Of a stretch of 64,000 bases of DNA, positions 1 to 64,000 are shown in pieces. The notes beneath the pieces are model-generated. The model ran no database searches. It worked only from the letters and a program-made list of their open reading frames with translations, and had not been told where the DNA came from. Source of the stretch: Gemmatimonadota bacterium (lineage in GTDB: Bacteria; Gemmatimonadota; Gemmatimonadetes; Gemmatimonadales; GWC2-71-9); the NCBI GenBank assembly GCA_039591655.1, contig JBDHDE010000003.1, positions 1 through 64,000 on the forward strand, in the 5' to 3' direction. Every line of letters starts with the position of its first letter. The first letter of the stretch is position 1. The position numbers were made by a program, and so were the translations under genes.

Positions 1-164
1 CCCTGGGACTGGAGACGCTCAATGGGCTCGAAGTCCACACTGTAGAGCACGAGCTCGGCCGAGTGCAGCCCGCCCAAACGGTCGCGCACTGCCTCGTTGA
101 TGAGGCGGTAGTAGGTCTGGGTGGACTCCCAGCTCATCCCGCCGAGCAGGCCGATGGTTCGCAT
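1..164 (-). CDS. Aspartate/glutamate racemase family protein (5' part; runs off the window)
   Basis: Manual translation MRTIGLLGGMSWESTQTYYRLINEAVRDRLGGLHSAELVLYSVDF is a typical YgeA/RacX N-terminus; not in the ORF track; alternative ATG at 170. Confidence 0.85.
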   Translation of the reverse strand, partial: MRTIGLLGGMSWESTQTYYRLINEAVRDRLGGLHSAELVLYSVDFEPIERLQSQ

Positions 165-304
165 GTTCATTCGCTGGTCATAACAACTGAATATCGCTCC
201 GGCCTCCAGGGCGGCACCAGCGCGCCGGCGCCGCACCATGACGTCGGCTTGACAACGGGGCCGCTTCGCGCGGATTTGGGGGACCACCCGCGGGGGTTGC
301 CAAT

Positions 305-1189
305 GTGAACGAGCGCCGCCTGAGGGATGTCGACTCCGCTGAGCAGGTCTACCGCCTCAAGAGCCTTCTGTGGGCGCTGGTCGTCGGCCTGTTCATGGGC
401 GTTCCGGCCGGGCTGGGGGCGGCGAAGCTCATGGGCGGCGACCTCATCGTCGGCGCGTTGCTGGGCTTCCCGATTGCCGTCGCTGCGGTGTACTTCGGCA
501 GCCAGGCCCTGGCGGAGCGGGCCGGCGCCGCAGCCCAGACGCTCTACAATCCATCAGCCAAATCCACACCCCGTCGGCAGGAGTACTCGTATGCCGCCTC
601 CCTTGTGGCCCGGGGGCGGTACGAGGAGGCCGCCGCAGCCTATGAGCTGCATTGCATCGAGCAGCCCGAGAATCCCGAGCCGTACTTCCAACTCGCCCGG
701 CTCTATAAGGATCACCTGAACGAGCCGCTGGAGGCCATCGCCTGGTACCGGCGGGCCCGTGCTGATGCCACCCTGAAGGGCGCGCAGGAGCTGGTGGCCA
801 TTCAAGAGATCATCGAGATCTACGCGAACAAGCTCCAGCAGCCGCGTAAGGTCATCCCCGAGCTGGCCCTACTGTGTGAGCGCTTCCCCGACACGCCGGC
901 TGCAAAGGAGGCACGGCGCTCCCTCGAAGAGATGCGCGGGATGCTGGCACAGGAGCATGAGGGCGGCGCGCGCTTCACCCAGCAGTTCCTCAAGAAGATC
1001 GACCGCAGCCGGCTCTCGACGGCGGCAGGGTACACACGGGAGGAGCTGGAGCGCCAGATGATCACCGATGCGCTGCGGGAGTGCGACGGCGACCGCCAGC
1101 GCGCAGCGAATCAGCTGGGGATACCACTGGAGAAGCTGGCGCAGGCCATGCGGGATCTGGGCTTGGATGCCGCGGGAGCCGCCGAGTGA
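305..1189 (+). CDS. Membrane-anchored TPR protein with C-terminal Fis-type HTH
   Basis: Two N-terminal hydrophobic helices, TPR-like helices (GRYEEAAAAY...YFQLARLY), C-terminal LERQMITDALRECDGDRQRAANQLGI resembling HTH_8. Confidence 0.65.
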   Translation: MNERRLRDVDSAEQVYRLKSLLWALVVGLFMGVPAGLGAAKLMGGDLIVGALLGFPIAVAAVYFGSQALAERAGAAAQTLYNPSAKSTPRRQEYSYAASLVARGRYEEAAAAYELHCIEQPENPEPYFQLARLYKDHLNEPLEAIAWYRRARADATLKGAQELVAIQEIIEIYANKLQQPRKVIPELALLCERFPDTPAAKEARRSLEEMRGMLAQEHEGGARFTQQFLKKIDRSRLSTAAGYTREELERQMITDALRECDGDRQRAANQLGIPLEKLAQAMRDLGLDAAGAAE

Positions 1190-1320
1190 AGGCGGGGTCG
1201 ATGGGAGCGGACTTCGGGATGCGGCTCTGAATCCTGGAAGCCGGGGGGCGCCGCCGAGCGGACCGTGTCGACCGCGCGGTCCACAGAGGCGCCTCCCGGC
1301 CTCGCGGGGCTGTCAAGTCG

Positions 1321-1779
1321 CTACGCCGCCTTGGGCAGATCGGCCGTGCAGTGGGGGCAGCGCGTCGCCTTGATCGGGATCTTCGTGAAACAGTACTGAC
1401 AGTCCTTCTTGTCCGGCGGCGGCGGGGCGGCCTCCTCCTTGCGCTTCAGTTGGTTGATGCCGCGCACCAGCAGGAACACCGCGAACGCGACGATCAGGAA
1501 GCTCACCACGGAATCCAGGAACACGCCGTAGTTGATGGTGACGGCGCCCGCCTCCTGTGCCGTGGCGAGGGTGGCGTACGGCCCGGCAGGCTCGCCGCCC
1601 GTGATCGTGATGAACAGGTTGGAGAAGTCGACGTTGCCGAGCAGCAATCCCAGCGGCGGCATGAGGACATCGGACACCAGCGACTTGACGATCGTGCCGA
1701 ATGCGCCGCCGATGATGATGCCGACGGCCATGTCGACCACGTTGCCTCGCATGGCGAATTCCCGGAATTCTTTCAGCAT
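1321..1779 (-). CDS. mscL: Large-conductance mechanosensitive channel with C-terminal Zn ribbon
   Basis: MLKEFREFAMRGNVVDMAVGIIIGGAFG; INYGVFL; C-terminal CQYC...CPHC. Confidence 0.95.
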   Translation of the reverse strand: MLKEFREFAMRGNVVDMAVGIIIGGAFGTIVKSLVSDVLMPPLGLLLGNVDFSNLFITITGGEPAGPYATLATAQEAGAVTINYGVFLDSVVSFLIVAFAVFLLVRGINQLKRKEEAAPPPPDKKDCQYCFTKIPIKATRCPHCTADLPKAA

Positions 1780-1887
1780 TGCATGGCTCCGCGAAGAGGC
1801 CTTATCGGATGTTGACCGGCGGAAGCGTATCCCCCGGTGTGCGCCGGCGCAACGTGTGTCTGCCTCGGGGGGGGTGAAGCGAGCGCC

Positions 1888-3228
1888 CTACGCCACGGGC
1901 TCCAGCCGCGCCGTGAAGTGCCGCAGCACCGGGGCCTCCGACGTGATCCGCAGACCCGTGATCGACTCCCGCTCGCGATAGAGTTTGGCGCACACCTCGG
2001 CGACGTGGTCCAGGTGACTCTTGGTGTACACCCGGCGCGGCACGGCCAGGCGCACCAGCTCGAGCTCGGGCCAGTGCCCGTCGGCGGCGAACATGAGCCC
2101 GCCGATCTCCACGCCGCGGATGCCGCCCTCCAGGTAGAGCGCACACGTGAGCGCCTGAGCGGGGAACTGCTCCTGCGGGATGTGTGGCAGGAAGCGCCGG
2201 GCGTCCAGATACACCGCATGTCCGCCCACCGGCAGCACGATGGGAACGCCGGCATCGCACAGGGCGCGGCCGAACGCCTGCACCTGTCCGATGCGGTGCG
2301 CCAGGTAACGCTCGTCGAGCACCTCCTCGAGCCCCTGGGCGATCGCCTCCAGATCGCGCCCGGCCAGTCCGCCGTAGGTCGGGAAGCCCTCGATCAGGAT
2401 GAGCATGTTGGTGATCTTGGTGGTGAGCTCATCGTCGTTGAGCGCCAACCAGCCCCCGATGTTCACCAGCGCGTCCTTCTTGGCCGACATCGTGCAGCCG
2501 TCGGCCAAGTCGAAGAACTCCCGCACGATCTGCCGGACGTCCTGGTCGAGCTTGCTGCGGATCTTGTTGAAGTAGGCGTTCTCGGCGAAGCGGCAGGCGT
2601 CGTAGATGAACGGGATGTCGTGCTTGCGGCACCACTGGGAGACGGCGCGGGCGTTCTCCAGGCTCACCGGCTGCCCGCCGCCGGAGTTGTTGGTGATGGT
2701 GAGCAGCACCAGCGGGATCCGCTCGCGTCCCACGTCGGCCAGCACCCGATCCAGCTTGGCAATGTCCATGTCGCCCTTGTAGGGCACGTCCTTCACGGGG
2801 TCGTAGGCGTCGTCGATCACGCAATTCACAGCGACGCCGCCGTTGTGCTCGATGTTCGCCTGGGTCGTGTCGAAGTGGATGTTGTTGGGGACGTGATCGC
2901 CCTGCTGCACCACGGTGGTGAAGAGCAGGTTCTCCGCCACCCGGCCCTGGTGGGTCGGGATCACGTGGCGGTAGCCCGTGATCCGCCGAATCGTCTCTTC
3001 GAACCGGAAGTAGTTGCGGCTCCCGGCGTACGCCTCGTCGCCGCACATCAGCGCCGCCCACTGGTGGTCCGACATCGCCGAGGTGCCCGAGTCGGTGAGC
3101 AGGTCGATGGTGATGAGCCGCGACGGGATGTTGAACACGTTGTAGCCCGACTCGCGGAGGGCGGCATCGCGCTCCGCGCGGGTCGTAAAGGGGATCGTCT
3201 CGACTGTCTTGATCTTGAAGGGTTCCAC
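1888..3228 (-). CDS. tnaA: Tryptophanase (beta-eliminating lyase)
   Basis: EPFKIK, DLLTDSGT, GDEAYAG, PLP motif MSAKKD and LRHFTARL (tryptophanase-type rather than TPL SGKKD/LRFF); GTG start at 3228 with GGAGG upstream. Confidence 0.85.
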   Translation of the reverse strand: MEPFKIKTVETIPFTTRAERDAALRESGYNVFNIPSRLITIDLLTDSGTSAMSDHQWAALMCGDEAYAGSRNYFRFEETIRRITGYRHVIPTHQGRVAENLLFTTVVQQGDHVPNNIHFDTTQANIEHNGGVAVNCVIDDAYDPVKDVPYKGDMDIAKLDRVLADVGRERIPLVLLTITNNSGGGQPVSLENARAVSQWCRKHDIPFIYDACRFAENAYFNKIRSKLDQDVRQIVREFFDLADGCTMSAKKDALVNIGGWLALNDDELTTKITNMLILIEGFPTYGGLAGRDLEAIAQGLEEVLDERYLAHRIGQVQAFGRALCDAGVPIVLPVGGHAVYLDARRFLPHIPQEQFPAQALTCALYLEGGIRGVEIGGLMFAADGHWPELELVRLAVPRRVYTKSHLDHVAEVCAKLYRERESITGLRITSEAPVLRHFTARLEPVA

Positions 3229-3360
3229 TGTGCCTCCGCCGCCGATGCCGGTAGGAAGATACGGCGGGGGCGAACGGGCGGGCAGACGGGGGGAGACCAA
3301 GGGGCGGAGGGCTGCAGCGGCGGGAGGGGGGCGCGGGGAGGCCCCGGGAACCCCTCGGGC

Positions 3361-3404
3361 TTGCAGAGTTCGGTCCCCCTAATAATATTATTCGTCAGTA
3401 CTAA
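3361..3404 (+). promoter_or_regulatory. Putative sigma70 promoter with AT palindrome and DtxR/MntR-like operator
   Basis: TTGCAG-N16-TAATAT; perfect palindrome AATAATATTATT at 3381-3392; TTCG-N6-CTAA at 3391-3404. Confidence 0.5.
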
Positions 3405-3412
3405 CAGAGGGG

Positions 3413-3757
3413 GTGTCGGTGATCGCCCAAAGGGCCGGTTTCCGGCCTCTTGGCGTGCGGCAGCGGTATGTCTGGCTGGTTGCCGCCATCGGAGTCGTGG
3501 TAGCAGCGCTGAACGCCGCCGCCCAGGAGCCGGCTCCCATCACGAGCGACCGGCCCGACGAGACGGAATCCGCGGTAGCCGTGGATCCGGGATACGTGCA
3601 GTTCGAGCTCGGGTCCGGTTACGTGGAGACCGACGACGGGCGGGTCACGCGGCATAAGGTGCCCGAGAGCGTAATCCGTGTGGCGGGTCCCGAGGTGACC
3701 GGGGGCTGCCCGCAGGCCGGGCACTCTGGAGACGAGAACGAGATTAGGCACGGCTAA
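3413..3757 (+). pseudogene. Truncated outer-membrane 'transporter' (MetA-pathway-of-phenol-degradation-like barrel), N-terminal fragment
   Basis: Signal peptide then ITSDRPDETES..V.PGYVQFELG motif; only 114 aa, and similarity is lost after about VIRV. Confidence 0.5.
3744..3757 (+). promoter_or_regulatory. DtxR/MntR-like inverted repeat TTAG-N6-CTAA
   Basis: TTAGGCACGGCTAA ends 5 nt before the start codon of the DtxR-family gene. Confidence 0.5.
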
Positions 3758-3762
3758 AAAGC

Positions 3763-4797
3763 ATGGTCGATCCAGCACTCGCGCTGTTCGTGTTCGCACT
3801 GGTCGCGCTCGCCCTGGCGGTAGTCTTCTGGCCCCGGCGCGGTGTGGTGGCGTGGCTGGTGCGGTTCGCCCGCCTCACCCAGCGGGCCCGCATCGAGGAC
3901 GCCCTCAAGCGGATGTACGATGCCGAGTACGCCGGGCGGCCGTGCACCGTGGAGAGCCTGGCCGGGATGCTCCACATGGGGCGGGCCCGGGTGATGGGGC
4001 TGGTAGCCCGGCTCGAGGCCGTGGGCCTGGTGCGCACGGTGGAGGATCGCCTCGCCCTCACCGACGTAGGGCGCGGCGAGGCGCTGCGGGTGCTGCGGAG
4101 CCACCGAATGTGGGAGCGCTACCTCGCCGACCGCACCGGCGTCCCGCCCATTGAGTGGCATGAGGAGGCGGAAGAGCGCGAGCACACGCTGAGCCCCGAG
4201 GCCGTGGAGCAGTTGGATTCGGCGATGGGCCACCCCCGCTACGATCCCCATGGCGACCCCATTCCCACCGCCGACGGCGAGCTCCCGCCCCACGCGGGCG
4301 TGGCTCTCTCGGCGCTCGTGCCCGGGCAGTCGGCCTCCGTGGTGCATTTGGAGGACGAGCCAGCGGAGGTCTACCAGCAGCTCGTCGAAATGGGGCTCGC
4401 CCCGGGGGCGCAGATCGAGTTGCTGGAGGCCACGCCGGGGCGCATCCGCTTCGCCGCTGACGGCGAGGAGCATGCCATCGAGCCGGTGGCGGCGATGAAC
4501 GTCACCGTGGTGTTGCCCCGCGAGGCGGCCGAGAGCCGGGGGCCGTTCGAGACGCTCAAGACGCTCGACCCCGGCGAGTCGGCCGCCGTGGTGGGCATCG
4601 CCCCTGCTTGCCAGGGTCCACAGCGCCGGCGGCTTCTGGACTTGGGGCTCGTTCCCGGCACCGTGGTCACGGCGGAGCTGCGGGGAGCGCTGCGCGATCC
4701 CGTGGCGTACCGGGTGCGCGGCGCGCTGATCGCCCTCAGGCGGGAGCAGGCCGACTGGGTGCGCGTGGACCGGCGGCTCGCGGCCGAGGTGCACTGA
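3763..4797 (+). CDS. DtxR/MntR-family metalloregulator with N-terminal TM helix and two FeoA domains
   Basis: [26 protein letters not shown]; FeoA motifs LVEMGLAPG and [13 protein letters not shown]...[19 protein letters not shown]. Confidence 0.88.
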
Positions 4798-4798
4798 G

Positions 4799-7063
4799 AT
4801 GACGGGTACCGCCGCCGCGCCGTGCGCCGGGTGCTCGGCCCACCGGGCCTCGAGGCTGGTGCAACTCGGCGTGCAGCTCGACCGCTGGGATTACCTCGTG
4901 GCCCTCGCCGGGAATCCCAACACCGGGAAGAGCACCGTCTTCAATGCCCTGACCGGGCTCAGGCAGCACACCGGCAACTGGCCCGGCAAGACCGTGGCCC
5001 GGGCCGAGGGCGGCTTCACCCTCGAGGACAAGCGGGTCAAGCTCATCGACCTGCCCGGCACGTACAGCCTCCAGGCCGGGAGCGCCGACGAGGAGGTGGC
5101 CCGGGACTTCGTGCTCTTCGGGCAACCCGACGTAACCGTGGTCGTCGTAGATGCCACGCGGCTCGAGCGCAACCTCAACCTGGTGCTCCAGATCTTGGAG
5201 ATCACCGATCGGGTCGTGGTCTGCCTCAACCTGATGGACGAGGCACGGCGCCACGGGATCGGGATCGACGTGATGCGCCTCGAGCAGCAGTTGGGCGTGC
5301 CCGTCGTGCCTACGGTGGCGCGCAGTGGAGATGGCATTGCGGAGCTTCTTGATGCGATCCACGGCGTGGCGAGCGGCGCGGTCGAGACGAGCCCGTACCG
5401 CATGGAGAGCCATCCTGCCGAGGTCGAAGCGGCGGTGCAGGCTCTGGTGCAGCCCATCGCGCAGGCCTACCCCGAGCTCCCCAACGCACGGTGGGTGGCG
5501 CTGCGGCTGTTGAACGCCGACGAGCGCGTGGAGACGGCGGTCCGCTCGGGCGACATCGGCGCCCTGGCGGAGGGAGTGTTCGAAGCGAGCGCGCTGCTCG
5601 AAGCGGATTCAGCCACAGGCGGCGAGGCGCAGGTGGCCACGGCCGTGGACGGCGCCGGGGACATTCTCGACACGGCATCCCGCCTGCGCTGGACGCTCTC
5701 TGCGAACTTCCATGACCGGCTCACCGAGAGCCTGTATGCCGAGGCGGAACGCATCGCCCAGGCTAGTCAGGTGCGGGGCCTCAAGCGCACCAAGTTCGAT
5801 CTCGACCGCACCCTGGACCGGCTGCTCACGAGTCGCTGGCTCGGCTTCCCGCTGATGCTGCTGGTGCTCGCGGTGGTCTTCTGGCTCACGATTGCGGGCG
5901 CCAACTACCCGTCCAGGTTTCTCGCATGGCTGCTGCTGGACACCGTGCACCCGGCACTCAAGGGCTTCTCGGCGGCGGTGGGGGTGCCGTGGTTGCTCGA
6001 CGGGATGTTGCTCGACGGCGTCTACCTCGCCACTGCGTGGGTAGTGAGCGTGATGCTCCCCCCGATGGCGATCTTCTTCCCACTGTTCACCCTGTTGGAG
6101 GACTTCGGGTATCTGCCGCGGGTGGCGTTCAACCTCGATAGCCTGTTCCGCAAGGCGGGGGCGCATGGCAAGCAGGCCCTTACCATGTGCATGGGCTTCG
6201 GCTGCAACGCGGCGGGTGTGGTCTCGACCCGCGTCATCGACAGTCCGCGGGAGCGACTGATCGCGATCATCACTAACAACTTCTCGCTGTGCAACGGGCG
6301 CTGGCCAACGCAGATCCTGATCGCGAGCATCTTCGTCGGGGCGTTGGCGCCGGCGCACCTGGCGGGGTTGGTATCCGCTTCGGCTGTGGTGGCCATCGCG
6401 CTCCTCGGAATCGGGGCGATGTTCCTCGCCTCGTGGCTGCTCTCGCGCACGGTACTCGCGGGCGAGGCCACCACCTTCAGCCTGGAGCTGCCGCCCTACC
6501 GGCCGCCGCGCATCCTCCAGACGCTGTACACGTCGGTCATCGACCGCACGCTCATCGTGCTGTGGCGCGCGGTGATCTTCGCGGTGCCGGCAGGGGCGGC
6601 GATCTGGCTCGTATCCAACATCAACGTCGGCGGCGTGAGCATCGCCGCGCACGCGATGGACTGGCTCGACCCCTTCGGGCTGCTGATAGGGTTGAACGGC
6701 GTGATCTTGCTGGCCTACGTCGTGGCGATCCCCGCCAACGAGATCGTGATTCCCACCGTGTTGATGCTCACGGTGCTGACGCTCGGCGCGACGGGCATGG
6801 GCGAGGGCGCCGGCGTGATGTTCGAGCTGGACTCCGCCGGCACCACCGGCCAACTGCTGCGTACGGGTGGCTGGACGCTACTAACGGCCGTCAACCTGAT
6901 GCTCTTCAGCCTGCTCCACAATCCGTGCTCCACCACGATCTATACGATCTACAGGGAGACGCGGAGCGCGAAGTGGACCACCGTGGCGACGCTGCTGCCC
7001 CTGCTCATGGGGTTCACGGTGTGCTTCCTGGTGGCGCAGGTGTGGCGGCTGGCGGGCGGGTAG
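4799..7063 (+). CDS. feoB: Ferrous iron transport protein B
   Basis: [24 protein letters not shown]-motifs; multi-TM domain with [20 protein letters not shown]. Confidence 0.95.
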
Positions 7064-7199
7064 GCACGGAACCGCCGTCCGGCTCGTCGGTATGAGGGGC
7101 GACGAGGCGGTGATGCGCTGGCACTTCATCGTCGCCGAGGCGCGCCTGCGGCAAGGGAGCTCGGCGCATTCCCAACGACACTAATCGAGAGGTTGGCAG

Positions 7200-7739
7200 A
7201 TGGTGAGAATCACGCTCGTAGCCGCCGCGGTGGCTGCGGTCGGGGCCAGCGCCGCGATCGCGCAGGAGTCACCGTACACCGGCTATCAGGGCCGGGCGAT
7301 CAAAGCCCTTTCGGCCGAGGAGGTCGAGGGCTACCTCGGGGGCGCCGGGATGGGGTTCGCCCTGGCGGCGGAGCTCAACGGGTATCCGGGTCCCAAGCAC
7401 GTGCTGGAGCTGGCGGACAGCCTGGGGCTGGATGCAGGGCAGCGCGAGGCGATGCAGGACATCAGAGACCGCATGCTCCGGCGGGCGAGGGAGCTGGGGG
7501 CGATGGTCGTGGAGTGGGAGCGCGCACTGGATTCCCTCTTCTCGGCCCGCGCTATCACTCCGGAGCGACTCGAGAAGCACACGGCCGAGATCGGCATCCT
7601 TGAGGCCGAGGTGCGCTACGTCCACTTGCTGGCGCACCTGGAGACGGTGGGTGTGTTGACGGACGAGCAGGTCGTGCGCTATGGACGGCTCCGGGGGTAC
7701 GGCGATCCCGCGCACGGTGACCACCGCCACGGGCACTGA
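7200..7739 (+). CDS. Exported helical protein, Spy/CpxP/heavy-metal-resistance-like, with His-rich tail
   Basis: Signal peptide; SPY.G...RAIKALS; GMGFALAAELNGYPGPKHVLEL; LTDEQ motif; HGDHRHGH end. Confidence 0.65.
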   Translation: MVRITLVAAAVAAVGASAAIAQESPYTGYQGRAIKALSAEEVEGYLGGAGMGFALAAELNGYPGPKHVLELADSLGLDAGQREAMQDIRDRMLRRARELGAMVVEWERALDSLFSARAITPERLEKHTAEIGILEAEVRYVHLLAHLETVGVLTDEQVVRYGRLRGYGDPAHGDHRHGH

Positions 7740-7783
7740 GGGACGGCAGACGGGGCGTCAGGCGTTCGCGCCCTGGCACCCCG

Positions 7784-8290
7784 TCACTGGGTGGACTTCG
7801 TAACGAGTGTCCTGACGGGATACGAGAGACAGGCGACGGCCGAGTTGATGCAGAAGTCGATGTCACCCGAGTAGTCGCCGGTGTGCGCGGCGTAGACATG
7901 GAGTGTCACCGCCAGCTCTCCACCTGTCGGGATCGCGATATCGAACGAGTAGCTCACCGAATTGTCCAACGGCAGGTGCATCGCGTCGCTGAATGCGGGA
8001 TCGGTGCGCTCGACGGCGACTCCCTCCAGGTAGGAGCCCGCGATGTCCAGGTCGACCAGGGTCTGGGGCTCGTCCGAGACGTTCTCGACGAGGGCGGCGA
8101 TCGTAAAGCGCTCACCTACGGTCACCTGGATGGGTGCATCGACGCTGACCTCGACCCCGGTGGGCTCCTTCATCCAGATGGCCAGGGCGATCAGCGCCAG
8201 CACGCCGACCAAGACGACGGCGCCGCAGCCGATGGCAAGCACCTTGGCGGGACCGGCAAAGGCCCTCGAGACGGTGGAGCTCTGGTTCAT
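7784..8290 (-). CDS. Hypothetical membrane-anchored protein with beta-sandwich-like domain
   Basis: One TM helix followed by a beta-rich domain; ATG at 8290 preferred. Confidence 0.6.
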   Translation of the reverse strand: MNQSSTVSRAFAGPAKVLAIGCGAVVLVGVLALIALAIWMKEPTGVEVSVDAPIQVTVGERFTIAALVENVSDEPQTLVDLDIAGSYLEGVAVERTDPAFSDAMHLPLDNSVSYSFDIAIPTGGELAVTLHVYAAHTGDYSGDIDFCINSAVACLSYPVRTLVTKSTQ

Positions 8291-8340
8291 GGCACGCTGG
8301 TCCCGTGTGGAGCTAGAGCCAATCTCGTTCCAACGGCGCC

Positions 8341-8374
8341 AAAACGCCAAACGGGCCGGCTTGGCCGGCCTGTT
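8341..8374 (-). terminator. Putative intrinsic terminator after the FmdB-family gene
   Basis: Minus-strand hairpin ACAGGCCGGC-CAA-GCCGGCCCGT followed by TTGGCGTTTT. Confidence 0.5.
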
Positions 8375-8433
8375 CCGCGTTAGTCGCTCTTGGCTGTTCA
8401 GGGCATTGGATGCGACTTCCCAGCGAGTGACTC

Positions 8434-8451
8434 CCGCCCAGACCTGGGCGG
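8434..8451 (-). promoter_or_regulatory. Putative SECIS element
   Basis: CCGCCCAG-GU-CUGGGCGG hairpin begins 11 nt after the UGA at 8463-8465; apical CAGGUCUG matches the E. coli fdhF SECIS. Confidence 0.75.
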
Positions 8452-8453
8452 CG

Positions 8454-8675
8454 CTACACCGCTCACCTGAAACCGCTGGGTCCGCAGGCTCCGCTGGCGG
8501 CCCCTCCGGCGCTGCGCGACCCGGTCAGCACGTTCACCGCGGCAAAGCTGCGAGTGGCGTTGTCCGAGCCGCATTCTGGGCAGCTGGGGGCTGCGCCCTC
8601 CGAATAGGCGGAAATGGACATGCGGATGTCGAATGAGTTGCCGCAGTCCCGGCAGACGTAGTCGTAGCGTGGCAC
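8454..8675 (-). CDS. FmdB-family zinc-ribbon protein, probable selenoprotein (C-terminus ...CGPSGFR-U-AV)
   Basis: MPRYDYVCRDCG...CPECGS; GTG start with GAGG; in-frame TGA then GCG GTG TAG, with SECIS-like hairpin. If UGA is a stop, the gene ends at 8463. Confidence 0.8.
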
Positions 8676-8709
8676 GGTGCCTCGGTGGAACGCAGTCGTG
8701 GCTAGCCAA

Positions 8710-8733
8710 TGAATATTACTATGGCAATATACA
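8710..8733. promoter_or_regulatory. AT-rich imperfect palindrome upstream of the FmdB-family gene (putative operator/promoter)
   Basis: TGAATATTACTATGGCAATATACA. Confidence 0.45.
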
Positions 8734-8836
8734 TATGTCGCCCGGAGCTGTCCAGGGGTCGGGCAGAGGCGTTGGGACCCTACGAGACGGCTAGGGACTC
8801 GAGCGGCGGAAGAATGCAGGCGGGGCTGCGGGTGGG

Positions 8837-9841
8837 TCAGGCAACGGCACAGCATTCCTCCGGCTCGCGGAACCCCGCCTCGGCGAGGGCCGCCCGGATC
8901 TCCGACCGGCCCTGCGGCTGGCCCACCGCGGCCACGACATACGCCGAGCGGCAGGTCCCGATGTCCGATGGGTGGATCACCGGCGCGTTGTGAATGGTCT
9001 GCCCGATCTTGCGGGGGTCGAGATCCACGAAGGCCACCACGTTCTCCTGGGCATCCCGGAGAGCCCGGGCGAAGGCCTTGCCCACCGGGCCGGCTCCCCA
9101 CACGACTACGGGCCGCCCGGCGATCCGCCGTTTCAGGAAGTGCACCTTACACCGCCGGAACGCTTCCTCGCTGTAGCGCTCATCCGTGCGCGAGAGCCGG
9201 TCGGGGCGCTCCCGCCACTCAAGTAAGACGTCGGGCACCTTCCCGAAGCGTCCGCCGGCCTCCCATAGGCGCAGCACTAGGTCGTAGTCCTCCGGCCAGC
9301 CCGCATCCCGGTAGCGGCCCGCCTGCTCGAAGGCGTCCCGTCGCACCACCAGGCTCGGGTGGGGGATCGGGCACTCCACGAAGAGGTCCCGCTCGATCTC
9401 GTCGGGGTGTACCACGCCGTTGATCCAGCGCTCGTAGCGCCGGGCGCCGTCGCGCACGAGAGGGCGGGGGATGTAGCGGATGCCGGTGCCGCACGCCACG
9501 AGGTCGGGGTTGGCTCCGAGGAAGACGACCTGCCGCTCCAAGCGTTCGGGCCGCGCAACGTCGTCGGCGTCCATGCGGGCGAGCAGCCTGCCCCGGGCGT
9601 GATCGGCCGCCGTGTTGAGTGCCGCGACGATCCCCTGGGGCGCTGTGCGATGAGGGCGTATGCGGTCGTCCCGCCGTGCCCATGCGCTCAACACCGCCCC
9701 GGTGCGGTCGTCCGAACCGTCGTCGACGGCGATGACCTCGAACTCCCGTAACGTCTGGGATGCCAGGGAGGCCAGTGTCTCGTCCAGGGTGGCCGCCGCG
9801 TTGCGGCAGGGAAGCAGGACTGAGAGGCGGGGTCGGGGCAC
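8837..9841 (-). CDS. Glycosyltransferase family 2 with C-terminal Rossmann-like domain
   Basis: SVLLPCRN, VDDGSDD, RMDADD, EDYDL; WGAGPVGK. Confidence 0.9.
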   Translation of the reverse strand: MPRPRLSVLLPCRNAAATLDETLASLASQTLREFEVIAVDDGSDDRTGAVLSAWARRDDRIRPHRTAPQGIVAALNTAADHARGRLLARMDADDVARPERLERQVVFLGANPDLVACGTGIRYIPRPLVRDGARRYERWINGVVHPDEIERDLFVECPIPHPSLVVRRDAFEQAGRYRDAGWPEDYDLVLRLWEAGGRFGKVPDVLLEWRERPDRLSRTDERYSEEAFRRCKVHFLKRRIAGRPVVVWGAGPVGKAFARALRDAQENVVAFVDLDPRKIGQTIHNAPVIHPSDIGTCRSAYVVAAVGQPQGRSEIRAALAEAGFREPEECCAVA

Positions 9842-9883
9842 GCTCCTTTGCTCAGCCGCTGAAGAGCTTCACCCGACGCATGG

Positions 9884-10264
9884 CTAGGTGGAGGCGGTGG
9901 CTCCCAGCACCAGGCCGCTCACGAAGGGGATCAACCAGAGCGTCCAGACCACGACGCTGATCCGGTGGAATGTGTGGATCGCCCGCTCATTGCGGGAGAC
10001 CAGCACCTGTGTCGCCCAGCCGGCGTGCGCGAGCATGAGGAAGAGAGCCGTAGCCCCGGTGATGTTGTGGAGGGTCAGCTCGAACCCTGGCGTGAGCCGC
10101 CGCATCAGCTCGGTACCGACCGCGTCGAACGCGAAGCCCAGCCAGAACATGACGGCGTGCCACGGCTTGAGGATGCCGCTGAGACGCTCACTCCACACCC
10201 CCACCGAGTAGAAGACGAGGGCCGCAATGATCAGCACGATGGACCATGCGATCATCGGCGTCAC
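9884..10264 (-). CDS. HsmA-family (TIGR03987-like) heme-associated membrane protein
   Basis: Four TM helices; FYSVGVWSE..LKPWH, FDAVGTELM, HNITG, LMLAHAGWA, FHRIS..VW.LWLIPF. Confidence 0.75.
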   Translation of the reverse strand: MTPMIAWSIVLIIAALVFYSVGVWSERLSGILKPWHAVMFWLGFAFDAVGTELMRRLTPGFELTLHNITGATALFLMLAHAGWATQVLVSRNERAIHTFHRISVVVWTLWLIPFVSGLVLGATAST

Positions 10265-10819
10265 CTAGGCGCCGACCTCTGTTGCGAGCCTCTCCGCCAG
10301 AGCGTGGTAGCGCTCGTGCACACCCTCTCCACTCCGCTCGCGCTCCACCCGCTCGAAGTCTAGCAGCATCCGCTCGTGGCCGCCCCGGGGAATCAGCTGC
10401 TCCGCCATCGGAAACAGCACGTTGTCCTCCTTGGCGATGTGCTGGCGTAACAGGGCCACATACCCTTGGGCGTTGCGTACCACGTCGGAGCGGGCAGCGG
10501 CGTCGCCGCCCTCCAGGCGTTCGGCCGCCTCGCGCATGGCCCGGGTGTAGCTGCGCCCCTCTTCGTGCTCCGCTAGCATCACGCCGATGGGCCCTGCCTC
10601 GGTGGGCATGCCCAGGGCGGCCAGCGCCTCGAACAGGACCCCCTCCTCCTTGTGGTGATGGCAGCCGTCGGCGAAGCTGCTGATGAAATCGGCGGCTTCC
10701 AGGAAGAAGCCGGGCCGCACGGCGTCCCCCCGGTCCAGTGCGTGCGCCGCCGTCTCCAGCGCCTCCAGCACGCGCTCGATCACCCGGTGCTCGTCCATGA
10801 GGATCTTCGTCGCTCTCAT
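10265..10819 (-). CDS. Hemerythrin (HHE) domain protein
   Basis: LMDEHRVI, HHHKEEGVLF, MLAEHEEGR, HIAKEDNVLFP. Confidence 0.9.
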   Translation of the reverse strand: MRATKILMDEHRVIERVLEALETAAHALDRGDAVRPGFFLEAADFISSFADGCHHHKEEGVLFEALAALGMPTEAGPIGVMLAEHEEGRSYTRAMREAAERLEGGDAAARSDVVRNAQGYVALLRQHIAKEDNVLFPMAEQLIPRGGHERMLLDFERVERERSGEGVHERYHALAERLATEVGA

Positions 10820-10894
10820 CGTCGTTCTACCCTTTCGAGTCCGGTGTCCACGTGGTCCCGGGCGCATGGCTCAGGCGCGGCCGCAGACAGTCGG

Positions 10895-11713
10895 CTACCC
10901 CCTGCGGCGGAACAGCACCCACCCGGCGAGCCCCGGCAGCGCTACCCACCCCACGAGGGAGAGCGCCGCCAACGCGGCGGTGCCGCCCGCCCCGAACCGC
11001 TCGATGATCTTCGCGCCCACCGGACCGAGCAGCGAGAGGTCGGCGTCGAGGGCGCTCACCACGCCCATGCGGAAGGCCTCGACGGGGTTCAGGAAGCTCC
11101 AGGTCACGAGGAGCTGCTCCGGGAGCCCCCACCGGATGAACGCCAACATGACGCCCAGCGTCCCCAGGGCCACGAGAACGAGCCACACGAGGATGCCCAG
11201 CGTCATGGCCCGGGCGCGGGAGCTGGTGACGGTGGAGAAGCACAGTCCCAGGGCCACAAACACCAGGGCAAGGAGCGCCACGAAGGCGTAGAGCACGACG
11301 ACCAGCCCGGGGGGTACGCCACGCAGCACCGCTACGGCTCCCGCCACCCCGAAGCCCACGGTGAGAGACAGCAGGATGGCGACGCTCACGCCGCCGAGCT
11401 TCCCGGTATAGACCTCGCCGAACGTGACCGGCTGGGCGAGAATGTACTCCAGCGCGCCGCTCTCCCGGTCCTCGGCGATGGATGCTGCCGCGGGGAACAG
11501 CGCGAGGAGCGGCACGAACAGCAGCGCTAGATGGACCAGTCCGGTGAACGCCTTGGCGAACCCGCGGTAGCCGTAGATCGTGGTGTCGGCCAGCCCGAAG
11601 GTGACCAGCAGTAGGCCGCCTGCCAGAAACACCGCCGAGTAGGCGAGGAACCAGCGTGCGCGCAGCGCGCCCGCGAGCTCCCGCTGCACGAAGAGCGCTG
11701 CGCGGGCGATCAT
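10895..11713 (-). CDS. nosY: NosY ABC permease
   Basis: EDRESGALEYILAQP, NPVEAFR, multi-TM; ATGA overlap with nosF. Confidence 0.88.
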   Translation of the reverse strand: MIARAALFVQRELAGALRARWFLAYSAVFLAGGLLLVTFGLADTTIYGYRGFAKAFTGLVHLALLFVPLLALFPAAASIAEDRESGALEYILAQPVTFGEVYTGKLGGVSVAILLSLTVGFGVAGAVAVLRGVPPGLVVVLYAFVALLALVFVALGLCFSTVTSSRARAMTLGILVWLVLVALGTLGVMLAFIRWGLPEQLLVTWSFLNPVEAFRMGVVSALDADLSLLGPVGAKIIERFGAGGTAALAALSLVGWVALPGLAGWVLFRRRG

Positions 11714-12654
11714 GGAGCCTCCCCCTCCGCGGCCTCGAGTCCCAGCACCCCCTCCAGGAGTTGGTGCAGCGACGGGGTCTCGGTCCAGAAATCCTCCACG
11801 GGGATCCCGGCGCGCTTGAGCTCCAGCAGCACGTCGACCCGCGCAGTGTGCTCCGCTTGTACGCCCAGAGCCGTGCCGTTGGCCAGCACGGTGGAGAGCT
11901 CGATGGTGGTTTGGAGCTGCTGCCGCGCGCGGTCGCGCATCGCGGGCGGGACCTTGATCCACAAGGTCACCGCGTCCTCCACCCGCTCCCTGAGCTCCTG
12001 CATCCGGCCGTCGAACGCGATGCTGCCGCGGTGCAGCACCAGCAGGCGATCCGCTACTGCCTCCACGTCGGCGAAGCGGTGCGAAGCCAGCAGGATGGTG
12101 GTTCCATCGTTCACCTGCTGGAGGGAGCGCAGGAACTCCCGCCGGGCCTTGGCGTCGAGGTTGGCCGTGGGCTCATCGAGCAGGAGCAACGGTACCTCGG
12201 CCCCGAGGGCCAGGGCCAGGAGCGCCTTTTGTAGCATGCCACCGGAGAGAGTGCGCACCGCCTTCTCGCCGTGCTCCGACAAGGGGAGATCCAGCGCCTC
12301 GAGACGTGCCTCGACCGCCTCGGGAGCCGTTCCCCTCAGGCGCGTGAAGAAGTCGATGACCTCCCCCAGCGTGCCGTCGAAGGACGGGGCGCGCTGAGGC
12401 ACGTACCCCAGCCGGCTGCGGGCCTCCCTGCCGCCCCCGTGCACGTCCCGGTCAGCCACGCGCAGTGCGCCCTCGAAGGGCACGAGCCCCAGGAGGCAGC
12501 GCATGAAGGTGGTCTTCCCGGCGCCATTCAAGCCGAGCAAGGCCACGCGCTCCCCTTGGGCCACCTCCAGATCGAGGTGGTCGAGGATCGTGTGGCTCCC
12601 GAAGCGCTTGGTCAGCCCGACGGCGTGAATCACCGGCGTTGCCTCTGGGCGCAT
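11710..12654 (-). CDS. nosF: NosF ABC ATPase
   Basis: GLNGAGKTT, LSGGM, LLLDEPT; lies between nosD and nosY. Confidence 0.9.
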   Translation of the reverse strand: MRPEATPVIHAVGLTKRFGSHTILDHLDLEVAQGERVALLGLNGAGKTTFMRCLLGLVPFEGALRVADRDVHGGGREARSRLGYVPQRAPSFDGTLGEVIDFFTRLRGTAPEAVEARLEALDLPLSEHGEKAVRTLSGGMLQKALLALALGAEVPLLLLDEPTANLDAKARREFLRSLQQVNDGTTILLASHRFADVEAVADRLLVLHRGSIAFDGRMQELRERVEDAVTLWIKVPPAMRDRARQQLQTTIELSTVLANGTALGVQAEHTARVDVLLELKRAGIPVEDFWTETPSLHQLLEGVLGLEAAEGEAP

Positions 12655-12682
12655 GGCAACCGGGCCGTTTCGCGCCTCCCGA

Positions 12683-14029
12683 TCACCGCGACCTCCTCAA
12701 GGGCTGCCGGAAACGCGGCACGATTGCCGCCGCCATCACCGCGACTGCAAGGAACACCACCGCCGTGCCGGGCCTTCCCCTTCCTCCTTCCCCCAATCCG
12801 GCGTCCATCGCCCGCTCGGTACGTGGAGCCGAGTCGGCTACTATCGGCTCGGGAGAGAGCAGCGGAAACACCCGGCTCAGCGTGTTCAGCGCCGTGACCC
12901 CCAGGCTCAGGTTGAATACCTGCAGCGCCTCGTGCTTGGCCATCAGGTCGTCCGAAAGGCGCTCGAACACGAACGGCGTGTCGCCGTGCCCGTCGCCGTC
13001 GGCATCGAACCCGGCGTACTCGGACCAGTAGTTGTCGTGCCAGCGGTTCTTGGTCGCCGTGCCGCCGCCCGACACGCCCACCGGCTGAACGTTGTCGATG
13101 AAGTGGTTGCCCTCGAACCGGTTCGAGTGCACCGACGGCAACAGCCACACCCCGATGTCGTTGTACGCGATCACGTTGTTGTGAAACTGGTTCTCCACCC
13201 CCACGCTGGTGGGTGAGTTGTCGATGGAGATCCCGATGGTGTTCTTCACCAGCACGTTGCCCTCGGCGGTGATCCGATCGGCGTCCTTGAACCCCAATCC
13301 GCGGGCGGCGGTCCCCCGAGCGTCGGCGAACACGTTGCGGCGGAACGTGATGTCATCGGAGTACATGATGAACGCACCGATGTGATTCGCGATGAACGCG
13401 TTCTCCTCGAACAGATTGCGGTCGGAGTACATGTAGTGCAGCCCGTAGCGGCTTTCACTCACCCGGTTGCCGCGTACCACGGTGCCGTTGGAGAACCAGA
13501 TCACCACGTCCCGGACGCGGTGCAGCGTGTTGTCCTCGATGCGCCCGTCGTGGCTGTACCACAGCCGGATCCCGTCGCCCCGCAGGGGAAGGGCCAGGTT
13601 CTTTCCCTCGATCTCGTTGCGCCGGATCAGGGCGGCGTGGCTCTGCTTGAGGTAGACACCGAACAGCACGTCCTCCAGCCGGTTGGCCTCGATCACCAGA
13701 CCGTCGGCCCGGGACGCGAGGATGCCGGCGTGCTCCCGGGACTGATCGGAGCCCGAACCGCGGATGGTGAACCCGCGCACGACGGCGGGCGCGTTGATGG
13801 TGAGCACGATGCCGCGGCGGTCCCCGTCGATCACCGCCCCAGGCTCGCCAAGCAACACGACCGGCTGAGCCACCACAGGATGCTCGTGGTACACGCCGGC
13901 CGCGACCCGGATGGTGTCGCCCGGTCGTGCTGCCGCTAGGGCCTCCCGGATCGAGGCGTAATGCCCGCCCGGCCCCACGGTGAGCTGCGCAGCCTGAAGG
14001 GCCAGCGCGAGGGCCGCGGTTGTGATCAC
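12683..14029 (-). CDS. nosD: NosD periplasmic beta-helix maturation protein
   Basis: RGDGIRLWYS, SRYGLHYMYS, NYWSEYAGFDADGDGHGDTP; GTGA overlap with nosB. Confidence 0.92.
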   Translation of the reverse strand: MITTAALALALQAAQLTVGPGGHYASIREALAAARPGDTIRVAAGVYHEHPVVAQPVVLLGEPGAVIDGDRRGIVLTINAPAVVRGFTIRGSGSDQSREHAGILASRADGLVIEANRLEDVLFGVYLKQSHAALIRRNEIEGKNLALPLRGDGIRLWYSHDGRIEDNTLHRVRDVVIWFSNGTVVRGNRVSESRYGLHYMYSDRNLFEENAFIANHIGAFIMYSDDITFRRNVFADARGTAARGLGFKDADRITAEGNVLVKNTIGISIDNSPTSVGVENQFHNNVIAYNDIGVWLLPSVHSNRFEGNHFIDNVQPVGVSGGGTATKNRWHDNYWSEYAGFDADGDGHGDTPFVFERLSDDLMAKHEALQVFNLSLGVTALNTLSRVFPLLSPEPIVADSAPRTERAMDAGLGEGGRGRPGTAVVFLAVAVMAAAIVPRFRQPLRRSR

Positions 14030-14631
14030 GCCTGCCCGGCGTCCTTCTGGCGGCGCCACTCCAGCAGCACGATCGCAGGGCCCATGAGCCCAGCGAGGCC
14101 CATGAGGATGGCGCCGGCAGCCGGCCAGCTCGAGACGGCGAACTGTCCCACTTGGGTGGTCCCGATGAAGGCCGGTGTGAACGGCTCGATGTTCAGGGGC
14201 GCGTTGGGAGCGAGGTTGTGGCCGTACTCGAACAGCCAGTGCTGCAGGGTGTAGAGCATCACCGCCCCGAACACCACGAAGTCGATCCATCCGATGGCGG
14301 CGACGGCCATCCAGCCGACCACTACCGTGAGCAGGGCGTACAGGAGAAACCGCAGGATGAAGAAGGGGATGAAGCGGAACTCCGGGAACTCGTCCGCCTC
14401 GATCTCCTTCATCCCGATATAGTGGTTGAGGATGTTCACCTCGCGCACGTCCCCCGCCACCGTGGTCGGGTAGATCTGCATCTGCAGCCCGTTGGGGTAC
14501 TGCGGCGCTCGCAGCTCGATGGTCCACGTCGGCAGGAATATGCACGGCAGCAGCGCCAGCGTGGCCAGCACCATGAGCGCGCGGCTCGTGCGTGAGAGCC
14601 CGCCCTGGAAGAAAGCCGTCAGCCTATCCAT
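14026..14631 (-). CDS. nosB: NosB-like membrane protein of clade II nos clusters
   Basis: PTWTIELRAPQYPNGL, NILNHYIGMK, WLFEYGHNL; directly after nosZ. Confidence 0.85.
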   Translation of the reverse strand: MDRLTAFFQGGLSRTSRALMVLATLALLPCIFLPTWTIELRAPQYPNGLQMQIYPTTVAGDVREVNILNHYIGMKEIEADEFPEFRFIPFFILRFLLYALLTVVVGWMAVAAIGWIDFVVFGAVMLYTLQHWLFEYGHNLAPNAPLNIEPFTPAFIGTTQVGQFAVSSWPAAGAILMGLAGLMGPAIVLLEWRRQKDAGQA

Positions 14632-14670
14632 AGAGAACGTCGTTCCGGCTAGTGGGTTGTCGTTTGCCTC

Positions 14671-14712
14671 GGGGGGTCTCCCCCCCCGCCCACCGGCGAC
14701 GGGGGAGGGCCC
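14671..14712 (-). terminator. GC hairpin between nosZ and nosB (partial terminator or mRNA stabiliser)
   Basis: Minus strand CTCCCCCGTCGCCGGTGGGCGGGGGGG stem-loop; no clear U-tract. Confidence 0.35.
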
Positions 14713-14725
14713 TTGTCCTGCCAAA

Positions 14726-16687
14726 CTACCCGCGAGGCTCGACCAGCAGGTAGCCCATCATCTCGAGGTGCAGAGCGGAGCAGAACTCGGTGCAGTAGAA
14801 CGGGAAGACTCCCGCCTTATCCGCCACGAACTCGACGGTCTGAGCCTCACCGGGCTCGATGCTCAGGTTGATGTTGTACTTCGCAATGCCCAAGCCGTGG
14901 GTCGCGTCGTGCGCCTGCTCGATGTTGGTGATATGAATGACCACCCGGTCGCCCTGCCGCACCCGGATGTACTCCGGCGTGAAGTGGCTCCGGATCGCTG
15001 TCATCTGCACGGTGACAGTGTTGCCCCTACGGGTTACGCCCTCCTGCCCCGCCAGCACGGCGTCGCTCGACGGGGACATCGTACCGGGGCTCCACCCGAC
15101 CTCGGGGTACACGCGGAACGGCTCGAGTTTATCGGCCTTGATGATCTGGGCGTAGTGGGGCTCCCCGATGCCGATGGGCATGTCGTAGATCAGCTGCATC
15201 TCATCGCCATCGATGTCGACGAGCTGGAAGTTCTGGGGCAGCAGCGGCCCGACGTCGTTGAACCGGTCCAGGGACCATTTGTTCATTGCCACCAGGTACT
15301 TGCCATCCGGCGACTTGGTGTCGCCCTCGGCCGCCGCCACGTGACCCACGTTGTAGTGCACACTCAGGTCGTCCACGACCTCGAGCGGGTCGAGGCACCA
15401 CTTGGTGACCTTGGTGTCGAGGAAGATCGAGGTGTAGGCGCAGCCCTCGTCGTCGAACTGCGTGTGCAATGGGCCCAGGCCGACCTCGAGCTGCCCGTCT
15501 ATGACCGAGGCGAAGTCGAGGATCGGCACTCCGTACGGATCGTTGCCCGCGAACGAGCCGGCGTCGATCGCCTGCTTCATCTTCTCCCACGAGTAGAGCG
15601 TCACGTGCGGATCCAGCTTGCCCGACACGACGATGGTCCCGCCGTCGGGGGTGACGTCGGCCCCGTGGGGGCTCTTGGGCTCGGGCACGAGGTAGAGAAG
15701 CCCCTGCTCGATCGCGACGTCGATCGGGATGATCCTGCGCCCGTTGCGGGTGCGGGTCATGCCGCGCGTAGCGGCGACCTCAGCCGCCTTCTCCCAGTTG
15801 AGGACGTGGAGGTAGTCCATGTCGTTCTGGGACGCGCCGCTCTCGAATGGAGGATTGCCGTCCTCCACGCCGCCGGTGGCCATCTCGCTGTTGAACGAGT
15901 TGAGGAACGCCCAGCCGAACGACGGGCCCTTGCCCGCGTCGGACAGGTCATGCCAGTAGGGCGGCAGCTCGATGGAGAAGCTGGCCGACTCGTCGATGCG
16001 CCCGCTCTCCCGGTCGAACTTCCATAGGGTCACGAGACCGCGGTAGTCCTCTTCGTAACGGTCTGTGTCGGCGTAGTCCGTCCACAGGGGGATCGAGTAC
16101 TGCGCCGCCTCGATGACGTACTCTGTGTTGGGAGTGACGAAGGCCCCGCCGTGGTTGGTGCCCATGTTCTCGTTCGTCACGATCTGCTTGGTCTCGAAGT
16201 CACGTAGGTCGATGACGGCGATGCGCGGGTTGGCCTTGTCGTTGATGAACAGGAACTCGCCATCGTAGTCGCCGTCCGTTTCGGACAGCGCAGGGTGGTG
16301 GCTGTCACCCCAGGAGATGTCGTGGCCCGCCATGCCGGCGTTCGCGAGCATCTCCCTGTGCTCCTCGGAGCCGTACCCGAACCCCTGCCACGGCTCCGGC
16401 GTGAAGGCTGCGATGACCTTGAGCAGCCGCATCGACGGGACCCCGATCACCAGGACCTGCCCGGAGTGGCCGCCCGAGCCGAACATGATGTACTCGTCGA
16501 ACTGCCCCGTCGGCTGGTACGTCTTGACGGCGGCGACGACGTCGGCCTCGGTGAGACCACGCTCGCGGGCGATCGCGCCCACGTCGGCGGTCCCACCCGG
16601 GCCGGCGCAGGATCCGAGTCCTGCCACGACGATCACCGCGGCAGCGGCGATGAGGCCGAGCGCCCACTTGAGACCCTTCATGCGCAT
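14726..16687 (-). CDS. nosZ: Nitrous oxide reductase, clade II (Sec/lipoprotein-type signal)
   Basis: SGGHSGQ; CuZ His motifs DSHH, NHG, SPHG, GPLH, VGH, EPH; CuA FYCTEFCSALHLEM; no twin-arginine motif; lipobox-like LGSC. Confidence 0.97.
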   Translation of the reverse strand: MRMKGLKWALGLIAAAAVIVVAGLGSCAGPGGTADVGAIARERGLTEADVVAAVKTYQPTGQFDEYIMFGSGGHSGQVLVIGVPSMRLLKVIAAFTPEPWQGFGYGSEEHREMLANAGMAGHDISWGDSHHPALSETDGDYDGEFLFINDKANPRIAVIDLRDFETKQIVTNENMGTNHGGAFVTPNTEYVIEAAQYSIPLWTDYADTDRYEEDYRGLVTLWKFDRESGRIDESASFSIELPPYWHDLSDAGKGPSFGWAFLNSFNSEMATGGVEDGNPPFESGASQNDMDYLHVLNWEKAAEVAATRGMTRTRNGRRIIPIDVAIEQGLLYLVPEPKSPHGADVTPDGGTIVVSGKLDPHVTLYSWEKMKQAIDAGSFAGNDPYGVPILDFASVIDGQLEVGLGPLHTQFDDEGCAYTSIFLDTKVTKWCLDPLEVVDDLSVHYNVGHVAAAEGDTKSPDGKYLVAMNKWSLDRFNDVGPLLPQNFQLVDIDGDEMQLIYDMPIGIGEPHYAQIIKADKLEPFRVYPEVGWSPGTMSPSSDAVLAGQEGVTRRGNTVTVQMTAIRSHFTPEYIRVRQGDRVVIHITNIEQAHDATHGLGIAKYNINLSIEPGEAQTVEFVADKAGVFPFYCTEFCSALHLEMMGYLLVEPRG

Positions 16688-16794
16688 ACGGTTACCCCCG
16701 GGAACGTAAGTGAATATGGCAGATACGATTAGGTCAGAGCAGCTCAGGCGGGTAGGAGGGCCCGCTCTGCGCTGGCGTCCGAGTTCTTGCCTGC

Positions 16795-16823
16795 TTGCCT
16801 CAAAGATAATGCGATATTATCAT
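16795..16823 (+). promoter_or_regulatory. Promoter of the Rrf2 gene with inverted repeat in the spacer
   Basis: TTGCCT-N17-TATCAT with GATAAT-N5-ATTATC at 16805-16821. Confidence 0.6.
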
Positions 16824-16887
16824 GAAGTTGTCGTGAATTTAGCTGTAGGTCCCACGCCCGCAAGCCCCCAGACCTGGAGCCGCACTG

Positions 16888-17331
16888 GTGCTGTCGGGAA
16901 CGGCTGAGTACGCCCTCCGGGCGGTGGTGTGCCTTGCGCGGCGGCCGGGGGGCGGCCCGGTGCGGGCCAGCGACCTTGCGGGTGCGGTGGACGTGCCGCG
17001 GAACTACCTGGGGAAGATCCTCCATGACCTGGTGCGGGCCGGCATCCTCAAGTCGACCAGGGGCAAGCACGGCGGCTTCCAGCTGGCGGTGCCGGCTCAT
17101 CAACTGCCGCTGATCAGGGTGGTCGGGCTGTTCGACGAGATCGGTAGGGAGCAGCGGCGCTGTCTGCTCGGGCGGCCCGAGTGCTCTGACGGGGATCCCT
17201 GTCCGGTGCACAGCCGGTGGAAGGAATGCGCCGACCAGGTGCAGCGCTTCTTCGGTGAGACTACGGTGGGTGATGTACTGGACGGGGGTCGTCTGGGCAG
17301 CGGCGACCCGGCCCCGGGGCCCTGTGACTAG
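16888..17331 (+). CDS. Rrf2-family transcriptional regulator (Fe-S Cys motif)
   Basis: LSGTAEYALRA, YLGKILHDL, STRGKHGGFQL, CLLGRPECSDGDPCPVH. Confidence 0.92.
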   Translation: MLSGTAEYALRAVVCLARRPGGGPVRASDLAGAVDVPRNYLGKILHDLVRAGILKSTRGKHGGFQLAVPAHQLPLIRVVGLFDEIGREQRRCLLGRPECSDGDPCPVHSRWKECADQVQRFFGETTVGDVLDGGRLGSGDPAPGPCD

Positions 17332-17473
17332 CACTGCGCTGGTGGCGGCGGGCTCCTCCCGCCGGGGCCGGAGCGCCGGTTTCTCAGCAGCACCAAACAG
17401 ATGGGGCCCGACCCTGGCGCCGTGACAACGGCCAGCGCCGGGGCGGGCCCTTCATCCTGCCAACGCTGCCGCG

Positions 17474-17911
17474 CTACTGCCGCAAGTACTCGTACATGGC
17501 CCGGGCTTCCTGGCTCGTGACGCCCATGTTCACCATCGGGGTCATGTACTCCGCTAGGAGCTCCTTGGCCGCATCGTCGTTCTGGAGCATCGAGTCCGGC
17601 CGGACGATCATGGCGATGACCCAGTCGAACTGGCGGCGCTCGGTCACCCCCTGGAGGTCGGGACCCGTAAGGCGACCCTCTCCGATGGTATGGCAGCCCA
17701 CGCAGCCCTTGGACTGGAAGTAGCCCTCTCCCTCGCTCGCGAGGGCGGCGTCCACCGGCCCGGTGGGAGCCTCCATCGACATCGGCTCGGCAGCCTCCTC
17801 CATCGCCGGCTGCTCGCCCGCCATCGCGGCCTCGTCGGCCGGGGCACCCTCTCCGCCGCAACCGGCGGCCAACACCAACAGCAGCAGAAACGCGCTATGT
17901 CTGACCTTCAT
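17474..17911 (-). CDS. Monoheme cytochrome c lipoprotein
   Basis: Lipobox LAAGC, acidic linker, CVGCH, GPDL, distal Met region MTPMVNM. Confidence 0.9.
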   Translation of the reverse strand: MKVRHSAFLLLLVLAAGCGGEGAPADEAAMAGEQPAMEEAAEPMSMEAPTGPVDAALASEGEGYFQSKGCVGCHTIGEGRLTGPDLQGVTERRQFDWVIAMIVRPDSMLQNDDAAKELLAEYMTPMVNMGVTSQEARAMYEYLRQ

Positions 17912-18123
17912 GGTTGCTTTTCACTCCTAGATGGTTGTGTTGGACTCTCACGATGGTATCGCACGTCCGCGGTGCGCCGACCCTGCGCCACGCCGGGAGT
18001 GCAACACAGGGAAGAAACTATCTGACGGTACCGGAGGAAGGGAGGGGGGCAGGGATGGCCCCGGCCCCCTTGGAGAATCGGCGTATCAGGCAGTGCCGCA
18101 GGCTGCGGCGCAGGCGCTGGCCG

Positions 18124-18510
18124 CTACTCCCGGCGCAGGCTCCAGACGTACGCAGCCACTGCCTCGAGTTGGCTGTCCGACAGCCCGCTGCCCCCCCTGG
18201 GCGGCATGACGGACCCGGTCGACGACTTGTCCGCTGTCACTCCCTTCGTGATGCTGTGCAGGATGCCCTTGAGGGAGCCGTCGCTGTGCTGCCACTCGTC
18301 GTCGGTCAGATCGGCCCCCAGGTTGGGCATGCCCTCGGCGTTCTGTGCGTGGCATACGGCGCAGACCCCCGCGCCTTTGAACAGGGACTCCCCTTCGGCG
18401 ATCATCTCCTGGGTGACCCCCTCCGGGAGCTCCTCCTGAGCGAGGACCGCCGGCGCGGCGACGAGCAGCGCTGCCCATGCCAGGGCCAGTCCACAGAACC
18501 GGTGCCGCAT
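18124..18510 (-). CDS. Periplasmic monoheme cytochrome c
   Basis: Signal peptide, CAVCH, GADLTDDEW, MPPRGG; GGAGG 7 nt upstream of ATG. Confidence 0.9.
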   Translation of the reverse strand: MRHRFCGLALAWAALLVAAPAVLAQEELPEGVTQEMIAEGESLFKGAGVCAVCHAQNAEGMPNLGADLTDDEWQHSDGSLKGILHSITKGVTADKSSTGSVMPPRGGSGLSDSQLEAVAAYVWSLRRE

Positions 18511-18527
18511 GTGCATTCCTCCAGGTA

Positions 18528-19742
18528 CTAGAAGGCGGTGACGAGACCTACCGTCCACCGTGTCCGGTCCCGCTCGATGTCGTACATGCCTTCGAAGGCC
18601 AGCCGGAAGTTACGCTTGGCAAGCCAGCCGGCGCCAGCGGTAACGGTCTGATACCGCTCGATGTCGGCGAGCTCCCCCAGGCGCACGGTGAGGATCGGGC
18701 GGCTGCAGTCCACGATGTTGTACAGCGCCACGCCGTACCAGCGACTCCCCGGTTTGTGCAGTATGAGTTCAGCCAGGCCGCCGTTGGTGTAGGCCGTTTC
18801 CTCGTTCGGCTCGAACAGTGGGTTGGTGTCCTGCCGGTGGATGTACTGGAGGTTGAGCTCCACGGCCCCCGCCGAGATCGTGGCGTCGGCCCCTCCCATC
18901 CACAACGTATTCGTCACTGTCGGCGCGGTCTCGTCTGGGGCCCCGTCCTGCCGCCCGTAGTACCCCATCGCCCCCAACCGGACGTTCGGTGTGAGGTCCC
19001 GCGTCAGGTGCCCGAAGAGGTTCTTCATCGGATCGTTGTCCAACCGGCGGTTGGGCTCGGCTTCGCCGCGGCCATTGCCGTTGATCACCTCTGCCGTGAG
19101 GGTGAAGCCGGCGGCGTCACCGATGGCCATGATGCCACGGTCGTAGGTCAGGTCCGCCGGCTGGAGCCCAACCCGGGCACGGTAGACCGCGTAGTCCTGG
19201 AACTCGAGCCTGAGCTCCCGCTTGAACATCGGGTCGGAGACCTGGAACTGGCCCACAACGCCGTCGAGGGTCGCACCCCCGATGTCGTTCCAGTAGATGA
19301 AGGCGTCCTCGATGCCCCCGATCTCGCCGCGCTCGAACAGAAAGAAGTAGAAGTAGTACGAGAGGCTGTTCGAGATCGTCCCGCCGGAGAGGAGCTTGAG
19401 GTTGTAGGGACCCTGGAGGTCGGTGGCGACGTTGCCCCCGGTGTACCCCTGGAGGTACGCATCGAGCCGCACGGCCAATGGGACGTCCTTGAGGAGATGC
19501 AGTAGCCGGTCTCCCGTATCGAGCGTGTCGCGCGGTATCTCCTGGGACGCCATGCGGAACCCGTTTCCCGCGAACTCCTCTCCGAATGCCGAGAGCTTGG
19601 GAGCTACCGTGTGGCACAGGCTGCAGCTCACTTTGTATTTGCGCGCGAAGGTGGGGATCGGCTCGCCGCTGGCCACCGCTGCCGCCGGATGCAGCATCAG
19701 GATGAGAGATACGCATGCACCGATACAGAGAATCCGCGTCAT
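18528..19742 (-). CDS. Cyc2-like fused cytochrome c / outer-membrane porin
   Basis: After the signal peptide: IPTFARKYKVSCSLCHTVAPKLSAFGEEFAGNGF (Cyc2 pattern PxFAR...CxxCH...PxL...G..F...G[FY]); beta-strand-rich body ending in Phe. Confidence 0.8.
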   Translation of the reverse strand: MTRILCIGACVSLILMLHPAAAVASGEPIPTFARKYKVSCSLCHTVAPKLSAFGEEFAGNGFRMASQEIPRDTLDTGDRLLHLLKDVPLAVRLDAYLQGYTGGNVATDLQGPYNLKLLSGGTISNSLSYYFYFFLFERGEIGGIEDAFIYWNDIGGATLDGVVGQFQVSDPMFKRELRLEFQDYAVYRARVGLQPADLTYDRGIMAIGDAAGFTLTAEVINGNGRGEAEPNRRLDNDPMKNLFGHLTRDLTPNVRLGAMGYYGRQDGAPDETAPTVTNTLWMGGADATISAGAVELNLQYIHRQDTNPLFEPNEETAYTNGGLAELILHKPGSRWYGVALYNIVDCSRPILTVRLGELADIERYQTVTAGAGWLAKRNFRLAFEGMYDIERDRTRWTVGLVTAF

Positions 19743-19852
19743 GGGGCCCTCCTTGGAAGTGACCTATCGGGCGGGTATTCAGCGAAGCAGGCCATCACCC
19801 CGTTGGGGGGATGGGTCTTGCCATCAATGTTGGCCGTGTTGTGAGCGCGCGG

Positions 19853-20074
19853 CTAGTGGTGTTGCGGATGCGTCCGGTGGGAGCGGGTGTTGAGCCGGAA
19901 CAGCTCGTACAGCGGGCAGTGGTGCGTCAGGGCCGTGGCCGCCAACACGAGGGCCAGCAACGCCGCCGCCAGAGACAGGATCACCTGCTCGATGAGGACC
20001 ACGGCAACGACGAGGGACACCACCGCCAGGCATCCCCGAATACACCCATCCACCATTCCGACGTTGGCTTGCAT
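19853..20074 (-). CDS. DUF2892/YgaP-like small membrane protein
   Basis: NVGMVD..IR, two TM helices, CPLYELFRLNT. Confidence 0.8.
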   Translation of the reverse strand: MQANVGMVDGCIRGCLAVVSLVVAVVLIEQVILSLAAALLALVLAATALTHHCPLYELFRLNTRSHRTHPQHH

Positions 20075-20121
20075 CGGCCCTCGCCCGCTGCCTCCACCCG
20101 GGGCAAGATCGGCCGCCCTCT

Positions 20122-20172
20122 ATTAAGGCAGCCGTAACCCCGCGTGAAGGACCGATGGGCTGTTTGTGAAGG
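20122..20172 (-). promoter_or_regulatory. 11-bp-periodic direct repeats (OmpR/PhoB-type site candidate)
   Basis: ATTAAGG (20122), CGTAACC (20133), GTGAAGG (20144), GTGAAGG (20166), upstream of the DUF2892-Cyc2-cyt c genes. Confidence 0.4.
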
Positions 20173-20193
20173 TGCCTTTGGGGGGGGGCGGTG

Positions 20194-21594
20194 CTAGGCG
20201 GTCGGGGGGGTGCGGGGCAGCTCGAGGGCAACGGCAAGCCCCCCTTGGATGCTCCGTCCTGCCTCGATCCGGCCGCCGTGCGCCTCCACGATGGCGGCTG
20301 CAAGCGTGAGTCCCAGACCTGCGGCCGCGCCGGCGCGGGTGCGTGCGTGGTCACTCCGATAGAACCGCTCGAAAAGGCGCGGCAGCACTTCATTGGGCAG
20401 CCCCGGCCCATCGTCCTCCACCGTTATCCTCACATTTGCGGAATCGGCGGTCACACCGGCACACACCCGCGTGCCCTCGGGTGTGTGCTTAATGCCGTTG
20501 TCGAGCAGTTGATCGATCACCAGAGTCAGCATCTTCGCGTCAACGGAGGCCGTGGCGTCGCCGGCTCCCTGTGCTGCCGTGAGAGCGATCTTTCTGCCCT
20601 CGGCGCGTGCCTGGGCCTTGCGCACTGCTCGGGCGACCAGGTCCCTCACGTCACGAGTGATCCGCTCGGGCTTGAGCGTGGCGGAGTCGAGGCGCGCCAA
20701 CATGACCAGGGACTCGCTGAGAGACGCCAGGTGGTCGACCTCCTCCAATACACTGGAGAGTACGGCACGGTACTCGTCGGGGCGCCGCTCGCCCCGTAGG
20801 GTGACCTCCAGCTCGCCGCGCATCGCGGTGAGTGGTGTGCGGAGATCGTGGCCTGCGTCGGCGATCATGCGGCGCTGAGTCTCGAACGCCTGGTCGAGGC
20901 GCTCCAGCATGCCGTTGAGCACCTTGACCAGTCCCGCGAACTCCTGCACATCGGCGTGCTCGGTGATGCGCTGGCCCACCGCGCCGGGCCTGATTCCCTC
21001 TGCCTGTTGGGTGATCTCCTCCACCGGTGTCACGCTGGAGCCGGCGAGCCAACCCGCTCCCAGGGCGCTTGCCGCGGTCCCCAGGAGGACGGTCCCCAGC
21101 AAGAGGAGCAGCACCCGGCGATTGGCCAAGTGCAGCGGGCGCAGTGATGCCGCTACCTGGACCACTACCTGGTCCGCGCCACCCCTCAGAGGTACCGCCC
21201 CGTAGTACGAGCGAACGGCTTCGGGCTCCCACTCCTGGGTCGTCCACACCTGATCGCCGTCCCTCGCCCGCTCGAAGCTGTCCGTGTCCAGGGGAAGGCC
21301 GCTGGCCAGCGGCGTGTTGGTCGCCAGGACGGTGTGGTCCTCGGCTCGCACCACCACGAAACGGTTCACCGCGTCGACGAACCCTTCGAGATCCGACGGC
21401 TCCGCGTGCACCGCGATGGGAAAGCCGGCACCGATAACGGCGAACTCGAGCTGCGCCACGGCAGCGAGCCCGTGGTCCAGCTCCTCACGTAGGATTCGCT
21501 GGGCGCCGAGGTATGCCCACAGCGCGATAAACAGGAGCGCAATGAAGATGGTGAGGGAGAACCGCACGGCGAGCGTGCGGCGCAGGGAGTACAT
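20194..21594 (-). CDS. Membrane sensor histidine kinase (HAMP-HisKA-HATPase)
   Basis: Two TM helices, DAGHDLRTPL, LLDNGIKH, DDGPG, FERFYR, GLGL. Confidence 0.93.
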   Translation of the reverse strand: MYSLRRTLAVRFSLTIFIALLFIALWAYLGAQRILREELDHGLAAVAQLEFAVIGAGFPIAVHAEPSDLEGFVDAVNRFVVVRAEDHTVLATNTPLASGLPLDTDSFERARDGDQVWTTQEWEPEAVRSYYGAVPLRGGADQVVVQVAASLRPLHLANRRVLLLLLGTVLLGTAASALGAGWLAGSSVTPVEEITQQAEGIRPGAVGQRITEHADVQEFAGLVKVLNGMLERLDQAFETQRRMIADAGHDLRTPLTAMRGELEVTLRGERRPDEYRAVLSSVLEEVDHLASLSESLVMLARLDSATLKPERITRDVRDLVARAVRKAQARAEGRKIALTAAQGAGDATASVDAKMLTLVIDQLLDNGIKHTPEGTRVCAGVTADSANVRITVEDDGPGLPNEVLPRLFERFYRSDHARTRAGAAAGLGLTLAAAIVEAHGGRIEAGRSIQGGLAVALELPRTPPTA

Positions 21595-22277
21595 CAGTCT
21601 GTGTGGCCGTTCTTCTTGAGGCAGAATCCGACGCCACGAACCGTCTGGATCAGTCCGTCGAATCCCGCCTCACGCAGCTTGCGCCGCAGGTTTCCAACGT
21701 GGACATCGACGACGTTGCTCTCCGGATCGAAGTGCATGTCCCACACCTTCTCGAGCAACTCCGTGCGGCGCACCACGTCTTCGGGGTGCAACATGAAGTG
21801 CTCGAGGAGCTGGAACTCCCGCGGCGTGAGATCGAGGAGCTCCTCGCCGGCCCAGGCTTTGTGCTTCAGCCGGTCCAGCTCCAGCGGTCCGTAGGACAGC
21901 CGATCGAGCCGTGCTGCACCGCCCCGGCGCACCAGCGCGCGCAGCCGCGCCAACAGTTCGTCGAACTTGAACGGCTTGGTGAGATAGTCGTCGGCGCCGG
22001 CATCCAGGCCGCGCACCACGTCCTCGGTCGCGTCCCGAGCAGTGAGCATGAGAATGGGCGTGTTCCGCCCCTCGCGGCGCAACTCAGAGGCCACCTGTAG
22101 GCCGTTCTTCTTGGGGAGCATCAGGTCGAGCAGGATTGCGTCGTAGTCGTTGATGTGGGCGAACACGGTGGCCTCTTCGCCATCCTTGGCGACGTCCACT
22201 GCGTAGCCCTCCTCCCGAAGGCCCATCTCGATGAAACCAGCGACCTTGCGGTCGTCTTCGACTACGAGGATCCGCAT
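21594..22277 (-). CDS. OmpR-family response regulator (CusR/CopR-like)
   Basis: MRILVVEDD, LLDLMLP, GADDYLTKPF, wHTH NVVDVHVGNLRRKL...TVRGVGF. Confidence 0.95.
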   Translation of the reverse strand: MRILVVEDDRKVAGFIEMGLREEGYAVDVAKDGEEATVFAHINDYDAILLDLMLPKKNGLQVASELRREGRNTPILMLTARDATEDVVRGLDAGADDYLTKPFKFDELLARLRALVRRGGAARLDRLSYGPLELDRLKHKAWAGEELLDLTPREFQLLEHFMLHPEDVVRRTELLEKVWDMHFDPESNVVDVHVGNLRRKLREAGFDGLIQTVRGVGFCLKKNGHTD

Positions 22278-22313
22278 TGTGGACAACCCTAGCCGTGACG
22301 GGCTATATGGTTG

Positions 22314-22342
22314 TTTAATCGAAGGTTAACGCCTCTTTATGA
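22314..22342 (-). promoter_or_regulatory. 11-bp-periodic TTAA-like repeats upstream of the response regulator
   Basis: TTTAATC (22314), GTTAACG (22325), TTTATGA (22336). Confidence 0.4.
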
Positions 22343-23578
22343 TGCCGCGACCTGGCGCGGAACCCGCAGGATGAAGCGCGCTCCCTTGCCGACCTGGCTC
22401 TCCACGTTGAGCTCGCCGCCCAGAAGCCGCGCCAGCTTGCGCGAGAGCGCCAGACCCAAGCCCGTCCCCCGCTCGGTCTGGTGTCCGGCCCGCTCGAACG
22501 CCTCGAAGATCACCGCCTGCTGCTCGGAGGCGATGCCCTCACCCCGATCCACCACGTCGAACCGGAGGGTACCGTCCGTGACGCGTAGCTCGACGTCGAT
22601 CGCCTCGTCCGGTGGGCTGTGGCGCACCGCGTTGGTGAGCAGGTTGATGAGAATCTGGCGCACGCGCTGCGGGTCGGTGCGGCAGGTGACGGCCTCGTCG
22701 GGTCCGGTGAGCGTGATCTTGACACCGCGACGGTCGGCGGCGGGCTCCACGGTGGACACCGACTCTCTTACGATGCTCCACGCGTCGGAGTCCTTGATCA
22801 TCGGCTCGAGTTTGTCGGCCTCTAGTCGGGAGAGATCCAACAGGTCCTCGAGCAGCGTGAGCGCACGCTCGGCTGATTCCTGCACCTCCAGTGCGGAGCG
22901 CGGAGTATCGGGCGCGGTCTTGCGGATCCACAGCTCGGTCCAGCCGTGGACGGCGGTGAGCGCGTTGCGCAGCTCGTGGTTAGTCATGGCGAAGAAGCGC
23001 TCCCGCGAGTGGTGCAGCTGCCGCAGCTGCTTCAGCAGGCCCTCCCGCTCGGAGAAGAATCGCGCGTTCTCCACCGCGACCGAGGCGTGGCTGGCCAGCA
23101 TGACCGCGAAGGCTTCGTCCTCCGGCGTGAACTCCGAGCCGCCTTCCTTTTCCGCGAGGTAGAGGTTCCCGATCGTTTCGTCCCGACCGATGATGGGGAC
23201 GCCGAGGAAGGACCGCATGTGGGGATGGTGCTCGGGGAAGCCGTACGCGCGCGGGTCGCGGGTCACGTCCCTCACCCGCAGGGGCTTGGGCTCCCGGATC
23301 AGCGCGCCGAGCACGCCCCTGCCCCGGGGCAGTTCGCCGATCTTGCCGTGGGCCTCCTGGGGGAGCCCGCTGGTCACGAAGGTCTCCAGCGCCGTGCCGC
23401 TCTCGTCGAGGATGCCGAGGGCCGCATACTGCGCGCCGATCACGAAACGGGCCGACTCCACCACCTCCTGGAGCACGCGGTCCAGTTCGTGTTCGGCGGT
23501 GATGCGGATGGTGGCCTGGGAGAGGCGCTCGACCCGCTGCCAGATCTCGTGGTTGTCCGCCCGGGAGGTTGGCGACAT
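22337..23578 (-). CDS. Cytoplasmic GAF-domain histidine kinase, DosS/DosT-like heme GAF
   Basis: GRGVLGALIREPKPLR...GFPEHHPHMRSFLGVPI...GNLYL; HELRNAL; NLLTNAVRH; GTGLGL. Confidence 0.85.
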   Translation of the reverse strand: MSPTSRADNHEIWQRVERLSQATIRITAEHELDRVLQEVVESARFVIGAQYAALGILDESGTALETFVTSGLPQEAHGKIGELPRGRGVLGALIREPKPLRVRDVTRDPRAYGFPEHHPHMRSFLGVPIIGRDETIGNLYLAEKEGGSEFTPEDEAFAVMLASHASVAVENARFFSEREGLLKQLRQLHHSRERFFAMTNHELRNALTAVHGWTELWIRKTAPDTPRSALEVQESAERALTLLEDLLDLSRLEADKLEPMIKDSDAWSIVRESVSTVEPAADRRGVKITLTGPDEAVTCRTDPQRVRQILINLLTNAVRHSPPDEAIDVELRVTDGTLRFDVVDRGEGIASEQQAVIFEAFERAGHQTERGTGLGLALSRKLARLLGGELNVESQVGKGARFILRVPRQVAAS

Positions 23579-23718
23579 ACGGGTGGAAGCTATGTAAGGC
23601 CGGGCCGGGGTGGAAGGGTGGCCGGCGGCCCCGTCCCGTGCGGCAGCCCTCCCGCCGGGGGTGTCGCACCGGCGCCAGGGACGATAATCTCCCCGTAACC
23701 CCAACCGCGCGATCGGCC

Positions 23719-24450
23719 GTGGATCCCACGCTGACCGTCTTGCTGTACTCGTCCCTGGCCGCGGCAGCGGCCGGGCTCGGGATTGCACCGCTGATGGTTA
23801 GCAAGCGCCTCGCCCTGGCCCGGATTGGCTGGGCCAACGCCTTGGCGGCGGGGCTCATGCTGGGCGCCGCCTACGCCCTGATGGTGGTGGGGATCCAGCC
23901 GCTCCCCGTGACTGCGGCCGCAGGCTCTCTCCTGGGCATCGGCTTCGTGTACTGGACTCACGCGGTGTCGGGCACGGCGGACATGGACCTCAACCGCCTG
24001 GAAGAGACCAGCGTCGATTACGGCTACAAGGTCCTGTTGGTCACCGGGCACCACGCCGCCGCCGAGGGGATCGCCATCGGCGCGGCGTTCGTGGTGAGCG
24101 TTCCGTTCGGCATCTTCATGGCCCTGGCCATCGCTGTGCACAACGTTCCCGAGGCCACGGTGCTGTGCTCCATCCTCACGGGCCGCGGCGTGCGGCTGAG
24201 GGATGCCGCCGGGCTCGCGGTGGCGACCAATGTGAGCCAGATCCTCCTTGCAATCGTCACGTTCGCGATCGTGACGGCCGCGCCCGGAGTGCTTCCCTGG
24301 GCGGTGGGCTTTGCCGTGGGAGCGCTGGTCTACCTGGTGATGGCCGAGCTGCTGCCGGAGTGCTACCGGCAGGCGGGACCCACGAGCATTGCCCTCGTGA
24401 CGATCGTTGCGATGGGGATCGTGGTTCTGTTGAGCAACCGGGGACTTTGA
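23719..24450 (+). CDS. ZIP (ZupT/GufA) family metal transporter
   Basis: AAGLML, HAAAEGIAIG, AIAVHNVPEA, ELLPE. Confidence 0.85.
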   Translation: MDPTLTVLLYSSLAAAAAGLGIAPLMVSKRLALARIGWANALAAGLMLGAAYALMVVGIQPLPVTAAAGSLLGIGFVYWTHAVSGTADMDLNRLEETSVDYGYKVLLVTGHHAAAEGIAIGAAFVVSVPFGIFMALAIAVHNVPEATVLCSILTGRGVRLRDAAGLAVATNVSQILLAIVTFAIVTAAPGVLPWAVGFAVGALVYLVMAELLPECYRQAGPTSIALVTIVAMGIVVLLSNRGL

Positions 24451-25190
24451 CGGTGCCGGTCCTGGACCCGGTGCTCCTCGTCTTTCTCTATGGGCTCTTC
24501 ACGGCCCTCGCCACGGGACTCGGGGCGCTCCCCTTTGCCTTCGTCCGCTCGGTCTCGGCACGGGCCGTGGCGTACGCCAATGCCATCGCCGCGGGACTGA
24601 TGCTGGGGGCGAGCTTCGGGCTCGTCGCCGAGGGCACGCAATACGGAGCGTGGCAGACACTCATCGGCGCCGTGCTCGGCGTGCTGTTCATCCTGGGGAC
24701 GCAGCAGTACCTCAAGACGCGCCAGATCGAGTTCGGGAGGGTACGGGGCGGCGGAGCGCGTCGCATGCTCCTCATCATGGTGGTGATGACGGTGCACTCC
24801 TTTGCGGAGGGCGTGGCGGTCGGGGTGGCTTTCGGCGGGAGCATGACCCTCGCCGTCGCCATCGTGTTGGCTATCGCCGTGCACAACATTCCGGAGGGGT
24901 TGGCGATCAGCGCGGTGTTCCGCCCGCGCGGCGTCTCGGTGGCTGGGTGCGCCGGGTGGAGCATCGTCTCATCGCTGCCGCAGCCGTTGATGGCGGTGCC
25001 GGCCTACCTGTTGGTCGAGACGTTCACGTCCGTGCTTCCTTACGGCATCGGGTTCGCCGCGGGCGCCATGGTGTTCATGGTGTTCGTGGAGCTACTACCG
25101 GAGGCGTTCGAGGTGGGCCGCAAGCCCCACGTTGCGCTCCTGACCTCCGCCACCCTCGTGGCGATGGTCGTGTTCCAGCAGTACCTGTAG
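24447..25190 (+). CDS. ZIP (ZupT/GufA) family metal transporter, second paralog
   Basis: ATGLGALP, VHSFAEGVAVG, AIAVHNIPEG, GFAAGAM, ELLPEA; TTGA overlap (alternative GTG at 24453). Confidence 0.9.
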   Translation: MTVPVLDPVLLVFLYGLFTALATGLGALPFAFVRSVSARAVAYANAIAAGLMLGASFGLVAEGTQYGAWQTLIGAVLGVLFILGTQQYLKTRQIEFGRVRGGGARRMLLIMVVMTVHSFAEGVAVGVAFGGSMTLAVAIVLAIAVHNIPEGLAISAVFRPRGVSVAGCAGWSIVSSLPQPLMAVPAYLLVETFTSVLPYGIGFAAGAMVFMVFVELLPEAFEVGRKPHVALLTSATLVAMVVFQQYL

Positions 25191-25283
25191 CGCCCGGCCG
25201 CCATCCACCCTTCCGGGGAATGGGGCCCTTCACGCCCTTGTCTCAGGTGGAGGCCGGAAGGCCGAAGCCCGCGGGACAACGAA

Positions 25284-25310
25284 AGGGAGCGCCGAGCCAC
25301 GGCGCTCCCT
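25284..25310. terminator. Hairpin between convergent ZIP and oxidase genes
   Basis: AGGGAGCGCCG-AGCCA-CGGCGCTCCCT. Confidence 0.55.
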
Positions 25311-25345
25311 CTCTTCGCTATCGACCGGAAAGCTCTTGTTGGCCG

Positions 25346-26968
25346 TTAGAACGGCTTGTACCCCGGCGAGCCGAAGGTCTCCATTGCCAGGTGATCGGCC
25401 AGCGGGTACGCGTAGGCGATCGCCACCAGGATCACGGCGACCACGACCCAAGCCCAGATGCGATCGAACACCACCAGCTTGGTGGGCTCTCCTTCCAACG
25501 GCTCCGCAAACTCGAGCGTCGGCTGCTCGGCCTTCGGACCGGCCAACACCGTGCCTAGCATGCTGAGCAGGAAGAACGACGCGGAGACGAACAGCAGCAC
25601 GCCTCCTGCGGCGGATATGAGCGTGAGTCCCTCCCACTGTGTGGCGGCAAGACTGCCGCCGTAGCTCGTCTCGTAGACACGCCGTGGCATGCCCATTATG
25701 CCCGTGATGTGGTTCGAAATGGAGAACAGCAGCATCCCGACGAACCATAGGTACGGCTGCCACTTGGCAAGCAGACCGAGCTCCAGATCCCGACCTACCA
25801 GCTTCGGTACCAGCCAGTACGCAACACCCATGAAGGTGAGCGCCACTGCGGAGCCCACGGTGAGATGGAAATGTCCCTGGATCCAGGCCGTGTTGTGCAC
25901 CACCGCATTCATGCCGTACGCCGCGTTGATGGCGCCGCCGAAGCCGCCAACGGCGAACAAGATCATGCTGAGGAGCACCGCCGCCACCATGGGGTTGTTC
26001 CACGGCAGTTTGGCGATCCAGTCGAACAGTCCCCTGGCGCCGCGCATGCGGCCCGCGACCTCCAAGGACGCGGTCACGGTGAACGCCGTGACGAAGCTGG
26101 GGAAGAGGATCGCGAACGTGGTGACGGTGTGTGCCAGCTTCCATCCGGCGGAGATCCCGGGGTCCATGAACTGGTGATGGAATCCCACAGGCGTGGACAG
26201 GATGATGAACAGGGCGAACACCATCCGCGCCAGCGGATCGCTGAACAGCTTCCCGCCGGCCTCCCGCGGCACCACGGAGTACCACACGACGTAGGCGGGA
26301 ATGAGCCAGAAGTAGACCAGCGGGTGGCCGAAGAACCAGAACAGCATGCGGGCCAGGAGCGGGTCTACCGTCTCCTTGAGCCCCAGCGACCACGGGATGA
26401 GCTGGAACAGCATCTCCGAGGCCACACCCACCGTCGCGAGGTACCACACGATGATCGTGGTCAGGATACCGTGCACCGCCAGCGGAACCGGCGTGCCGGG
26501 GTTGTCCTTCTTCCACGCGAAGTAGCTGGCGATGATCACCGCGCCCCACACCCAGGAGCCGACGACCAGTAGCGTGGCGCCGATGTAGAACGCCGAGTGT
26601 GCCTGGAGCGGTGGGTAGAAGGTGTAAAGGACAGTGGCTTTGCCCCACAGGATCGCCCACGCAACCATGGCCGTTCCGACGGCGGCGATCCAGAACCCGG
26701 CCCATGCCACGCGTGGCCATTTGAGCGGCCGCTCGAGAGCGCGGGTCGTGAACGCGATCCCGAGACCCATGATGAAGAACGTGGTGAACACGATCGCCAT
26801 CAGGACGCCGTGGCCGGTCACCGAGAGGTAGTACATCTTGGCCGAGCGCCAGGGGAGGTCGAGGCTGGCGCGCGACAGGGCCTGCATCAGAGCCATGAAC
26901 GTCGCGATGCCGAACGCGACCACCGCGACGCCGATGTTTGCCGTGGCGAGACGTCGATTGTGGATCAT
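25346..26968 (-). CDS. cbaA: B-family (ba3-type) heme-copper oxidase subunit I
   Basis: VTGHGV, FWFFGHPLVYFW (His-Tyr), GFHHQF, GHFHLTVG, GMPRR. Confidence 0.92.
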   Translation of the reverse strand: MIHNRRLATANIGVAVVAFGIATFMALMQALSRASLDLPWRSAKMYYLSVTGHGVLMAIVFTTFFIMGLGIAFTTRALERPLKWPRVAWAGFWIAAVGTAMVAWAILWGKATVLYTFYPPLQAHSAFYIGATLLVVGSWVWGAVIIASYFAWKKDNPGTPVPLAVHGILTTIIVWYLATVGVASEMLFQLIPWSLGLKETVDPLLARMLFWFFGHPLVYFWLIPAYVVWYSVVPREAGGKLFSDPLARMVFALFIILSTPVGFHHQFMDPGISAGWKLAHTVTTFAILFPSFVTAFTVTASLEVAGRMRGARGLFDWIAKLPWNNPMVAAVLLSMILFAVGGFGGAINAAYGMNAVVHNTAWIQGHFHLTVGSAVALTFMGVAYWLVPKLVGRDLELGLLAKWQPYLWFVGMLLFSISNHITGIMGMPRRVYETSYGGSLAATQWEGLTLISAAGGVLLFVSASFFLLSMLGTVLAGPKAEQPTLEFAEPLEGEPTKLVVFDRIWAWVVVAVILVAIAYAYPLADHLAMETFGSPGYKPF

Positions 26969-27441
26969 ACGCCCCCCTCCACGATCAACGTTGCGCCCAT
27001 GTTGTGATGACCGAGGCCGCAGTACTCGTTACACGTGATCAGGTACTCGCCCGGTTCGTCGAACGTCATGGTGAACTGGCTGACGTAGCCCGGGATCACC
27101 ATCGTGTTGCCGTTCGTCCCTACGATCTGAAAGCCGTGGACGACGTCGGCGCTCGCGATCCGGAACGTGACCGGTGTGTTGGCGGGCACCCTGATCTCGT
27201 TCGGCTGGAATGCGAACATCATGGCGAGCATCGTCACTTCGACGCTGCCGTCTGGATTGGTCGTCACCCCGCGCTGGGCGAAGCGTGCGTCGGACCAGAC
27301 GTTGCGGGGGTCGACGGTCTCTACGTGGCTGGGCGGCAGCCGGCCCTGGGACACGGTGGCGAATGCGATCGCGCCGAGGAACACCACGATGATCGCGCCT
27401 GCGCCCCACATCCAGATCCGCTCGTATAGATGCACATGCAT
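26965..27441 (-). CDS. cbaB: ba3-type oxidase subunit II (CuA)
   Basis: YERIW, DVVHGF, CNEYCGLGHHNM. Confidence 0.92.
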   Translation of the reverse strand: MHVHLYERIWMWGAGAIIVVFLGAIAFATVSQGRLPPSHVETVDPRNVWSDARFAQRGVTTNPDGSVEVTMLAMMFAFQPNEIRVPANTPVTFRIASADVVHGFQIVGTNGNTMVIPGYVSQFTMTFDEPGEYLITCNEYCGLGHHNMGATLIVEGGV

Positions 27442-27447
27442 GGGCCG

Positions 27448-27588
27448 TTACCTCATCACCGCGCCGCGCGGGAGGTAGATGAACAGGAAGAAGGCAAACC
27501 ACCCGATGACGAACAGCGCGCCGTACAGCCCGACGAGGGCCAACGTGCCACGCGGGTGCTTGCCGACCTCGGAGTGCTGATCGCTCAT
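27448..27588 (-). CDS. ba3-type oxidase subunit IIa
   Basis: 46 aa, PRGTLALV...W...F..YLPRG single TM; AAGGAG RBS. Confidence 0.8.
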   Translation of the reverse strand: MSDQHSEVGKHPRGTLALVGLYGALFVIGWFAFFLFIYLPRGAVMR

Positions 27589-27629
27589 GAGCTTCTCCTT
27601 ACTGGGAACGGACGTGAACGGACCGTGAA

Positions 27630-28019
27630 CTAAAGCCTGCCGGTTGCGAGCGCGCGCACGATGTCGCTCTGGGCGATCACGCCGACTAGCTCGCCGTCTT
27701 GCTCCACGAACAGGCGGTGCACGTCCAGGGAGAGCATCTCCTGAGCCGCCTGCTTGACGTCCTGGTCGGGGCTGATGGTCTGCGGTGGCGACGTCATGAT
27801 GTCGCGCACGAGGATCTCGCCGAAGCGCCGCTCGCCCTCCCCCTCGGCCGCGCTCTGCAGGATATCGCTGGAGGAGAGCACCCCCACGAGACCCCCGCGT
27901 CGATTCACGACCGGCACGCCGTGTACGTGAGCATCGGCCAAGGAGACGATGGCCTCCGCCACCGACACGTCCTGGTTCACGATGGCGAGTTCCGTCTGCA
28001 TCAGCTCCGCCACTCTCAT
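27630..28019 (-). CDS. CBS-domain pair protein
   Basis: MRVAELM, GVPVV, LVGVLSSSDI, VRDIMT, LVGVIAQSDI. Confidence 0.9.
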   Translation of the reverse strand: MRVAELMQTELAIVNQDVSVAEAIVSLADAHVHGVPVVNRRGGLVGVLSSSDILQSAAEGEGERRFGEILVRDIMTSPPQTISPDQDVKQAAQEMLSLDVHRLFVEQDGELVGVIAQSDIVRALATGRL

Positions 28020-28181
28020 TGCGACCTCTGGCGCTGGAAACGCCGGTACGAAGTCTGGAGCGGTACCGGTCCGGCGCTAGGCGCCGCCGCATCCGCTGTT
28101 CAGAAGGAGGATAGTCTAACGCGTCGGTACGGCTTCGTCACGCTCGTCTTGGTTGACGGGGTCAACGATCACGCAGTGGGA

Positions 28182-29048
28182 TTAGCGGCGCGGGCCGACA
28201 GGGACCACCAGGACCGATGCTGGGAGCCGGTTGAGAAGGCGCTCGGTCGTGCTTCCGAGCAGCACGCGATCCACCCACCCCTTACCGTGGGATCCCACCA
28301 CAACCATGTCGGCACCCCAGGCCTGGGCCTCGTCGCAAATGACGCGGCTCGGCGTGCCGCACTGCACTTCCTGCGCCACGGACATTCCGTCCAGGGCGCG
28401 CGCGACAATGCGACTGAACTCTCGCTCCGCAGTCTGCAGGTGCTCCTGTTCGTCCAGCTGGACCGCGACGTCGGGAATGGGTGGAAACGGCTCGACGGCG
28501 TGGAGTGCCCGTAGCTCGGCTGCGAACAGCGCCGCGAGATGCGCGGCCATCTCGAGCGTCGGGTCGGCAGCGTCGGAGAGGTCCGCCGCGACCAGCACCC
28601 GACCGACGTCGGGTCGCGTCGAGGCCGTCACGAGGACCGGCACGTCGATGGTGCGCACGGCATGGTGCACCGTGCTCCCCCCGAACCATCGGGCGGGCGC
28701 GGAGTGGCGTTTCCCGCCGAGCACCAGGAGCCCGGCCCCGTAGCCGCTGACGGCCGCCGCTAGCTCCCAAGCGACATTGCCGCGCCGCACCTCGAGGTGA
28801 TCCGGGGTCTCCGGCGGCGCGTTCTCCTGCAGCGCGGCCACCACCTGCTCCCGGGCGACGGAGGCAGCCTTGGCGGCGACCACGCTCTCGTCCACCGCGG
28901 CGGGCACGCTGGGCAGGTGCCGCGTCACGTGCACCAGGTGGCAGGGGACCCCCGCCGCCTCGGCCGTGCGCCAAGCCATCGCTGCCGCCAGGGCGCCCTC
29001 GGGCGAGGCGTCCACTCCTGCGACCACCGCTTTCCACTGCATCGTCAT
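28182..29048 (-). CDS. Tandem universal stress protein
   Basis: VVAGVDAS...LLVLG...GGST; VLVAADLS...DMVVVGSHG...LLGSTTERLL. Confidence 0.92.
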   Translation of the reverse strand: MTMQWKAVVAGVDASPEGALAAAMAWRTAEAAGVPCHLVHVTRHLPSVPAAVDESVVAAKAASVAREQVVAALQENAPPETPDHLEVRRGNVAWELAAAVSGYGAGLLVLGGKRHSAPARWFGGSTVHHAVRTIDVPVLVTASTRPDVGRVLVAADLSDAADPTLEMAAHLAALFAAELRALHAVEPFPPIPDVAVQLDEQEHLQTAEREFSRIVARALDGMSVAQEVQCGTPSRVICDEAQAWGADMVVVGSHGKGWVDRVLLGSTTERLLNRLPASVLVVPVGPRR

Positions 29049-29192
29049 CAGCCGTGCTCCATGATGGGCCCCCGTGGCCGACGAGTCTACCACCTCGCCG
29101 GACGGCCCGTCAAGAACCCGAAAGCCACGCCGTGAAGTCCCATTCAGGCCGAATTCACCGCTCCTTCATGACGCCCTGTCTAGTCTCCGTGC

Positions 29193-29438
29193 GGTGGCCC
29201 GTCAGGGTCACCACTGCGGGAATGCCCTAGGAGGGAAGGGCCGGCGTTCGCGACGCCGCTGAGGTTTCGAGGGGCTCCGCATCGGCCGCAGGCAAGGCGA
29301 ACGGGATCGTCAGGCATGTAACCCGATGCACGATTCGAGGAGACCCTGCGCTACGATCGAATGGTAGCGCTGGAACCGAGACCTCGGAGGGGAATCCCCC
29401 ACCCCCGGTGCACGGGAGGGCACCGGGGGTTTTGTTTT
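29193..29438 (+). ncRNA. Candidate structured non-coding RNA (family not identified)
   Basis: Nested helices across 29193-29398, possible -10 TAGTCT at 29181, own plus-strand terminator, no credible ORF. Confidence 0.55.
29401..29438 (+). terminator. Intrinsic terminator (plus strand)
   Basis: ACCCCCGGTGC-N8-GCACCGGGGGT followed by TTTGTTTT. Confidence 0.85.
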
Positions 29439-29442
29439 GGCC

Positions 29443-30840
29443 CTAGCCGTTTAGCGGCACCGTCTCGCCGTCTCTCGCAGGCCGGACGTTCCAGCCCAGT
29501 TCTCCACGGATCGCCGCCGACAGCGCCAGTGAGCCGGTGGGCTCACCGTGCACCAGGTAGGTGGCGCTGGGTGGACGGCGGAATCCCGCCAGCCAGCGCA
29601 GCAATTCCGACTGATCCGCGTGGGCCGAGAGTCCGTGGAGCGTCCTCACGGTGGCCCGCACCGGCCACTCCTGGCCGTGGATGCGGATGAGCTTGGCCCC
29701 GTCCTGGAGACGGCGGCCGCGCGTGCCGGCTGCCTGGAAGCCCACCAGGAGGACCGTGGTGCGGCGGTCGGGCAGCCGCAGCTTGAGGTGGTGCAGGATT
29801 CGCCCACCCGTGGCCATCCCGCTGGCCGAGATGATGATCACCGGCCCCCGGACATCGTTGAGGGCAATGGACTCCTCCCGGGAGCGGGCGAGCTGGAAGT
29901 GGTGCGGCCGCAGAGGGTCTTGCCCCGCGTCGGTGAGGGCCTGCATGTCGAGGTCATGCTCCTCGGTGTGGCGCAAGTAGAGATCCGTGACGTCGATGGC
30001 CATGGGGCTGTCCATGTACACGGGGATGGCGGGAATCCGTCCGTGGTCCTCGAGCTGCCGCAGCCGCCACAGCAGCTCCTGGGTGCGCCCTACCGCAAAA
30101 GCGGGAATGACGATGGCGTGACCGTGCTCCGCCCCCTCCCGCACGATGGCGGCCAGGTCCCCGTCCGGGTCGTGTTCGTGGGACCGTCCACCGTAGGTGG
30201 ACTCGCTCACCAGGAAGTCCGTTTCCGAGATGAGCTCTGGGTCGTGCAGGATGGGGCGGTCCCAGCGCCCGAGGTCGCCCGAGAAGACCAGCCGGGTCCC
30301 CCGCCCGGCATCCAGCAGGCACTGCACCGTCGCGGAGCCCAAAATGTGGCCGGCGGGTCGGAACTGGGTGGCCATGCCGGGCACCACCTCGAAGGCCTCG
30401 CCGTAGAAGCGCGGATCTACCAGGTCCAGCGCGGCCTGGGCGTCCTCGCGCGTGAACAGGGGAAGGGCGGGTCGGTGCTTGGAGTACCCTTTGCGGTTGG
30501 CGTGCTCGGCCTGCTCCTCCTGCAGGTAGGCCGCGTCGGGCAGCAAGACACCCAGTAGCGAGGCTGTAGCAGCTGTGCAGTGGATTGGGCCGCGGAACCC
30601 CCGGCGGGCCAGGACCGGGAGGTACCCGGAGTGGTCCAGATGTGCGTGACTCAGGACCACCGCCGCGACGTCCTCCGGGTCATAGCGGGGGTCGTTCCAG
30701 TTGCGCAGCCGCAGGTCCTTGAGCCCCTGGAAGAGGCCGCAGTCCAATAGCGTGCCCCGCCCGCCGACGGTGACCAGGTGCTTGGACCCGGTCACCGTCT
30801 CGGCGGCGCCTAGAAACCGCAGTGTCGCTCCGCTCATCAC
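29443..30840 (-). CDS. MBL-fold beta-CASP ribonuclease (YSH1/TTHA0252-like)
   Basis: LGAAETVTGS, SHAHLDH, AGHILGS, SGDLG, ESTYG, SAHAD. Confidence 0.92.
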   Translation of the reverse strand: MMSGATLRFLGAAETVTGSKHLVTVGGRGTLLDCGLFQGLKDLRLRNWNDPRYDPEDVAAVVLSHAHLDHSGYLPVLARRGFRGPIHCTAATASLLGVLLPDAAYLQEEQAEHANRKGYSKHRPALPLFTREDAQAALDLVDPRFYGEAFEVVPGMATQFRPAGHILGSATVQCLLDAGRGTRLVFSGDLGRWDRPILHDPELISETDFLVSESTYGGRSHEHDPDGDLAAIVREGAEHGHAIVIPAFAVGRTQELLWRLRQLEDHGRIPAIPVYMDSPMAIDVTDLYLRHTEEHDLDMQALTDAGQDPLRPHHFQLARSREESIALNDVRGPVIIISASGMATGGRILHHLKLRLPDRRTTVLLVGFQAAGTRGRRLQDGAKLIRIHGQEWPVRATVRTLHGLSAHADQSELLRWLAGFRRPPSATYLVHGEPTGSLALSAAIRGELGWNVRPARDGETVPLNG

Positions 30841-30879
30841 TTGCGCTGCCCTCCCGTCCCCTCAGTCCCTGCCCCGGGT

Positions 30880-33039
<2,160 letters not shown>

Positions 33040-33323
33040 CGTGACTCCTTTGAGGATGGGGCAGGGCGTCGATGGGATGGGACGGCGTCGCCGGGATTGC
33101 CGGCGATCCTGGCACCCGAGGGGCGTCGCTCCGCCTCCCGATCCCGTCTATCCCCTTACCCGGGTTCTCGGCGTAGTTTTGAGACCTGGCACCGCCGCGT
33201 CAATGGACGCGGGTCTGCCGGCCGCGCGCTCGTGCGCCCGCGCGCTCAGGCCGGTCGTGCGGCGCGTGATGCACCTGCGACATCGTGGTCGTGCGCGCCG
33301 CTCGCCGACATGGGAGGGAATCG

Positions 33324-36056
<2,733 letters not shown>

Positions 36057-36204
36057 CGCCACCACTTCTCGGCCCGAAGACGGCCGGCACCCCGGGAACC
36101 CTGGTAAGCTGGGTGTCGTTCTGTGGGTCGTATGGAACCCGGCAACAGCGGCTCATGGCCGTTCCCGGATCCCGTTCGCTACCCAATCGGTTCGAGGAGG
36201 AAGC

Positions 36205-36594
36205 ATGGTAAGACGCATGATCGCCGGGCTCGGCGTCGCCCTACTCATGGCGCTGGCGCTGCCGGCGGTGGCCGAGGCCCAGATGGGTCACGCCCCCGAG
36301 GGCGAGGAGGCCACGATCACGGGCACGGTCATCGACCTGTCGTGCAAGTTCCGCCACGGCCTCTCGGGCGAGCAGCACCGCATGTGCGCCCAGGTCTGCG
36401 CGGACAAAGGCGTGCCGTTGGCCATTCTCACCGACGACGGCAGGCTCTTCGTGCCGGTGAGCGCTGGCATGCCCGGCGCCAGCGAGAACGAGCAGCTCAA
36501 GGAGTTCGCAGAGCAGCACGTCACCGTGAACGGCACGGTCTTCGAGGCGGGCGGAGCAAAGGCGATCCAGATCGCCGAGATCAGTCGGTCGTGA
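36205..36594 (+). CDS. Exported hypothetical protein with DxxC...HxxCAxxC motif
   Basis: Signal peptide; TITGTVIDLSC; HRMCAQVCADKGVPLAIL; GAGGAA RBS. Confidence 0.75.
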   Translation: MVRRMIAGLGVALLMALALPAVAEAQMGHAPEGEEATITGTVIDLSCKFRHGLSGEQHRMCAQVCADKGVPLAILTDDGRLFVPVSAGMPGASENEQLKEFAEQHVTVNGTVFEAGGAKAIQIAEISRS

Positions 36595-38159
36595 CCATCG
36601 TTGGTAGGCGCGCGGGCCGGGGGCTTTCCCGGCCCGCGCTGGCTCTCGCCGCCCTGAGCGCCGTCGCGGGCCTGGCCGTAGCAGCTGTGCGCGGCGGCGG
36701 CGGCGGGGCCGCCCGGGGCCCCGTTGCCGAGCCCAATCCTGCGGCTGCGGCCCCAGTGGAGACGCGGGTGGCTTCCGTCAGACACATCACGCAGGGGGAA
36801 GCGCCGGAGCAGCTGCTGCCGGACACGGTCTTCCCCAGCAAGGCCGCGCGGCTGCTGTGGTTCGAGGGACGCGCCGCGTCGCCCGTCGGTGATCGCAGCG
36901 CCGTAGCACTGGACGGCGCCGGTGGAGTGGTGCGGTTCGATAGCCGTCTGATCGCCCACCGAGTGCGATTGGATCTGGAGGGGCGAGTTCCCACGAGCGT
37001 CGCCGCCGCGTCGGACGGAGGCGTCTGGGTGACCGATGGCGAGGGAGAGTTACTCCGCACCGACGCCGGGGGCCGCATCCGCCACACGGGGCCAGCGCCG
37101 TTCGACTATGCGGCGGTGACTTCGGATCCGGCAGGTGGTGTCTGGCTGGCTCGCTCGACGGAGCTCTTCTCGTACCGGCTGGTCACCGGTGCCGAGCCGG
37201 TGCTGGTCCGCGTGGATACCGACGGCGGCTCCGCCGGGGTGGGTTCGATCCTGGTCCCCGAGCACGTACTGCTGGCAGAGCTGGCCAACGCCGGGCATGT
37301 CGCCGTGACGCAGGAAGCGATCTACTTCGCGCCGTTCATCCGAGACGAAGTGGTGGCGTTCTCTCGGGACGGCGACACGCTGTGGATCGCGCACCGCGAG
37401 CTTCCCCAGTCGACCCCCGAGCCGCGCTTCGAGCTCGGGCCGGACGGAGCGATGATCGACTACGCCCCAGTCAACCTGGGGATCGCCATGGGAGCCGACG
37501 GACGCCTCTATGTTCTGAGTGTTCCCGGGTTCACGACGTCCGAGAGCAGGATCGACGCCTACGATCCCGTGACGGGATTGCTGCTGCGGACGGCGCGGAT
37601 CCCCCACCCACTTCCCACGGTGGCGGTGGACGAGCAAGGGCGGCTCTATCTGCTCGACGCCTTCCGCCTACTGACGGGGATAGCCCCGAGCGAGCGGGAG
37701 GCCTTCGCGCCGTTCGATCTCGAGCGCCTGGGAAGCGAGCACCGGATGACCCTGGCCGACCTCGAGGGCAAAGTGGTTCTCATGAACGTCTGGGCCAGCT
37801 GGTGCGCGCCGTGCCGAGTGGAGATGCCGGCGCTGGACGACTTGCAGCGCTCCATCGAGCACCCCGACTTCAGGTTCATCACGATGAACGAGGACGTGAT
37901 GGTCGGGGACGCCCAGGCCTTTCTCGAGGAACACGGCTTCGGGTTCCCGGTGCTCCTGGGCCGGGGCAGGCTCCAGCGGCAATTCCACTACATGGGACTG
38001 CCGTTCACGGTGCTCCTGGATAGGGAGGGCCGGGTGGTGCAGCGGTGGACCGGTTTCGCCGGCGAGGAGCAGATCGCCGGGATCCGGGCAGTGGTGCAGG
38101 CGGAGCTGTCACGCGAGGGGAGACCCGGCGAGCACGGCGGTGGGCACGACGACGCTTAA
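36591..38159 (+). CDS. Beta-propeller plus TlpA/redoxin fusion protein
   Basis: N-terminal TM/signal, DGGVWVTD/DGRLY repeats, C-terminal NVWASWCAPCRVEMP...GLPFT; GTGA overlap. Confidence 0.8.
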   Translation: MTIVGRRAGRGLSRPALALAALSAVAGLAVAAVRGGGGGAARGPVAEPNPAAAAPVETRVASVRHITQGEAPEQLLPDTVFPSKAARLLWFEGRAASPVGDRSAVALDGAGGVVRFDSRLIAHRVRLDLEGRVPTSVAAASDGGVWVTDGEGELLRTDAGGRIRHTGPAPFDYAAVTSDPAGGVWLARSTELFSYRLVTGAEPVLVRVDTDGGSAGVGSILVPEHVLLAELANAGHVAVTQEAIYFAPFIRDEVVAFSRDGDTLWIAHRELPQSTPEPRFELGPDGAMIDYAPVNLGIAMGADGRLYVLSVPGFTTSESRIDAYDPVTGLLLRTARIPHPLPTVAVDEQGRLYLLDAFRLLTGIAPSEREAFAPFDLERLGSEHRMTLADLEGKVVLMNVWASWCAPCRVEMPALDDLQRSIEHPDFRFITMNEDVMVGDAQAFLEEHGFGFPVLLGRGRLQRQFHYMGLPFTVLLDREGRVVQRWTGFAGEEQIAGIRAVVQAELSREGRPGEHGGGHDDA

Positions 38160-39271
38160 CGCACGATCCTCGTCTCCGGCTTGAACACCGCCCACGCGAA
38201 CCAGAAGTGATTGCCGTGGGTGATGGGCTCGAGCTGGGTACCGTTGAGCTCGCCCCGGATCGCCCGGCCCAGGATGTTCCACGTCGACCCAGTTTCCCTG
38301 TCCCGGAACAGCCCGTCTCCCACGGGCTCGAAGGTTAGCGTCCGTGAGGCGACTCTGCGGCTGAATACGCCACTCGCCCCGACGTCACGGCCGTCGGCGA
38401 TCTCACGACTGTCCACCGAGCTCGCCATCCCGGGCGACCACAATACCACCAGCTCCACGCCTTCCACGTGGTCGTTCACCGCTCGCTTCTCCGACAGAGA
38501 CGAGAACGGATACGCGACGGTGGCGTCATCCACGCTGAGCGCGACGATCCGCTCCATGGCGGGGAGCCGCTCGTCGGGGTCCGGGCCGAAGAAGCGCCGC
38601 CACGGCGAGCCGCCCTCCCGATCGTAGCGCTGATAGGGGTTCTCCCCGTAGGGCCGGCGATGACCGGTGTCCCGGGAGAGGACTCGGCCCTCGGGATGGG
38701 CCTCCTTGAAAGTCGCCCAGCTCACGAGCGGCGCCGCGATGAATGTGAGTTGCTCGCCGGCGTACTCACCCACGATCCCCTCGCCCGTGGCCTGCTGCCA
38801 CCAGGTCTCGGTCTGACGGTCGTACATCACCAGATCGGAATGCCTGAGCCGGCCAGTGGTACCGAAGTCCAGCACGCGGCCGTCGAACCGGCGGTCGAAG
38901 GCCAGCGCCGTGTTGCAGAGCGGGCAGTACGTCACGGACACCGGCACGCCCCCGACCACGTCATTGGCGATCTCGTGCCATATGAGGATCTGCAGGGGAT
39001 AAGCCTTGGCCTCTCCACCGATGGCGACCACCACCACCGGCTCCCGGTCATCGAGCCATCTGCCGGCTTCCCTGATGGAGACGAAGTCGGGGTCGTCGAT
39101 GGAGGGGATGCCGTCCTTGGGCGGACCGCCGGAGACGATCTCGTCGAGGGGCACGGTGTGCTTCGAGAAGTCTGTTTCCCACGAGCCGCTGAACTGCGCG
39201 TGGGCCGGGAGCGTAATGATGAGCACCGCCGGGAGAAGCATCGTGGCGGATCGGAGATATGGAACACGCAT
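38156..39271 (-). CDS. DUF3179 domain protein, exported
   Basis: SGGPPKDGIPSID, KAYP..IL.WHEI.ND, TYCPLC, LVMYDRQTET, FWFAW. Confidence 0.88.
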   Translation of the reverse strand: MRVPYLRSATMLLPAVLIITLPAHAQFSGSWETDFSKHTVPLDEIVSGGPPKDGIPSIDDPDFVSIREAGRWLDDREPVVVVAIGGEAKAYPLQILIWHEIANDVVGGVPVSVTYCPLCNTALAFDRRFDGRVLDFGTTGRLRHSDLVMYDRQTETWWQQATGEGIVGEYAGEQLTFIAAPLVSWATFKEAHPEGRVLSRDTGHRRPYGENPYQRYDREGGSPWRRFFGPDPDERLPAMERIVALSVDDATVAYPFSSLSEKRAVNDHVEGVELVVLWSPGMASSVDSREIADGRDVGASGVFSRRVASRTLTFEPVGDGLFRDRETGSTWNILGRAIRGELNGTQLEPITHGNHFWFAWAVFKPETRIVR

Positions 39272-39370
39272 GGCGCACGAGTCCCCGTACGGGGTAGGAG
39301 TATCGGTCCTGACTCCTTGGGTAACGAGGGCTGGAGCCGGGATGTTCCGCCGGCTTCCGACTCGCGCAGG

Positions 39371-41167
39371 CTACTCCTGCGGATCAACTAGGCTGATCAG
39401 CGTCTGACCCGACTTGGGGGTGGGGGGACTCACGGCGGTGAGCACCTGCACCCGGCCCGACTCACCGATGGCGAACATCGGTATCGCCGACTCACCGTAC
39501 AGCGCGAGGAACCCGTCGAAGTCGAACTCCTCGGTGAGCTTGTTCGTCTTGATCACGGCGCCCGACGCGAAGCGGGAGCTGAGATGTTCGTGGGTGGCCT
39601 CGGGCCGAAACAGGAACCGGCCGCGCAGGTGCTGGGGGATACCCGGATCTTCGCGGCCCTCGCGCTTCTTCGGGACGACCTGGTAGGTCTGCGACCGCTC
39701 GAAGATGTCGCCGAAATGGATCGCGGTGAGCGCATTCACTTCGTCGTTCGGCGTGAGGGCCAGGAGGCGGCCGATGCCGTCCAGTTCGAGCTCGAGGCGC
39801 TCGAGGGCCTGCTCGGTGAGCACGTTGGCATAGTGCGCCTTGAGCCCTGCGCGCCGGGCCGCGGCCACGTTGCCCCAGTTCGAATCCGCCAGCATCACCC
39901 GCACGCCCTGCTGATCTAGGGCCTTGGACATGTCACGGACCCAGGAAGCTGCGCCAACGATGAGCATGCCCTGTGGGTTGGGGGTGGCGACGCCGAGCCA
40001 GCGGGCGAGCAGCGGGGTCACGATGCCGTAGAACGCTACCGTACCGACGATCACCAGAAACGTGAGCGGCACCAGCCGGGCCGCCGAAGTGTCACCCAGG
40101 CGGACGAGCTCGTAGGCGAACACCGATGCCACGGCCGCGGCCACGATGCCCCGGGGCGCGATGAACCCCAGGAAGATGCGCTCCCGCCAGTTGAACTTTG
40201 ACCGCCACGTGGAGATGGCTATCGCCGCTGGGCGCACCACAAGGATGAGACCTGCCAGGAACGCGAGGCTCCCGGCGCTCATGTAGTCCGGATCCCGTAG
40301 CGGCAGGCGCGCCGCCAGGATGATGAACAGCACCGAGATCAAGAGCACCCGGAGGTTCTCCTTGAACTCGACGATGTGCCGTACCGTGACGAACTGCTGA
40401 CTCGCCAGGGCGATGCCCATCAGCGTCACGGCCAGCAGGCCCGATTCGGCCTGGATCTGGTTGGAAGCGGCGAAGATCAGAATAACCACCGTCAGCGCCA
40501 CCGGGCTCTGCAGATAGTCGGGAATCCAGTAGCGGCGCAACAGGAGAACGACGACGCCCGCTCCGGCTAGTCCGAAGGCGCCGCCGGTCAGTGCCGCCTT
40601 CAGCACCCCGAGTCCGGCGACGGCAAGACCCTGCTCGAATCCGCCGGCCACGACCGCCTCGAAGACCAGCACGGCCAGGATCGCCCCGATGGGGTCGTTC
40701 ACGATCCCCTCCCACTTCACGGCCGTGCCCACTCGGACGTCGGGCCTGATGTGGCGGAGCAGCGGGATGATCACGGTCGGCCCCGTTACGACGAGGATCG
40801 CGCCGAACAGGATTGCGAGCTCCAAGTCGAGCCCCGGGAGGAGGTACGCTAGGACGGTGGCGAGGAGCCAGGTGACCGGCACGCCGATAATGATCAGGTT
40901 GCGGACGATGCGCCCGACCTGCTTGAGCTCGGCGATGTCCAGGCTCAGGCCGCCCTCGAACAGGATGACCGCTACCGACAGCGAGACGATGGGCAGCAGG
41001 AGATCGCCGAGCAGCGCATCGGGCCGGATGAATCCGGCGACCGGGCCGGCGACGAACCCGGCTACCAGGAGGATCAGTATCGCAGGCAGCCGCAGCCGCC
41101 ACGCCAGCCATTGGGAGCCGACGCCGAGAACGACGATGCTCGCGAGTCCCACCAGGAGGTGCTCCAC
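39371..41167 (-). CDS. CPA1 cation:proton antiporter with C-terminal NAD-binding-like domain
   Basis: ILFEGGL, VTGPTVI, WEGIVNDPIGA, APRGIVAA. Confidence 0.9.
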   Translation of the reverse strand: MEHLLVGLASIVVLGVGSQWLAWRLRLPAILILLVAGFVAGPVAGFIRPDALLGDLLLPIVSLSVAVILFEGGLSLDIAELKQVGRIVRNLIIIGVPVTWLLATVLAYLLPGLDLELAILFGAILVVTGPTVIIPLLRHIRPDVRVGTAVKWEGIVNDPIGAILAVLVFEAVVAGGFEQGLAVAGLGVLKAALTGGAFGLAGAGVVVLLLRRYWIPDYLQSPVALTVVILIFAASNQIQAESGLLAVTLMGIALASQQFVTVRHIVEFKENLRVLLISVLFIILAARLPLRDPDYMSAGSLAFLAGLILVVRPAAIAISTWRSKFNWRERIFLGFIAPRGIVAAAVASVFAYELVRLGDTSAARLVPLTFLVIVGTVAFYGIVTPLLARWLGVATPNPQGMLIVGAASWVRDMSKALDQQGVRVMLADSNWGNVAAARRAGLKAHYANVLTEQALERLELELDGIGRLLALTPNDEVNALTAIHFGDIFERSQTYQVVPKKREGREDPGIPQHLRGRFLFRPEATHEHLSSRFASGAVIKTNKLTEEFDFDGFLALYGESAIPMFAIGESGRVQVLTAVSPPTPKSGQTLISLVDPQE

Positions 41168-41201
41168 CGGCTACTCCGCGAAAGCGTCGAGTGGGGGCAT
41201 C

Positions 41202-41669
41202 TCAGAATGCCGGCGGCGCCGGCATGTCGCCACCCCGGACCGTGACCAGCCCGTCACACCGGGCGCACACCCTGCCGTGCTGGTCCTTGAGTTCGGCGGC
41301 GGAAAAAATGAGGGTCTTCCCCGGCCGCACCACCCGACCCACCGCTTCGAAGCGATCTCCCCGGACGGGGTGTTGGTACTGCATGGAGAGCTGGACCACG
41401 CCGACGCGACCGCCCCCCGTATGAACGTACGCCGAGAATCCGATGGCGAGGTCGAAGACGCCGGCGATCACGGCACCGTTCACCGCGTCGGTTCCCATCC
41501 CTCCCCGGTGGAAGTCCTGGATGGGATCCACTGTGGCTCGCACGATGCCTGGGGTGGAGAAGTCGAACTGCACCCCCATGTGGCGCATGCCGGGGTGGGC
41601 GTTCCACTCGGCCTGGAACTTGGCGAGCTCGCCCTCGGTGAGCTTGGGAAGCTGGGGAGTGTTGCTCAT
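41202..41669 (-). CDS. PaaI-family thioesterase
   Basis: Hotdog fold pattern VNGAVIAGVFD, LSMQYQHP, GKTLIF. Confidence 0.82.
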   Translation of the reverse strand: MSNTPQLPKLTEGELAKFQAEWNAHPGMRHMGVQFDFSTPGIVRATVDPIQDFHRGGMGTDAVNGAVIAGVFDLAIGFSAYVHTGGGRVGVVQLSMQYQHPVRGDRFEAVGRVVRPGKTLIFSAAELKDQHGRVCARCDGLVTVRGGDMPAPPAF

Positions 41670-41689
41670 GCGCTGCTCGCTGCTCGAGT

Positions 41690-42475
41690 CTAGGTCTTAG
41701 CGAGGGAGCTACCGCCGTCCACGACGATGACGGCGCCGGTGATCCAAGCGCCGCCGGGACTGGCCAGGTACAGCACGACGTTGGCGATGTCCTCCGCAGT
41801 TCCCCAGCGCCCCAGGGGAATCTGCCGGCGCATCTGCTCATCGATGGCTGCCGTCCCGTCGTCGCCGACGGCAAAGGCCTTCGTCGCGCCCTCCGTGGGG
41901 ATCGGCCCCGGCGCCACGGCGTTCACGGTGATGTTGTCCGGCGCCCACTCGAGGGCGAGGGTTTTGGTGAGCGCGTCCACACCGGCCTTCGCCGCGGTTG
42001 CGTGGGCCATCTGCGGCCAACCCCTGTAATGCAGGGTCATGGAGATGGATATGATGCGTCCGCCGCTCTGCTGCGCCATCGCAGGGTAGACCGCCTGCGA
42101 GCAGAAGAACGAGCCGTAGAGGTCGGTCTCAACCACCGCCCGCCAGCCGTTGGGCGACAGCTCGGCCGACGGCGCGTAGAAGTTGCCGGCCGCGTTGTTC
42201 ACTAGCAGGTCCACGCGGCCGAAGGCGTCGAGTGCGCGGTCGACCATGGCCCGAGTCGACTCGGGTTGGCGGACGTTTGTCTGCACGGCCAGCACCCGGC
42301 CGCCGTGCTTCCCGAGCTGCTGTGCCGCGGCGTCCAACCTCTCCTGCTTGCGGCTGGCGATCACGACGTCGGCCCCGTGCCGAGCCAGCGCGGTGGCGAT
42401 GCCCAATCCGATGCCCGTGCCGCCGCCCGTGACGAGGCCGACCTGGCCTTCGAGTAAGCCCTCTCGAAAGATCAC
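41690..42475 (-). CDS. SDR oxidoreductase (2,4-dienoyl-CoA reductase-like)
   Basis: TGGGTGIG, NNAAGNF, LSPNGW, AKAG, APGPI. Confidence 0.88.
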   Translation of the reverse strand: MIFREGLLEGQVGLVTGGGTGIGLGIATALARHGADVVIASRKQERLDAAAQQLGKHGGRVLAVQTNVRQPESTRAMVDRALDAFGRVDLLVNNAAGNFYAPSAELSPNGWRAVVETDLYGSFFCSQAVYPAMAQQSGGRIISISMTLHYRGWPQMAHATAAKAGVDALTKTLALEWAPDNITVNAVAPGPIPTEGATKAFAVGDDGTAAIDEQMRRQIPLGRWGTAEDIANVVLYLASPGGAWITGAVIVVDGGSSLAKT

Positions 42476-42647
42476 CGTGTCTCCGCGGTTTGAAGTGGGG
42501 GTGCCTCGGCCCCGAAGATAACCACCGGCCGTCGCATGTCCCACTAGCGCCGGCGACGCTGTGGCTCCGGGTATATTGCACCGCGGGGTCCAAGGGGGCC
42601 TGCGAAGGGACGTGCCGCCCACGGCACGCGGGAGCGAGGAGGTGAGA

Positions 42648-44015
42648 ATGGCCATCGAGTCCATCAACCCCACCAGCGGCGAGCGGATCGCCACCTATCG
42701 CGAGGTCTCACGTGAGGAGGTGACCGCCATTCTCGCTGCTGCCGACCGGGCTTTCCACCGGTGGCGGCGGGTGGACTTCGCCGAACGGTCGGAGTTGATG
42801 CGGCGGGCGGCGGCCGTGCTGCGTGAGCGTGCCAAGGAGTACGCCATCCTCATGGCGCAGGAGATGGGGAAGCCGCTCGCCCAGGGGCGAGCGGAGGTCG
42901 ATAAGTGCGCCTGGGTGTGCGACTACTACGCCGACAACGCCGCGGCCTTCCTCGCCCCGGAGCAGATCGAAACGGACGCGTCGAAGAGCTTCGTCACGCA
43001 TCAGCCCCTGGGCGTGGTCCTCGCCGTGATGCCGTGGAACTTCCCGCTGTGGCAGGTATTCCGGTTTGCTGCGCCTGGCTTGATGGCGGGCAACGCCGGG
43101 GTCTTGAAGCACTCCTCCAACGTGATGGGGTGCGCCACGGCGATCGAGTCGGTGTTCCACGACGCGGGATTCCCGCACGACCTCTTCCGCACGCTGGTGC
43201 TCGGCTCCTCCCGCGTGATGGACGTGATCAACGCCCCCGAGGTGCGCGCCGTCACCCTGACCGGCAGCGGGCCCGCCGGCAGGGCGGTGGCCGCCGCGGC
43301 CGGCGCTGCGCTCAAGAAGACCGTGCTGGAGCTGGGCGGAAGCGACCCGTACGTGGTGCTGGAGGACGCCGATCTGGAGGAGGCGGCCGACACCTGCGTC
43401 AACTCCCGTCTCATCAACAGCGGCCAGAGCTGCATCGCCGCCAAGCGGTTCATCGTGGTCGAGCCGGTGCTGGAGGTGTTCGAGGCGCTCTACGTCGAGA
43501 AGATGCGGGTCAAGACGATGGGGGATCCCCTCGTAGAGGGCGTGGACGTGGGCCCCCAGGCGCGGGCGGACCTGCGGGACGACCTGCACCGCCAGGTCGC
43601 GGCGTCGGTGCAGGCCGGCGCCCGGGTGCTGCTCGGCGGGGAGATCCCCGAGGGTCCCGGCGCGTTCTACCCGCCCACCGTGTTGAGCGGGGTCTGCCCG
43701 GGGATGCCGGCCTACGACGAAGAGATGTTCGGGCCGGTGGCGGCGATCATCGCCGCGGAAGACGAGGCCGACGCGATCCGGATTGCCAACGACAGCCCCT
43801 TCGGCCTGGGCGCCGCCGTGTTCACCGGGAATGCGGCCCGGGGGGAGCGCATCGCGTCGGAGGAGCTGGAGGCCGGCTCGTGTTTCGTCAACGCGCTCGT
43901 GAAGTCGGATCCCCGACTGCCGTTCGGCGGGATCAAGGAGTCGGGCTACGGCCGCGAGCTGGCCGTGTTCGGGATCCGGGAGTTCGTGAACGTGAAAACG
44001 GTGTGGGTGAAGTAG
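42648..44015 (+). CDS. NAD(P)-dependent succinate-semialdehyde dehydrogenase (Sad/GabD-like)
   Basis: MPWNFP, LTGS, LELGGSDP, GQSCIAAKR, EEMFGP, PFGGIKESGYGRE. Confidence 0.9.
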   Translation: MAIESINPTSGERIATYREVSREEVTAILAAADRAFHRWRRVDFAERSELMRRAAAVLRERAKEYAILMAQEMGKPLAQGRAEVDKCAWVCDYYADNAAAFLAPEQIETDASKSFVTHQPLGVVLAVMPWNFPLWQVFRFAAPGLMAGNAGVLKHSSNVMGCATAIESVFHDAGFPHDLFRTLVLGSSRVMDVINAPEVRAVTLTGSGPAGRAVAAAAGAALKKTVLELGGSDPYVVLEDADLEEAADTCVNSRLINSGQSCIAAKRFIVVEPVLEVFEALYVEKMRVKTMGDPLVEGVDVGPQARADLRDDLHRQVAASVQAGARVLLGGEIPEGPGAFYPPTVLSGVCPGMPAYDEEMFGPVAAIIAAEDEADAIRIANDSPFGLGAAVFTGNAARGERIASEELEAGSCFVNALVKSDPRLPFGGIKESGYGRELAVFGIREFVNVKTVWVK

Positions 44016-44056
44016 GCGGGAAGCTGGGGAAGGGGCCGAAGTGAGGCCTACCCTCG

Positions 44057-44770
44057 CTACGGATTCGTGGGCCTGATATCCAGCTCCGAGACCAGCGCCC
44101 GGTCGGGCAGCTCGAGGGCGGCCAGGACTGTCGCCGCCACGTCTTCCGCCTGCAGCTTCCGCTCCGGACTTGCCAGCTCCGATCCCGACTTGTCGAAGAA
44201 GGGCGTCACCACTGATCCGGGGCAGATCGCCACGACCCGGATGCCTTCTTTGCGAACCTCCCCGAACAGCGACTTGGAGAACCCCAGCACCGCATGCTTC
44301 GAGGCGGCATAGGCTGCGCCGCCCGGCACCGGATTGCGGCCGGCCAGGCTGGCGATGTTGACGATATGGCCGCTGCCGCGGCGCCTCATTTCCGGGAGAA
44401 CCGCCCGGGTCATCAGGAAGACGCCGCGCACGTTCACCGCCATGGTCTCGTCGAACTGCGCGACTGTCATATCCGCGACGGGCGCGAAGTGTGCCAGGCC
44501 GGCGTTGTTGACCAGGACGTCGGCGGGGCCGAGACCCTCACGAGCCAATTCGGCAAAGGCCGCGACGCTGGCCTCATCAGCCACGTCGCACGCCTGCCCC
44601 ACTGCCATTACCCCGCGCTCCTCGAGTTCGTCCAGTATGGCATCCACGCGGTCGGCGGTTCGGGCGCATACGGCGAGGCGGGCGCCCCGGTCGCCGAGGG
44701 CGAGGGCTATGGCCCGGCCGATCCCCTCAGTGGCGCCGGTGACGATGCAGTTGGCGTTTCGGAGATCCAT
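44057..44770 (-). CDS. SDR oxidoreductase
   Basis: TGATEGIG, NNAG, YAASK. Confidence 0.9.
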   Translation of the reverse strand: MDLRNANCIVTGATEGIGRAIALALGDRGARLAVCARTADRVDAILDELEERGVMAVGQACDVADEASVAAFAELAREGLGPADVLVNNAGLAHFAPVADMTVAQFDETMAVNVRGVFLMTRAVLPEMRRRGSGHIVNIASLAGRNPVPGGAAYAASKHAVLGFSKSLFGEVRKEGIRVVAICPGSVVTPFFDKSGSELASPERKLQAEDVAATVLAALELPDRALVSELDIRPTNP

Positions 44771-44882
44771 GTCGAGTAAGGTACTGCCGAAGTGACGTCT
44801 GCCTAAGGGGCGTGGATGGCGGGCTTGCGAGTGGCAGGGAGCCGGGCCATGTTCCGAATCCCCCGAATCAGGAGGTGAAGAC

Positions 44883-46979
44883 GTGCGTGTCTATACGGGA
44901 GAGGCGATCCGGAATGTCGCGGTCGTCGGCCACGGCGCGAGCGGCAAGACGAGCCTCGTTGATGCCCTCGCGTTCGTGGCCGGAAGCAGTACACGACATG
45001 GCCGGGTCGAAGACGGAACCGCGCTCACCGACTACACCCCCGACGAAATCGATCGGCAGTACTCCATCAACCTCGCCCTCGCCCACGCCGAGTGGAACAA
45101 GGTCAAGATCAATCTGATCGATACCCCGGGTTACCTGGACTTCATGGGTGACGCCATGGCCGGTGTGTATGCGGCCGACGCCGCGCTGGTGGTGGTCGGC
45201 GCCACGTCAGGGGTGGAGGTCGGCACCGAGAAGGTCTGGGAATTCGCCGAGGAGCGCGGCATCCCGCGGCTCTTCTTCATGTCGCTACTGGACAAGGAGC
45301 ATGCCGATTTCGAGAAGGTCTACCAGGACATCAAGCAGCACCTCACCCCTAAGGTCGTCCCGATCGAGATCCCGGTTGGCGAGGGACCCGAGTTCAAGGG
45401 AATCGTCAACCTGTTTTCGAAGAAGTGCCACATGTACAAGAAGGGGACCAAGACCGGGGAGTACGACGAGGTTGACGTCCCCGAGGAGTACCAGGAGCGG
45501 GTCGAGAAGTACTCACAAGAGCTGATGGAGACCATCGCCACGACCAGTGACGATCTCCTGGAGCGGTACCTGGGAGGTGACGAGATCTCACGGGACGAAG
45601 CGATCGCGGCCATGAAACAGGGTGCGGCCGACGGTGAGATCTGCCCGCTCCTGTGCGGGTCGGGCCATCTGACGTATGGCGTCCGTGCACTTCTGACGAA
45701 GCTCGTGGAGGTTGTGCCCGCGCCCACGGACCGGCCGCCTGCGCAGGCAGAGAAGTGGGGCAGCGCTGAGAAGATCGAGCTCAAGCCGAGCGACGAAGCG
45801 CCGTTCGTCGCGCAGGTCTTCAAGACGGTCTCGGAGCCCCACGTGGGCGACGTGTCGTTCTTCCGGGTCTATTCGGGGAGCGTGTCGAACGGCATGGATG
45901 TCTACAATGCGCCGCGCAGCTCCACCGAGAAGCTCAATCATCTCTCTGTGGCGCAGGGGAAGGAGCGGAGCGAGGCTCCAATGCTGCACGTGGGTGACAT
46001 CGGCGTGGTGGCCAAACTCAAGGACACGCACACCAACGACACACTGTCAACGCAGAGCAACCAGGTGGTGCTGCCCAAGATCCCCTTCCCCGGGCCACTC
46101 ACGGTGCTCTCTGTGAAGGTCAAGCAGCGGGGCGAAGAGGACAAGCTCTCCACCGGGCTGCAGAAGCTGCACGAGGAAGACCCGACTTTCCACAGCCGGT
46201 TCGAGGCGGAGCTGTCGCAGACGCTGATCAGCGGACGGGGAGAGCGGCACCTGGAGATCATCGTCGGCCGCCTGGAGCGGAAGTTCGGCGTGCACGCTGA
46301 GCTGGGGAAGCCGCGCGTGGCGTACCGCGAGACGTTCAAGGGGAAGGGCGACGGACAGGGCCGCCACAAGAAGCAGACCGGCGGCCGCGGCCAGTTCGGC
46401 GACTGCTGGATCCGCATCGCGCCGCTGCCGCGGGGGACGGGCTACGAGTTCGACAATAAGATCAAGGGCGGTGTGATTCCCAACAAGTACATCCCCGCGG
46501 TGAACAAGGGGATCCAGGAGGCTGCACATCGGGGTGTGCTGGCGCACTTCCCCGTTGTGGATTTCAAGGTCGAGTGCTACGACGGATCGTATCACGATGT
46601 GGACTCGAGCGAGCAATCGTTCAAGATGGCGGGCATCTTGGCGTTCCGGAACGTGGCGCCGAAGGCGAAGCCGGTACTGCTCGAGCCGATTCTCCAGGTC
46701 GAGGTGTGGACGCCCGAGGAGAACCTCGGGGAGGTGATGGGGGATCTGTCCTCCCGGCGGGGCCAGATTCTGGGGAGCGAGCCCGACAAGCGCCTGACGA
46801 GGGTGAAGGCCTACGTGCCGGAAGCGGAGATGTATCGGTACGCCACACAGCTCCACTCGATGACCCACGGGCGTGGTACGTTCCATTGGGACTTCTCGAC
46901 GTACCAGGAGGTGCCGCCCGACGTCGCCGAGAAGGTCAAGGCGGAGCGAGAGCGCGAGCTGGAGGAGGAGAAGAAATAG
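44883..46979 (+). CDS. fusA: Elongation factor G paralog (EF-G2 type)
   Basis: GHGASGKT, DTPGYLDF, GERHLEI, HKKQTGGRGQFG, DGSYHDVDSS; divergent G1/switch I and not in a str operon. Confidence 0.9.
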   Translation: MRVYTGEAIRNVAVVGHGASGKTSLVDALAFVAGSSTRHGRVEDGTALTDYTPDEIDRQYSINLALAHAEWNKVKINLIDTPGYLDFMGDAMAGVYAADAALVVVGATSGVEVGTEKVWEFAEERGIPRLFFMSLLDKEHADFEKVYQDIKQHLTPKVVPIEIPVGEGPEFKGIVNLFSKKCHMYKKGTKTGEYDEVDVPEEYQERVEKYSQELMETIATTSDDLLERYLGGDEISRDEAIAAMKQGAADGEICPLLCGSGHLTYGVRALLTKLVEVVPAPTDRPPAQAEKWGSAEKIELKPSDEAPFVAQVFKTVSEPHVGDVSFFRVYSGSVSNGMDVYNAPRSSTEKLNHLSVAQGKERSEAPMLHVGDIGVVAKLKDTHTNDTLSTQSNQVVLPKIPFPGPLTVLSVKVKQRGEEDKLSTGLQKLHEEDPTFHSRFEAELSQTLISGRGERHLEIIVGRLERKFGVHAELGKPRVAYRETFKGKGDGQGRHKKQTGGRGQFGDCWIRIAPLPRGTGYEFDNKIKGGVIPNKYIPAVNKGIQEAAHRGVLAHFPVVDFKVECYDGSYHDVDSSEQSFKMAGILAFRNVAPKAKPVLLEPILQVEVWTPEENLGEVMGDLSSRRGQILGSEPDKRLTRVKAYVPEAEMYRYATQLHSMTHGRGTFHWDFSTYQEVPPDVAEKVKAERERELEEEKK

Positions 46980-47021
46980 GCCGGCGTGCGGTCGGCCGAT
47001 GCGAAGCGGGTCCGGGGTGTC

Positions 47022-48221
47022 CTAGGCCCGCTTCTTCTTGGTGGCCCGCCGTCCGCCGTTGCGGGAGCGCTTGCGCTGCGCCGGCTTGGCACGCCGCTGC
47101 CGGGCCTGCTCGAGCGACGTCAATCCGTACTCCGGGTCGTGAATGCCGACCGACACCAGGGTTCCCTCTCTCGGCTGCTTCCAGACGTAGCGCTCGCCCC
47201 GGTAGTTACGCAGCACGACCTCGTCCTCGTTGATCGCTTCCACGTACTCGGGGAGCAGCGGAACCTTGCCGCCCCCGCCGGGTGCGTCGATGGCAAAATG
47301 CGGGACGGCCAGACCACTGGTCCAGCCGCGCAGGCCCTCGACGATCTCTAGTCCCTTCTCGACGTTTGTCTTGAAGTGCTCCACGCCGGCCACGTTGTCG
47401 CACATGTAGAGGTAGTACGGGCGCACCCGCGCTGCTACGAGCCTCTGCATCAGCTCCTTCATGACCTCGACGTCGTCGTTGACGCCCTCGAGCAGGACCG
47501 TCTGGCACCCCAACGGCACTCCGGCGTCGGCGAGCCGGCCGAGCCCCTTCACCGCGGCGGGCGTGAGCTCGATAGGATGATTGAAGTGCGTGTTGATGTA
47601 TAGCGGGTGGTACTTCTTCAGCACCTTGCACAACTGGGGCGTGATCCGCTCCGGGAGGTGGCACGGTACCCTGCTCCCGATGCGGATGACCTCCAAATGG
47701 TCGATGCTGCGCAGCCGGCCCAGTATGAGATCGAGGCGGCGGTCGGACAGCATGAGGGGGTCGCCGCCCGACAGGATCACGTCGCGGATCTCTTGGTGCT
47801 CCTCCAGATAGCGGAAGGCGCTCTCCAACCGCGCCATGGAGATCTTCTCGGGATCGCCGACCTTGCGGCGCCGTGTGCAGAAGCGGCAGTACGCGGCGCA
47901 CACGGGGCTGACCAGGAACAGCGCACGGTCGGGGTAGCGATGCGTGATGTTGGGTACCGGGCTGTCCTCGTCCTCGTTGAGGCTGTCGAGCACGCCGTCG
48001 ACGACCTCCAACTCCAGCAGGTCGGGAACGTACTGGCGCCAGATGGCATCGCCGGGTTCCTGGATCAGATCCACCATCGCCGGGGAGATCCGAAACTCGA
48101 AGTTGTCCACGGCTTCCTGGAGCCGGTGCAAGTCCGGGAAGTGCTCGGCCCCGAACCTGTCGACGAGCTGTCGCAGGGAGCGGAGGCTCCGCTCGTGGAG
48201 GAGCTTCTGCCAATCAGCCAT
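47022..48221 (-). CDS. KamA-family radical SAM/PLP aminomutase (lysine 2,3-aminomutase-like)
   Basis: HRYPDR, CAAYCRFC, SGGDPL, HFNHP, RPYYLYMCD, IDAPGGGGK. Confidence 0.92.
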   Translation of the reverse strand: MADWQKLLHERSLRSLRQLVDRFGAEHFPDLHRLQEAVDNFEFRISPAMVDLIQEPGDAIWRQYVPDLLELEVVDGVLDSLNEDEDSPVPNITHRYPDRALFLVSPVCAAYCRFCTRRRKVGDPEKISMARLESAFRYLEEHQEIRDVILSGGDPLMLSDRRLDLILGRLRSIDHLEVIRIGSRVPCHLPERITPQLCKVLKKYHPLYINTHFNHPIELTPAAVKGLGRLADAGVPLGCQTVLLEGVNDDVEVMKELMQRLVAARVRPYYLYMCDNVAGVEHFKTNVEKGLEIVEGLRGWTSGLAVPHFAIDAPGGGGKVPLLPEYVEAINEDEVVLRNYRGERYVWKQPREGTLVSVGIHDPEYGLTSLEQARQRRAKPAQRKRSRNGGRRATKKKRA

Positions 48222-48735
48222 GGTGCGCCGTCTCCGCTGGGGGAGGATCCAGGTGCCTGGTATAGACGACCAGGTCGTCCTCCGGAGCGTAGTACTCCGG
48301 GATGTGGGCGGCGCGCCTGTAGTCTAGAGACTCGTAGAACGCGCGGGTCGGGCCGTAATCGCTGCGGGAGGACGTCTCGACCACCACCAGCCGCCCGCCG
48401 TTGGCCCGAATGGCCTCCTCGGTGGCGGCCATCAGCTGTCGGCCGACACCGAGGCGTTGCGCGGCCGAATCCACGACGATCCAGTAGAGATCCCACGTCG
48501 CGACCGTGCACGGCGTCGGGCCCCACAGGGTGAACCCCACGAGTCGTTCCTCGTCGAACGCTCCCAGGGCGAAATAGTCAGCACCGGGCTCGGCGACGGC
48601 CTCCTCGAATACCTCGAGTGCCACGTTGATCTCGTCCGGCCGGAACACACCGGTGGCCGCGACCATCTCCGCGATGCGCCGACGGTCGGCCGCATGGGGC
48701 ACCCGCAGGGTGATGGTGGGGGCGCGCACTGTCAT
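48214..48735 (-). CDS. GNAT N-acetyltransferase
   Basis: WDLYWIVV, QRLGVGRQL, VETSS, TRAFYE; overlaps both neighbours. Confidence 0.88.
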   Translation of the reverse strand: MTVRAPTITLRVPHAADRRRIAEMVAATGVFRPDEINVALEVFEEAVAEPGADYFALGAFDEERLVGFTLWGPTPCTVATWDLYWIVVDSAAQRLGVGRQLMAATEEAIRANGGRLVVVETSSRSDYGPTRAFYESLDYRRAAHIPEYYAPEDDLVVYTRHLDPPPAETAHHG

Positions 48736-49742
48736 GCGACCCGATCCCCCGCCGTCGGTGCCAGCACGCGGGCCGCCGCCGGCCGCTGCGCCACCTCGAG
48801 GGCCGCGCGGACTATCCGCGATACCAGGTCGTCGTACGACCACCCCTGGGCCCGTGCCATGTTCACCAAGCCTGCGTCGCTCGAGATGTCCGGACTGGGG
48901 TTGACCTCGAGAATCCACGGCTGCCCGCCGGCGTCTACCCGCATGTCGACCCGCCCGTAGCCCCGGCCCTCGACGGCGTGCCACGCCGCCCGGGCCACGC
49001 GGACGATGCGCTCGGCGAGCGCCGGCTCGACGTGCGCCGGGCAAACGGGCTGGGTGCCGGAGTACTCGGGGCTCTCCGGAGTCCATTTGGCGTCGAATGA
49101 CACGATGGGCCAGGCCCCGTGGGGCATGCCGTCGAAGTCGATCTCCGAGAGCGGCAGAGTGTGCTCGCCTACGAACGCGGTGGCGATCTCGCGACCGTGG
49201 ATGTACTGCTGGACGATCACGCTCCCGTAGTGCTCCGTGTGCGCGGCCACCCGCTCGTCGAGCTGCTCCCGCGTCGCCACGATCGAGGCCTGGTCGATGC
49301 CTACGCTGGCGTCCTCCGCGGCCGGCTTCACGATCGCGGGGAGCGGGAAGTCCCCGGGGACCGGCTCGCCGTCGGGAGCGTGCCAGCGGGGGATTGGGAG
49401 GTTGGCCGCCTGGAGCACGGCGTTGAGCAGGGGCTTCCGGTGGCACACCGTCATCATCCACGCCGACCCACCGGTGTACGGGAGGCCGGCGAGCTCGATG
49501 GCGGACGCGACCTTGTACTCCCACTGGCTGACCCCGCCGATGCCCTCACAGAGGTTGAACACCAGGTCCGCCTCGCGGACCCGGTGGAACCACGCGAGAT
49601 CGGCCTCCACGGGGACCTTCCAAACCTCGTGCCCAGCGGCCGCGAGAGAGCCGGAGACCTCGTTCACGGGCTCCAGTACGGACTGGACGTCCTCCGGACT
49701 CCAGTCGTCCGCGCCGCCATCGTAGATCACGGCGACGCGCAT
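48732..49742 (-). CDS. D-Ala-D-Ala-ligase-like ATP-grasp enzyme
   Basis: VFNLCEG, PYTG, IVKPAAEDASVGI, GRVDMR, EVNPSP. Confidence 0.88.
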   Translation of the reverse strand: MRVAVIYDGGADDWSPEDVQSVLEPVNEVSGSLAAAGHEVWKVPVEADLAWFHRVREADLVFNLCEGIGGVSQWEYKVASAIELAGLPYTGGSAWMMTVCHRKPLLNAVLQAANLPIPRWHAPDGEPVPGDFPLPAIVKPAAEDASVGIDQASIVATREQLDERVAAHTEHYGSVIVQQYIHGREIATAFVGEHTLPLSEIDFDGMPHGAWPIVSFDAKWTPESPEYSGTQPVCPAHVEPALAERIVRVARAAWHAVEGRGYGRVDMRVDAGGQPWILEVNPSPDISSDAGLVNMARAQGWSYDDLVSRIVRAALEVAQRPAAARVLAPTAGDRVA

Positions 49743-50806
49743 GAAACCTTGAGTTCGTGTCCGGTGAGGCGACGCCAGGCGATGCGCGTGACTTCCTGGA
49801 TCAGCTCGTCGTAGCCCATGCCTTCGGCCTGCGCGGCTGTCGGAAAGCAGCTGTGAGCCGATGGATCCGGCATGATGCCCGGCAGCGGGTTTACCTCTAG
49901 CACATGAGGTGTCCCAGCGGCATCGAGCCGGAGATCGACCCGTGCCCAGTCCCGGCAGCCCAGCACGTGGTACGCGGCCAGCGCGGCCTCCGTGATAGCC
50001 GTCGCCATCCCATCGCGTACCCGCGCCGGACACTCCAGAATGTCGATGTCCGAGTCGGGTTGGTCCCACAGCCACTTCGCCTCGTAGCCCATGATGGGCA
50101 GGGCGCCGTCGGGGAGGGCATGGAACTTGTAGCGGATGAGTGGAAGCGCGCGCGCCTCGAGGCCGTTCCCGAGAACGGCCACGGTGAACTCGTCGCCCGG
50201 AAGGTAGGCCTCGGCGAGTACGGGTTGCCCGTAGGCGGCGAACAAATGCTTGGCGCGCTCCAGTGCGGCGGCCGGCGTGGGTGCGTGGCTCGCTTCGGCT
50301 ATTCCTTTAGAGGAGCCCTCCCACACGGGCTTCAGGAACAGCGGGTACCCGTCCACCCTCCGCAGCGCCGGCAGGTCCGCCTCCGACTGGAGCACGACGG
50401 ACGCCGGCGTCGGCACGCCGTGGTGCGTGAAGATCTGCTTCGCGCGTTCCTTGTGAAGCGCCAGCCCCAGGGTGAGGGGATCGCTGCCCAGGTAGGGAAT
50501 TCCGAGGAACTCGGCGATGGCCGGCACATGGGACTCGCGGTTGGGACCGCGCACCCCCTCGGCCATGTTGAACAGGAGGTCGAGGCCGGCGTCGTGCAAG
50601 CGGCCGGCGAAGCCATCGACGGCCTCGAGGAGGACGACATCGCCGAAGACCCTCAGTGCGTTACCGACTGCCTCGATCGTCTCCGGGTCGTCCCACTCGA
50701 CGTACTCGTCGACGGGCGAAGACGGCTCGGGGGAGGGTCGACCAGTGCCGCCGCTTCTCCAGGTGGCGTCGTCCGGTCGCTGATTGAACGCGAGCCCTAT
50801 GCGCAT
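49727..50806 (-). CDS. D-Ala-D-Ala-ligase-like ATP-grasp enzyme
   Basis: FNMAEG, PYLGSDP, KPVWEGSSKGI, RVDLR, EVNPLPG. Confidence 0.88.
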   Translation of the reverse strand: MRIGLAFNQRPDDATWRSGGTGRPSPEPSSPVDEYVEWDDPETIEAVGNALRVFGDVVLLEAVDGFAGRLHDAGLDLLFNMAEGVRGPNRESHVPAIAEFLGIPYLGSDPLTLGLALHKERAKQIFTHHGVPTPASVVLQSEADLPALRRVDGYPLFLKPVWEGSSKGIAEASHAPTPAAALERAKHLFAAYGQPVLAEAYLPGDEFTVAVLGNGLEARALPLIRYKFHALPDGALPIMGYEAKWLWDQPDSDIDILECPARVRDGMATAITEAALAAYHVLGCRDWARVDLRLDAAGTPHVLEVNPLPGIMPDPSAHSCFPTAAQAEGMGYDELIQEVTRIAWRRLTGHELKVSCASP

Positions 50807-50989
50807 CGAACTCCAAACGGAGCTTGTGTTGCGCAACACGATAAAGAATGCCGTTCAGTAATGCAATAGGTTTTTCGCATGAGTTGGAAGCTCGGAACGC
50901 ACGTGCCGTGTCGATGCGACGTGCGTCACACTCGCGCGCAGCGTCTCGATCGACTCGTGATGGGATGCGAACGGGGAAGGACCGGCCTG

Positions 50990-51487
50990 CTACCCCTCGG
51001 GCCGACAGCGGTGGTACACGCGGAAGCTGTACGGATGCGCGTGCTGGCCGTCGGCGGCGTGCCGGATGTCCTCCTCGAGTCGCCAATCGTCGAGGTCGAG
51101 CTCGGGGAAGAGCGTGTCACCCTCAACGGCCGCGTGTACCACCGTGAGGTAGATGCGTTCGGCACGCGGCAGAGCGAGGCGGTAGATGTCGGCGCCGCCC
51201 GCCACGAACACCTGGTCGTCGCCAGCCGCCAGCGCCAATGCCTCGTCGAGGCCGTGTGCCACCTCGGCTCCAGCGAACCGGCGGGCTCGGTCGCGGGTGA
51301 CGACGATGTTGCGGCGGTTTGGCAGCGGCTCGCCGAGAGAGTCGTAGGTCCGCCGGCCCATGATGACGGTGTGCCCGGTTGTGAGCGACTTGAAGTGCCG
51401 CATGTCGGCGGGCAGCCGCCAGGGCAGAGCGTTGTCGCGGCCAATCACCCGGTTTTCCGCGACAGCGGCGATGAGGGATACGATCAG
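50990..51487 (-). CDS. folA: Dihydrofolate reductase (probable CTG start)
   Basis: [41 protein letters not shown]. Confidence 0.93.
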
Positions 51488-52278
51488 ACGGCCACCTTGG
51501 CGGCGATACGGGGGTGGGGGTCGTAGCCTTCGAGGGTGAAGTCCCCGTAGTCGAAATCCAACAGGGACCGGACCTCGGGGTTGAGCCGCATCGAGGGAAG
51601 CGCCCGGGGCTGGCGACCCAGCTGGAGCTTCGTCTGCTCCAGGTGGTTGTTGTACAGGTGGACGTCGCCGAATGTGTGGACGAACTCACCCGGCTGGAGC
51701 CCGCCAACTTGCGCGATCATCATGGTGAGCAGGGAATACGACGCGATATTGAACGGCACGCCCAGGAACGTGTCGGCGCTCCGCTGGTAGAGCTGGCAGG
51801 AAAGCCGTCCATCGACCACGTAGAACTGGAACAGCACGTGGCACGGCGGCAGCGCCATCTTGGGCAGCTCACCCACGTTCCACGCACATACCATCATGCG
51901 GCGCGAGTCGGGGTCCTCGCGAATCAGCTCGAGCACCCGCGAGATCTGATCGACCTGCCGGCCGTCGGGTGTGGGCCAGGAGCGCCACTGCGCTCCGTAG
52001 ATCGGTCCGAGGTTCCCGCTCTCGTCCGCCCACTCGTCCCAGATGGTGACCCCGTGGTCGTTGAGGTAACGGACGTTGGTGTCACCATTCAGGAACCAGA
52101 GAAGCTCGTAGATGATCGACTTGAGGTGCAGCTTCTTGGTCGTCAGCAGCGGAAAACCGGCGTTCAGATCGAACCGCATCTGATAGCCGAACACGCTGAG
52201 CGTCCCGGTGCCCGTGCGATCGCGCTTGGGCCGCCCGTGGTCCAGGATGTGCTGCAGGAGATCCAGGTACTGTCGCAT
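51484..52278 (-). CDS. thyA: Thymidylate synthase
   Basis: [32 protein letters not shown]. Confidence 0.98.
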
Positions 52279-52346
52279 GAGCCTCGGGTCGATGGGAGGT
52301 GGCGCCGGAGGCCGGCGAGGCGCCCGACGCCAGGTGCCTATCCTAT

Positions 52347-54032
52347 TTATCTAGGCTGCAGGCCCGATAGCAACTCCGTCTTGGAGAGGCCCCATCCCCC
52401 GGTGCGCTCGAGCTCACGGAGGCCCTCGGCGATCTCGTCCGGTATGTCACGGGCCCGAGGGCCGACCTTCAAGTGGTCGAGGGGAGCCGCATTCGGCTCG
52501 GGGAGGATGACGCCGGGGTTCATGATGCCATCCGGATCGAACGCCTGCTTGACGGCGGCGAACAGCTCCACGACCTCGGGTCCGTAGATTCGCTCGACGA
52601 GCCCGGCCCGCAGCCGGCCGTCGCCGTGTTCCCCGCTGGGGCTGCCGCGAAGCTCGACCAGCAAGTCGGAAACTCGGAGGAGCAGCTCCTCGAGCCGCCC
52701 CTCGAAATCCGGGTCCGTGACGTCCACCAGAGCGTTGATGTGGAGGTGTCCGTCACCCGCGTGTCCGAACGCGACGATCTCGATCCCCAGCCGCGCTGCC
52801 GCCTCGCGCACTCCAAGGAGGTACGCGCCGAGCTGATGGACCGGCACGCACCCGTCCTCGATGACCTGGAGCGAGCGTCGTGTGTCCGGCAGGGTGGCCA
52901 GCACCGGGCTGGCGGCGTGGCGCAGCTTCCAGAGGCGCTCGCGCTCCGTGGGTGTCAGCGCAGGCTCGGCGAACGTACAGAGGTCGGCGGTCTGCTCGAC
53001 CGCCCCCTCGACGACGGCGCGCGCGGCCTCGCCGTCCTCGGCCTCGAAGTCCACTAGCAGCACGGCCGCCGCTCCGCCCTGAGACACGGGCTCCCGCTCC
53101 CCCGCCAGCGCGAGGTACGTTCGGTCGAGGAGCTCGACGGCGGCAGGGGCGAACCCGTTGAGGCGCGTGACCACCTCCCCCAAGGACTCGAGGCCGTCCA
53201 GCCCGAGCAGCAACCCGGCGACGCCGCCGGGCAGCGGGTCGAGCTGGAGCTCCGCCCGGGTGATCACCCCAAGCGTTCCCTCGGAGCCGATCACCAGGTC
53301 GAGGAGATCTCCTGACGCCAGGTAGGAGTCCAGCGCATAGCCACAGGTGTTCTTGCGGATGGCCGGGAACCGCTCTCGGACCGCGGCCTCCGCACGGCCG
53401 ATGTGCTCAGCGGCGTCTCGCTCGAATCGCTGGTGGAACCGTGGTGTGGAGGGGTGGGGCTGGCCTGCGGGCGGTCCACACGTCACCGGGCTGTCGGGAG
53501 CGCCGCGGGCGAGCCATGCGCATTCGCCGTCGGCCGTCACCAGCTCCAGGCCACGCACCCACTGGCGCATGGGCCCGTAGCGTACCGAGCGCGCTCCTGC
53601 GGCGTTGGTGGCGATCATGCCGCCGATGGTGCAGAACTCGCCGCTCGAGGGGTCGGGCGGCAACCGCAGTCCTTCGGGGGCGGCGGCGTCGCTCAGGGCG
53701 CGCCAGGTGACCGCCGCTCCGGCGGCTGCGGTTCCCCGAGTCGAGATGGAGAACGGCTGGCGGAGTCGCTGGAGATCGAGGATCACGCCGCGCCCGACGT
53801 TTCCTCCGGGCATCCCGCTGCCGGCTCCTCTAGGAATCAGGGCCAGTCCTTCCTGAGCCACCCAGCGCACCACTCCTACGACGTCATCCCGATCCGCCGG
53901 AATGGCCACCGCCGCGGGAACCAGCCGGTACGGTCCCGCCCCTTCACTGTAGGCGCAGCGCACCTCGAACTGCGTGAGCCAGCGCCCGCGAAACCCCGGC
54001 GGTGATGGGAGGTCGGCGGAGTTCTTCGCCAT
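52347..54032 (-). CDS. FAD-linked oxidase (GlcD/D-lactate dehydrogenase-like)
   Basis: [58 protein letters not shown]. Confidence 0.88.
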
Positions 54033-55124
54033 CTACGCCGCTGTCCCGGGGTCCGCCGGACCGTTCTCGGAAGGGGGGCGCGTCCATGCGTCCCCGGCGA
54101 GGTGGTGGAAGTACGCCCGCACCAGTCCGTTGCTCGGGGCGATGATCCGGGTCGTCGCGATCGTGCGGTACACTTCGGCCCGGGAGATCTTGACCTTGTG
54201 GTCCGGATCCAGTAGTCGACGGTCGTCTTCGGCGAGGTGGAGGGTGCGGACCGCGAAGTACAGGGACGTGAGACAGAAGAGCCGGACGCCGTACTGCCGC
54301 CGGGGGAGCGTGGTGGAGTACTCCAGTGCGTCCGTGAGATGGCCCTTCGCCTTCGCGATCAGGCTCAGCATGACACGTCGGCCGGCGTCACGGAACCGCG
54401 GATCCTGAAGATCCTCCGGGTGAATCCCTGCGATATCGCACAGCTGCCGCGGCACGAAACTCCAGCCGCGCCGGCGGTCGTCCGCCACGTCCTTGACGAT
54501 GTTGGTGAGCTGGAGCCCTAGTCCGAAACTCGTGGCCAGGGAGCGCAGTCGCTCCCACCGCGCGGCGTCCGCCGGTCCGTCATGCAGCCGGAACAGCTCG
54601 GTGAGGAGATGGCCCACGGTGCCGGCGACGTAGTAGCAGTAGCGGTCCAGCTCGCCCACCGTGGCGAGCGCCTCGAGGTGAGCGCCCGGTCCGCCTTCCG
54701 CGCGGTGGGCGAACTCGGCCATGCCCGCGGTCATCTCCTGGACCCAGGGCCGGACGGCCGTCTGCTGCGCCTCCGGCAGCCGGCGGAACCCCCGCAGCAC
54801 GGCGTCGGCTTCCCGCGCCAACAGCTCTTCATCGGATCGCGGCTCCGCAAAGGCCTCCCGCAGTTGATCGGCGTCCGAGACGGACGATTCGAGGCAGTCT
54901 CTGAAGTGCGCGAACAGACGCTCCTTCTCGCTCGCCGACAGCGTGGGGGAATCCTCGATGGTGTCGGCGATGCGACACAGCAGGTAGGCCACGAGCACCG
55001 GCTGCTCGAGGTCACCAGGCAGCAGCCGTATGCAGATCGCGAAGGTGCGCGACACCTTGGGGAGCATGGCGTCGCCGAACGCGCGATCGTGGGCCGGCGT
55101 CGCTGAGGGGGCGGTGGCGGTCAT
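54033..55124 (-). CDS. Squalene/phytoene synthase family protein (squalene-synthase-like)
   Basis: VSRTFA, YLLCRIADTIED, YCYYVAGTVG, GLQLTNIVKD. Confidence 0.88.
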   Translation of the reverse strand: MTATAPSATPAHDRAFGDAMLPKVSRTFAICIRLLPGDLEQPVLVAYLLCRIADTIEDSPTLSASEKERLFAHFRDCLESSVSDADQLREAFAEPRSDEELLAREADAVLRGFRRLPEAQQTAVRPWVQEMTAGMAEFAHRAEGGPGAHLEALATVGELDRYCYYVAGTVGHLLTELFRLHDGPADAARWERLRSLATSFGLGLQLTNIVKDVADDRRRGWSFVPRQLCDIAGIHPEDLQDPRFRDAGRRVMLSLIAKAKGHLTDALEYSTTLPRRQYGVRLFCLTSLYFAVRTLHLAEDDRRLLDPDHKVKISRAEVYRTIATTRIIAPSNGLVRAYFHHLAGDAWTRPPSENGPADPGTAA

Positions 55125-56359
55125 CGTCTGGACCTCGCCGACCGTGCCCTCCACGGCATCCAATGCGGCAGGAGCAAGCGCCAGGAGAACAGGGTGCGTG
55201 GGTCCACCGTCTCGTCGAGCACGCCGGCGGCCACGCGGCGCAGTGCCGGGTTGCTACGTACTCGTCGCGCGACGAAGTCGGTCACCCAAGGCCGGGAGAT
55301 CCAGTCCTCGGCCACGCGGTAGCCGGCGTACTTGGGGGCGAGTCGGGCCCGCAGCAGCTCGGGGAAGCGCGCCAGGTGCGCGGGCTCGCGGTCGACGAGT
55401 GCGCGGTGCACCTGTCCCGCGGCCACCTCACCCGTCTCCATGGCCTTCCCGACTCCCTCACCCGTGAAGGGGAACGTGGCCCCGACCGTCTCGCCGATGG
55501 CTAGGATGCGCCGCCCCGGGAGCGCCACCTCGCGGTCGAGCCCGCAGCGAAGGCGCGCTCCCTGGAGCGGAGTGACTTCCGCCGCCGCCGCCATCAGATC
55601 ACGGGCAAGCTGGAAGTGTGTCGTGAAGGCCTGGAAGGTGGCGCGCAGGTTCGTCCGCTTCTCATCTCGGTGGTAGAACATGCCGCATCCCACGTTGTAC
55701 TCGCCGCCGCCCAGCGGGAAGATCCAGCCGTACCCAGGCAGGACGGAGCGGTGGAACACGATCACGAGCTCCCGCAGGGAGAGGGATGAGCGCACGTAGC
55801 ACCGCAGGGCAATGGCGCTGGGGGTCCGCCGATGCGTTGTTCCGAGCCGGTCGAGCAAAGCGACGTCCGCTCCCGTAGCCACGATGCCGGCGCGGGCACG
55901 GAACGGAGTTGGGCTGCCGGCAACGGCCGCGGTCACCGTGCCGTCGTCGTGCTCGGTGATACGCTGCACCGGGGCGACGTGAAACACCGCACCGCTGGCC
56001 AGGGCGGCCTGCTGCAACATGAGATCGAGTCGTCGTCGCCGCAGGGTGACGAACTCGCCCTGCAAGTCGACCCGGACACTCGAGGGACTGAAGGCCGACA
56101 GAGTCTCGGTGCGATAGCCGGCGGCCAGCACCTGCTCGAAGAGCCCGGCCCGACGCAGAGCGTTCAACGCATCGGGGATGAGGCCGTCCCCGCAGACCTT
56201 CTCCCGGGGGAAGGGCGAGCGGTCGAGGAGCAGGACCTCGTGTCCCAGCGCGGCGAGCTCCCGCGCAGCGGTCGACCCGGCGGGCCCCGCGCCTACGACG
56301 ATCACGTCCCAGCGCCGAGCGGTGAGGTCGCGGTCCGGCGGGCGCGCTCGTTCGATCAC
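55121..56359 (-). CDS. Geranylgeranyl reductase family FAD oxidoreductase
   Basis: VVGAGPAG, FPREKVCGDG, GYGWIFP, PFTGEG; GTGA/ATGA overlaps. Confidence 0.88.
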   Translation of the reverse strand: MIERARPPDRDLTARRWDVIVVGAGPAGSTAARELAALGHEVLLLDRSPFPREKVCGDGLIPDALNALRRAGLFEQVLAAGYRTETLSAFSPSSVRVDLQGEFVTLRRRRLDLMLQQAALASGAVFHVAPVQRITEHDDGTVTAAVAGSPTPFRARAGIVATGADVALLDRLGTTHRRTPSAIALRCYVRSSLSLRELVIVFHRSVLPGYGWIFPLGGGEYNVGCGMFYHRDEKRTNLRATFQAFTTHFQLARDLMAAAAEVTPLQGARLRCGLDREVALPGRRILAIGETVGATFPFTGEGVGKAMETGEVAAGQVHRALVDREPAHLARFPELLRARLAPKYAGYRVAEDWISRPWVTDFVARRVRSNPALRRVAAGVLDETVDPRTLFSWRLLLPHWMPWRARSARSRR

Positions 56360-56922
56360 GGTGAGGCGCCCGGAAAGCGCACCCTCACGGCGTCCAGGAC
56401 ACGGCGGAGGATCTGGTCGCCGCCATGACCGGGGGGTACCATGACCTCCAGCTCCCTCGGCGGAAGCGACGGATCCACCATGTGTCGCAGTACGGCCTCG
56501 GACACCAGCTCGGTCTCGCCCTGCCGTACGGGGTCGGCGAAGAACCGGAGTCGCACGACGCGCTCGGGATCCAGGGTGTTCTCGCTCCCTGAGCGCCGCG
56601 CCACGACATCGTACCACTCCGTCTCGAGGTAGCCCTCGATCGGGCTGTTCCAGCGGATCGCCAGGCCTTCGACCGTAACGAGCCCCGCGATCTCGGTGAT
56701 CACGTCCTCCGGTGAGGCCCGGAGCGTGTCACGGAGCGCGTCGGGCAGCGGTCGCAGGTACGGGCGGACGGCGCCCGCCGTGCACCCAGCCGAGATCGCG
56801 ATGAGGGTGAGCGCCGCCAGCAGCAGCGACGTTCCCCCGGCACCCCCGCGCCGGCCGCCGCGTCTACTCGTGCTCGTGTGGCGGGGTGCCGGGCGGGTCG
56901 ACGTGGTCTGCCGTGTCCGCAT
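56356..56922 (-). CDS. Hypothetical lipoprotein
   Basis: Lipobox ISAGC; GYLETEWYD; ATG at 56922 has GGAGAGG but overlaps the upstream gene, so the start is uncertain. Confidence 0.6.
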   Translation of the reverse strand: MRTRQTTSTRPAPRHTSTSRRGGRRGGAGGTSLLLAALTLIAISAGCTAGAVRPYLRPLPDALRDTLRASPEDVITEIAGLVTVEGLAIRWNSPIEGYLETEWYDVVARRSGSENTLDPERVVRLRFFADPVRQGETELVSEAVLRHMVDPSLPPRELEVMVPPGHGGDQILRRVLDAVRVRFPGASP

Positions 56923-57436
56923 CGGCCTCTCCTTCCTGTGCCTCATCCGGTCCGTGGGTGTGGCCCGTCGTGCGCTCAGCGAGGGCGCCCTCCAGCACTT
57001 GGGTGGGAATGCCACCCCCATATCCGTACACGATCGTGCCGCCGACGTGTGCCGTCCAGAGGATCCCCAGCGCTCCGATAGCGGCGATGGTGAGATAGGC
57101 CCGCCGCTCCCTGCGACGCAGCGCCCCGCCGCGCCAGATGCGCCATGCCGCGAGGATCACGAACACCACCGTGAGCGTTATGGCGAGGGTCTCGTGCCGC
57201 TCCATGACCAAGTGCACGCCGCCGCCATGCTCTATCGTCTCTTCGGCCAGCAGGCCGGAGATCACGCTGAGGACCGCGCCCGCGGCGCCGACTACCAGCA
57301 TCCAGAATCCCGTTGCCCGCAGGGAATCGCGCCCGGTTGCGTCGCCCGCCAGCTCGAAAGCCACCGCGAGAATGAACAGAACCGACGGGATGTCGTTCAG
57401 CGCCGCGTGCCACTGTGCGGCCGTTTCAGGAAGCAT
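56864..57436 (-). CDS. DUF2231-like membrane protein with His-containing tail
   Basis: WHAALNDIP, four TM helices, SGLLAE, RHETLA, AHVGGTIVYGYG. Confidence 0.75.
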   Translation of the reverse strand: MLPETAAQWHAALNDIPSVLFILAVAFELAGDATGRDSLRATGFWMLVVGAAGAVLSVISGLLAEETIEHGGGVHLVMERHETLAITLTVVFVILAAWRIWRGGALRRRERRAYLTIAAIGALGILWTAHVGGTIVYGYGGGIPTQVLEGALAERTTGHTHGPDEAQEGEADADTADHVDPPGTPPHEHE

Positions 57437-57499
57437 GCTCGGGGCCCCAGTATGTGATAGTGGGTAGGATGATTGCTGGCAGTATGATGGCGCCGCCCC

Positions 57500-58327
57500 T
57501 CACGACCGGAACGTCTTCTTGATCTCGTCGGCGATGCGGAGGAAGGCGCTCTGGCGCGGCCCGCCGAGCTCGGGCGTGGTCTCGATCTCGCCGTGCTCCA
57601 GGCGGTCGATGACCTGCTCGAGTCCCACATGAACGCGCTCGAGCTGCGCCCGTCGGCGCCGCGCCGTCACGAATCCCAGCAGCGCGCCCAGGGCCACCGG
57701 AATGAGGGCGACCGGCAGAACCACGTTGAGCGTCACGCCTACGACGGTTGCCACGGCCCCCAGGCCGGCGAGGGTCGCGGCACCGGCGAGGTGGCCGGCA
57801 CGCGTGTTGGAGAGGTCTGCCAGGAGTTGCACATGGCAGCGCCCCTCCTCCAGGGGTACGACCTGCCCCACGACTTCCTTGGCTCTGGAGAGCTCGTACG
57901 AGCGACCGCCCATCTGCAGCCCGCGCTTGAGCGAGGAGAACATGTCCTGACGGGCCTCCCACGACGTCTGCTCGGGGTAGCGCCGCCTCACCGCCAGCAG
58001 CTCGCCCTCGGTCATCCACTTGTTGAGCGCCTCCCGCACTTGCCGGGCCTCCCCGGGGATGGTGCGTTGCGCCGCGAGACGGGCCGGGCCAGCCAGCCAT
58101 GCCTTCACTCCGGGCTCAGCACCGGCAACGGCCCTCGTGCGCTCCTCGAGGAGGGCCCGCTGCAGATAGCTCGAGGGGATGCCGACGTCCAGCCCGAGCT
58201 GCAGCAACTCCTGCTCGGTGAGCCCCTCGCCGATGTCTCGTTCGCCTGCCTGTAGCTCCGCCGCGCGCCGAATGATCCGCTCCAGCGCCGCTCGGTCGAT
58301 TCGCGAATGGGGAACGAGATCGTGCAT
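57500..58327 (-). CDS. Hypothetical membrane protein
   Basis: ERIIRRAAELQ...GLTEQELLQLG.DVGI; C-terminal TM pair. Confidence 0.7.
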   Translation of the reverse strand: MHDLVPHSRIDRAALERIIRRAAELQAGERDIGEGLTEQELLQLGLDVGIPSSYLQRALLEERTRAVAGAEPGVKAWLAGPARLAAQRTIPGEARQVREALNKWMTEGELLAVRRRYPEQTSWEARQDMFSSLKRGLQMGGRSYELSRAKEVVGQVVPLEEGRCHVQLLADLSNTRAGHLAGAATLAGLGAVATVVGVTLNVVLPVALIPVALGALLGFVTARRRRAQLERVHVGLEQVIDRLEHGEIETTPELGGPRQSAFLRIADEIKKTFRS

Positions 58328-58331
58328 CGTT

Positions 58332-59537
58332 TCAGTACGCCTCGACGATCACCGCCGCGCCCTGGCCGCCGCCGATACAGGCCGACCCGAGTCCGTAGCG
58401 CTTGCGGGCCTGCCGCAGGGCATGCAACAGGTGAATGGTGATGCGGGTGCCGCTCGCCGCAAGGGGGTGGCCGATGGCGATGGCGCCGCCGTGCACGTTG
58501 GTGCGCTCCCGATCGAGCCCCAGCTCTCTCTCGACGGCGACGTACTGCGGCGCGAAGGCCTCGTTGACCTCGATGAGATCCATGTCCTCGAGCTTCATCC
58601 CCGCCGCGGCCAGCGCCTTCCTGGCCGCCGGGACCGGGCCGATTCCCATGTACTTGGGCTCGACGCCGGCGACGCCCCAGGCCACCAGCCGGCCCAACGG
58701 CTGGAGCCCGAGATCTCGGGCCGTGCTCTCGCCGCCAACGACCGCAGCCGCCGCGCCGTCGCAGATGCCCGACGCATTACCGGCCGTCACCAATCCGTCC
58801 GCCTTGAAATATGGCGGCAGGGCACCCAATCCCTCGAGTGTCGAGTCCGGGCGCATGTGCTCGTCCGCCCTCCAGTCGACCACCTGCTTGGTCTTGCGGT
58901 CCGGGATGGGGACCGGGATCACCTCGGGGTCGAAGACGCCATCGTCCCAGGCCCGCTTGGCGCGCTCCTGGCTGAGGAGAGCGTAAGCGTCCACGTCCTC
59001 ACGCTTGAGGGCGTGCTTCTCGGCGAGGTTCTCTGCCGTCTCCGCCATCGAGAGGCCGCACTGCGGGTCGCGTAGAGCTTCCCACAGTGAGTCCTCCAGG
59101 GGCGGCACCGGCCCCAGGCGAAGGCCCCAGCGCGCGCCGCGCAACACGTGCGGCGCCTGGCTCATCGACTCGGTGCCACCGGTCAGCACCACACGGGACT
59201 CGTCCAGCAGGATCTGCTGCGCGGCCAGGATGATGGACTCGAAGCCCGAGCCGCAGAGGCGATTCACCGTCACCGCGGGTACCTCGACGGGCAGGCCGGC
59301 CTGAAGGCCGACGTGGCGTGCCAGGTAGATGGCATCGGCCGACGTCTGCTGTGCGTTGCCGAATACGACGTGGTCCACCTGATCTGGCTCTACCCCTGCC
59401 CGCTCGAGGGCGTGCCGGGCGGCGACGGCGCCGAGCCGGGTTGCGGAGTGGTCCCTGAGAGTGCCGCCGAACTTGCCGAAACCCGTGCGCACGCCGGAGA
59501 GAAAGACGATGTCCTGGTGCTTGCCCTGAGTCTTCAT
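58332..59537 (-). CDS. Acetyl-CoA C-acyltransferase (thiolase)
   Basis: NRLCGSG, GNASG, NEAFA, GHPLAASG, CIGGGQG. Confidence 0.95.
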   Translation of the reverse strand: MKTQGKHQDIVFLSGVRTGFGKFGGTLRDHSATRLGAVAARHALERAGVEPDQVDHVVFGNAQQTSADAIYLARHVGLQAGLPVEVPAVTVNRLCGSGFESIILAAQQILLDESRVVLTGGTESMSQAPHVLRGARWGLRLGPVPPLEDSLWEALRDPQCGLSMAETAENLAEKHALKREDVDAYALLSQERAKRAWDDGVFDPEVIPVPIPDRKTKQVVDWRADEHMRPDSTLEGLGALPPYFKADGLVTAGNASGICDGAAAAVVGGESTARDLGLQPLGRLVAWGVAGVEPKYMGIGPVPAARKALAAAGMKLEDMDLIEVNEAFAPQYVAVERELGLDRERTNVHGGAIAIGHPLAASGTRITIHLLHALRQARKRYGLGSACIGGGQGAAVIVEAY

Positions 59538-59630
59538 GCGGGAGGTCCTCGATCGCTGCTGCGGGATCAATCGGGAAGGAGCAAATATAACCCTGGTACC
59601 CGAGGGCCCCAGGTCCGTTCGCGGCTGCGA

Positions 59631-60692
59631 TCAGGTGACGTACTCGGTGATCCAGCGTCCCACGTCTGCGGTGGATAGCGCGCCACCGAGATCGGCCGTG
59701 GTGACGCCCTCGTGCAACGCGGCGCGCACGGCCTCCTCAAGCCGGCGGGCGCCGTGCGGAGCGCCGAGCTGCTCCAGCATGAGGGCGCCGGTCAACACTG
59801 CGGCCAGCGGGTTAGCGACGCCCTTGCCGGCGAGCGGGGGCGCCGAGCCGTGCACCGGCTCGAACAAGCCGGGCCGGCCGGGGTGGAGGTTCGCGCTCGC
59901 CGCGAGGCCCAATCCCCCGACGAGTCCGGCGGCCAGATCCGACAGGATGTCGCCGAACAGATTGTTCGTCACGATGACCTGGAAGCGCTCGGGGACGCGT
60001 ACCAGCTCCATGGCCAGAACATCTACGTAGCGGTGCTCCCGCTCGATCTGCGGGTACCTGCCGCCCACCTCCTCGAACAGCCGTTGCCACAGCTGGTGCA
60101 TCGGCACGGCGTTCGACTTGTCGCTCATGGTGACGCGCCCTCTCCCCTGCTCCGTGGCCCAGGTGAACGCCGCCTCCAGGATCCGTTTGACGCGGCGTCC
60201 AGTGTGCACCTCCTCGGCGATCTGCTCTTCGTTCTCGGTACCCACATCTGTGCTGCGGCCGCGGCCCAGGTAGAAGCCCTCGGTGTTCTCCCGGAAGATG
60301 ACCAGGTCTATGCGGCGCTCGCCCTCGGCACCGGGTTTGAGGGGACACAGCGCGGGGTGCAGCAGCCGGCAGGGGCGGAAGTTGACGTACAGGTCCAGCT
60401 TGATCCGGAGCCCCAAGAGGATGTCCCGCGCGTGCAGGCTGTCGGGGATCCGCGGATCGCCCAGGGCGCCCAGGAAGATGGCGTCCACGTCGTCCCGCAG
60501 ATGGCGGAACGCGCTCTCGGGCAGCGTCTCGCCGGTGGCGAGGTAGTGGTCGGCCCCGTACGGCAGGCGCTCCCACTCGAGCGTCACGCCGTCGAGCGTC
60601 GCGGCGCGCTCGAGGGCGGGGATGGCTGCGTCGATGACCTCCGGACCGATACCGTCGCCGGGGATGACCGCGACGCTTGCGCTACGCGCCAA
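59631..60692 (-). CDS. Isocitrate/isopropylmalate dehydrogenase family (3-IPM dehydrogenase-like)
   Basis: IPGDGIGPEV, RENTEG, NNLFGDILSD, EPVHGSAP; TTG start. Confidence 0.9.
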   Translation of the reverse strand: MARSASVAVIPGDGIGPEVIDAAIPALERAATLDGVTLEWERLPYGADHYLATGETLPESAFRHLRDDVDAIFLGALGDPRIPDSLHARDILLGLRIKLDLYVNFRPCRLLHPALCPLKPGAEGERRIDLVIFRENTEGFYLGRGRSTDVGTENEEQIAEEVHTGRRVKRILEAAFTWATEQGRGRVTMSDKSNAVPMHQLWQRLFEEVGGRYPQIEREHRYVDVLAMELVRVPERFQVIVTNNLFGDILSDLAAGLVGGLGLAASANLHPGRPGLFEPVHGSAPPLAGKGVANPLAAVLTGALMLEQLGAPHGARRLEEAVRAALHEGVTTADLGGALSTADVGRWITEYVT

Positions 60693-60696
60693 GGTG

Positions 60697-61347
60697 CTAC
60701 TCCGACACGGTCTGCCCGCAGGTCCCGCAGAACTGCCAACCGGGCTCCAGGGGATCGCCGCACCGGGCGCACCGGGACTCCTCCAGCTGCTGCCCACAGA
60801 AGGGGCAGAAGATCACGCGCCTCCCCCCGGGGAGCTCCTCCTGGCAGTGCGGGCAGGTGACCTCGACGGCCTCGAACACCAGCCCGCCCCCGCTGCCGGC
60901 GGGCTCCGGCTCCGGCGGGCTCGACGGCTCGGGCTCCGTCACCTCGGGAGGGGCGTACTCCGAATCCTCGGTGGCGGGCTCCGGCGGCGCGTACGCCGCC
61001 TTCTCGTCCAGCACCGAGCGCACTGCCCCGTGGCTCAACCGTACGGTGGCCGCGGCGAAGTCGCGAAAAGCACCGGGGTTGGGATTGACCGACTCCGACT
61101 CCAGCACGAAGGTCTCCTGTACGTTTACCGGCTCGACAGCGGCGTAGCCCCGCTCGCCCGACAGGAGCCGCAGCAATGCCATCTCGTAGTCCTCGATGGA
61201 GTCGAGCTTGAGGGAGCGTCGGTGGCCCCGATAGGGGATGATGTTCTGGTACAGCTCGGCGATCTCGAACGGCGAGCGCAGGCGCTCCGGGGCCTCCGTC
61301 GCCAAGTGGTTGACGAGGTGGCGGAACAGGCGGTCGAGATCGTCCAT
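60697..61347 (-). CDS. Double zinc-ribbon domain protein
   Basis: CPHC, CPFC, CARC, CGTC at the C-terminus after a Pro/Glu-rich linker. Confidence 0.8.
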   Translation of the reverse strand: MDDLDRLFRHLVNHLATEAPERLRSPFEIAELYQNIIPYRGHRRSLKLDSIEDYEMALLRLLSGERGYAAVEPVNVQETFVLESESVNPNPGAFRDFAAATVRLSHGAVRSVLDEKAAYAPPEPATEDSEYAPPEVTEPEPSSPPEPEPAGSGGGLVFEAVEVTCPHCQEELPGGRRVIFCPFCGQQLEESRCARCGDPLEPGWQFCGTCGQTVSE

Positions 61348-61358
61348 AGGCCGCGTGC

Positions 61359-61859
61359 TCAGCGCCACTCGCCGGCCCAGCGATCGTAATGCACTGGGGC
61401 GACGCCCGCCGTGGCCAGGAGCTCGACGCCGCTGGGGTCGCGGTACCTCCGGCGGAAGAAGACGTGCGTGACTCCGGAGTTGATCATGGCCTTGGCGCAG
61501 GCCACGCAGGGACTATCGGTCAGGAACACGACCTTGTCGCGTATGCCGCCGGGCGCCTTCACCATGGCGTTGATCTCGGAGTGAATGCAGCCGCAACTCC
61601 CCGGCACCGCGGAGTCACACCGGTTGGGGAACCCCTTGGCGTTCCCGTTGTACCCGATGGCTACCACGTTCTCGAGCTGCGCATCCGTGATCACCGTCCC
61701 GACCTGGAGCCGGGCGCAGGTGGACCGCTTCGCGAGCTCCTCCGCCATGCGCATGTACACCTCGTACAGCGGGATCCGGTCGCGCTGCGGCTCGCTGCCG
61801 TCCGGGAGGAGGTTGAGCGGGTGCGTGTTGTCCGGCACCCCGTCCTTGTAGACCGTCAT
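61359..61859 (-). CDS. dCMP deaminase family protein
   Basis: RSTC.R.QVG, GYNG, IHSE, SPCVAC. Confidence 0.88.
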   Translation of the reverse strand: MTVYKDGVPDNTHPLNLLPDGSEPQRDRIPLYEVYMRMAEELAKRSTCARLQVGTVITDAQLENVVAIGYNGNAKGFPNRCDSAVPGSCGCIHSEINAMVKAPGGIRDKVVFLTDSPCVACAKAMINSGVTHVFFRRRYRDPSGVELLATAGVAPVHYDRWAGEWR

Positions 61860-62458
61860 ACGCGGCTCATCGATTCGAGTTCGACGAACGTCCCGTCGGG
61901 GTCGTAGTCGGTGAACTTACCCTTGGCGCGCCCCTCAGCCAGCCACTCCCCGAACCGGGAGGGCACGGCACCCTGCGAGTGCACCTGCTCCCGGGCGGCC
62001 CACATCGCGAGGTCGTTGACGTACTCGTTCTTGGGATGTCCGGCGTGGCCCCTGACCCACTCCCACACCGGCTCGTGACCTTCGGTGGCCTGCACCAGCT
62101 TCTGCCACAGCTCGAGGTTCTCGATCTTGCCGCCCTTGCGACGCCACCCCCGCTCCTGCCAGCCTCGCACCCACTCCCGCATACCCTTCACGAGGTACTC
62201 CGAATCGGATACGTAGACCACCCGGAAGCGGTTGCCCTTCTGACTGAGGAGGGCAAGCGTGGCGACGGCGCCGGCTAGCGCCATGCGGTTGTTGGTGGTG
62301 TCGGGCGACGAGATGTAGACGTCGCGGCGGGCGATCGTCCCGCGCGAGCGCACCTCAATGAGCGCCCCGGCCCCTCCGGGATTGGGGCCTTCGAGGCCGT
62401 TGCGCAGACAGCTCTCGTCGGCATGGACCACTGCGGTGAACAGCTTCTTCCTAGGCAT
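61856..62458 (-). CDS. rnhA: Ribonuclease HI with atypical active site
   Basis: ADESC, NPGG, TTNNRMAL, SDSEY, NLELW, WVRGHAGH, NEYVND. Confidence 0.85.
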   Translation of the reverse strand: MPRKKLFTAVVHADESCLRNGLEGPNPGGAGALIEVRSRGTIARRDVYISSPDTTNNRMALAGAVATLALLSQKGNRFRVVYVSDSEYLVKGMREWVRGWQERGWRRKGGKIENLELWQKLVQATEGHEPVWEWVRGHAGHPKNEYVNDLAMWAAREQVHSQGAVPSRFGEWLAEGRAKGKFTDYDPDGTFVELESMSRV

Positions 62459-63533
62459 CGCCCTCGACCACCTCGATGACGGGCTCGGCACCCGCGGTAA
62501 TCTCACCGATGACTGCGGCGACCGGCGTGTCGTGGGCGTGCAGCGCAGTGAGGAGTTGCTCCGTCCGGTCCGCGGCCACTGCGATGAGCAGGCCGCCGGA
62601 TGTCTGCGCGTCGCACAGCAACGTGCGCGTGGCCTGGTCGACGCCCGGTGCCCAGGCGACGTAGTCCGCGGCCGCCTCGAGGTTCCGCTTCGTCCCTCCG
62701 GGAATGGCACCGTCGCGAATCAGCTCCTCGGTGCGGTCGAACAGCGGCACGGCAGCCGCTGCGATGCGCGCGCCTCGACCGCTGGCGCTCAGCATCGTGT
62801 GTAGGTGCCCCATCAGCCCGAACCCCGTCACGTCCGTGGCAGCGTGCCCGGACTGCCCAGCCTCTTGCATTGCCCGCATGCCGCCGGCGTTCAGCGTCGC
62901 CATCGAGCGGATCGCCTGCGCCATGTCCACTTCGGTGATCATTGCGTGCTTGAGAGCGGTGCTCAGGATCCCCGTTCCCAGCGGCTTGGTGAGGACCAGC
63001 CGGTCCCCCTGCCGGGCACCGGCGTTGGTGATCACGCGGTCCGGGTGCACGTCGCCCACGGCGACCATGCCGAACTTGGGCTCCTTGTCGTCGATGGAGT
63101 GCCCGCCCAGCACGAAGGCGCCCGCCTCCCGCACCTTGTCCCCCCCGCCCCGCATCGTCTCCCCCAAGAGCTCCAGCATGGCCTCGTCCCGCGGCCAGGC
63201 CACCAGGTTGAGGACGAACAGCGGGGTGGCACCCATGGCGTAGAGATCACTCAGGGCGTTCGCCGCCGCGATCGCACCGAACGCGTACGGGTCGTCCACG
63301 ATGGGTGCGAAAAAGTCCACCGTCGCCACGATGGCGCGGTCGTCCGAGGTCCTGAAGACCGCCGCATCGTCGCGCGTGAGCGCGGCCACGAGGATACGTG
63401 AGTCCTCGGCCGCGGGCAAGTGACGCAGGACCTGCGTCAGCTCAGCCGAGCTGAGCTTGCAGGCTCAACCCGCGCCGTGCGACAGCGTAGTGAGCCGGAT
63501 CCGCGGTCGCTGGTCGCGTGGCGTCTCGGTCAT
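62451..63533 (-). CDS. selD: Selenide, water dikinase (selenocysteine-containing)
   Basis: RLTTLSHGAG-TGA-ACKL continues in frame into DDAAV, TVDFF, NALSD, GGHS, TDVTGFG, DAQTSGGLL; UGA at 63465-63467. Confidence 0.95.
63431..63463 (-). promoter_or_regulatory. Putative SECIS hairpin of selD
   Basis: UGA G CCUGC A AGCUCAGC-UCG-GCUGAGCU GAC GCAGG. Confidence 0.6.
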
Positions 63534-63567
63534 TCGCTCTCCGAACTCCTCCGTTATAATACGCGCC

Positions 63568-64000
63568 ATGGGGATCGCCCTGGCCACCGCCTTTGCCCTG
63601 GGCGTGGCGCACGCCCTCGAGGTCGACCATATGGTCGCAGTCAGCGCCTTCATCGGCAACCGGCCCCACGTGCGCACCGCCGTGTCCTTCGGTGTGCGGT
63701 GGGGGCTGGGCCACTCCCTGGTGGTGCTGATCGTAGGTGGCGGCCTCATATGGTCCGGCGTGGCCATTCCCGCGGGCGTCAGCGGCTGGGCCGAGCTCGG
63801 CGTGGGCGCCATGCTCGTGGTCCTCGGCCTCTGGGCGCTGCGTGCCTCCCGACGTATCCATGTGCACGCGCCCCACGATCATGAGGGGCACGCACACCTA
63901 CATGCCCACTCCCCGGCGCAGCATCCCCACAGCCATGCCCACCATGATCCCGCCCGGCGGCACCGGCACCTGTCCACCCTCGTGGGCGCCGTACACGGCC
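63568..64000 (+). CDS. Nickel/cobalt transporter (HoxN/UreH/NiCoT-like), 5' part
   Basis: Manual translation LGVAHALEVDHMVAV, WGLGHS, His-rich loop, VGAVHG; TATAAT at 63555-63560; not in the ORF track. Confidence 0.85.
   Translation, partial: MGIALATAFALGVAHALEVDHMVAVSAFIGNRPHVRTAVSFGVRWGLGHSLVVLIVGGGLIWSGVAIPAGVSGWAELGVGAMLVVLGLWALRASRRIHVHAPHDHEGHAHLHAHSPAQHPHSHAHHDPARRHRHLSTLVGAVHG

Follow-up and report, generated by a model that had tools for sequence, protein, structure and literature searches.

Gene organization of the locus

The window analyzed here is a 64,000-nucleotide stretch of a Gemmatimonadota genome. On its reverse strand lies a gene (18528..19742) whose 404-residue product is assigned by motifs and predicted fold to the Cyc2-type fused monoheme cytochrome-porins, with the RKY variant of the signature motif. 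Next on that strand are genes for two monoheme cytochromes c, cytA (18124..18510) encoding a periplasmic protein and cytB (17474..17911) a lipoprotein-like one; both products match PF00034 above its cut-off, which confirms how the initial annotation had described them. The porin operon opens with a gene for a small YgaP-like (DUF2892) membrane protein (19853..20074, reverse strand; PF11127). Further along the reverse strand (20194..23578) are genes for a GAF histidine kinase, an OmpR-family response regulator (21594-22277) and a membrane sensor kinase, which form a core conserved among relatives. Two ZIP-family transporter genes (23719..25190, forward strand; PF02535) come next, and then the reverse-strand genes for a ba3-type (family B) cytochrome c oxidase, comprising subunits I and II and a 46-residue IIa-like peptide (25346..27588; best PDB match a ba3 oxidase, E 1e-125).

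On the other side of cytB, also on the reverse strand, nosZ (14726..16687) encodes a clade II, Sec-dependent nitrous-oxide reductase, scoring 845 bits with TIGR04246 (cut-off 625) and below the cut-off of the TAT NosZ model. The gene directly after it (14026..14631) encodes a membrane protein without a family match in Pfam or NCBIfam searches; its position is conserved in relatives. It is followed by nosD (12683..14029; TIGR04247) and by genes with ABC family matches for the ATPase NosF (11710..12654) and the permease NosY (10895..11713). The proposed nosZ-B-D-F-Y order is thus backed by family models for nosZ, nosD, nosF and nosY, and by position for nosB. Between cytB and nosZ, an Rrf2 regulator gene with a C-terminal Cys3-His pattern (16888..17331, forward strand; PF02082, TIGR00738) is divergent from nosZ and convergent with cytB, so that no single transcript can run from the porin gene to nosZ in this window. 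The stretch between rrf2 and nosZ contains an A/T-rich inverted repeat (16806..16820) that is kept in 6/6 same-genus relatives and is a putative Rrf2 operator. Taken together, the porin, cytochromes, two-component system, ba3 oxidase and nos genes constitute a modular respiratory island.

The initial annotation had also found no electron donor module in the window. Among the 33 window proteins scanned (up to 41167), none matched Rieske, cytochrome b or NosR models, and clade II nos clusters normally lack nosR (PMC11409646). This absence does not extend to the rest of the genome, which contains three cytochrome b matches, four Rieske matches and an ACIII-like operon; judged from these, quinol-fed donor complexes are encoded elsewhere. 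The only RuBisCO match in the genome is a 373-residue protein with a KDDH motif, presumably form IV-like, and neither a NirK above the cut-off nor NrfA was found in this 95% complete assembly.

Shared promoter repeats

A direct repeat of three half-sites with an 11-bp period lies upstream of the ygaP-porin-cytA operon (20122..20149, reverse strand) and is present in 12/12 aligned relatives. Matches to the repeat occur on the same strand upstream of nosZ (TTCAC-N6-TTCAT, 16822..16837), as a putative response-regulator box, and upstream of the ba3 oxidase genes (TTCAC-N6-TTCAC, 27614..27629), making it common to all three units. Genome-wide, 17/1594 intergenic regions contain the repeat at 11-bp spacing; other spacings give 1-8 regions, and 12 shuffles give 0-3. 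The count in the window alone is borderline (5 matches, a number reached by 5/100 shuffles), and the nosZ repeat exceeds the score threshold in only 3/6 same-genus relatives. Many unrelated energy genes are also preceded by the repeat, including Mo-oxidoreductase/NrfD operons, multiheme cytochromes, hypB, PPDK and Usp. A simple promoter and terminator scan returned one promoter-like site and no terminators. Because of the shared repeat and the genome-level co-occurrence described below, co-expression of the porin with nosZ and the ba3 oxidase is plausible.

Sequence and predicted structure of the cytochrome-porin

Cyc2 proteins have been defined by a signal peptide, the motif PXFAR[Q/K][T/Y], a single CXXCH, a PXL motif, a length of at least 365 residues and a 16-stranded OprP/OprO-like barrel (10.1101/228056). 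The window porin begins with a stretch that by inspection resembles a signal peptide and is helical at residues 2-16 in the predicted model. The N-terminal motif first noticed in the sequence spans residues 29-62, and it, the signal-peptide-like start and the terminal Phe were all verified. P30-T-F-A-R-K-Y36 stands upstream of the only heme site, C40-S-L-C43-H44, and P48-K-L50 follows four residues on. Within the longer consensus AXPXFAR, P28 replaces the first Ala and 6/7 specified positions match. Close homologs contain exactly one CxxCH in 120/120 cases, the full motif in 113/120 and a terminal Phe in 118/120, with C40, C43, H44 and P48 invariant among the 120; because of this conservation, the motif pattern as read from the alignment is not due to chance.

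An AlphaFold2 model (pLDDT 88.8) places 16 long barrel strands between residues 89 and 403, in line with the beta-rich body first noticed in the sequence. OprP is the second-ranked match of the model in Foldseek (E 2e-13) and the first in VIA-align (Z 25.1, rmsd 3.0, 300 aligned). The motifs, length and modeled fold uphold the original Cyc2 assignment, and the product is predicted to be a one-heme protein forming an outer-membrane pore with an N-terminal heme domain. Searches of Pfam, NCBIfam and PDB sequences gave no match to the porin, and two RQT-type homologs likewise had none in Pfam or NCBIfam. Alignment of the porin family shows no conserved distal His/Met ligand; charged residues of the pore region (12 acidic, 10 basic) are strongly conserved across 91 diverse sequences. 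Likeness between the porin and an RQT-type homolog is confined to about 58 N-terminal residues, and RKY-type sequences sit on a long branch apart from the RQT type in a tree that contains no characterized Cyc2 references; a plasmid search for a Cyc2 reference returned only weak RQT-type homologs. The RKY motif, as in Cyt572, and the separation from RQT-type sequences point to Cluster 3 as a candidate placement.

Conservation of the porin, its partner cytochromes and nosZ

The island and the nos genes are contiguous in 17 genomes, with the porin in place in 4 and missing in 13. The 13 porin-less loci retain cytB in 13/13 cases and cytA in 12/13. No porin match was found genome-wide in five of the relatives (G002, G003, G004, G007 and G008; 78-97% complete), and the ygaP-cytA junction of five porin-less same-genus loci contains no porin remnant, the three tblastn matches having E values of only 0.16-0.45. 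A tree of the island with 22 rows implies at least four separate porin losses. Conversely, the porin occurs in the island without adjacent nos genes in G001, G205, G441, G462, G411, G098, G124 and G490.

Synteny of the cyc2-like gene with nosZ, whose lack the initial annotation had named as a ground for refuting its proposed chain, is therefore not generally conserved: nosZ is beside the porin in 1/86 porin loci whose downstream flank is 3 kb or longer, the two are linked in 3/52 family genomes with both positions listed, and a cyc2-nos operon is not a general feature of the relatives. Adjacency was nevertheless found in the window's own genome and in G005, G164 and G401, representing three genera, and possibly in G089 across a contig break. 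In G164 and G401 one strand carries the porin, cytA, cytB and nosZ genes, and no rrf2 match lies between them. A single entry of nos into the island within the genus was considered and dropped, as the same arrangement exists in other genera (G164, G189, G401). At the genome level, nosZ is present in 60/91 (66%) porin-bearing and 128/309 (41%) porin-less genomes of the family, and in 25/36 versus 91/264 across the phylum; these counts include related genomes that are not independent, and their p-values overstate the association. The porin is missing from 128/188 nosZ genomes of the family. Co-occurrence above expectation and adjacency recurring in three genera fit a closer link than the term optional would convey.

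The two cytochromes behave differently. CytB travels with nosZ, being encoded upstream of it in 22/25 checkable window-type loci, and is likely its direct electron donor. CytA, whose distal ligand Met102 is invariant, is the usual downstream neighbor of the porin in Gemmatimonadota, directly following it in 37/62 close loci. Its role as electron acceptor of the porin is not secure, because loci that have lost the porin retain cytA and 20/54 close porin loci have no cytochrome partner beside them. A complex prediction for the porin, CytA and two hemes scored 0.01 (mark 0.32), which bears on binding in neither direction.

In Bacteroidales, Aminicenantes and similar lineages, distant members of the wider porin family, found in anaerobes, are encoded beside a pentaheme cytochrome in 53/63 loci. 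The Gemmatimonadota branch has replaced it by the His/Met monoheme protein (0/72 versus 37/62), the two never occur together beside a porin (0/55 loci), and the pentaheme has no tblastn match in the window's own genome. His/Met monoheme cytochromes are usually of high potential. The pentaheme proteins share five CxxCH motifs with c552 (PDB 5ZE8) and ExtKL-MccSep, matching 5ZE8 weakly (E 5e-10) and NF040886 at 31-41 bits (cut-off 250). Identity as an MccSep-like polysulfide reductase, recognized by the heme-ligating Cys plus a Sec/Cys (PMC13510729), was rejected: across 46 aligned pentahemes, cysteine conservation is limited to the ten of the CxxCH motifs, and, in contrast to MccSep, there is no conserved extra Cys corresponding to the catalytic pair C239/U325.

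Proposed role of the porin

From the motifs, gene order, modular distribution among relatives and conserved promoter repeat, all observed directly, we lean slightly toward the view that the porin is an optional, auxiliary electron inlet of an island probably induced at low oxygen, and not a required donor to NosZ. Fe(II), or some other reduced extracellular species that is small and soluble, would enter the pore and reduce the heme; electrons could then pass to the His/Met cytochrome CytA and join the common pool of periplasmic cytochrome c. The ba3 oxidase would draw electrons from this pool when O2 is low; the other outlet would be NosZ, reached via CytB. For NosZ itself, the main electron source is likely quinol, by way of the ACIII-like and Rieske/cytochrome b complexes whose genes lie elsewhere, and this would allow the porin to be lost. 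The neighboring OmpR-family regulator likely acts on the putative 11-bp-spaced TTCAC boxes to activate the porin operon, nosZ and the ba3 oxidase genes, with Rrf2 likely adding repression on nosZ alone. We favor an optional inlet over a dedicated iron-to-N2O pathway because the porin is missing from most relatives in which this gene block occurs.

A more ambitious scheme, conceivable if unlikely, has one regulator switching on a Cluster 3-type Cyc2, the ba3 oxidase and clade II NosZ together, so that Fe(II) or another extracellular reductant would drive respiration of N2O and trace O2 in a mixotrophic, non-denitrifying N2O sink; it would have arisen when a high-potential monoheme took the place of the porin's pentaheme partner, reversing the direction of flow.

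It is unlikely that the heme pore instead works outward or in metal supply, reducing Cu(II), Fe(III) or similar acceptors outside the cell, for example in an uptake route that supplies the island's two copper enzymes. The two ZIP transporters, the FeoB and DtxR-FeoA genes nearby, LTXXQ/metal-resistance proteins encoded within the island or close to it, and a response regulator whose best family match is the heavy-metal subfamily TIGR01387 (222 bits, under the cut-off of 279) would suit such a role, and outward flow is easier to imagine in the wider family, whose pentaheme partner is related to the low-potential c552. However, the Gemmatimonadota branch has given up that partner, the repeat precedes energy-metabolism genes and not metal efflux genes, and in genus g143 unrelated genes set the zip genes apart from the porin. 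We consider it quite unlikely that the protein carries no bulk electron flow and serves, under low oxygen, as a channel plugged by heme for gating, binding or sensing a small ligand such as an anion, NO or sulfide. The conserved pore charges, the missing second His/Met ligand, the close loci without a cytochrome neighbor and a heme-less OprP-type porin that the island often contains as well (15 loci, including some duplicates) are compatible with it, but across the family the gene usually adjoins that of a c-type cytochrome, pentaheme or CytA, and three Cyc2 relatives, one from each cluster, oxidize Fe(II) in vitro. A dedicated chain from Fe(II) through Cyc2 and CytA/CytB to NosZ, in which coupling explains the clustering, is very unlikely in spite of the recurrent adjacency, the co-occurrence and the common repeat, given the rarity of the linkage, the many porin-less nosZ genomes, the convergent rrf2, the quinol-fed donors and the function of Cluster 3, the most uncertain of the clusters according to Keffer et al. 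Of the electron route first envisaged, from Cyc2 through cytochrome c to NosZ, the dedicated form is thus weakly supported, and a looser link through the shared repeat and co-occurrence stands.

Cyc2 matches are widely taken as markers of iron oxidation, and carriers of clade II nosZ as N2O sinks. This locus combines the two without fixed coupling, and adjacency in one genome should not pass for a pathway. The Cyc2 branch that is least understood can also be tested cleanly here: one genus supplies relatives with and without the porin, CytA is a candidate acceptor, and a defined promoter box is at hand for expression studies. Should Fe(II) feed NosZ after all, sediments would gain a further way of removing N2O, one driven by minerals.

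Comparison with known systems

The known Cyc2 proteins, A. ferrooxidans Cyc2, Mariprofundus Cyc2PV-1, Ghiorsea Cyc2TAG1_1 and Leptospirillum Cyt572, are fused cytochrome-porins, and the window porin shares all their defining features, the barrel by prediction and the signal peptide by inspection (10.1101/228056). It carries the same FARKY variant that is quoted for Cyt572, the reference of Cluster 3 (PMC13741234), and a small periplasmic cytochrome follows the porin as in known Cyc2 pathways; in contrast to those hosts, the window's host is not a known iron oxidizer. Cyc2 in Gemmatimonadota has already been published. Cyc2 was noted in marine Gemmatimonadota with a proposed link of Fe oxidation, via sulfocyanin, to NosZ (PMC11316326), and a Gemmatimonadota Cyc2 was placed in Cluster 3 (PMC9671151). 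Cyc2-like genes are likewise reported from Gemmatimonadota, Aminicenantes, Krumholzibacteria and Bacteroidota MAGs (10.1101/2020.09.22.307553; PMC6344600; PMC11316326; PMC9671151), the same taxa as the porin family found here; the accessible parts of these accounts do not describe the gene order, modular island, promoter repeat or partner swap. With clade II nos clusters that have NosC-type cytochromes, this cluster shares the Sec-type NosZ, the membrane protein after nosZ, nosDFY and the lack of nosR (PMC11409646), as well as, in most relatives, a monoheme cytochrome upstream of nosZ. It differs from them in having no nosGH or Rieske/cytochrome b genes and no nosL that we could see, and in lying within a two-component island that also encodes a ba3 oxidase and, as an optional member, a Cyc2-type porin.

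A Cyc2-type cytochrome-porin beside the nos genes

The reading frames of the initial annotation were all recovered in place on the minus strand. The 404-aa porin (18528-19742, minus strand) carries PTFARKY, a single CxxCH (C40-H44) and PKL, spaced as in Cyc2 according to the available text of Keffer et al. (10.1101/228056). Pfam, NCBIfam and PDB sequence searches gave no match. In an AlphaFold2 model built from a 91-sequence alignment (mean pLDDT 88.8), the heme site is surrounded by short helices and 16 long strands run between residues 89 and 403. OprP, also the reported template of Cyc2, is the top structural match of the model (Z 25.1, rmsd 3.0, 300 residues; Foldseek rank 2). Apart from H44 and the start Met, no His or Met exceeds 56% conservation across the 91 aligned rows. 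Motif spacing and predicted barrel both uphold the initial call of a Cyc2-like cytochrome-porin, and we conclude that 18528-19742 encodes a genuine Cyc2-type protein, an added member of a known family. Since the Cluster 3 reference Cyt572 has YPGFARKY at its N-terminus in the accessible part of PMC13741234, Cluster 3 is the likely placement on sequence grounds.

The gene for the periplasmic monoheme cytochrome cytA (18124-18510, minus strand) starts 17 nt past the porin stop and is followed by that for the lipoprotein-like monoheme cytochrome cytB (17474-17911, minus strand), a convergent rrf2, nosZ (TIGR04246, 845 bits), a gene at the nosB position, nosD, nosF and nosY, the order originally reported, with nosB named by position. 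No nosL-like copper chaperone was seen within the nos cluster (10895-16687). Immediately 3' of nosY lie genes for a hemerythrin-domain protein and an HsmA-family protein (9884-10819); a hemerythrin gene has the same position in G005, G004, G508 and G144. A DtxR-FeoA fusion and FeoB are encoded at 3763-7063, and in the relative G001 these directly follow cytB, at the place of the nos block here.

As first observed, the window showed no electron donor module, with no Rieske, cytochrome b or NosR match among the 33 proteins scanned (up to 41167), but this carries little weight: nosR is a mark of clade I nos (PMC11409646, in the text available), and donor complexes are encoded elsewhere in the genome. 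There are three cytochrome b and four Rieske matches, paired on contigs C10 and C91, and from gene order and Qrc-like matches we infer that an operon on C18 fits alternative complex III. An A-type oxidase is encoded in addition to the ba3 oxidase. Large multiheme cytochrome clusters with up to 18-19 CxxCH motifs (C10:39484-60004, C19:2444-23473, C109:1-4773), in which genes for NrfD, molybdopterin, Rieske and cytochrome b proteins also lie, may represent additional systems for electron transfer, extracellular or anaerobic. The sole RuBisCO match, a 373-aa RuBisCO-like protein with a KDDH motif (C2:106187-107308), is probably form IV, so autotrophy, considered by the RuBisCO route, is not indicated.

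Partner genes and electron direction

The family search matched 2087 proteins at E <= 0.001 among 8000 candidates, and 168 porin loci were fetched (152 distinct at 97% identity). The nearest homologs bear names that suggest Gemmatimonadota as the host. The family divides by partner gene. Below 50% identity to the porin, in Bacteroidales, Ignavibacteria, Aminicenantes, Krumholzibacteria and others (loci L058-L118, L195-L198, L249), the gene just upstream encodes a pentaheme (~455 aa) in 53 of 63 loci. In Gemmatimonadota, at 50% identity or more, this is so in none of 72, and cytA follows the porin in 37 of 62. The two partners are mutually exclusive (together in 0/55 porin loci), neither is present in 20 of 54 close loci, and the pentaheme partner was not found in the genome studied here. 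In a FastTree tree the Gemmatimonadota porin sequences group together, and a long branch parts all RKY/RRY-type from RQT-type sequences. Other Cyc2-like paralogs in related Gemmatimonadota (L010-L030), RQT-type at 11 loci and further RKY-type at seven, indicate several Cyc2 branches in the phylum.

The gene immediately 3' of cytA in the island is often that of an OprP/O-type porin without heme (PF07396) (e.g., L126:8011-9087, L132, L237, L243, L258, L260 and others); its homolog here is on another contig (C5:64992-65987). At L279 (G086) and L280 (G469) the Cyc2-type porin adjoins 8-, 16- and 18-heme cytochromes, with a cytochrome b-c fusion also nearby at L280. Internal stops occur in one porin match (one TGA, G474:C61:913-1986), one nosZ-like match (two TGA, G296:C8:104169-105221) and one nosZ match (one TAG, G460:C1:445702-447624).

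Measured Cyc2 potentials, in the portions of the sources available, extend from -130 mV (PMC13692758) to +560 mV at pH 4.8 (PMC13741234), and family membership therefore gives no electron direction. The partner swap may reflect a change of direction. We consider, with slightly better than even confidence, that the porin is an optional inlet: a small outer reductant would enter the pore and give single electrons to the heme, which would pass them to cytA. These electrons would add to a pool of cytochrome c that quinol otherwise supplies and from which the ba3 oxidase, or cytB with NosZ, draws. That the porin works outward or in metal supply is unlikely, and a heme-gated channel or sensor somewhat less likely still.

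Linkage of the porin to nos

The synteny with nosZ implied by the initial annotation proved rare: of the 86 distinct loci with 3 kb or more of sequence after the porin, one contained nosZ. Among 400 same-family genomes, 91 have the porin, 188 nosZ and 60 both. Both positions are listed for 52 genomes; in these the two are adjacent in three (G005, G164, G401), share a contig 66 kb to 1.3 Mb apart in three more, and otherwise lie on separate contigs, where a contig break can mask adjacency (possibly in G089). All 26 relatives with NosZ at least 75% identical were inspected; contig ends led to the exclusion of G089 and G339. In 16 relatives (17 genomes including the one studied) the nos genes adjoin the two-component island without a break, and in eight they lie outside it. 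The porin is in place in four of these 17 loci and missing from 13, three of them in genomes that carry it elsewhere. Porin-less loci keep cytB (13/13) and cytA (12/13), and of the 25 loci that could be checked, 22 have cytB ahead of nosZ. No porin match was obtained in five genomes of the same genus (78-97% complete) that have island and nos, with a clean ygaP-cytA junction; eight others (G001, G205, G441, G462, G411, G098, G124, G490) combine the island with the porin but gave no nosZ match in the fetched flank. In a midpoint-rooted kinase-plus-regulator tree of 22 islands, built with no clade test, porin-bearing islands sit on deep branches, requiring at least four porin losses. The respiratory island is modular and probably co-regulated. 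The dedicated Fe(II)-to-N2O chain first proposed is possible, yet improbable and not favoured.

The optional-inlet reading has co-occurrence against it: nosZ is found in 60/91 porin genomes versus 128/309 others in the family, and in 25/36 versus 91/264 in the phylum, counts that carry no phylogenetic correction. Related genomes are not independent samples, and both genes abound in several genera, so we read this as a shared respiratory lifestyle.

A promoter repeat shared across the island

Half-sites resembling TTCAC, spaced by 11 bp, form a direct repeat ahead of ygaP, porin and cytA; all 12 aligned relatives share it, whether or not they carry the porin. A matrix built from these relatives alone was run on the intergenic regions of the genome studied: three half-sites occurred in 17 of 1594 regions (1-8 at other spacings, 0-3 in 12 shuffles) and two in 19 (1-5 and 0-5, respectively). 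Sites in the window (16822, 20149, 22314, 27630, 29142) and beyond precede nosZ, the ba3 oxidase, usp and the regulator's own gene, as well as Mo-oxidoreductase/NrfD operons, multiheme cytochromes, hypB, PPDK and transketolase; some precede unrelated genes. OmpR-family regulators typically have sites spaced in this way, and one such regulator, 83-99% identical among islands, is encoded next to the porin operon. With many of the 17-19 regions lying ahead of energy-metabolism genes, the repeat is a candidate mark of a global OmpR-type regulon in the lineage. All seven same-genus sequences keep the first half-site at nosZ, and the second is less well conserved (3 of 6 same-genus relatives pass threshold); an inverted repeat that follows in 6/6 is a likely Rrf2 operator. 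With repeats before the porin operon, nosZ, the ba3 oxidase and many other genes, co-induction of these three is plausible as part of a broad regulon.

Comparison with known systems

Cyc2 in Gemmatimonadota is already published (PMC11316326, PMC9671151), Fe oxidation linked to NosZ in the phylum was proposed earlier for sulfocyanin (PMC11316326), and FeGenie Cyc2 calls exist for Aminicenantes, Krumholzibacteria and Bacteroidetes (10.1101/2020.09.22.307553, PMC6344600, PMC5566968), as far as the available texts go. In the accessible literature on cyc2 with nos, Gemmatimonadota or pentaheme, no published description of the modular island or the TTCAC repeat was found. The pentaheme partner of the distant porins weakly resembles both c552 (5ZE8) and ExtKL, and differs from MccSep, whose extra conserved Cys, described in the text available of PMC13510729, it lacks.

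Follow-up and report, generated by a model that had tools for sequence, protein, structure and literature searches.

The stretch 29193..29436 on the plus strand of the 64,000-nt window (the whole piece of Gemmatimonadota DNA that was analysed) almost certainly holds a functional, transcribed gene for a stand-alone structured non-coding RNA (ncRNA). Judged from comparative sequence evidence, it represents a structured ncRNA family that is new, predicted to be regulator-driven and without a match in Rfam. The stand-alone reading follows from its homologs, their covariation, a conserved promoter, the lack of a conserved ORF and the changing neighbours of the locus. The gene is approximately 245 bases long and is present in one copy in the source genome. 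Its start (~29192-29193) is predicted from the -10 element and its end, in a U tract, from an intrinsic terminator (29401..29439, +) composed of an 11-bp stem (29401-29430) plus the U tract, the sole plus-strand terminator within 28500-30200. The neighbours are a divergent tandem universal stress protein (USP) gene (28182..29048, -), with a predicted divergent sigma70-type promoter (29084..29113, -), and a convergent gene of a beta-CASP metallo-beta-lactamase RNase (29443..30840, -). The nearest real plus-strand CDS, a ZIP gene, ends at 25190, 4.0 kb upstream. The first-pass annotation had described the locus as a self-terminated stand-alone ncRNA with a strong plus-strand terminator, both flanking genes on the minus strand and the upstream plus-strand CDS about 4 kb off, and all of this is supported. 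The terminator loop (29412-29419, ACGGGAGG) is identical in 19/19 close homologs, which exceeds what a terminator needs. Further upstream, two ZIP transporter genes stand in tandem (23569-25190, +) within an otherwise minus-strand low-oxygen cluster, and 25346-28092 (-) encodes a two-subunit heme-copper oxidase (COX1, COX2), which looks like a high-affinity, ba3-type enzyme, with a small ORF upstream and a CBS gene.

A scan of the whole window with Rfam 15 at the gathering threshold gave no match for the ncRNA. At E<=10, the region 29050-29460 returned only three weak, terminator-type matches (E 0.3-6) and none to raiA, 6S or a riboswitch, the known classes brought up by the first-pass annotation. 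The source genome has an SRP-like RNA on contig C17 and a tmRNA on another contig, and an SRP RNA or tmRNA identity was rejected as these copies sit elsewhere. SD-led ATG frames were found in 9/44 homolog cores with none common between them, and a small-ORF reading was rejected because no such frame is shared across the 44 cores. Folding against 200 shuffles gave z values of -4.82 on the plus strand and -3.19 on the minus strand, so the plus strand beats its shuffles, a comparison proposed at first pass; but without the terminator z was -3.2, and 1/25 control windows of the same contig reached -3.24. Because this control folds equally well, folding energy by itself is not decisive, and the case for the RNA rests on homologs.

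For the predicted fold, covariation among homologs is decisive. On 19 close homologs, a 77-pair structure has 95.0% of its cells paired and 27 pairs with double changes; none of 500 shuffles reached this covariation, slid controls pair 39-49% of cells, and one-sided changes preserve G-U pairs on the plus strand. From 5′ to 3′, all on the plus strand, the RNA consists of P0, a UGCGGGA leader, P2 and P3, a long arm, an A/G-rich linker, a pyrimidine strand and the terminator. P0 (29193..29212) is a 5′-terminal hairpin, free in sequence and supported by covariation, which is predicted to shield the 5′ end by analogy with DrrS (PMC5360333). The leader (29213..29223), with UGCGGGA, is conserved and unpaired. 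The P2 hairpin (29224..29241, GCCCY/RGGGC) carries a purine loop, and the P3 hairpin (29242..29258, pairing 29242-29247/29253-29258) abuts it with zero spacer and a nearly invariant junction; the paired positions of P2/P3 are invariant in sequence. The long variable arm (29259..29387), which covaries, is built on P4 at its base (29259-29269/29377-29387), followed by P5a (29270-29278/29339-29347), P5c (29279-29285/29323-29329) and the side hairpin P6 (29348-29370). Its apical internal loop (29286..29322), in which a GGCCGC motif faces GNAA, includes a hairpin (29296-29311); it lies 29-34 nt from the start of P4 and is present in 42/44 homologs. The arm is the variable part of a core that ranges from 98 to 208 nt (44 homologs). 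A purine/A-rich linker (29388..29394) leads to the pseudoknot strand.

All pairings listed at first pass are present in the sequence, including the two mismatches of 29218-29228/29388-29398, and P5a pairs as proposed with one G-A mismatch that had been omitted. Six of the seven nested helices proposed there are supported by covariation. The closing helix (29218-28/29388-98) has 0 double changes and a pairing probability of ~0.01, and no covariation links the leader to the 3′ strand. Two suggested pseudoknots (ATCGT/ACGAT and CGCAGG/CCTGCG) also show 0 double changes, and taken together with the closing helix they are equalled by 233/500 shuffles. The hairpins 29224-41 and 29296-311, the covarying pseudoknot and the promoter had been missed. 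As a side observation, GGGA is repeated in loops of the close subtype, and its terminator-loop and apical copies are specific to that subtype.

Permutation of loops and strands shows that the P2 loop (29229-36), the 5′ strand, is predicted to pair with 29395-400 beside the terminator, forming a long-range pseudoknot. The 3′ strand (29395..29400, +) reads UCCCCC here, with one A-C mismatch, and is perfect in most homologs; the mismatch, at the fifth pseudoknot pair, occurs in 8/44 cores, source genome included. This strand is not fixed in sequence and tracks its own loop (GAGAA/UUCUC, GGAUGA/UCAUCC). In permutation tests in which kin are not independent, 27 distinct loop/strand combinations gave a mean cognate Watson-Crick helix of 5.30 bp vs. 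4.27 +/- 0.15 for permuted pairs (0/10000), and one sequence per genus (13 genera) gave 5.46 vs. 4.05 +/- 0.27 (0/20000). The leader gave no signal in the same test (3.62 vs. 3.64). The permutation tests are the fair measure, as the anchored pseudoknot table takes the best register and is biased. The pairing rule is also obeyed by L141, L145 and L147, which were found with a 5′-only model that did not use the pseudoknot strand. Within the close subtype, a double change is seen at a single pseudoknot pair only. The strand lies outside the terminator stem, with no overlap.

The RNA family comprises 47 distinct homologs (44 cores and three found later with the 5′-only model; genus g56 was added from a pattern search), spread over 13 genera that all belong to a single family of Gemmatimonadota. 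On 19 close members of this collection the covariation of nested helices proposed as a check at first pass was found. BLAST located homologs in 14/61 relatives, among them 10/10 other genomes of the genus, and the first covariance model reached divergent copies from other genera. A pattern scan of a species-genome collection returned 22 stretches, 20 of them homologs (19 titled Gemmatimonadota, Gemmatimonadales or Gemmatimonadaceae) and two discarded after reading as chance matches (L024, L026); metagenomes gave 17 homologs out of 21 stretches, with L039, L047, L049 and L054 discarded likewise. The 5′-core pattern matched 35/401 family genomes, 32 of which were true after reading; L082, L086, L092 and L093 were chance matches. 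Beyond the close subtype the search relied on a model covering 74 positions at the 5′ end, which scored 32-40 candidates in each genome and yielded matches in 39/151 family genomes at E<=0.01, of which 22, in 12 genera, were verified; 11 weak R2 matches were rejected after reading, and the weak G098, G020, G106, G168, G131 and G143, as well as L223, were left out. A truncated G009 copy was excluded from the 44 cores. Also discarded as chance were 7 weak R2 matches outside the family, a second G018 match, two viral matches, L222, and two matches in a 121-genome sample from the phylum of L026. Neither 79 genomes from the phylum's other families nor 121 genomes of another phylum gave a homolog, and viral contigs and plasmids held no true homolog; these were filtered samples, from which absence is not implied.

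Neighbours of the RNA change from genus to genus. The downstream gene is convergent in 7 of 17 loci (L001, L012, L013, L069, L073, L075, L079) and, outside this set, in L141, while a same-strand ORF lies <80 nt downstream in 4/17 (L072, L074, L080, L081), two of the encoded proteins being LTXXQ-like. Genera g1, g13 and g68 have the beta-CASP gene as their convergent neighbour; the other genera examined do not. Divergent copies have Hsp20, USP, CBS, sulfocyanin, cytochromes c, nitroreductase, FeoB and YgaP among their neighbours. In L070 (G031), what appears by eye to be a tRNA-Leu-like gene comes right after the RNA homolog, with a divergent pyrophosphatase gene upstream. Two other loci, L155 and L156 (G220, G251), are nearly identical over >=300 bases in genomes of different families, probably as a mobile element end.

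The promoter is conserved among all homologs. Three TTCA direct repeats with an 11-bp period (29143, 29154, 29165; 29143..29168, +) form a predicted OmpR-type activator box, and a -10 element (TAGTCT, 29181..29186, +) lies 12 nt past the last of them; 11-bp direct repeats replacing the -35 are typical of OmpR/PhoB activators. A further TTCA half-site, the fourth, is inverted (29133..29136, -) and frequent in the close subtype; it may belong to the divergent USP promoter. Three NTCA boxes at the 11-bp period with a -10 element were present in 47/47 homologs, scoring 9-12/12 and >=10 in 45, a score reached by 0/5000 random windows of the source genome. In the -10 element, the A at position 2 and the T at 6 are invariant (47/47), and P0 starts ~5-7 nt past it (32 sequences). 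Elsewhere, the box motif was found at 44 sites in 9/10 other family genomes, and reversed controls gave 0. A matrix made from only those 44 foreign sites ranked the RNA promoter second best in the source genome, at 34.1 bits, vs. a maximum of 17.6 bits for the reversed control. Pfam analysis of 30 box-downstream ORFs identified USP, Hsp20, CBS, cytochrome c peroxidase, NiFe hydrogenase, POR, flavodoxin, peroxiredoxin, dodecin, DsrE, DUF302 and an OmpR-type regulator, a gene set that we take to resemble the regulon of DosR, itself a NarL-type regulator. DrrS/MTS1338 of the DosR regulon is alike in its DosS-type sensor, its 5′-terminal stem-loop and the co-regulation of USP and Hsp20 (PMC5360333). 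It differs in that there is no sequence or Rfam match, the present fold is far more elaborate, and the control here is by an OmpR-type regulator and 11-bp TTCA repeats.

A candidate sensor and a candidate activator are encoded in the same window. The GAF histidine kinase (22337..23788, -), a predicted gas sensor, has a GAF domain nearest to mycobacterial DosT/DosS (against structures, E 3.8e-40 to 2vzw and 2.4e-36 to DevS 2y8h). Its gene lies ~6 kb from the RNA here and ~3-6.5 kb from it in 10 genomes, and relatives are present in 127/151 family genomes. Adjoining it is the gene of an OmpR-family response regulator (21594..22286, -) that is 85% identical to the G068 regulator, whose gene directly follows a full box. 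Upstream of the window regulator is a degenerate box (TTAA-N7-TTAA-N7-TATA-N12-TAGGGT, 22286..22329, -) with the same spacing, under the 14-bit threshold. The assignment of this regulator as the activator of the box is circumstantial, since the source genome encodes four clear OmpR-type regulators. We infer that the ncRNA is probably induced at low oxygen, because of the box regulon and the nearby DosT/DosS-like kinase. Further high-scoring boxes in the source genome are at C12:24737 (-), C12:24357 (-), C25:10417 (+), C8:3590 (+), C19:10767 (-), C5:26421 (-), C10:39372 (+) and window position 20148 (-). By eye, the genes after them encode a small protein, aconitase, a xanthine-dehydrogenase-like 2Fe-2S subunit, a HypB-like protein, a molybdopterin oxidoreductase, a cytochrome and a YgaP-like protein.

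Other RNAs appear to stand behind the same box. A second, different structured RNA was noticed at L178:1548-1745 (+), L181:1270-1497 (-), L213 and L214 (G068, G095, G134, G156; genera g48, g75). Its stems covary by eye, its C/U-rich loops are conserved, a terminator ends it and speD/speE-like genes lie convergent to it; it gave z values of -3.77 and -2.17 and no Rfam match. Its pattern occurred in 4/151 family genomes, and in none of these was the first RNA verified. In L180:1228-1497 (-; G082) the box precedes a third non-coding region, of ~265 nt, with a terminator, a z of -4.09, no Rfam match and, by eye, a possible 9-bp loop-loop pairing. In L196:1290-1497 (-; G099) the box is followed by ~200 nt without evident ORF, whose z of -1.39 is not significant. 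Rfam at E<=1 on eight loci (divergent homologs and other box-driven RNAs) returned nothing.

As to function, RNA polymerase (RNAP) is our leading guess for a partner because the regulon is of a dormancy type and Rfam 6S was not found in this order; by analogy, a 6S/Ms1-like binding of RNAP is possible, and we put it forward tentatively. Low oxygen, sensed by the DosS-like GAF kinase, would act through the OmpR-type regulator to turn the ncRNA on. The RNA would then bind and hold a large protein machine, most plausibly RNAP, in the manner of Ms1, 6S and CoRP during dormancy. In such a complex the P2/P3/pseudoknot core would clamp both RNA ends into one compact unit, the long arm would hold a second conserved loop approximately three helical turns away, and the RNA may contact two sites; the two end hairpins would probably confer stability. 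The invariant P2/P3 pairs, the end-clamping pseudoknot with its loop-tracking pyrimidine strand and the second motif, fixed at 29-34 nt despite a varying arm, suggest a tertiary fold read by a protein rather than plain antisense. RF00013 6S was found in 0/42 genomes of the family, 0/24 of the sister family (these being the order's two main families, 66 genomes in all) and 11/101 phylum genomes overall, all of other lineages. Species without 6S or Ms1 can carry unrelated RNAP-binding RNAs (PMC11077062). This reading is weakened by the patchy distribution and the missing bubble: there is no rod with an open central bubble, and the apical loop motif is missing in 2/44 homologs. The RNA cannot be the general 6S substitute of the family, because it was verified in only 22/151 genomes, while the kinase has relatives in 127/151.

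By eye, the apical internal loop, carried here by an arm that is long and irregular, is alike to that of the phylum's 6S RNAs. 6S is, however, a ~180-nt rod with an open central bubble, while the present RNA is multibranched and ~245 nt long. In 6S a -35-like apical motif lies at a set distance from the bubble (PMC3988568); here the motif is 29-34 nt from P4 in 42/44, a likeness seen by eye for which the profile is negative. A profile comparison between the phylum's 6S RNAs and these RNAs scored at best 0.8 bits (shuffles up to 2.9), an apical-only profile at best 2.7 bits, none at the apical loop (shuffles up to 6.9), and RNA model R1 gave no match to 6S loci; as the profile comparisons were negative, descent from 6S was rejected. 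Several phylum 6S genes sit in the zapA-rny gap, unlike this RNA, whose promoter is a regulator box. In the source genome that gap (L107; C28, ~23910-24010) is only ~97 nt and has no Rfam match. Ms1 (PMC9130861) is alike in size (230-300 nt) and in short hairpins at the 5′ and 3′ ends (P0 and the terminator here), but it has a central bubble, which is absent here, and in the present RNA a covarying pseudoknot joins the ends. Ms1 binds the RNAP core free of sigma, and 6S the sigma-RNAP holoenzyme, for which it templates pRNA. Ms1/scr3559 and CoRP are likewise stand-alone, occur where 6S is undetected and are tied to non-growth; they belong to another phylum with other neighbours, and RNAP binding is only a candidate role here.

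Instead of holding a protein, the RNA might regulate the low-oxygen response by base pairing, either with a seed (the UGCGGGA leader or a released C/U-rich strand) like RoxS/RsaE or as a sponge with G-rich loops like RosA/RsaI, which we consider somewhat unlikely. RoxS/RsaE answers to NO and to the ResDE/SrrAB two-component system (PMC4409812), a two-component, respiration-linked control alike to the one proposed here, and RosA is a stand-alone sponge of 225 nt with G-rich single strands (PMC8216469), alike in both features. In favour, the leader is fixed in sequence and single-stranded, and loops of the close subtype repeat GGGA. Yet the 3′ strand co-changes with its own loop and contains no fixed anti-SD; in contrast to RoxS/RosA, a covarying pseudoknot holds the C-rich strand, and GGGA in the terminator loop and the apical loop is confined to the subtype. 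By a crude test, exact complements of four unpaired stretches occur at 0-5 other sites of the source genome, none obviously at a start codon. Neither Hfq nor CsrA (PF02599) was found in the source genome (95% complete). A CsrB/Rsm sponge was rejected on the missing CsrA and on GGA loops that are subtype-specific or paired.

The protein could also be of another kind, with the RNA acting as a compact, raiA/OLE-like RNP scaffold that binds ribosomes, KH-domain proteins or the beta-CASP RNase in dormancy; we regard this as unlikely. raiA RNAs, too, are built as a pseudoknotted core from which arms of varying make-up extend (PMC12968392), and they are alike in their 200-250 nt, single copy, optional arms and trans-acting context. 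The convergent beta-CASP neighbour of g1, g13 and g68 also fits, but its absence beside the RNA in other genera does not, no partner gene co-travels with the RNA, and raiA hallmarks are missing. raiA has a long closing P1, bulged at GU and GGU, in which the 5′ and 3′ termini pair (PMC12968392), where the ends here are separate hairpins; a conserved UUAGACGUAA linker after PK1, absent here; and a PK1 from the P3b apical loop to an internal linker, where the pseudoknot here joins a 5′ loop to the 3′ end. raiA is reported mainly from Bacillota and Actinomycetota, beside comFC/raiA (PMC10861870).

It is quite improbable that the RNA binds a ligand, is catalytic or attenuates in cis, with an H-type pseudoknot and the A-rich linker forming a pocket and the 3′ strand abutting the terminator controlling read-through. 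The dimensions would suit such a role (a 5-bp stem, a second stem of 5-7 bp, zero spacer and an A-rich linker), as this kind of pseudoknot geometry resembles small aptamer folds, and so would the four loci with a close same-strand ORF. This reading is countered by the convergent next genes in 7/17 loci and L141, with no consistent same-strand gene, by a terminator stem that the pseudoknot strand does not overlap, and by the lack of an Rfam riboswitch or ribozyme match. A divergent raiA-motif RNA, the resemblance suggested at first pass from a GCAGGCAA..CG stretch (24/47) and a downstream CCUGC (31/47) in the close subtype, is highly improbable: RF03072 had no match at E<=10 or in the whole source genome (control genomes gave none either), the linker TTAG-N1-4-GTAA was found in 0/47 homologs, GCAGGCAA itself in only 24/47, the PK1 candidate CGCAGG/CCUGCG uses strands of covarying helices and does not covary, and the topology differs from the published raiA fold described in PMC12968392.

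Among the papers listed by literature searches there was no ncRNA study on Gemmatimonadota, and no 6S RNA work on the phylum was retrieved, although a supplement, preprint or subscription-journal motif catalogue could hold the family. The family is well supported, has a fold of its own and comes from a phylum that is abundant but little studied. For an orphan structured RNA the lead is unusually concrete: the promoter box is sharp, a regulon goes with it, and both sensor and regulator have candidates. With a core of 98 nt, L076 is the shortest homolog and represents a minimal pseudoknot module that suits probing or cryo-EM. The box supplies the motif of a proposed Dos-like low-oxygen regulon for the family. 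That Gemmatimonadales place an RNAP-sequestering RNA under direct control of an oxygen sensor, with the pseudoknot-clamped RNA as a new structural class and the seemingly unrelated box-driven RNAs of other genera (L178/L181/L213/L214, L180) taking the same place, all of them independently built dormancy RNAs, is a speculative and distinctly unlikely extension. If the RNA does bind RNAP, it would put to the test the idea that RNAs of this kind are universal in bacteria, including those that lack 6S and Ms1.
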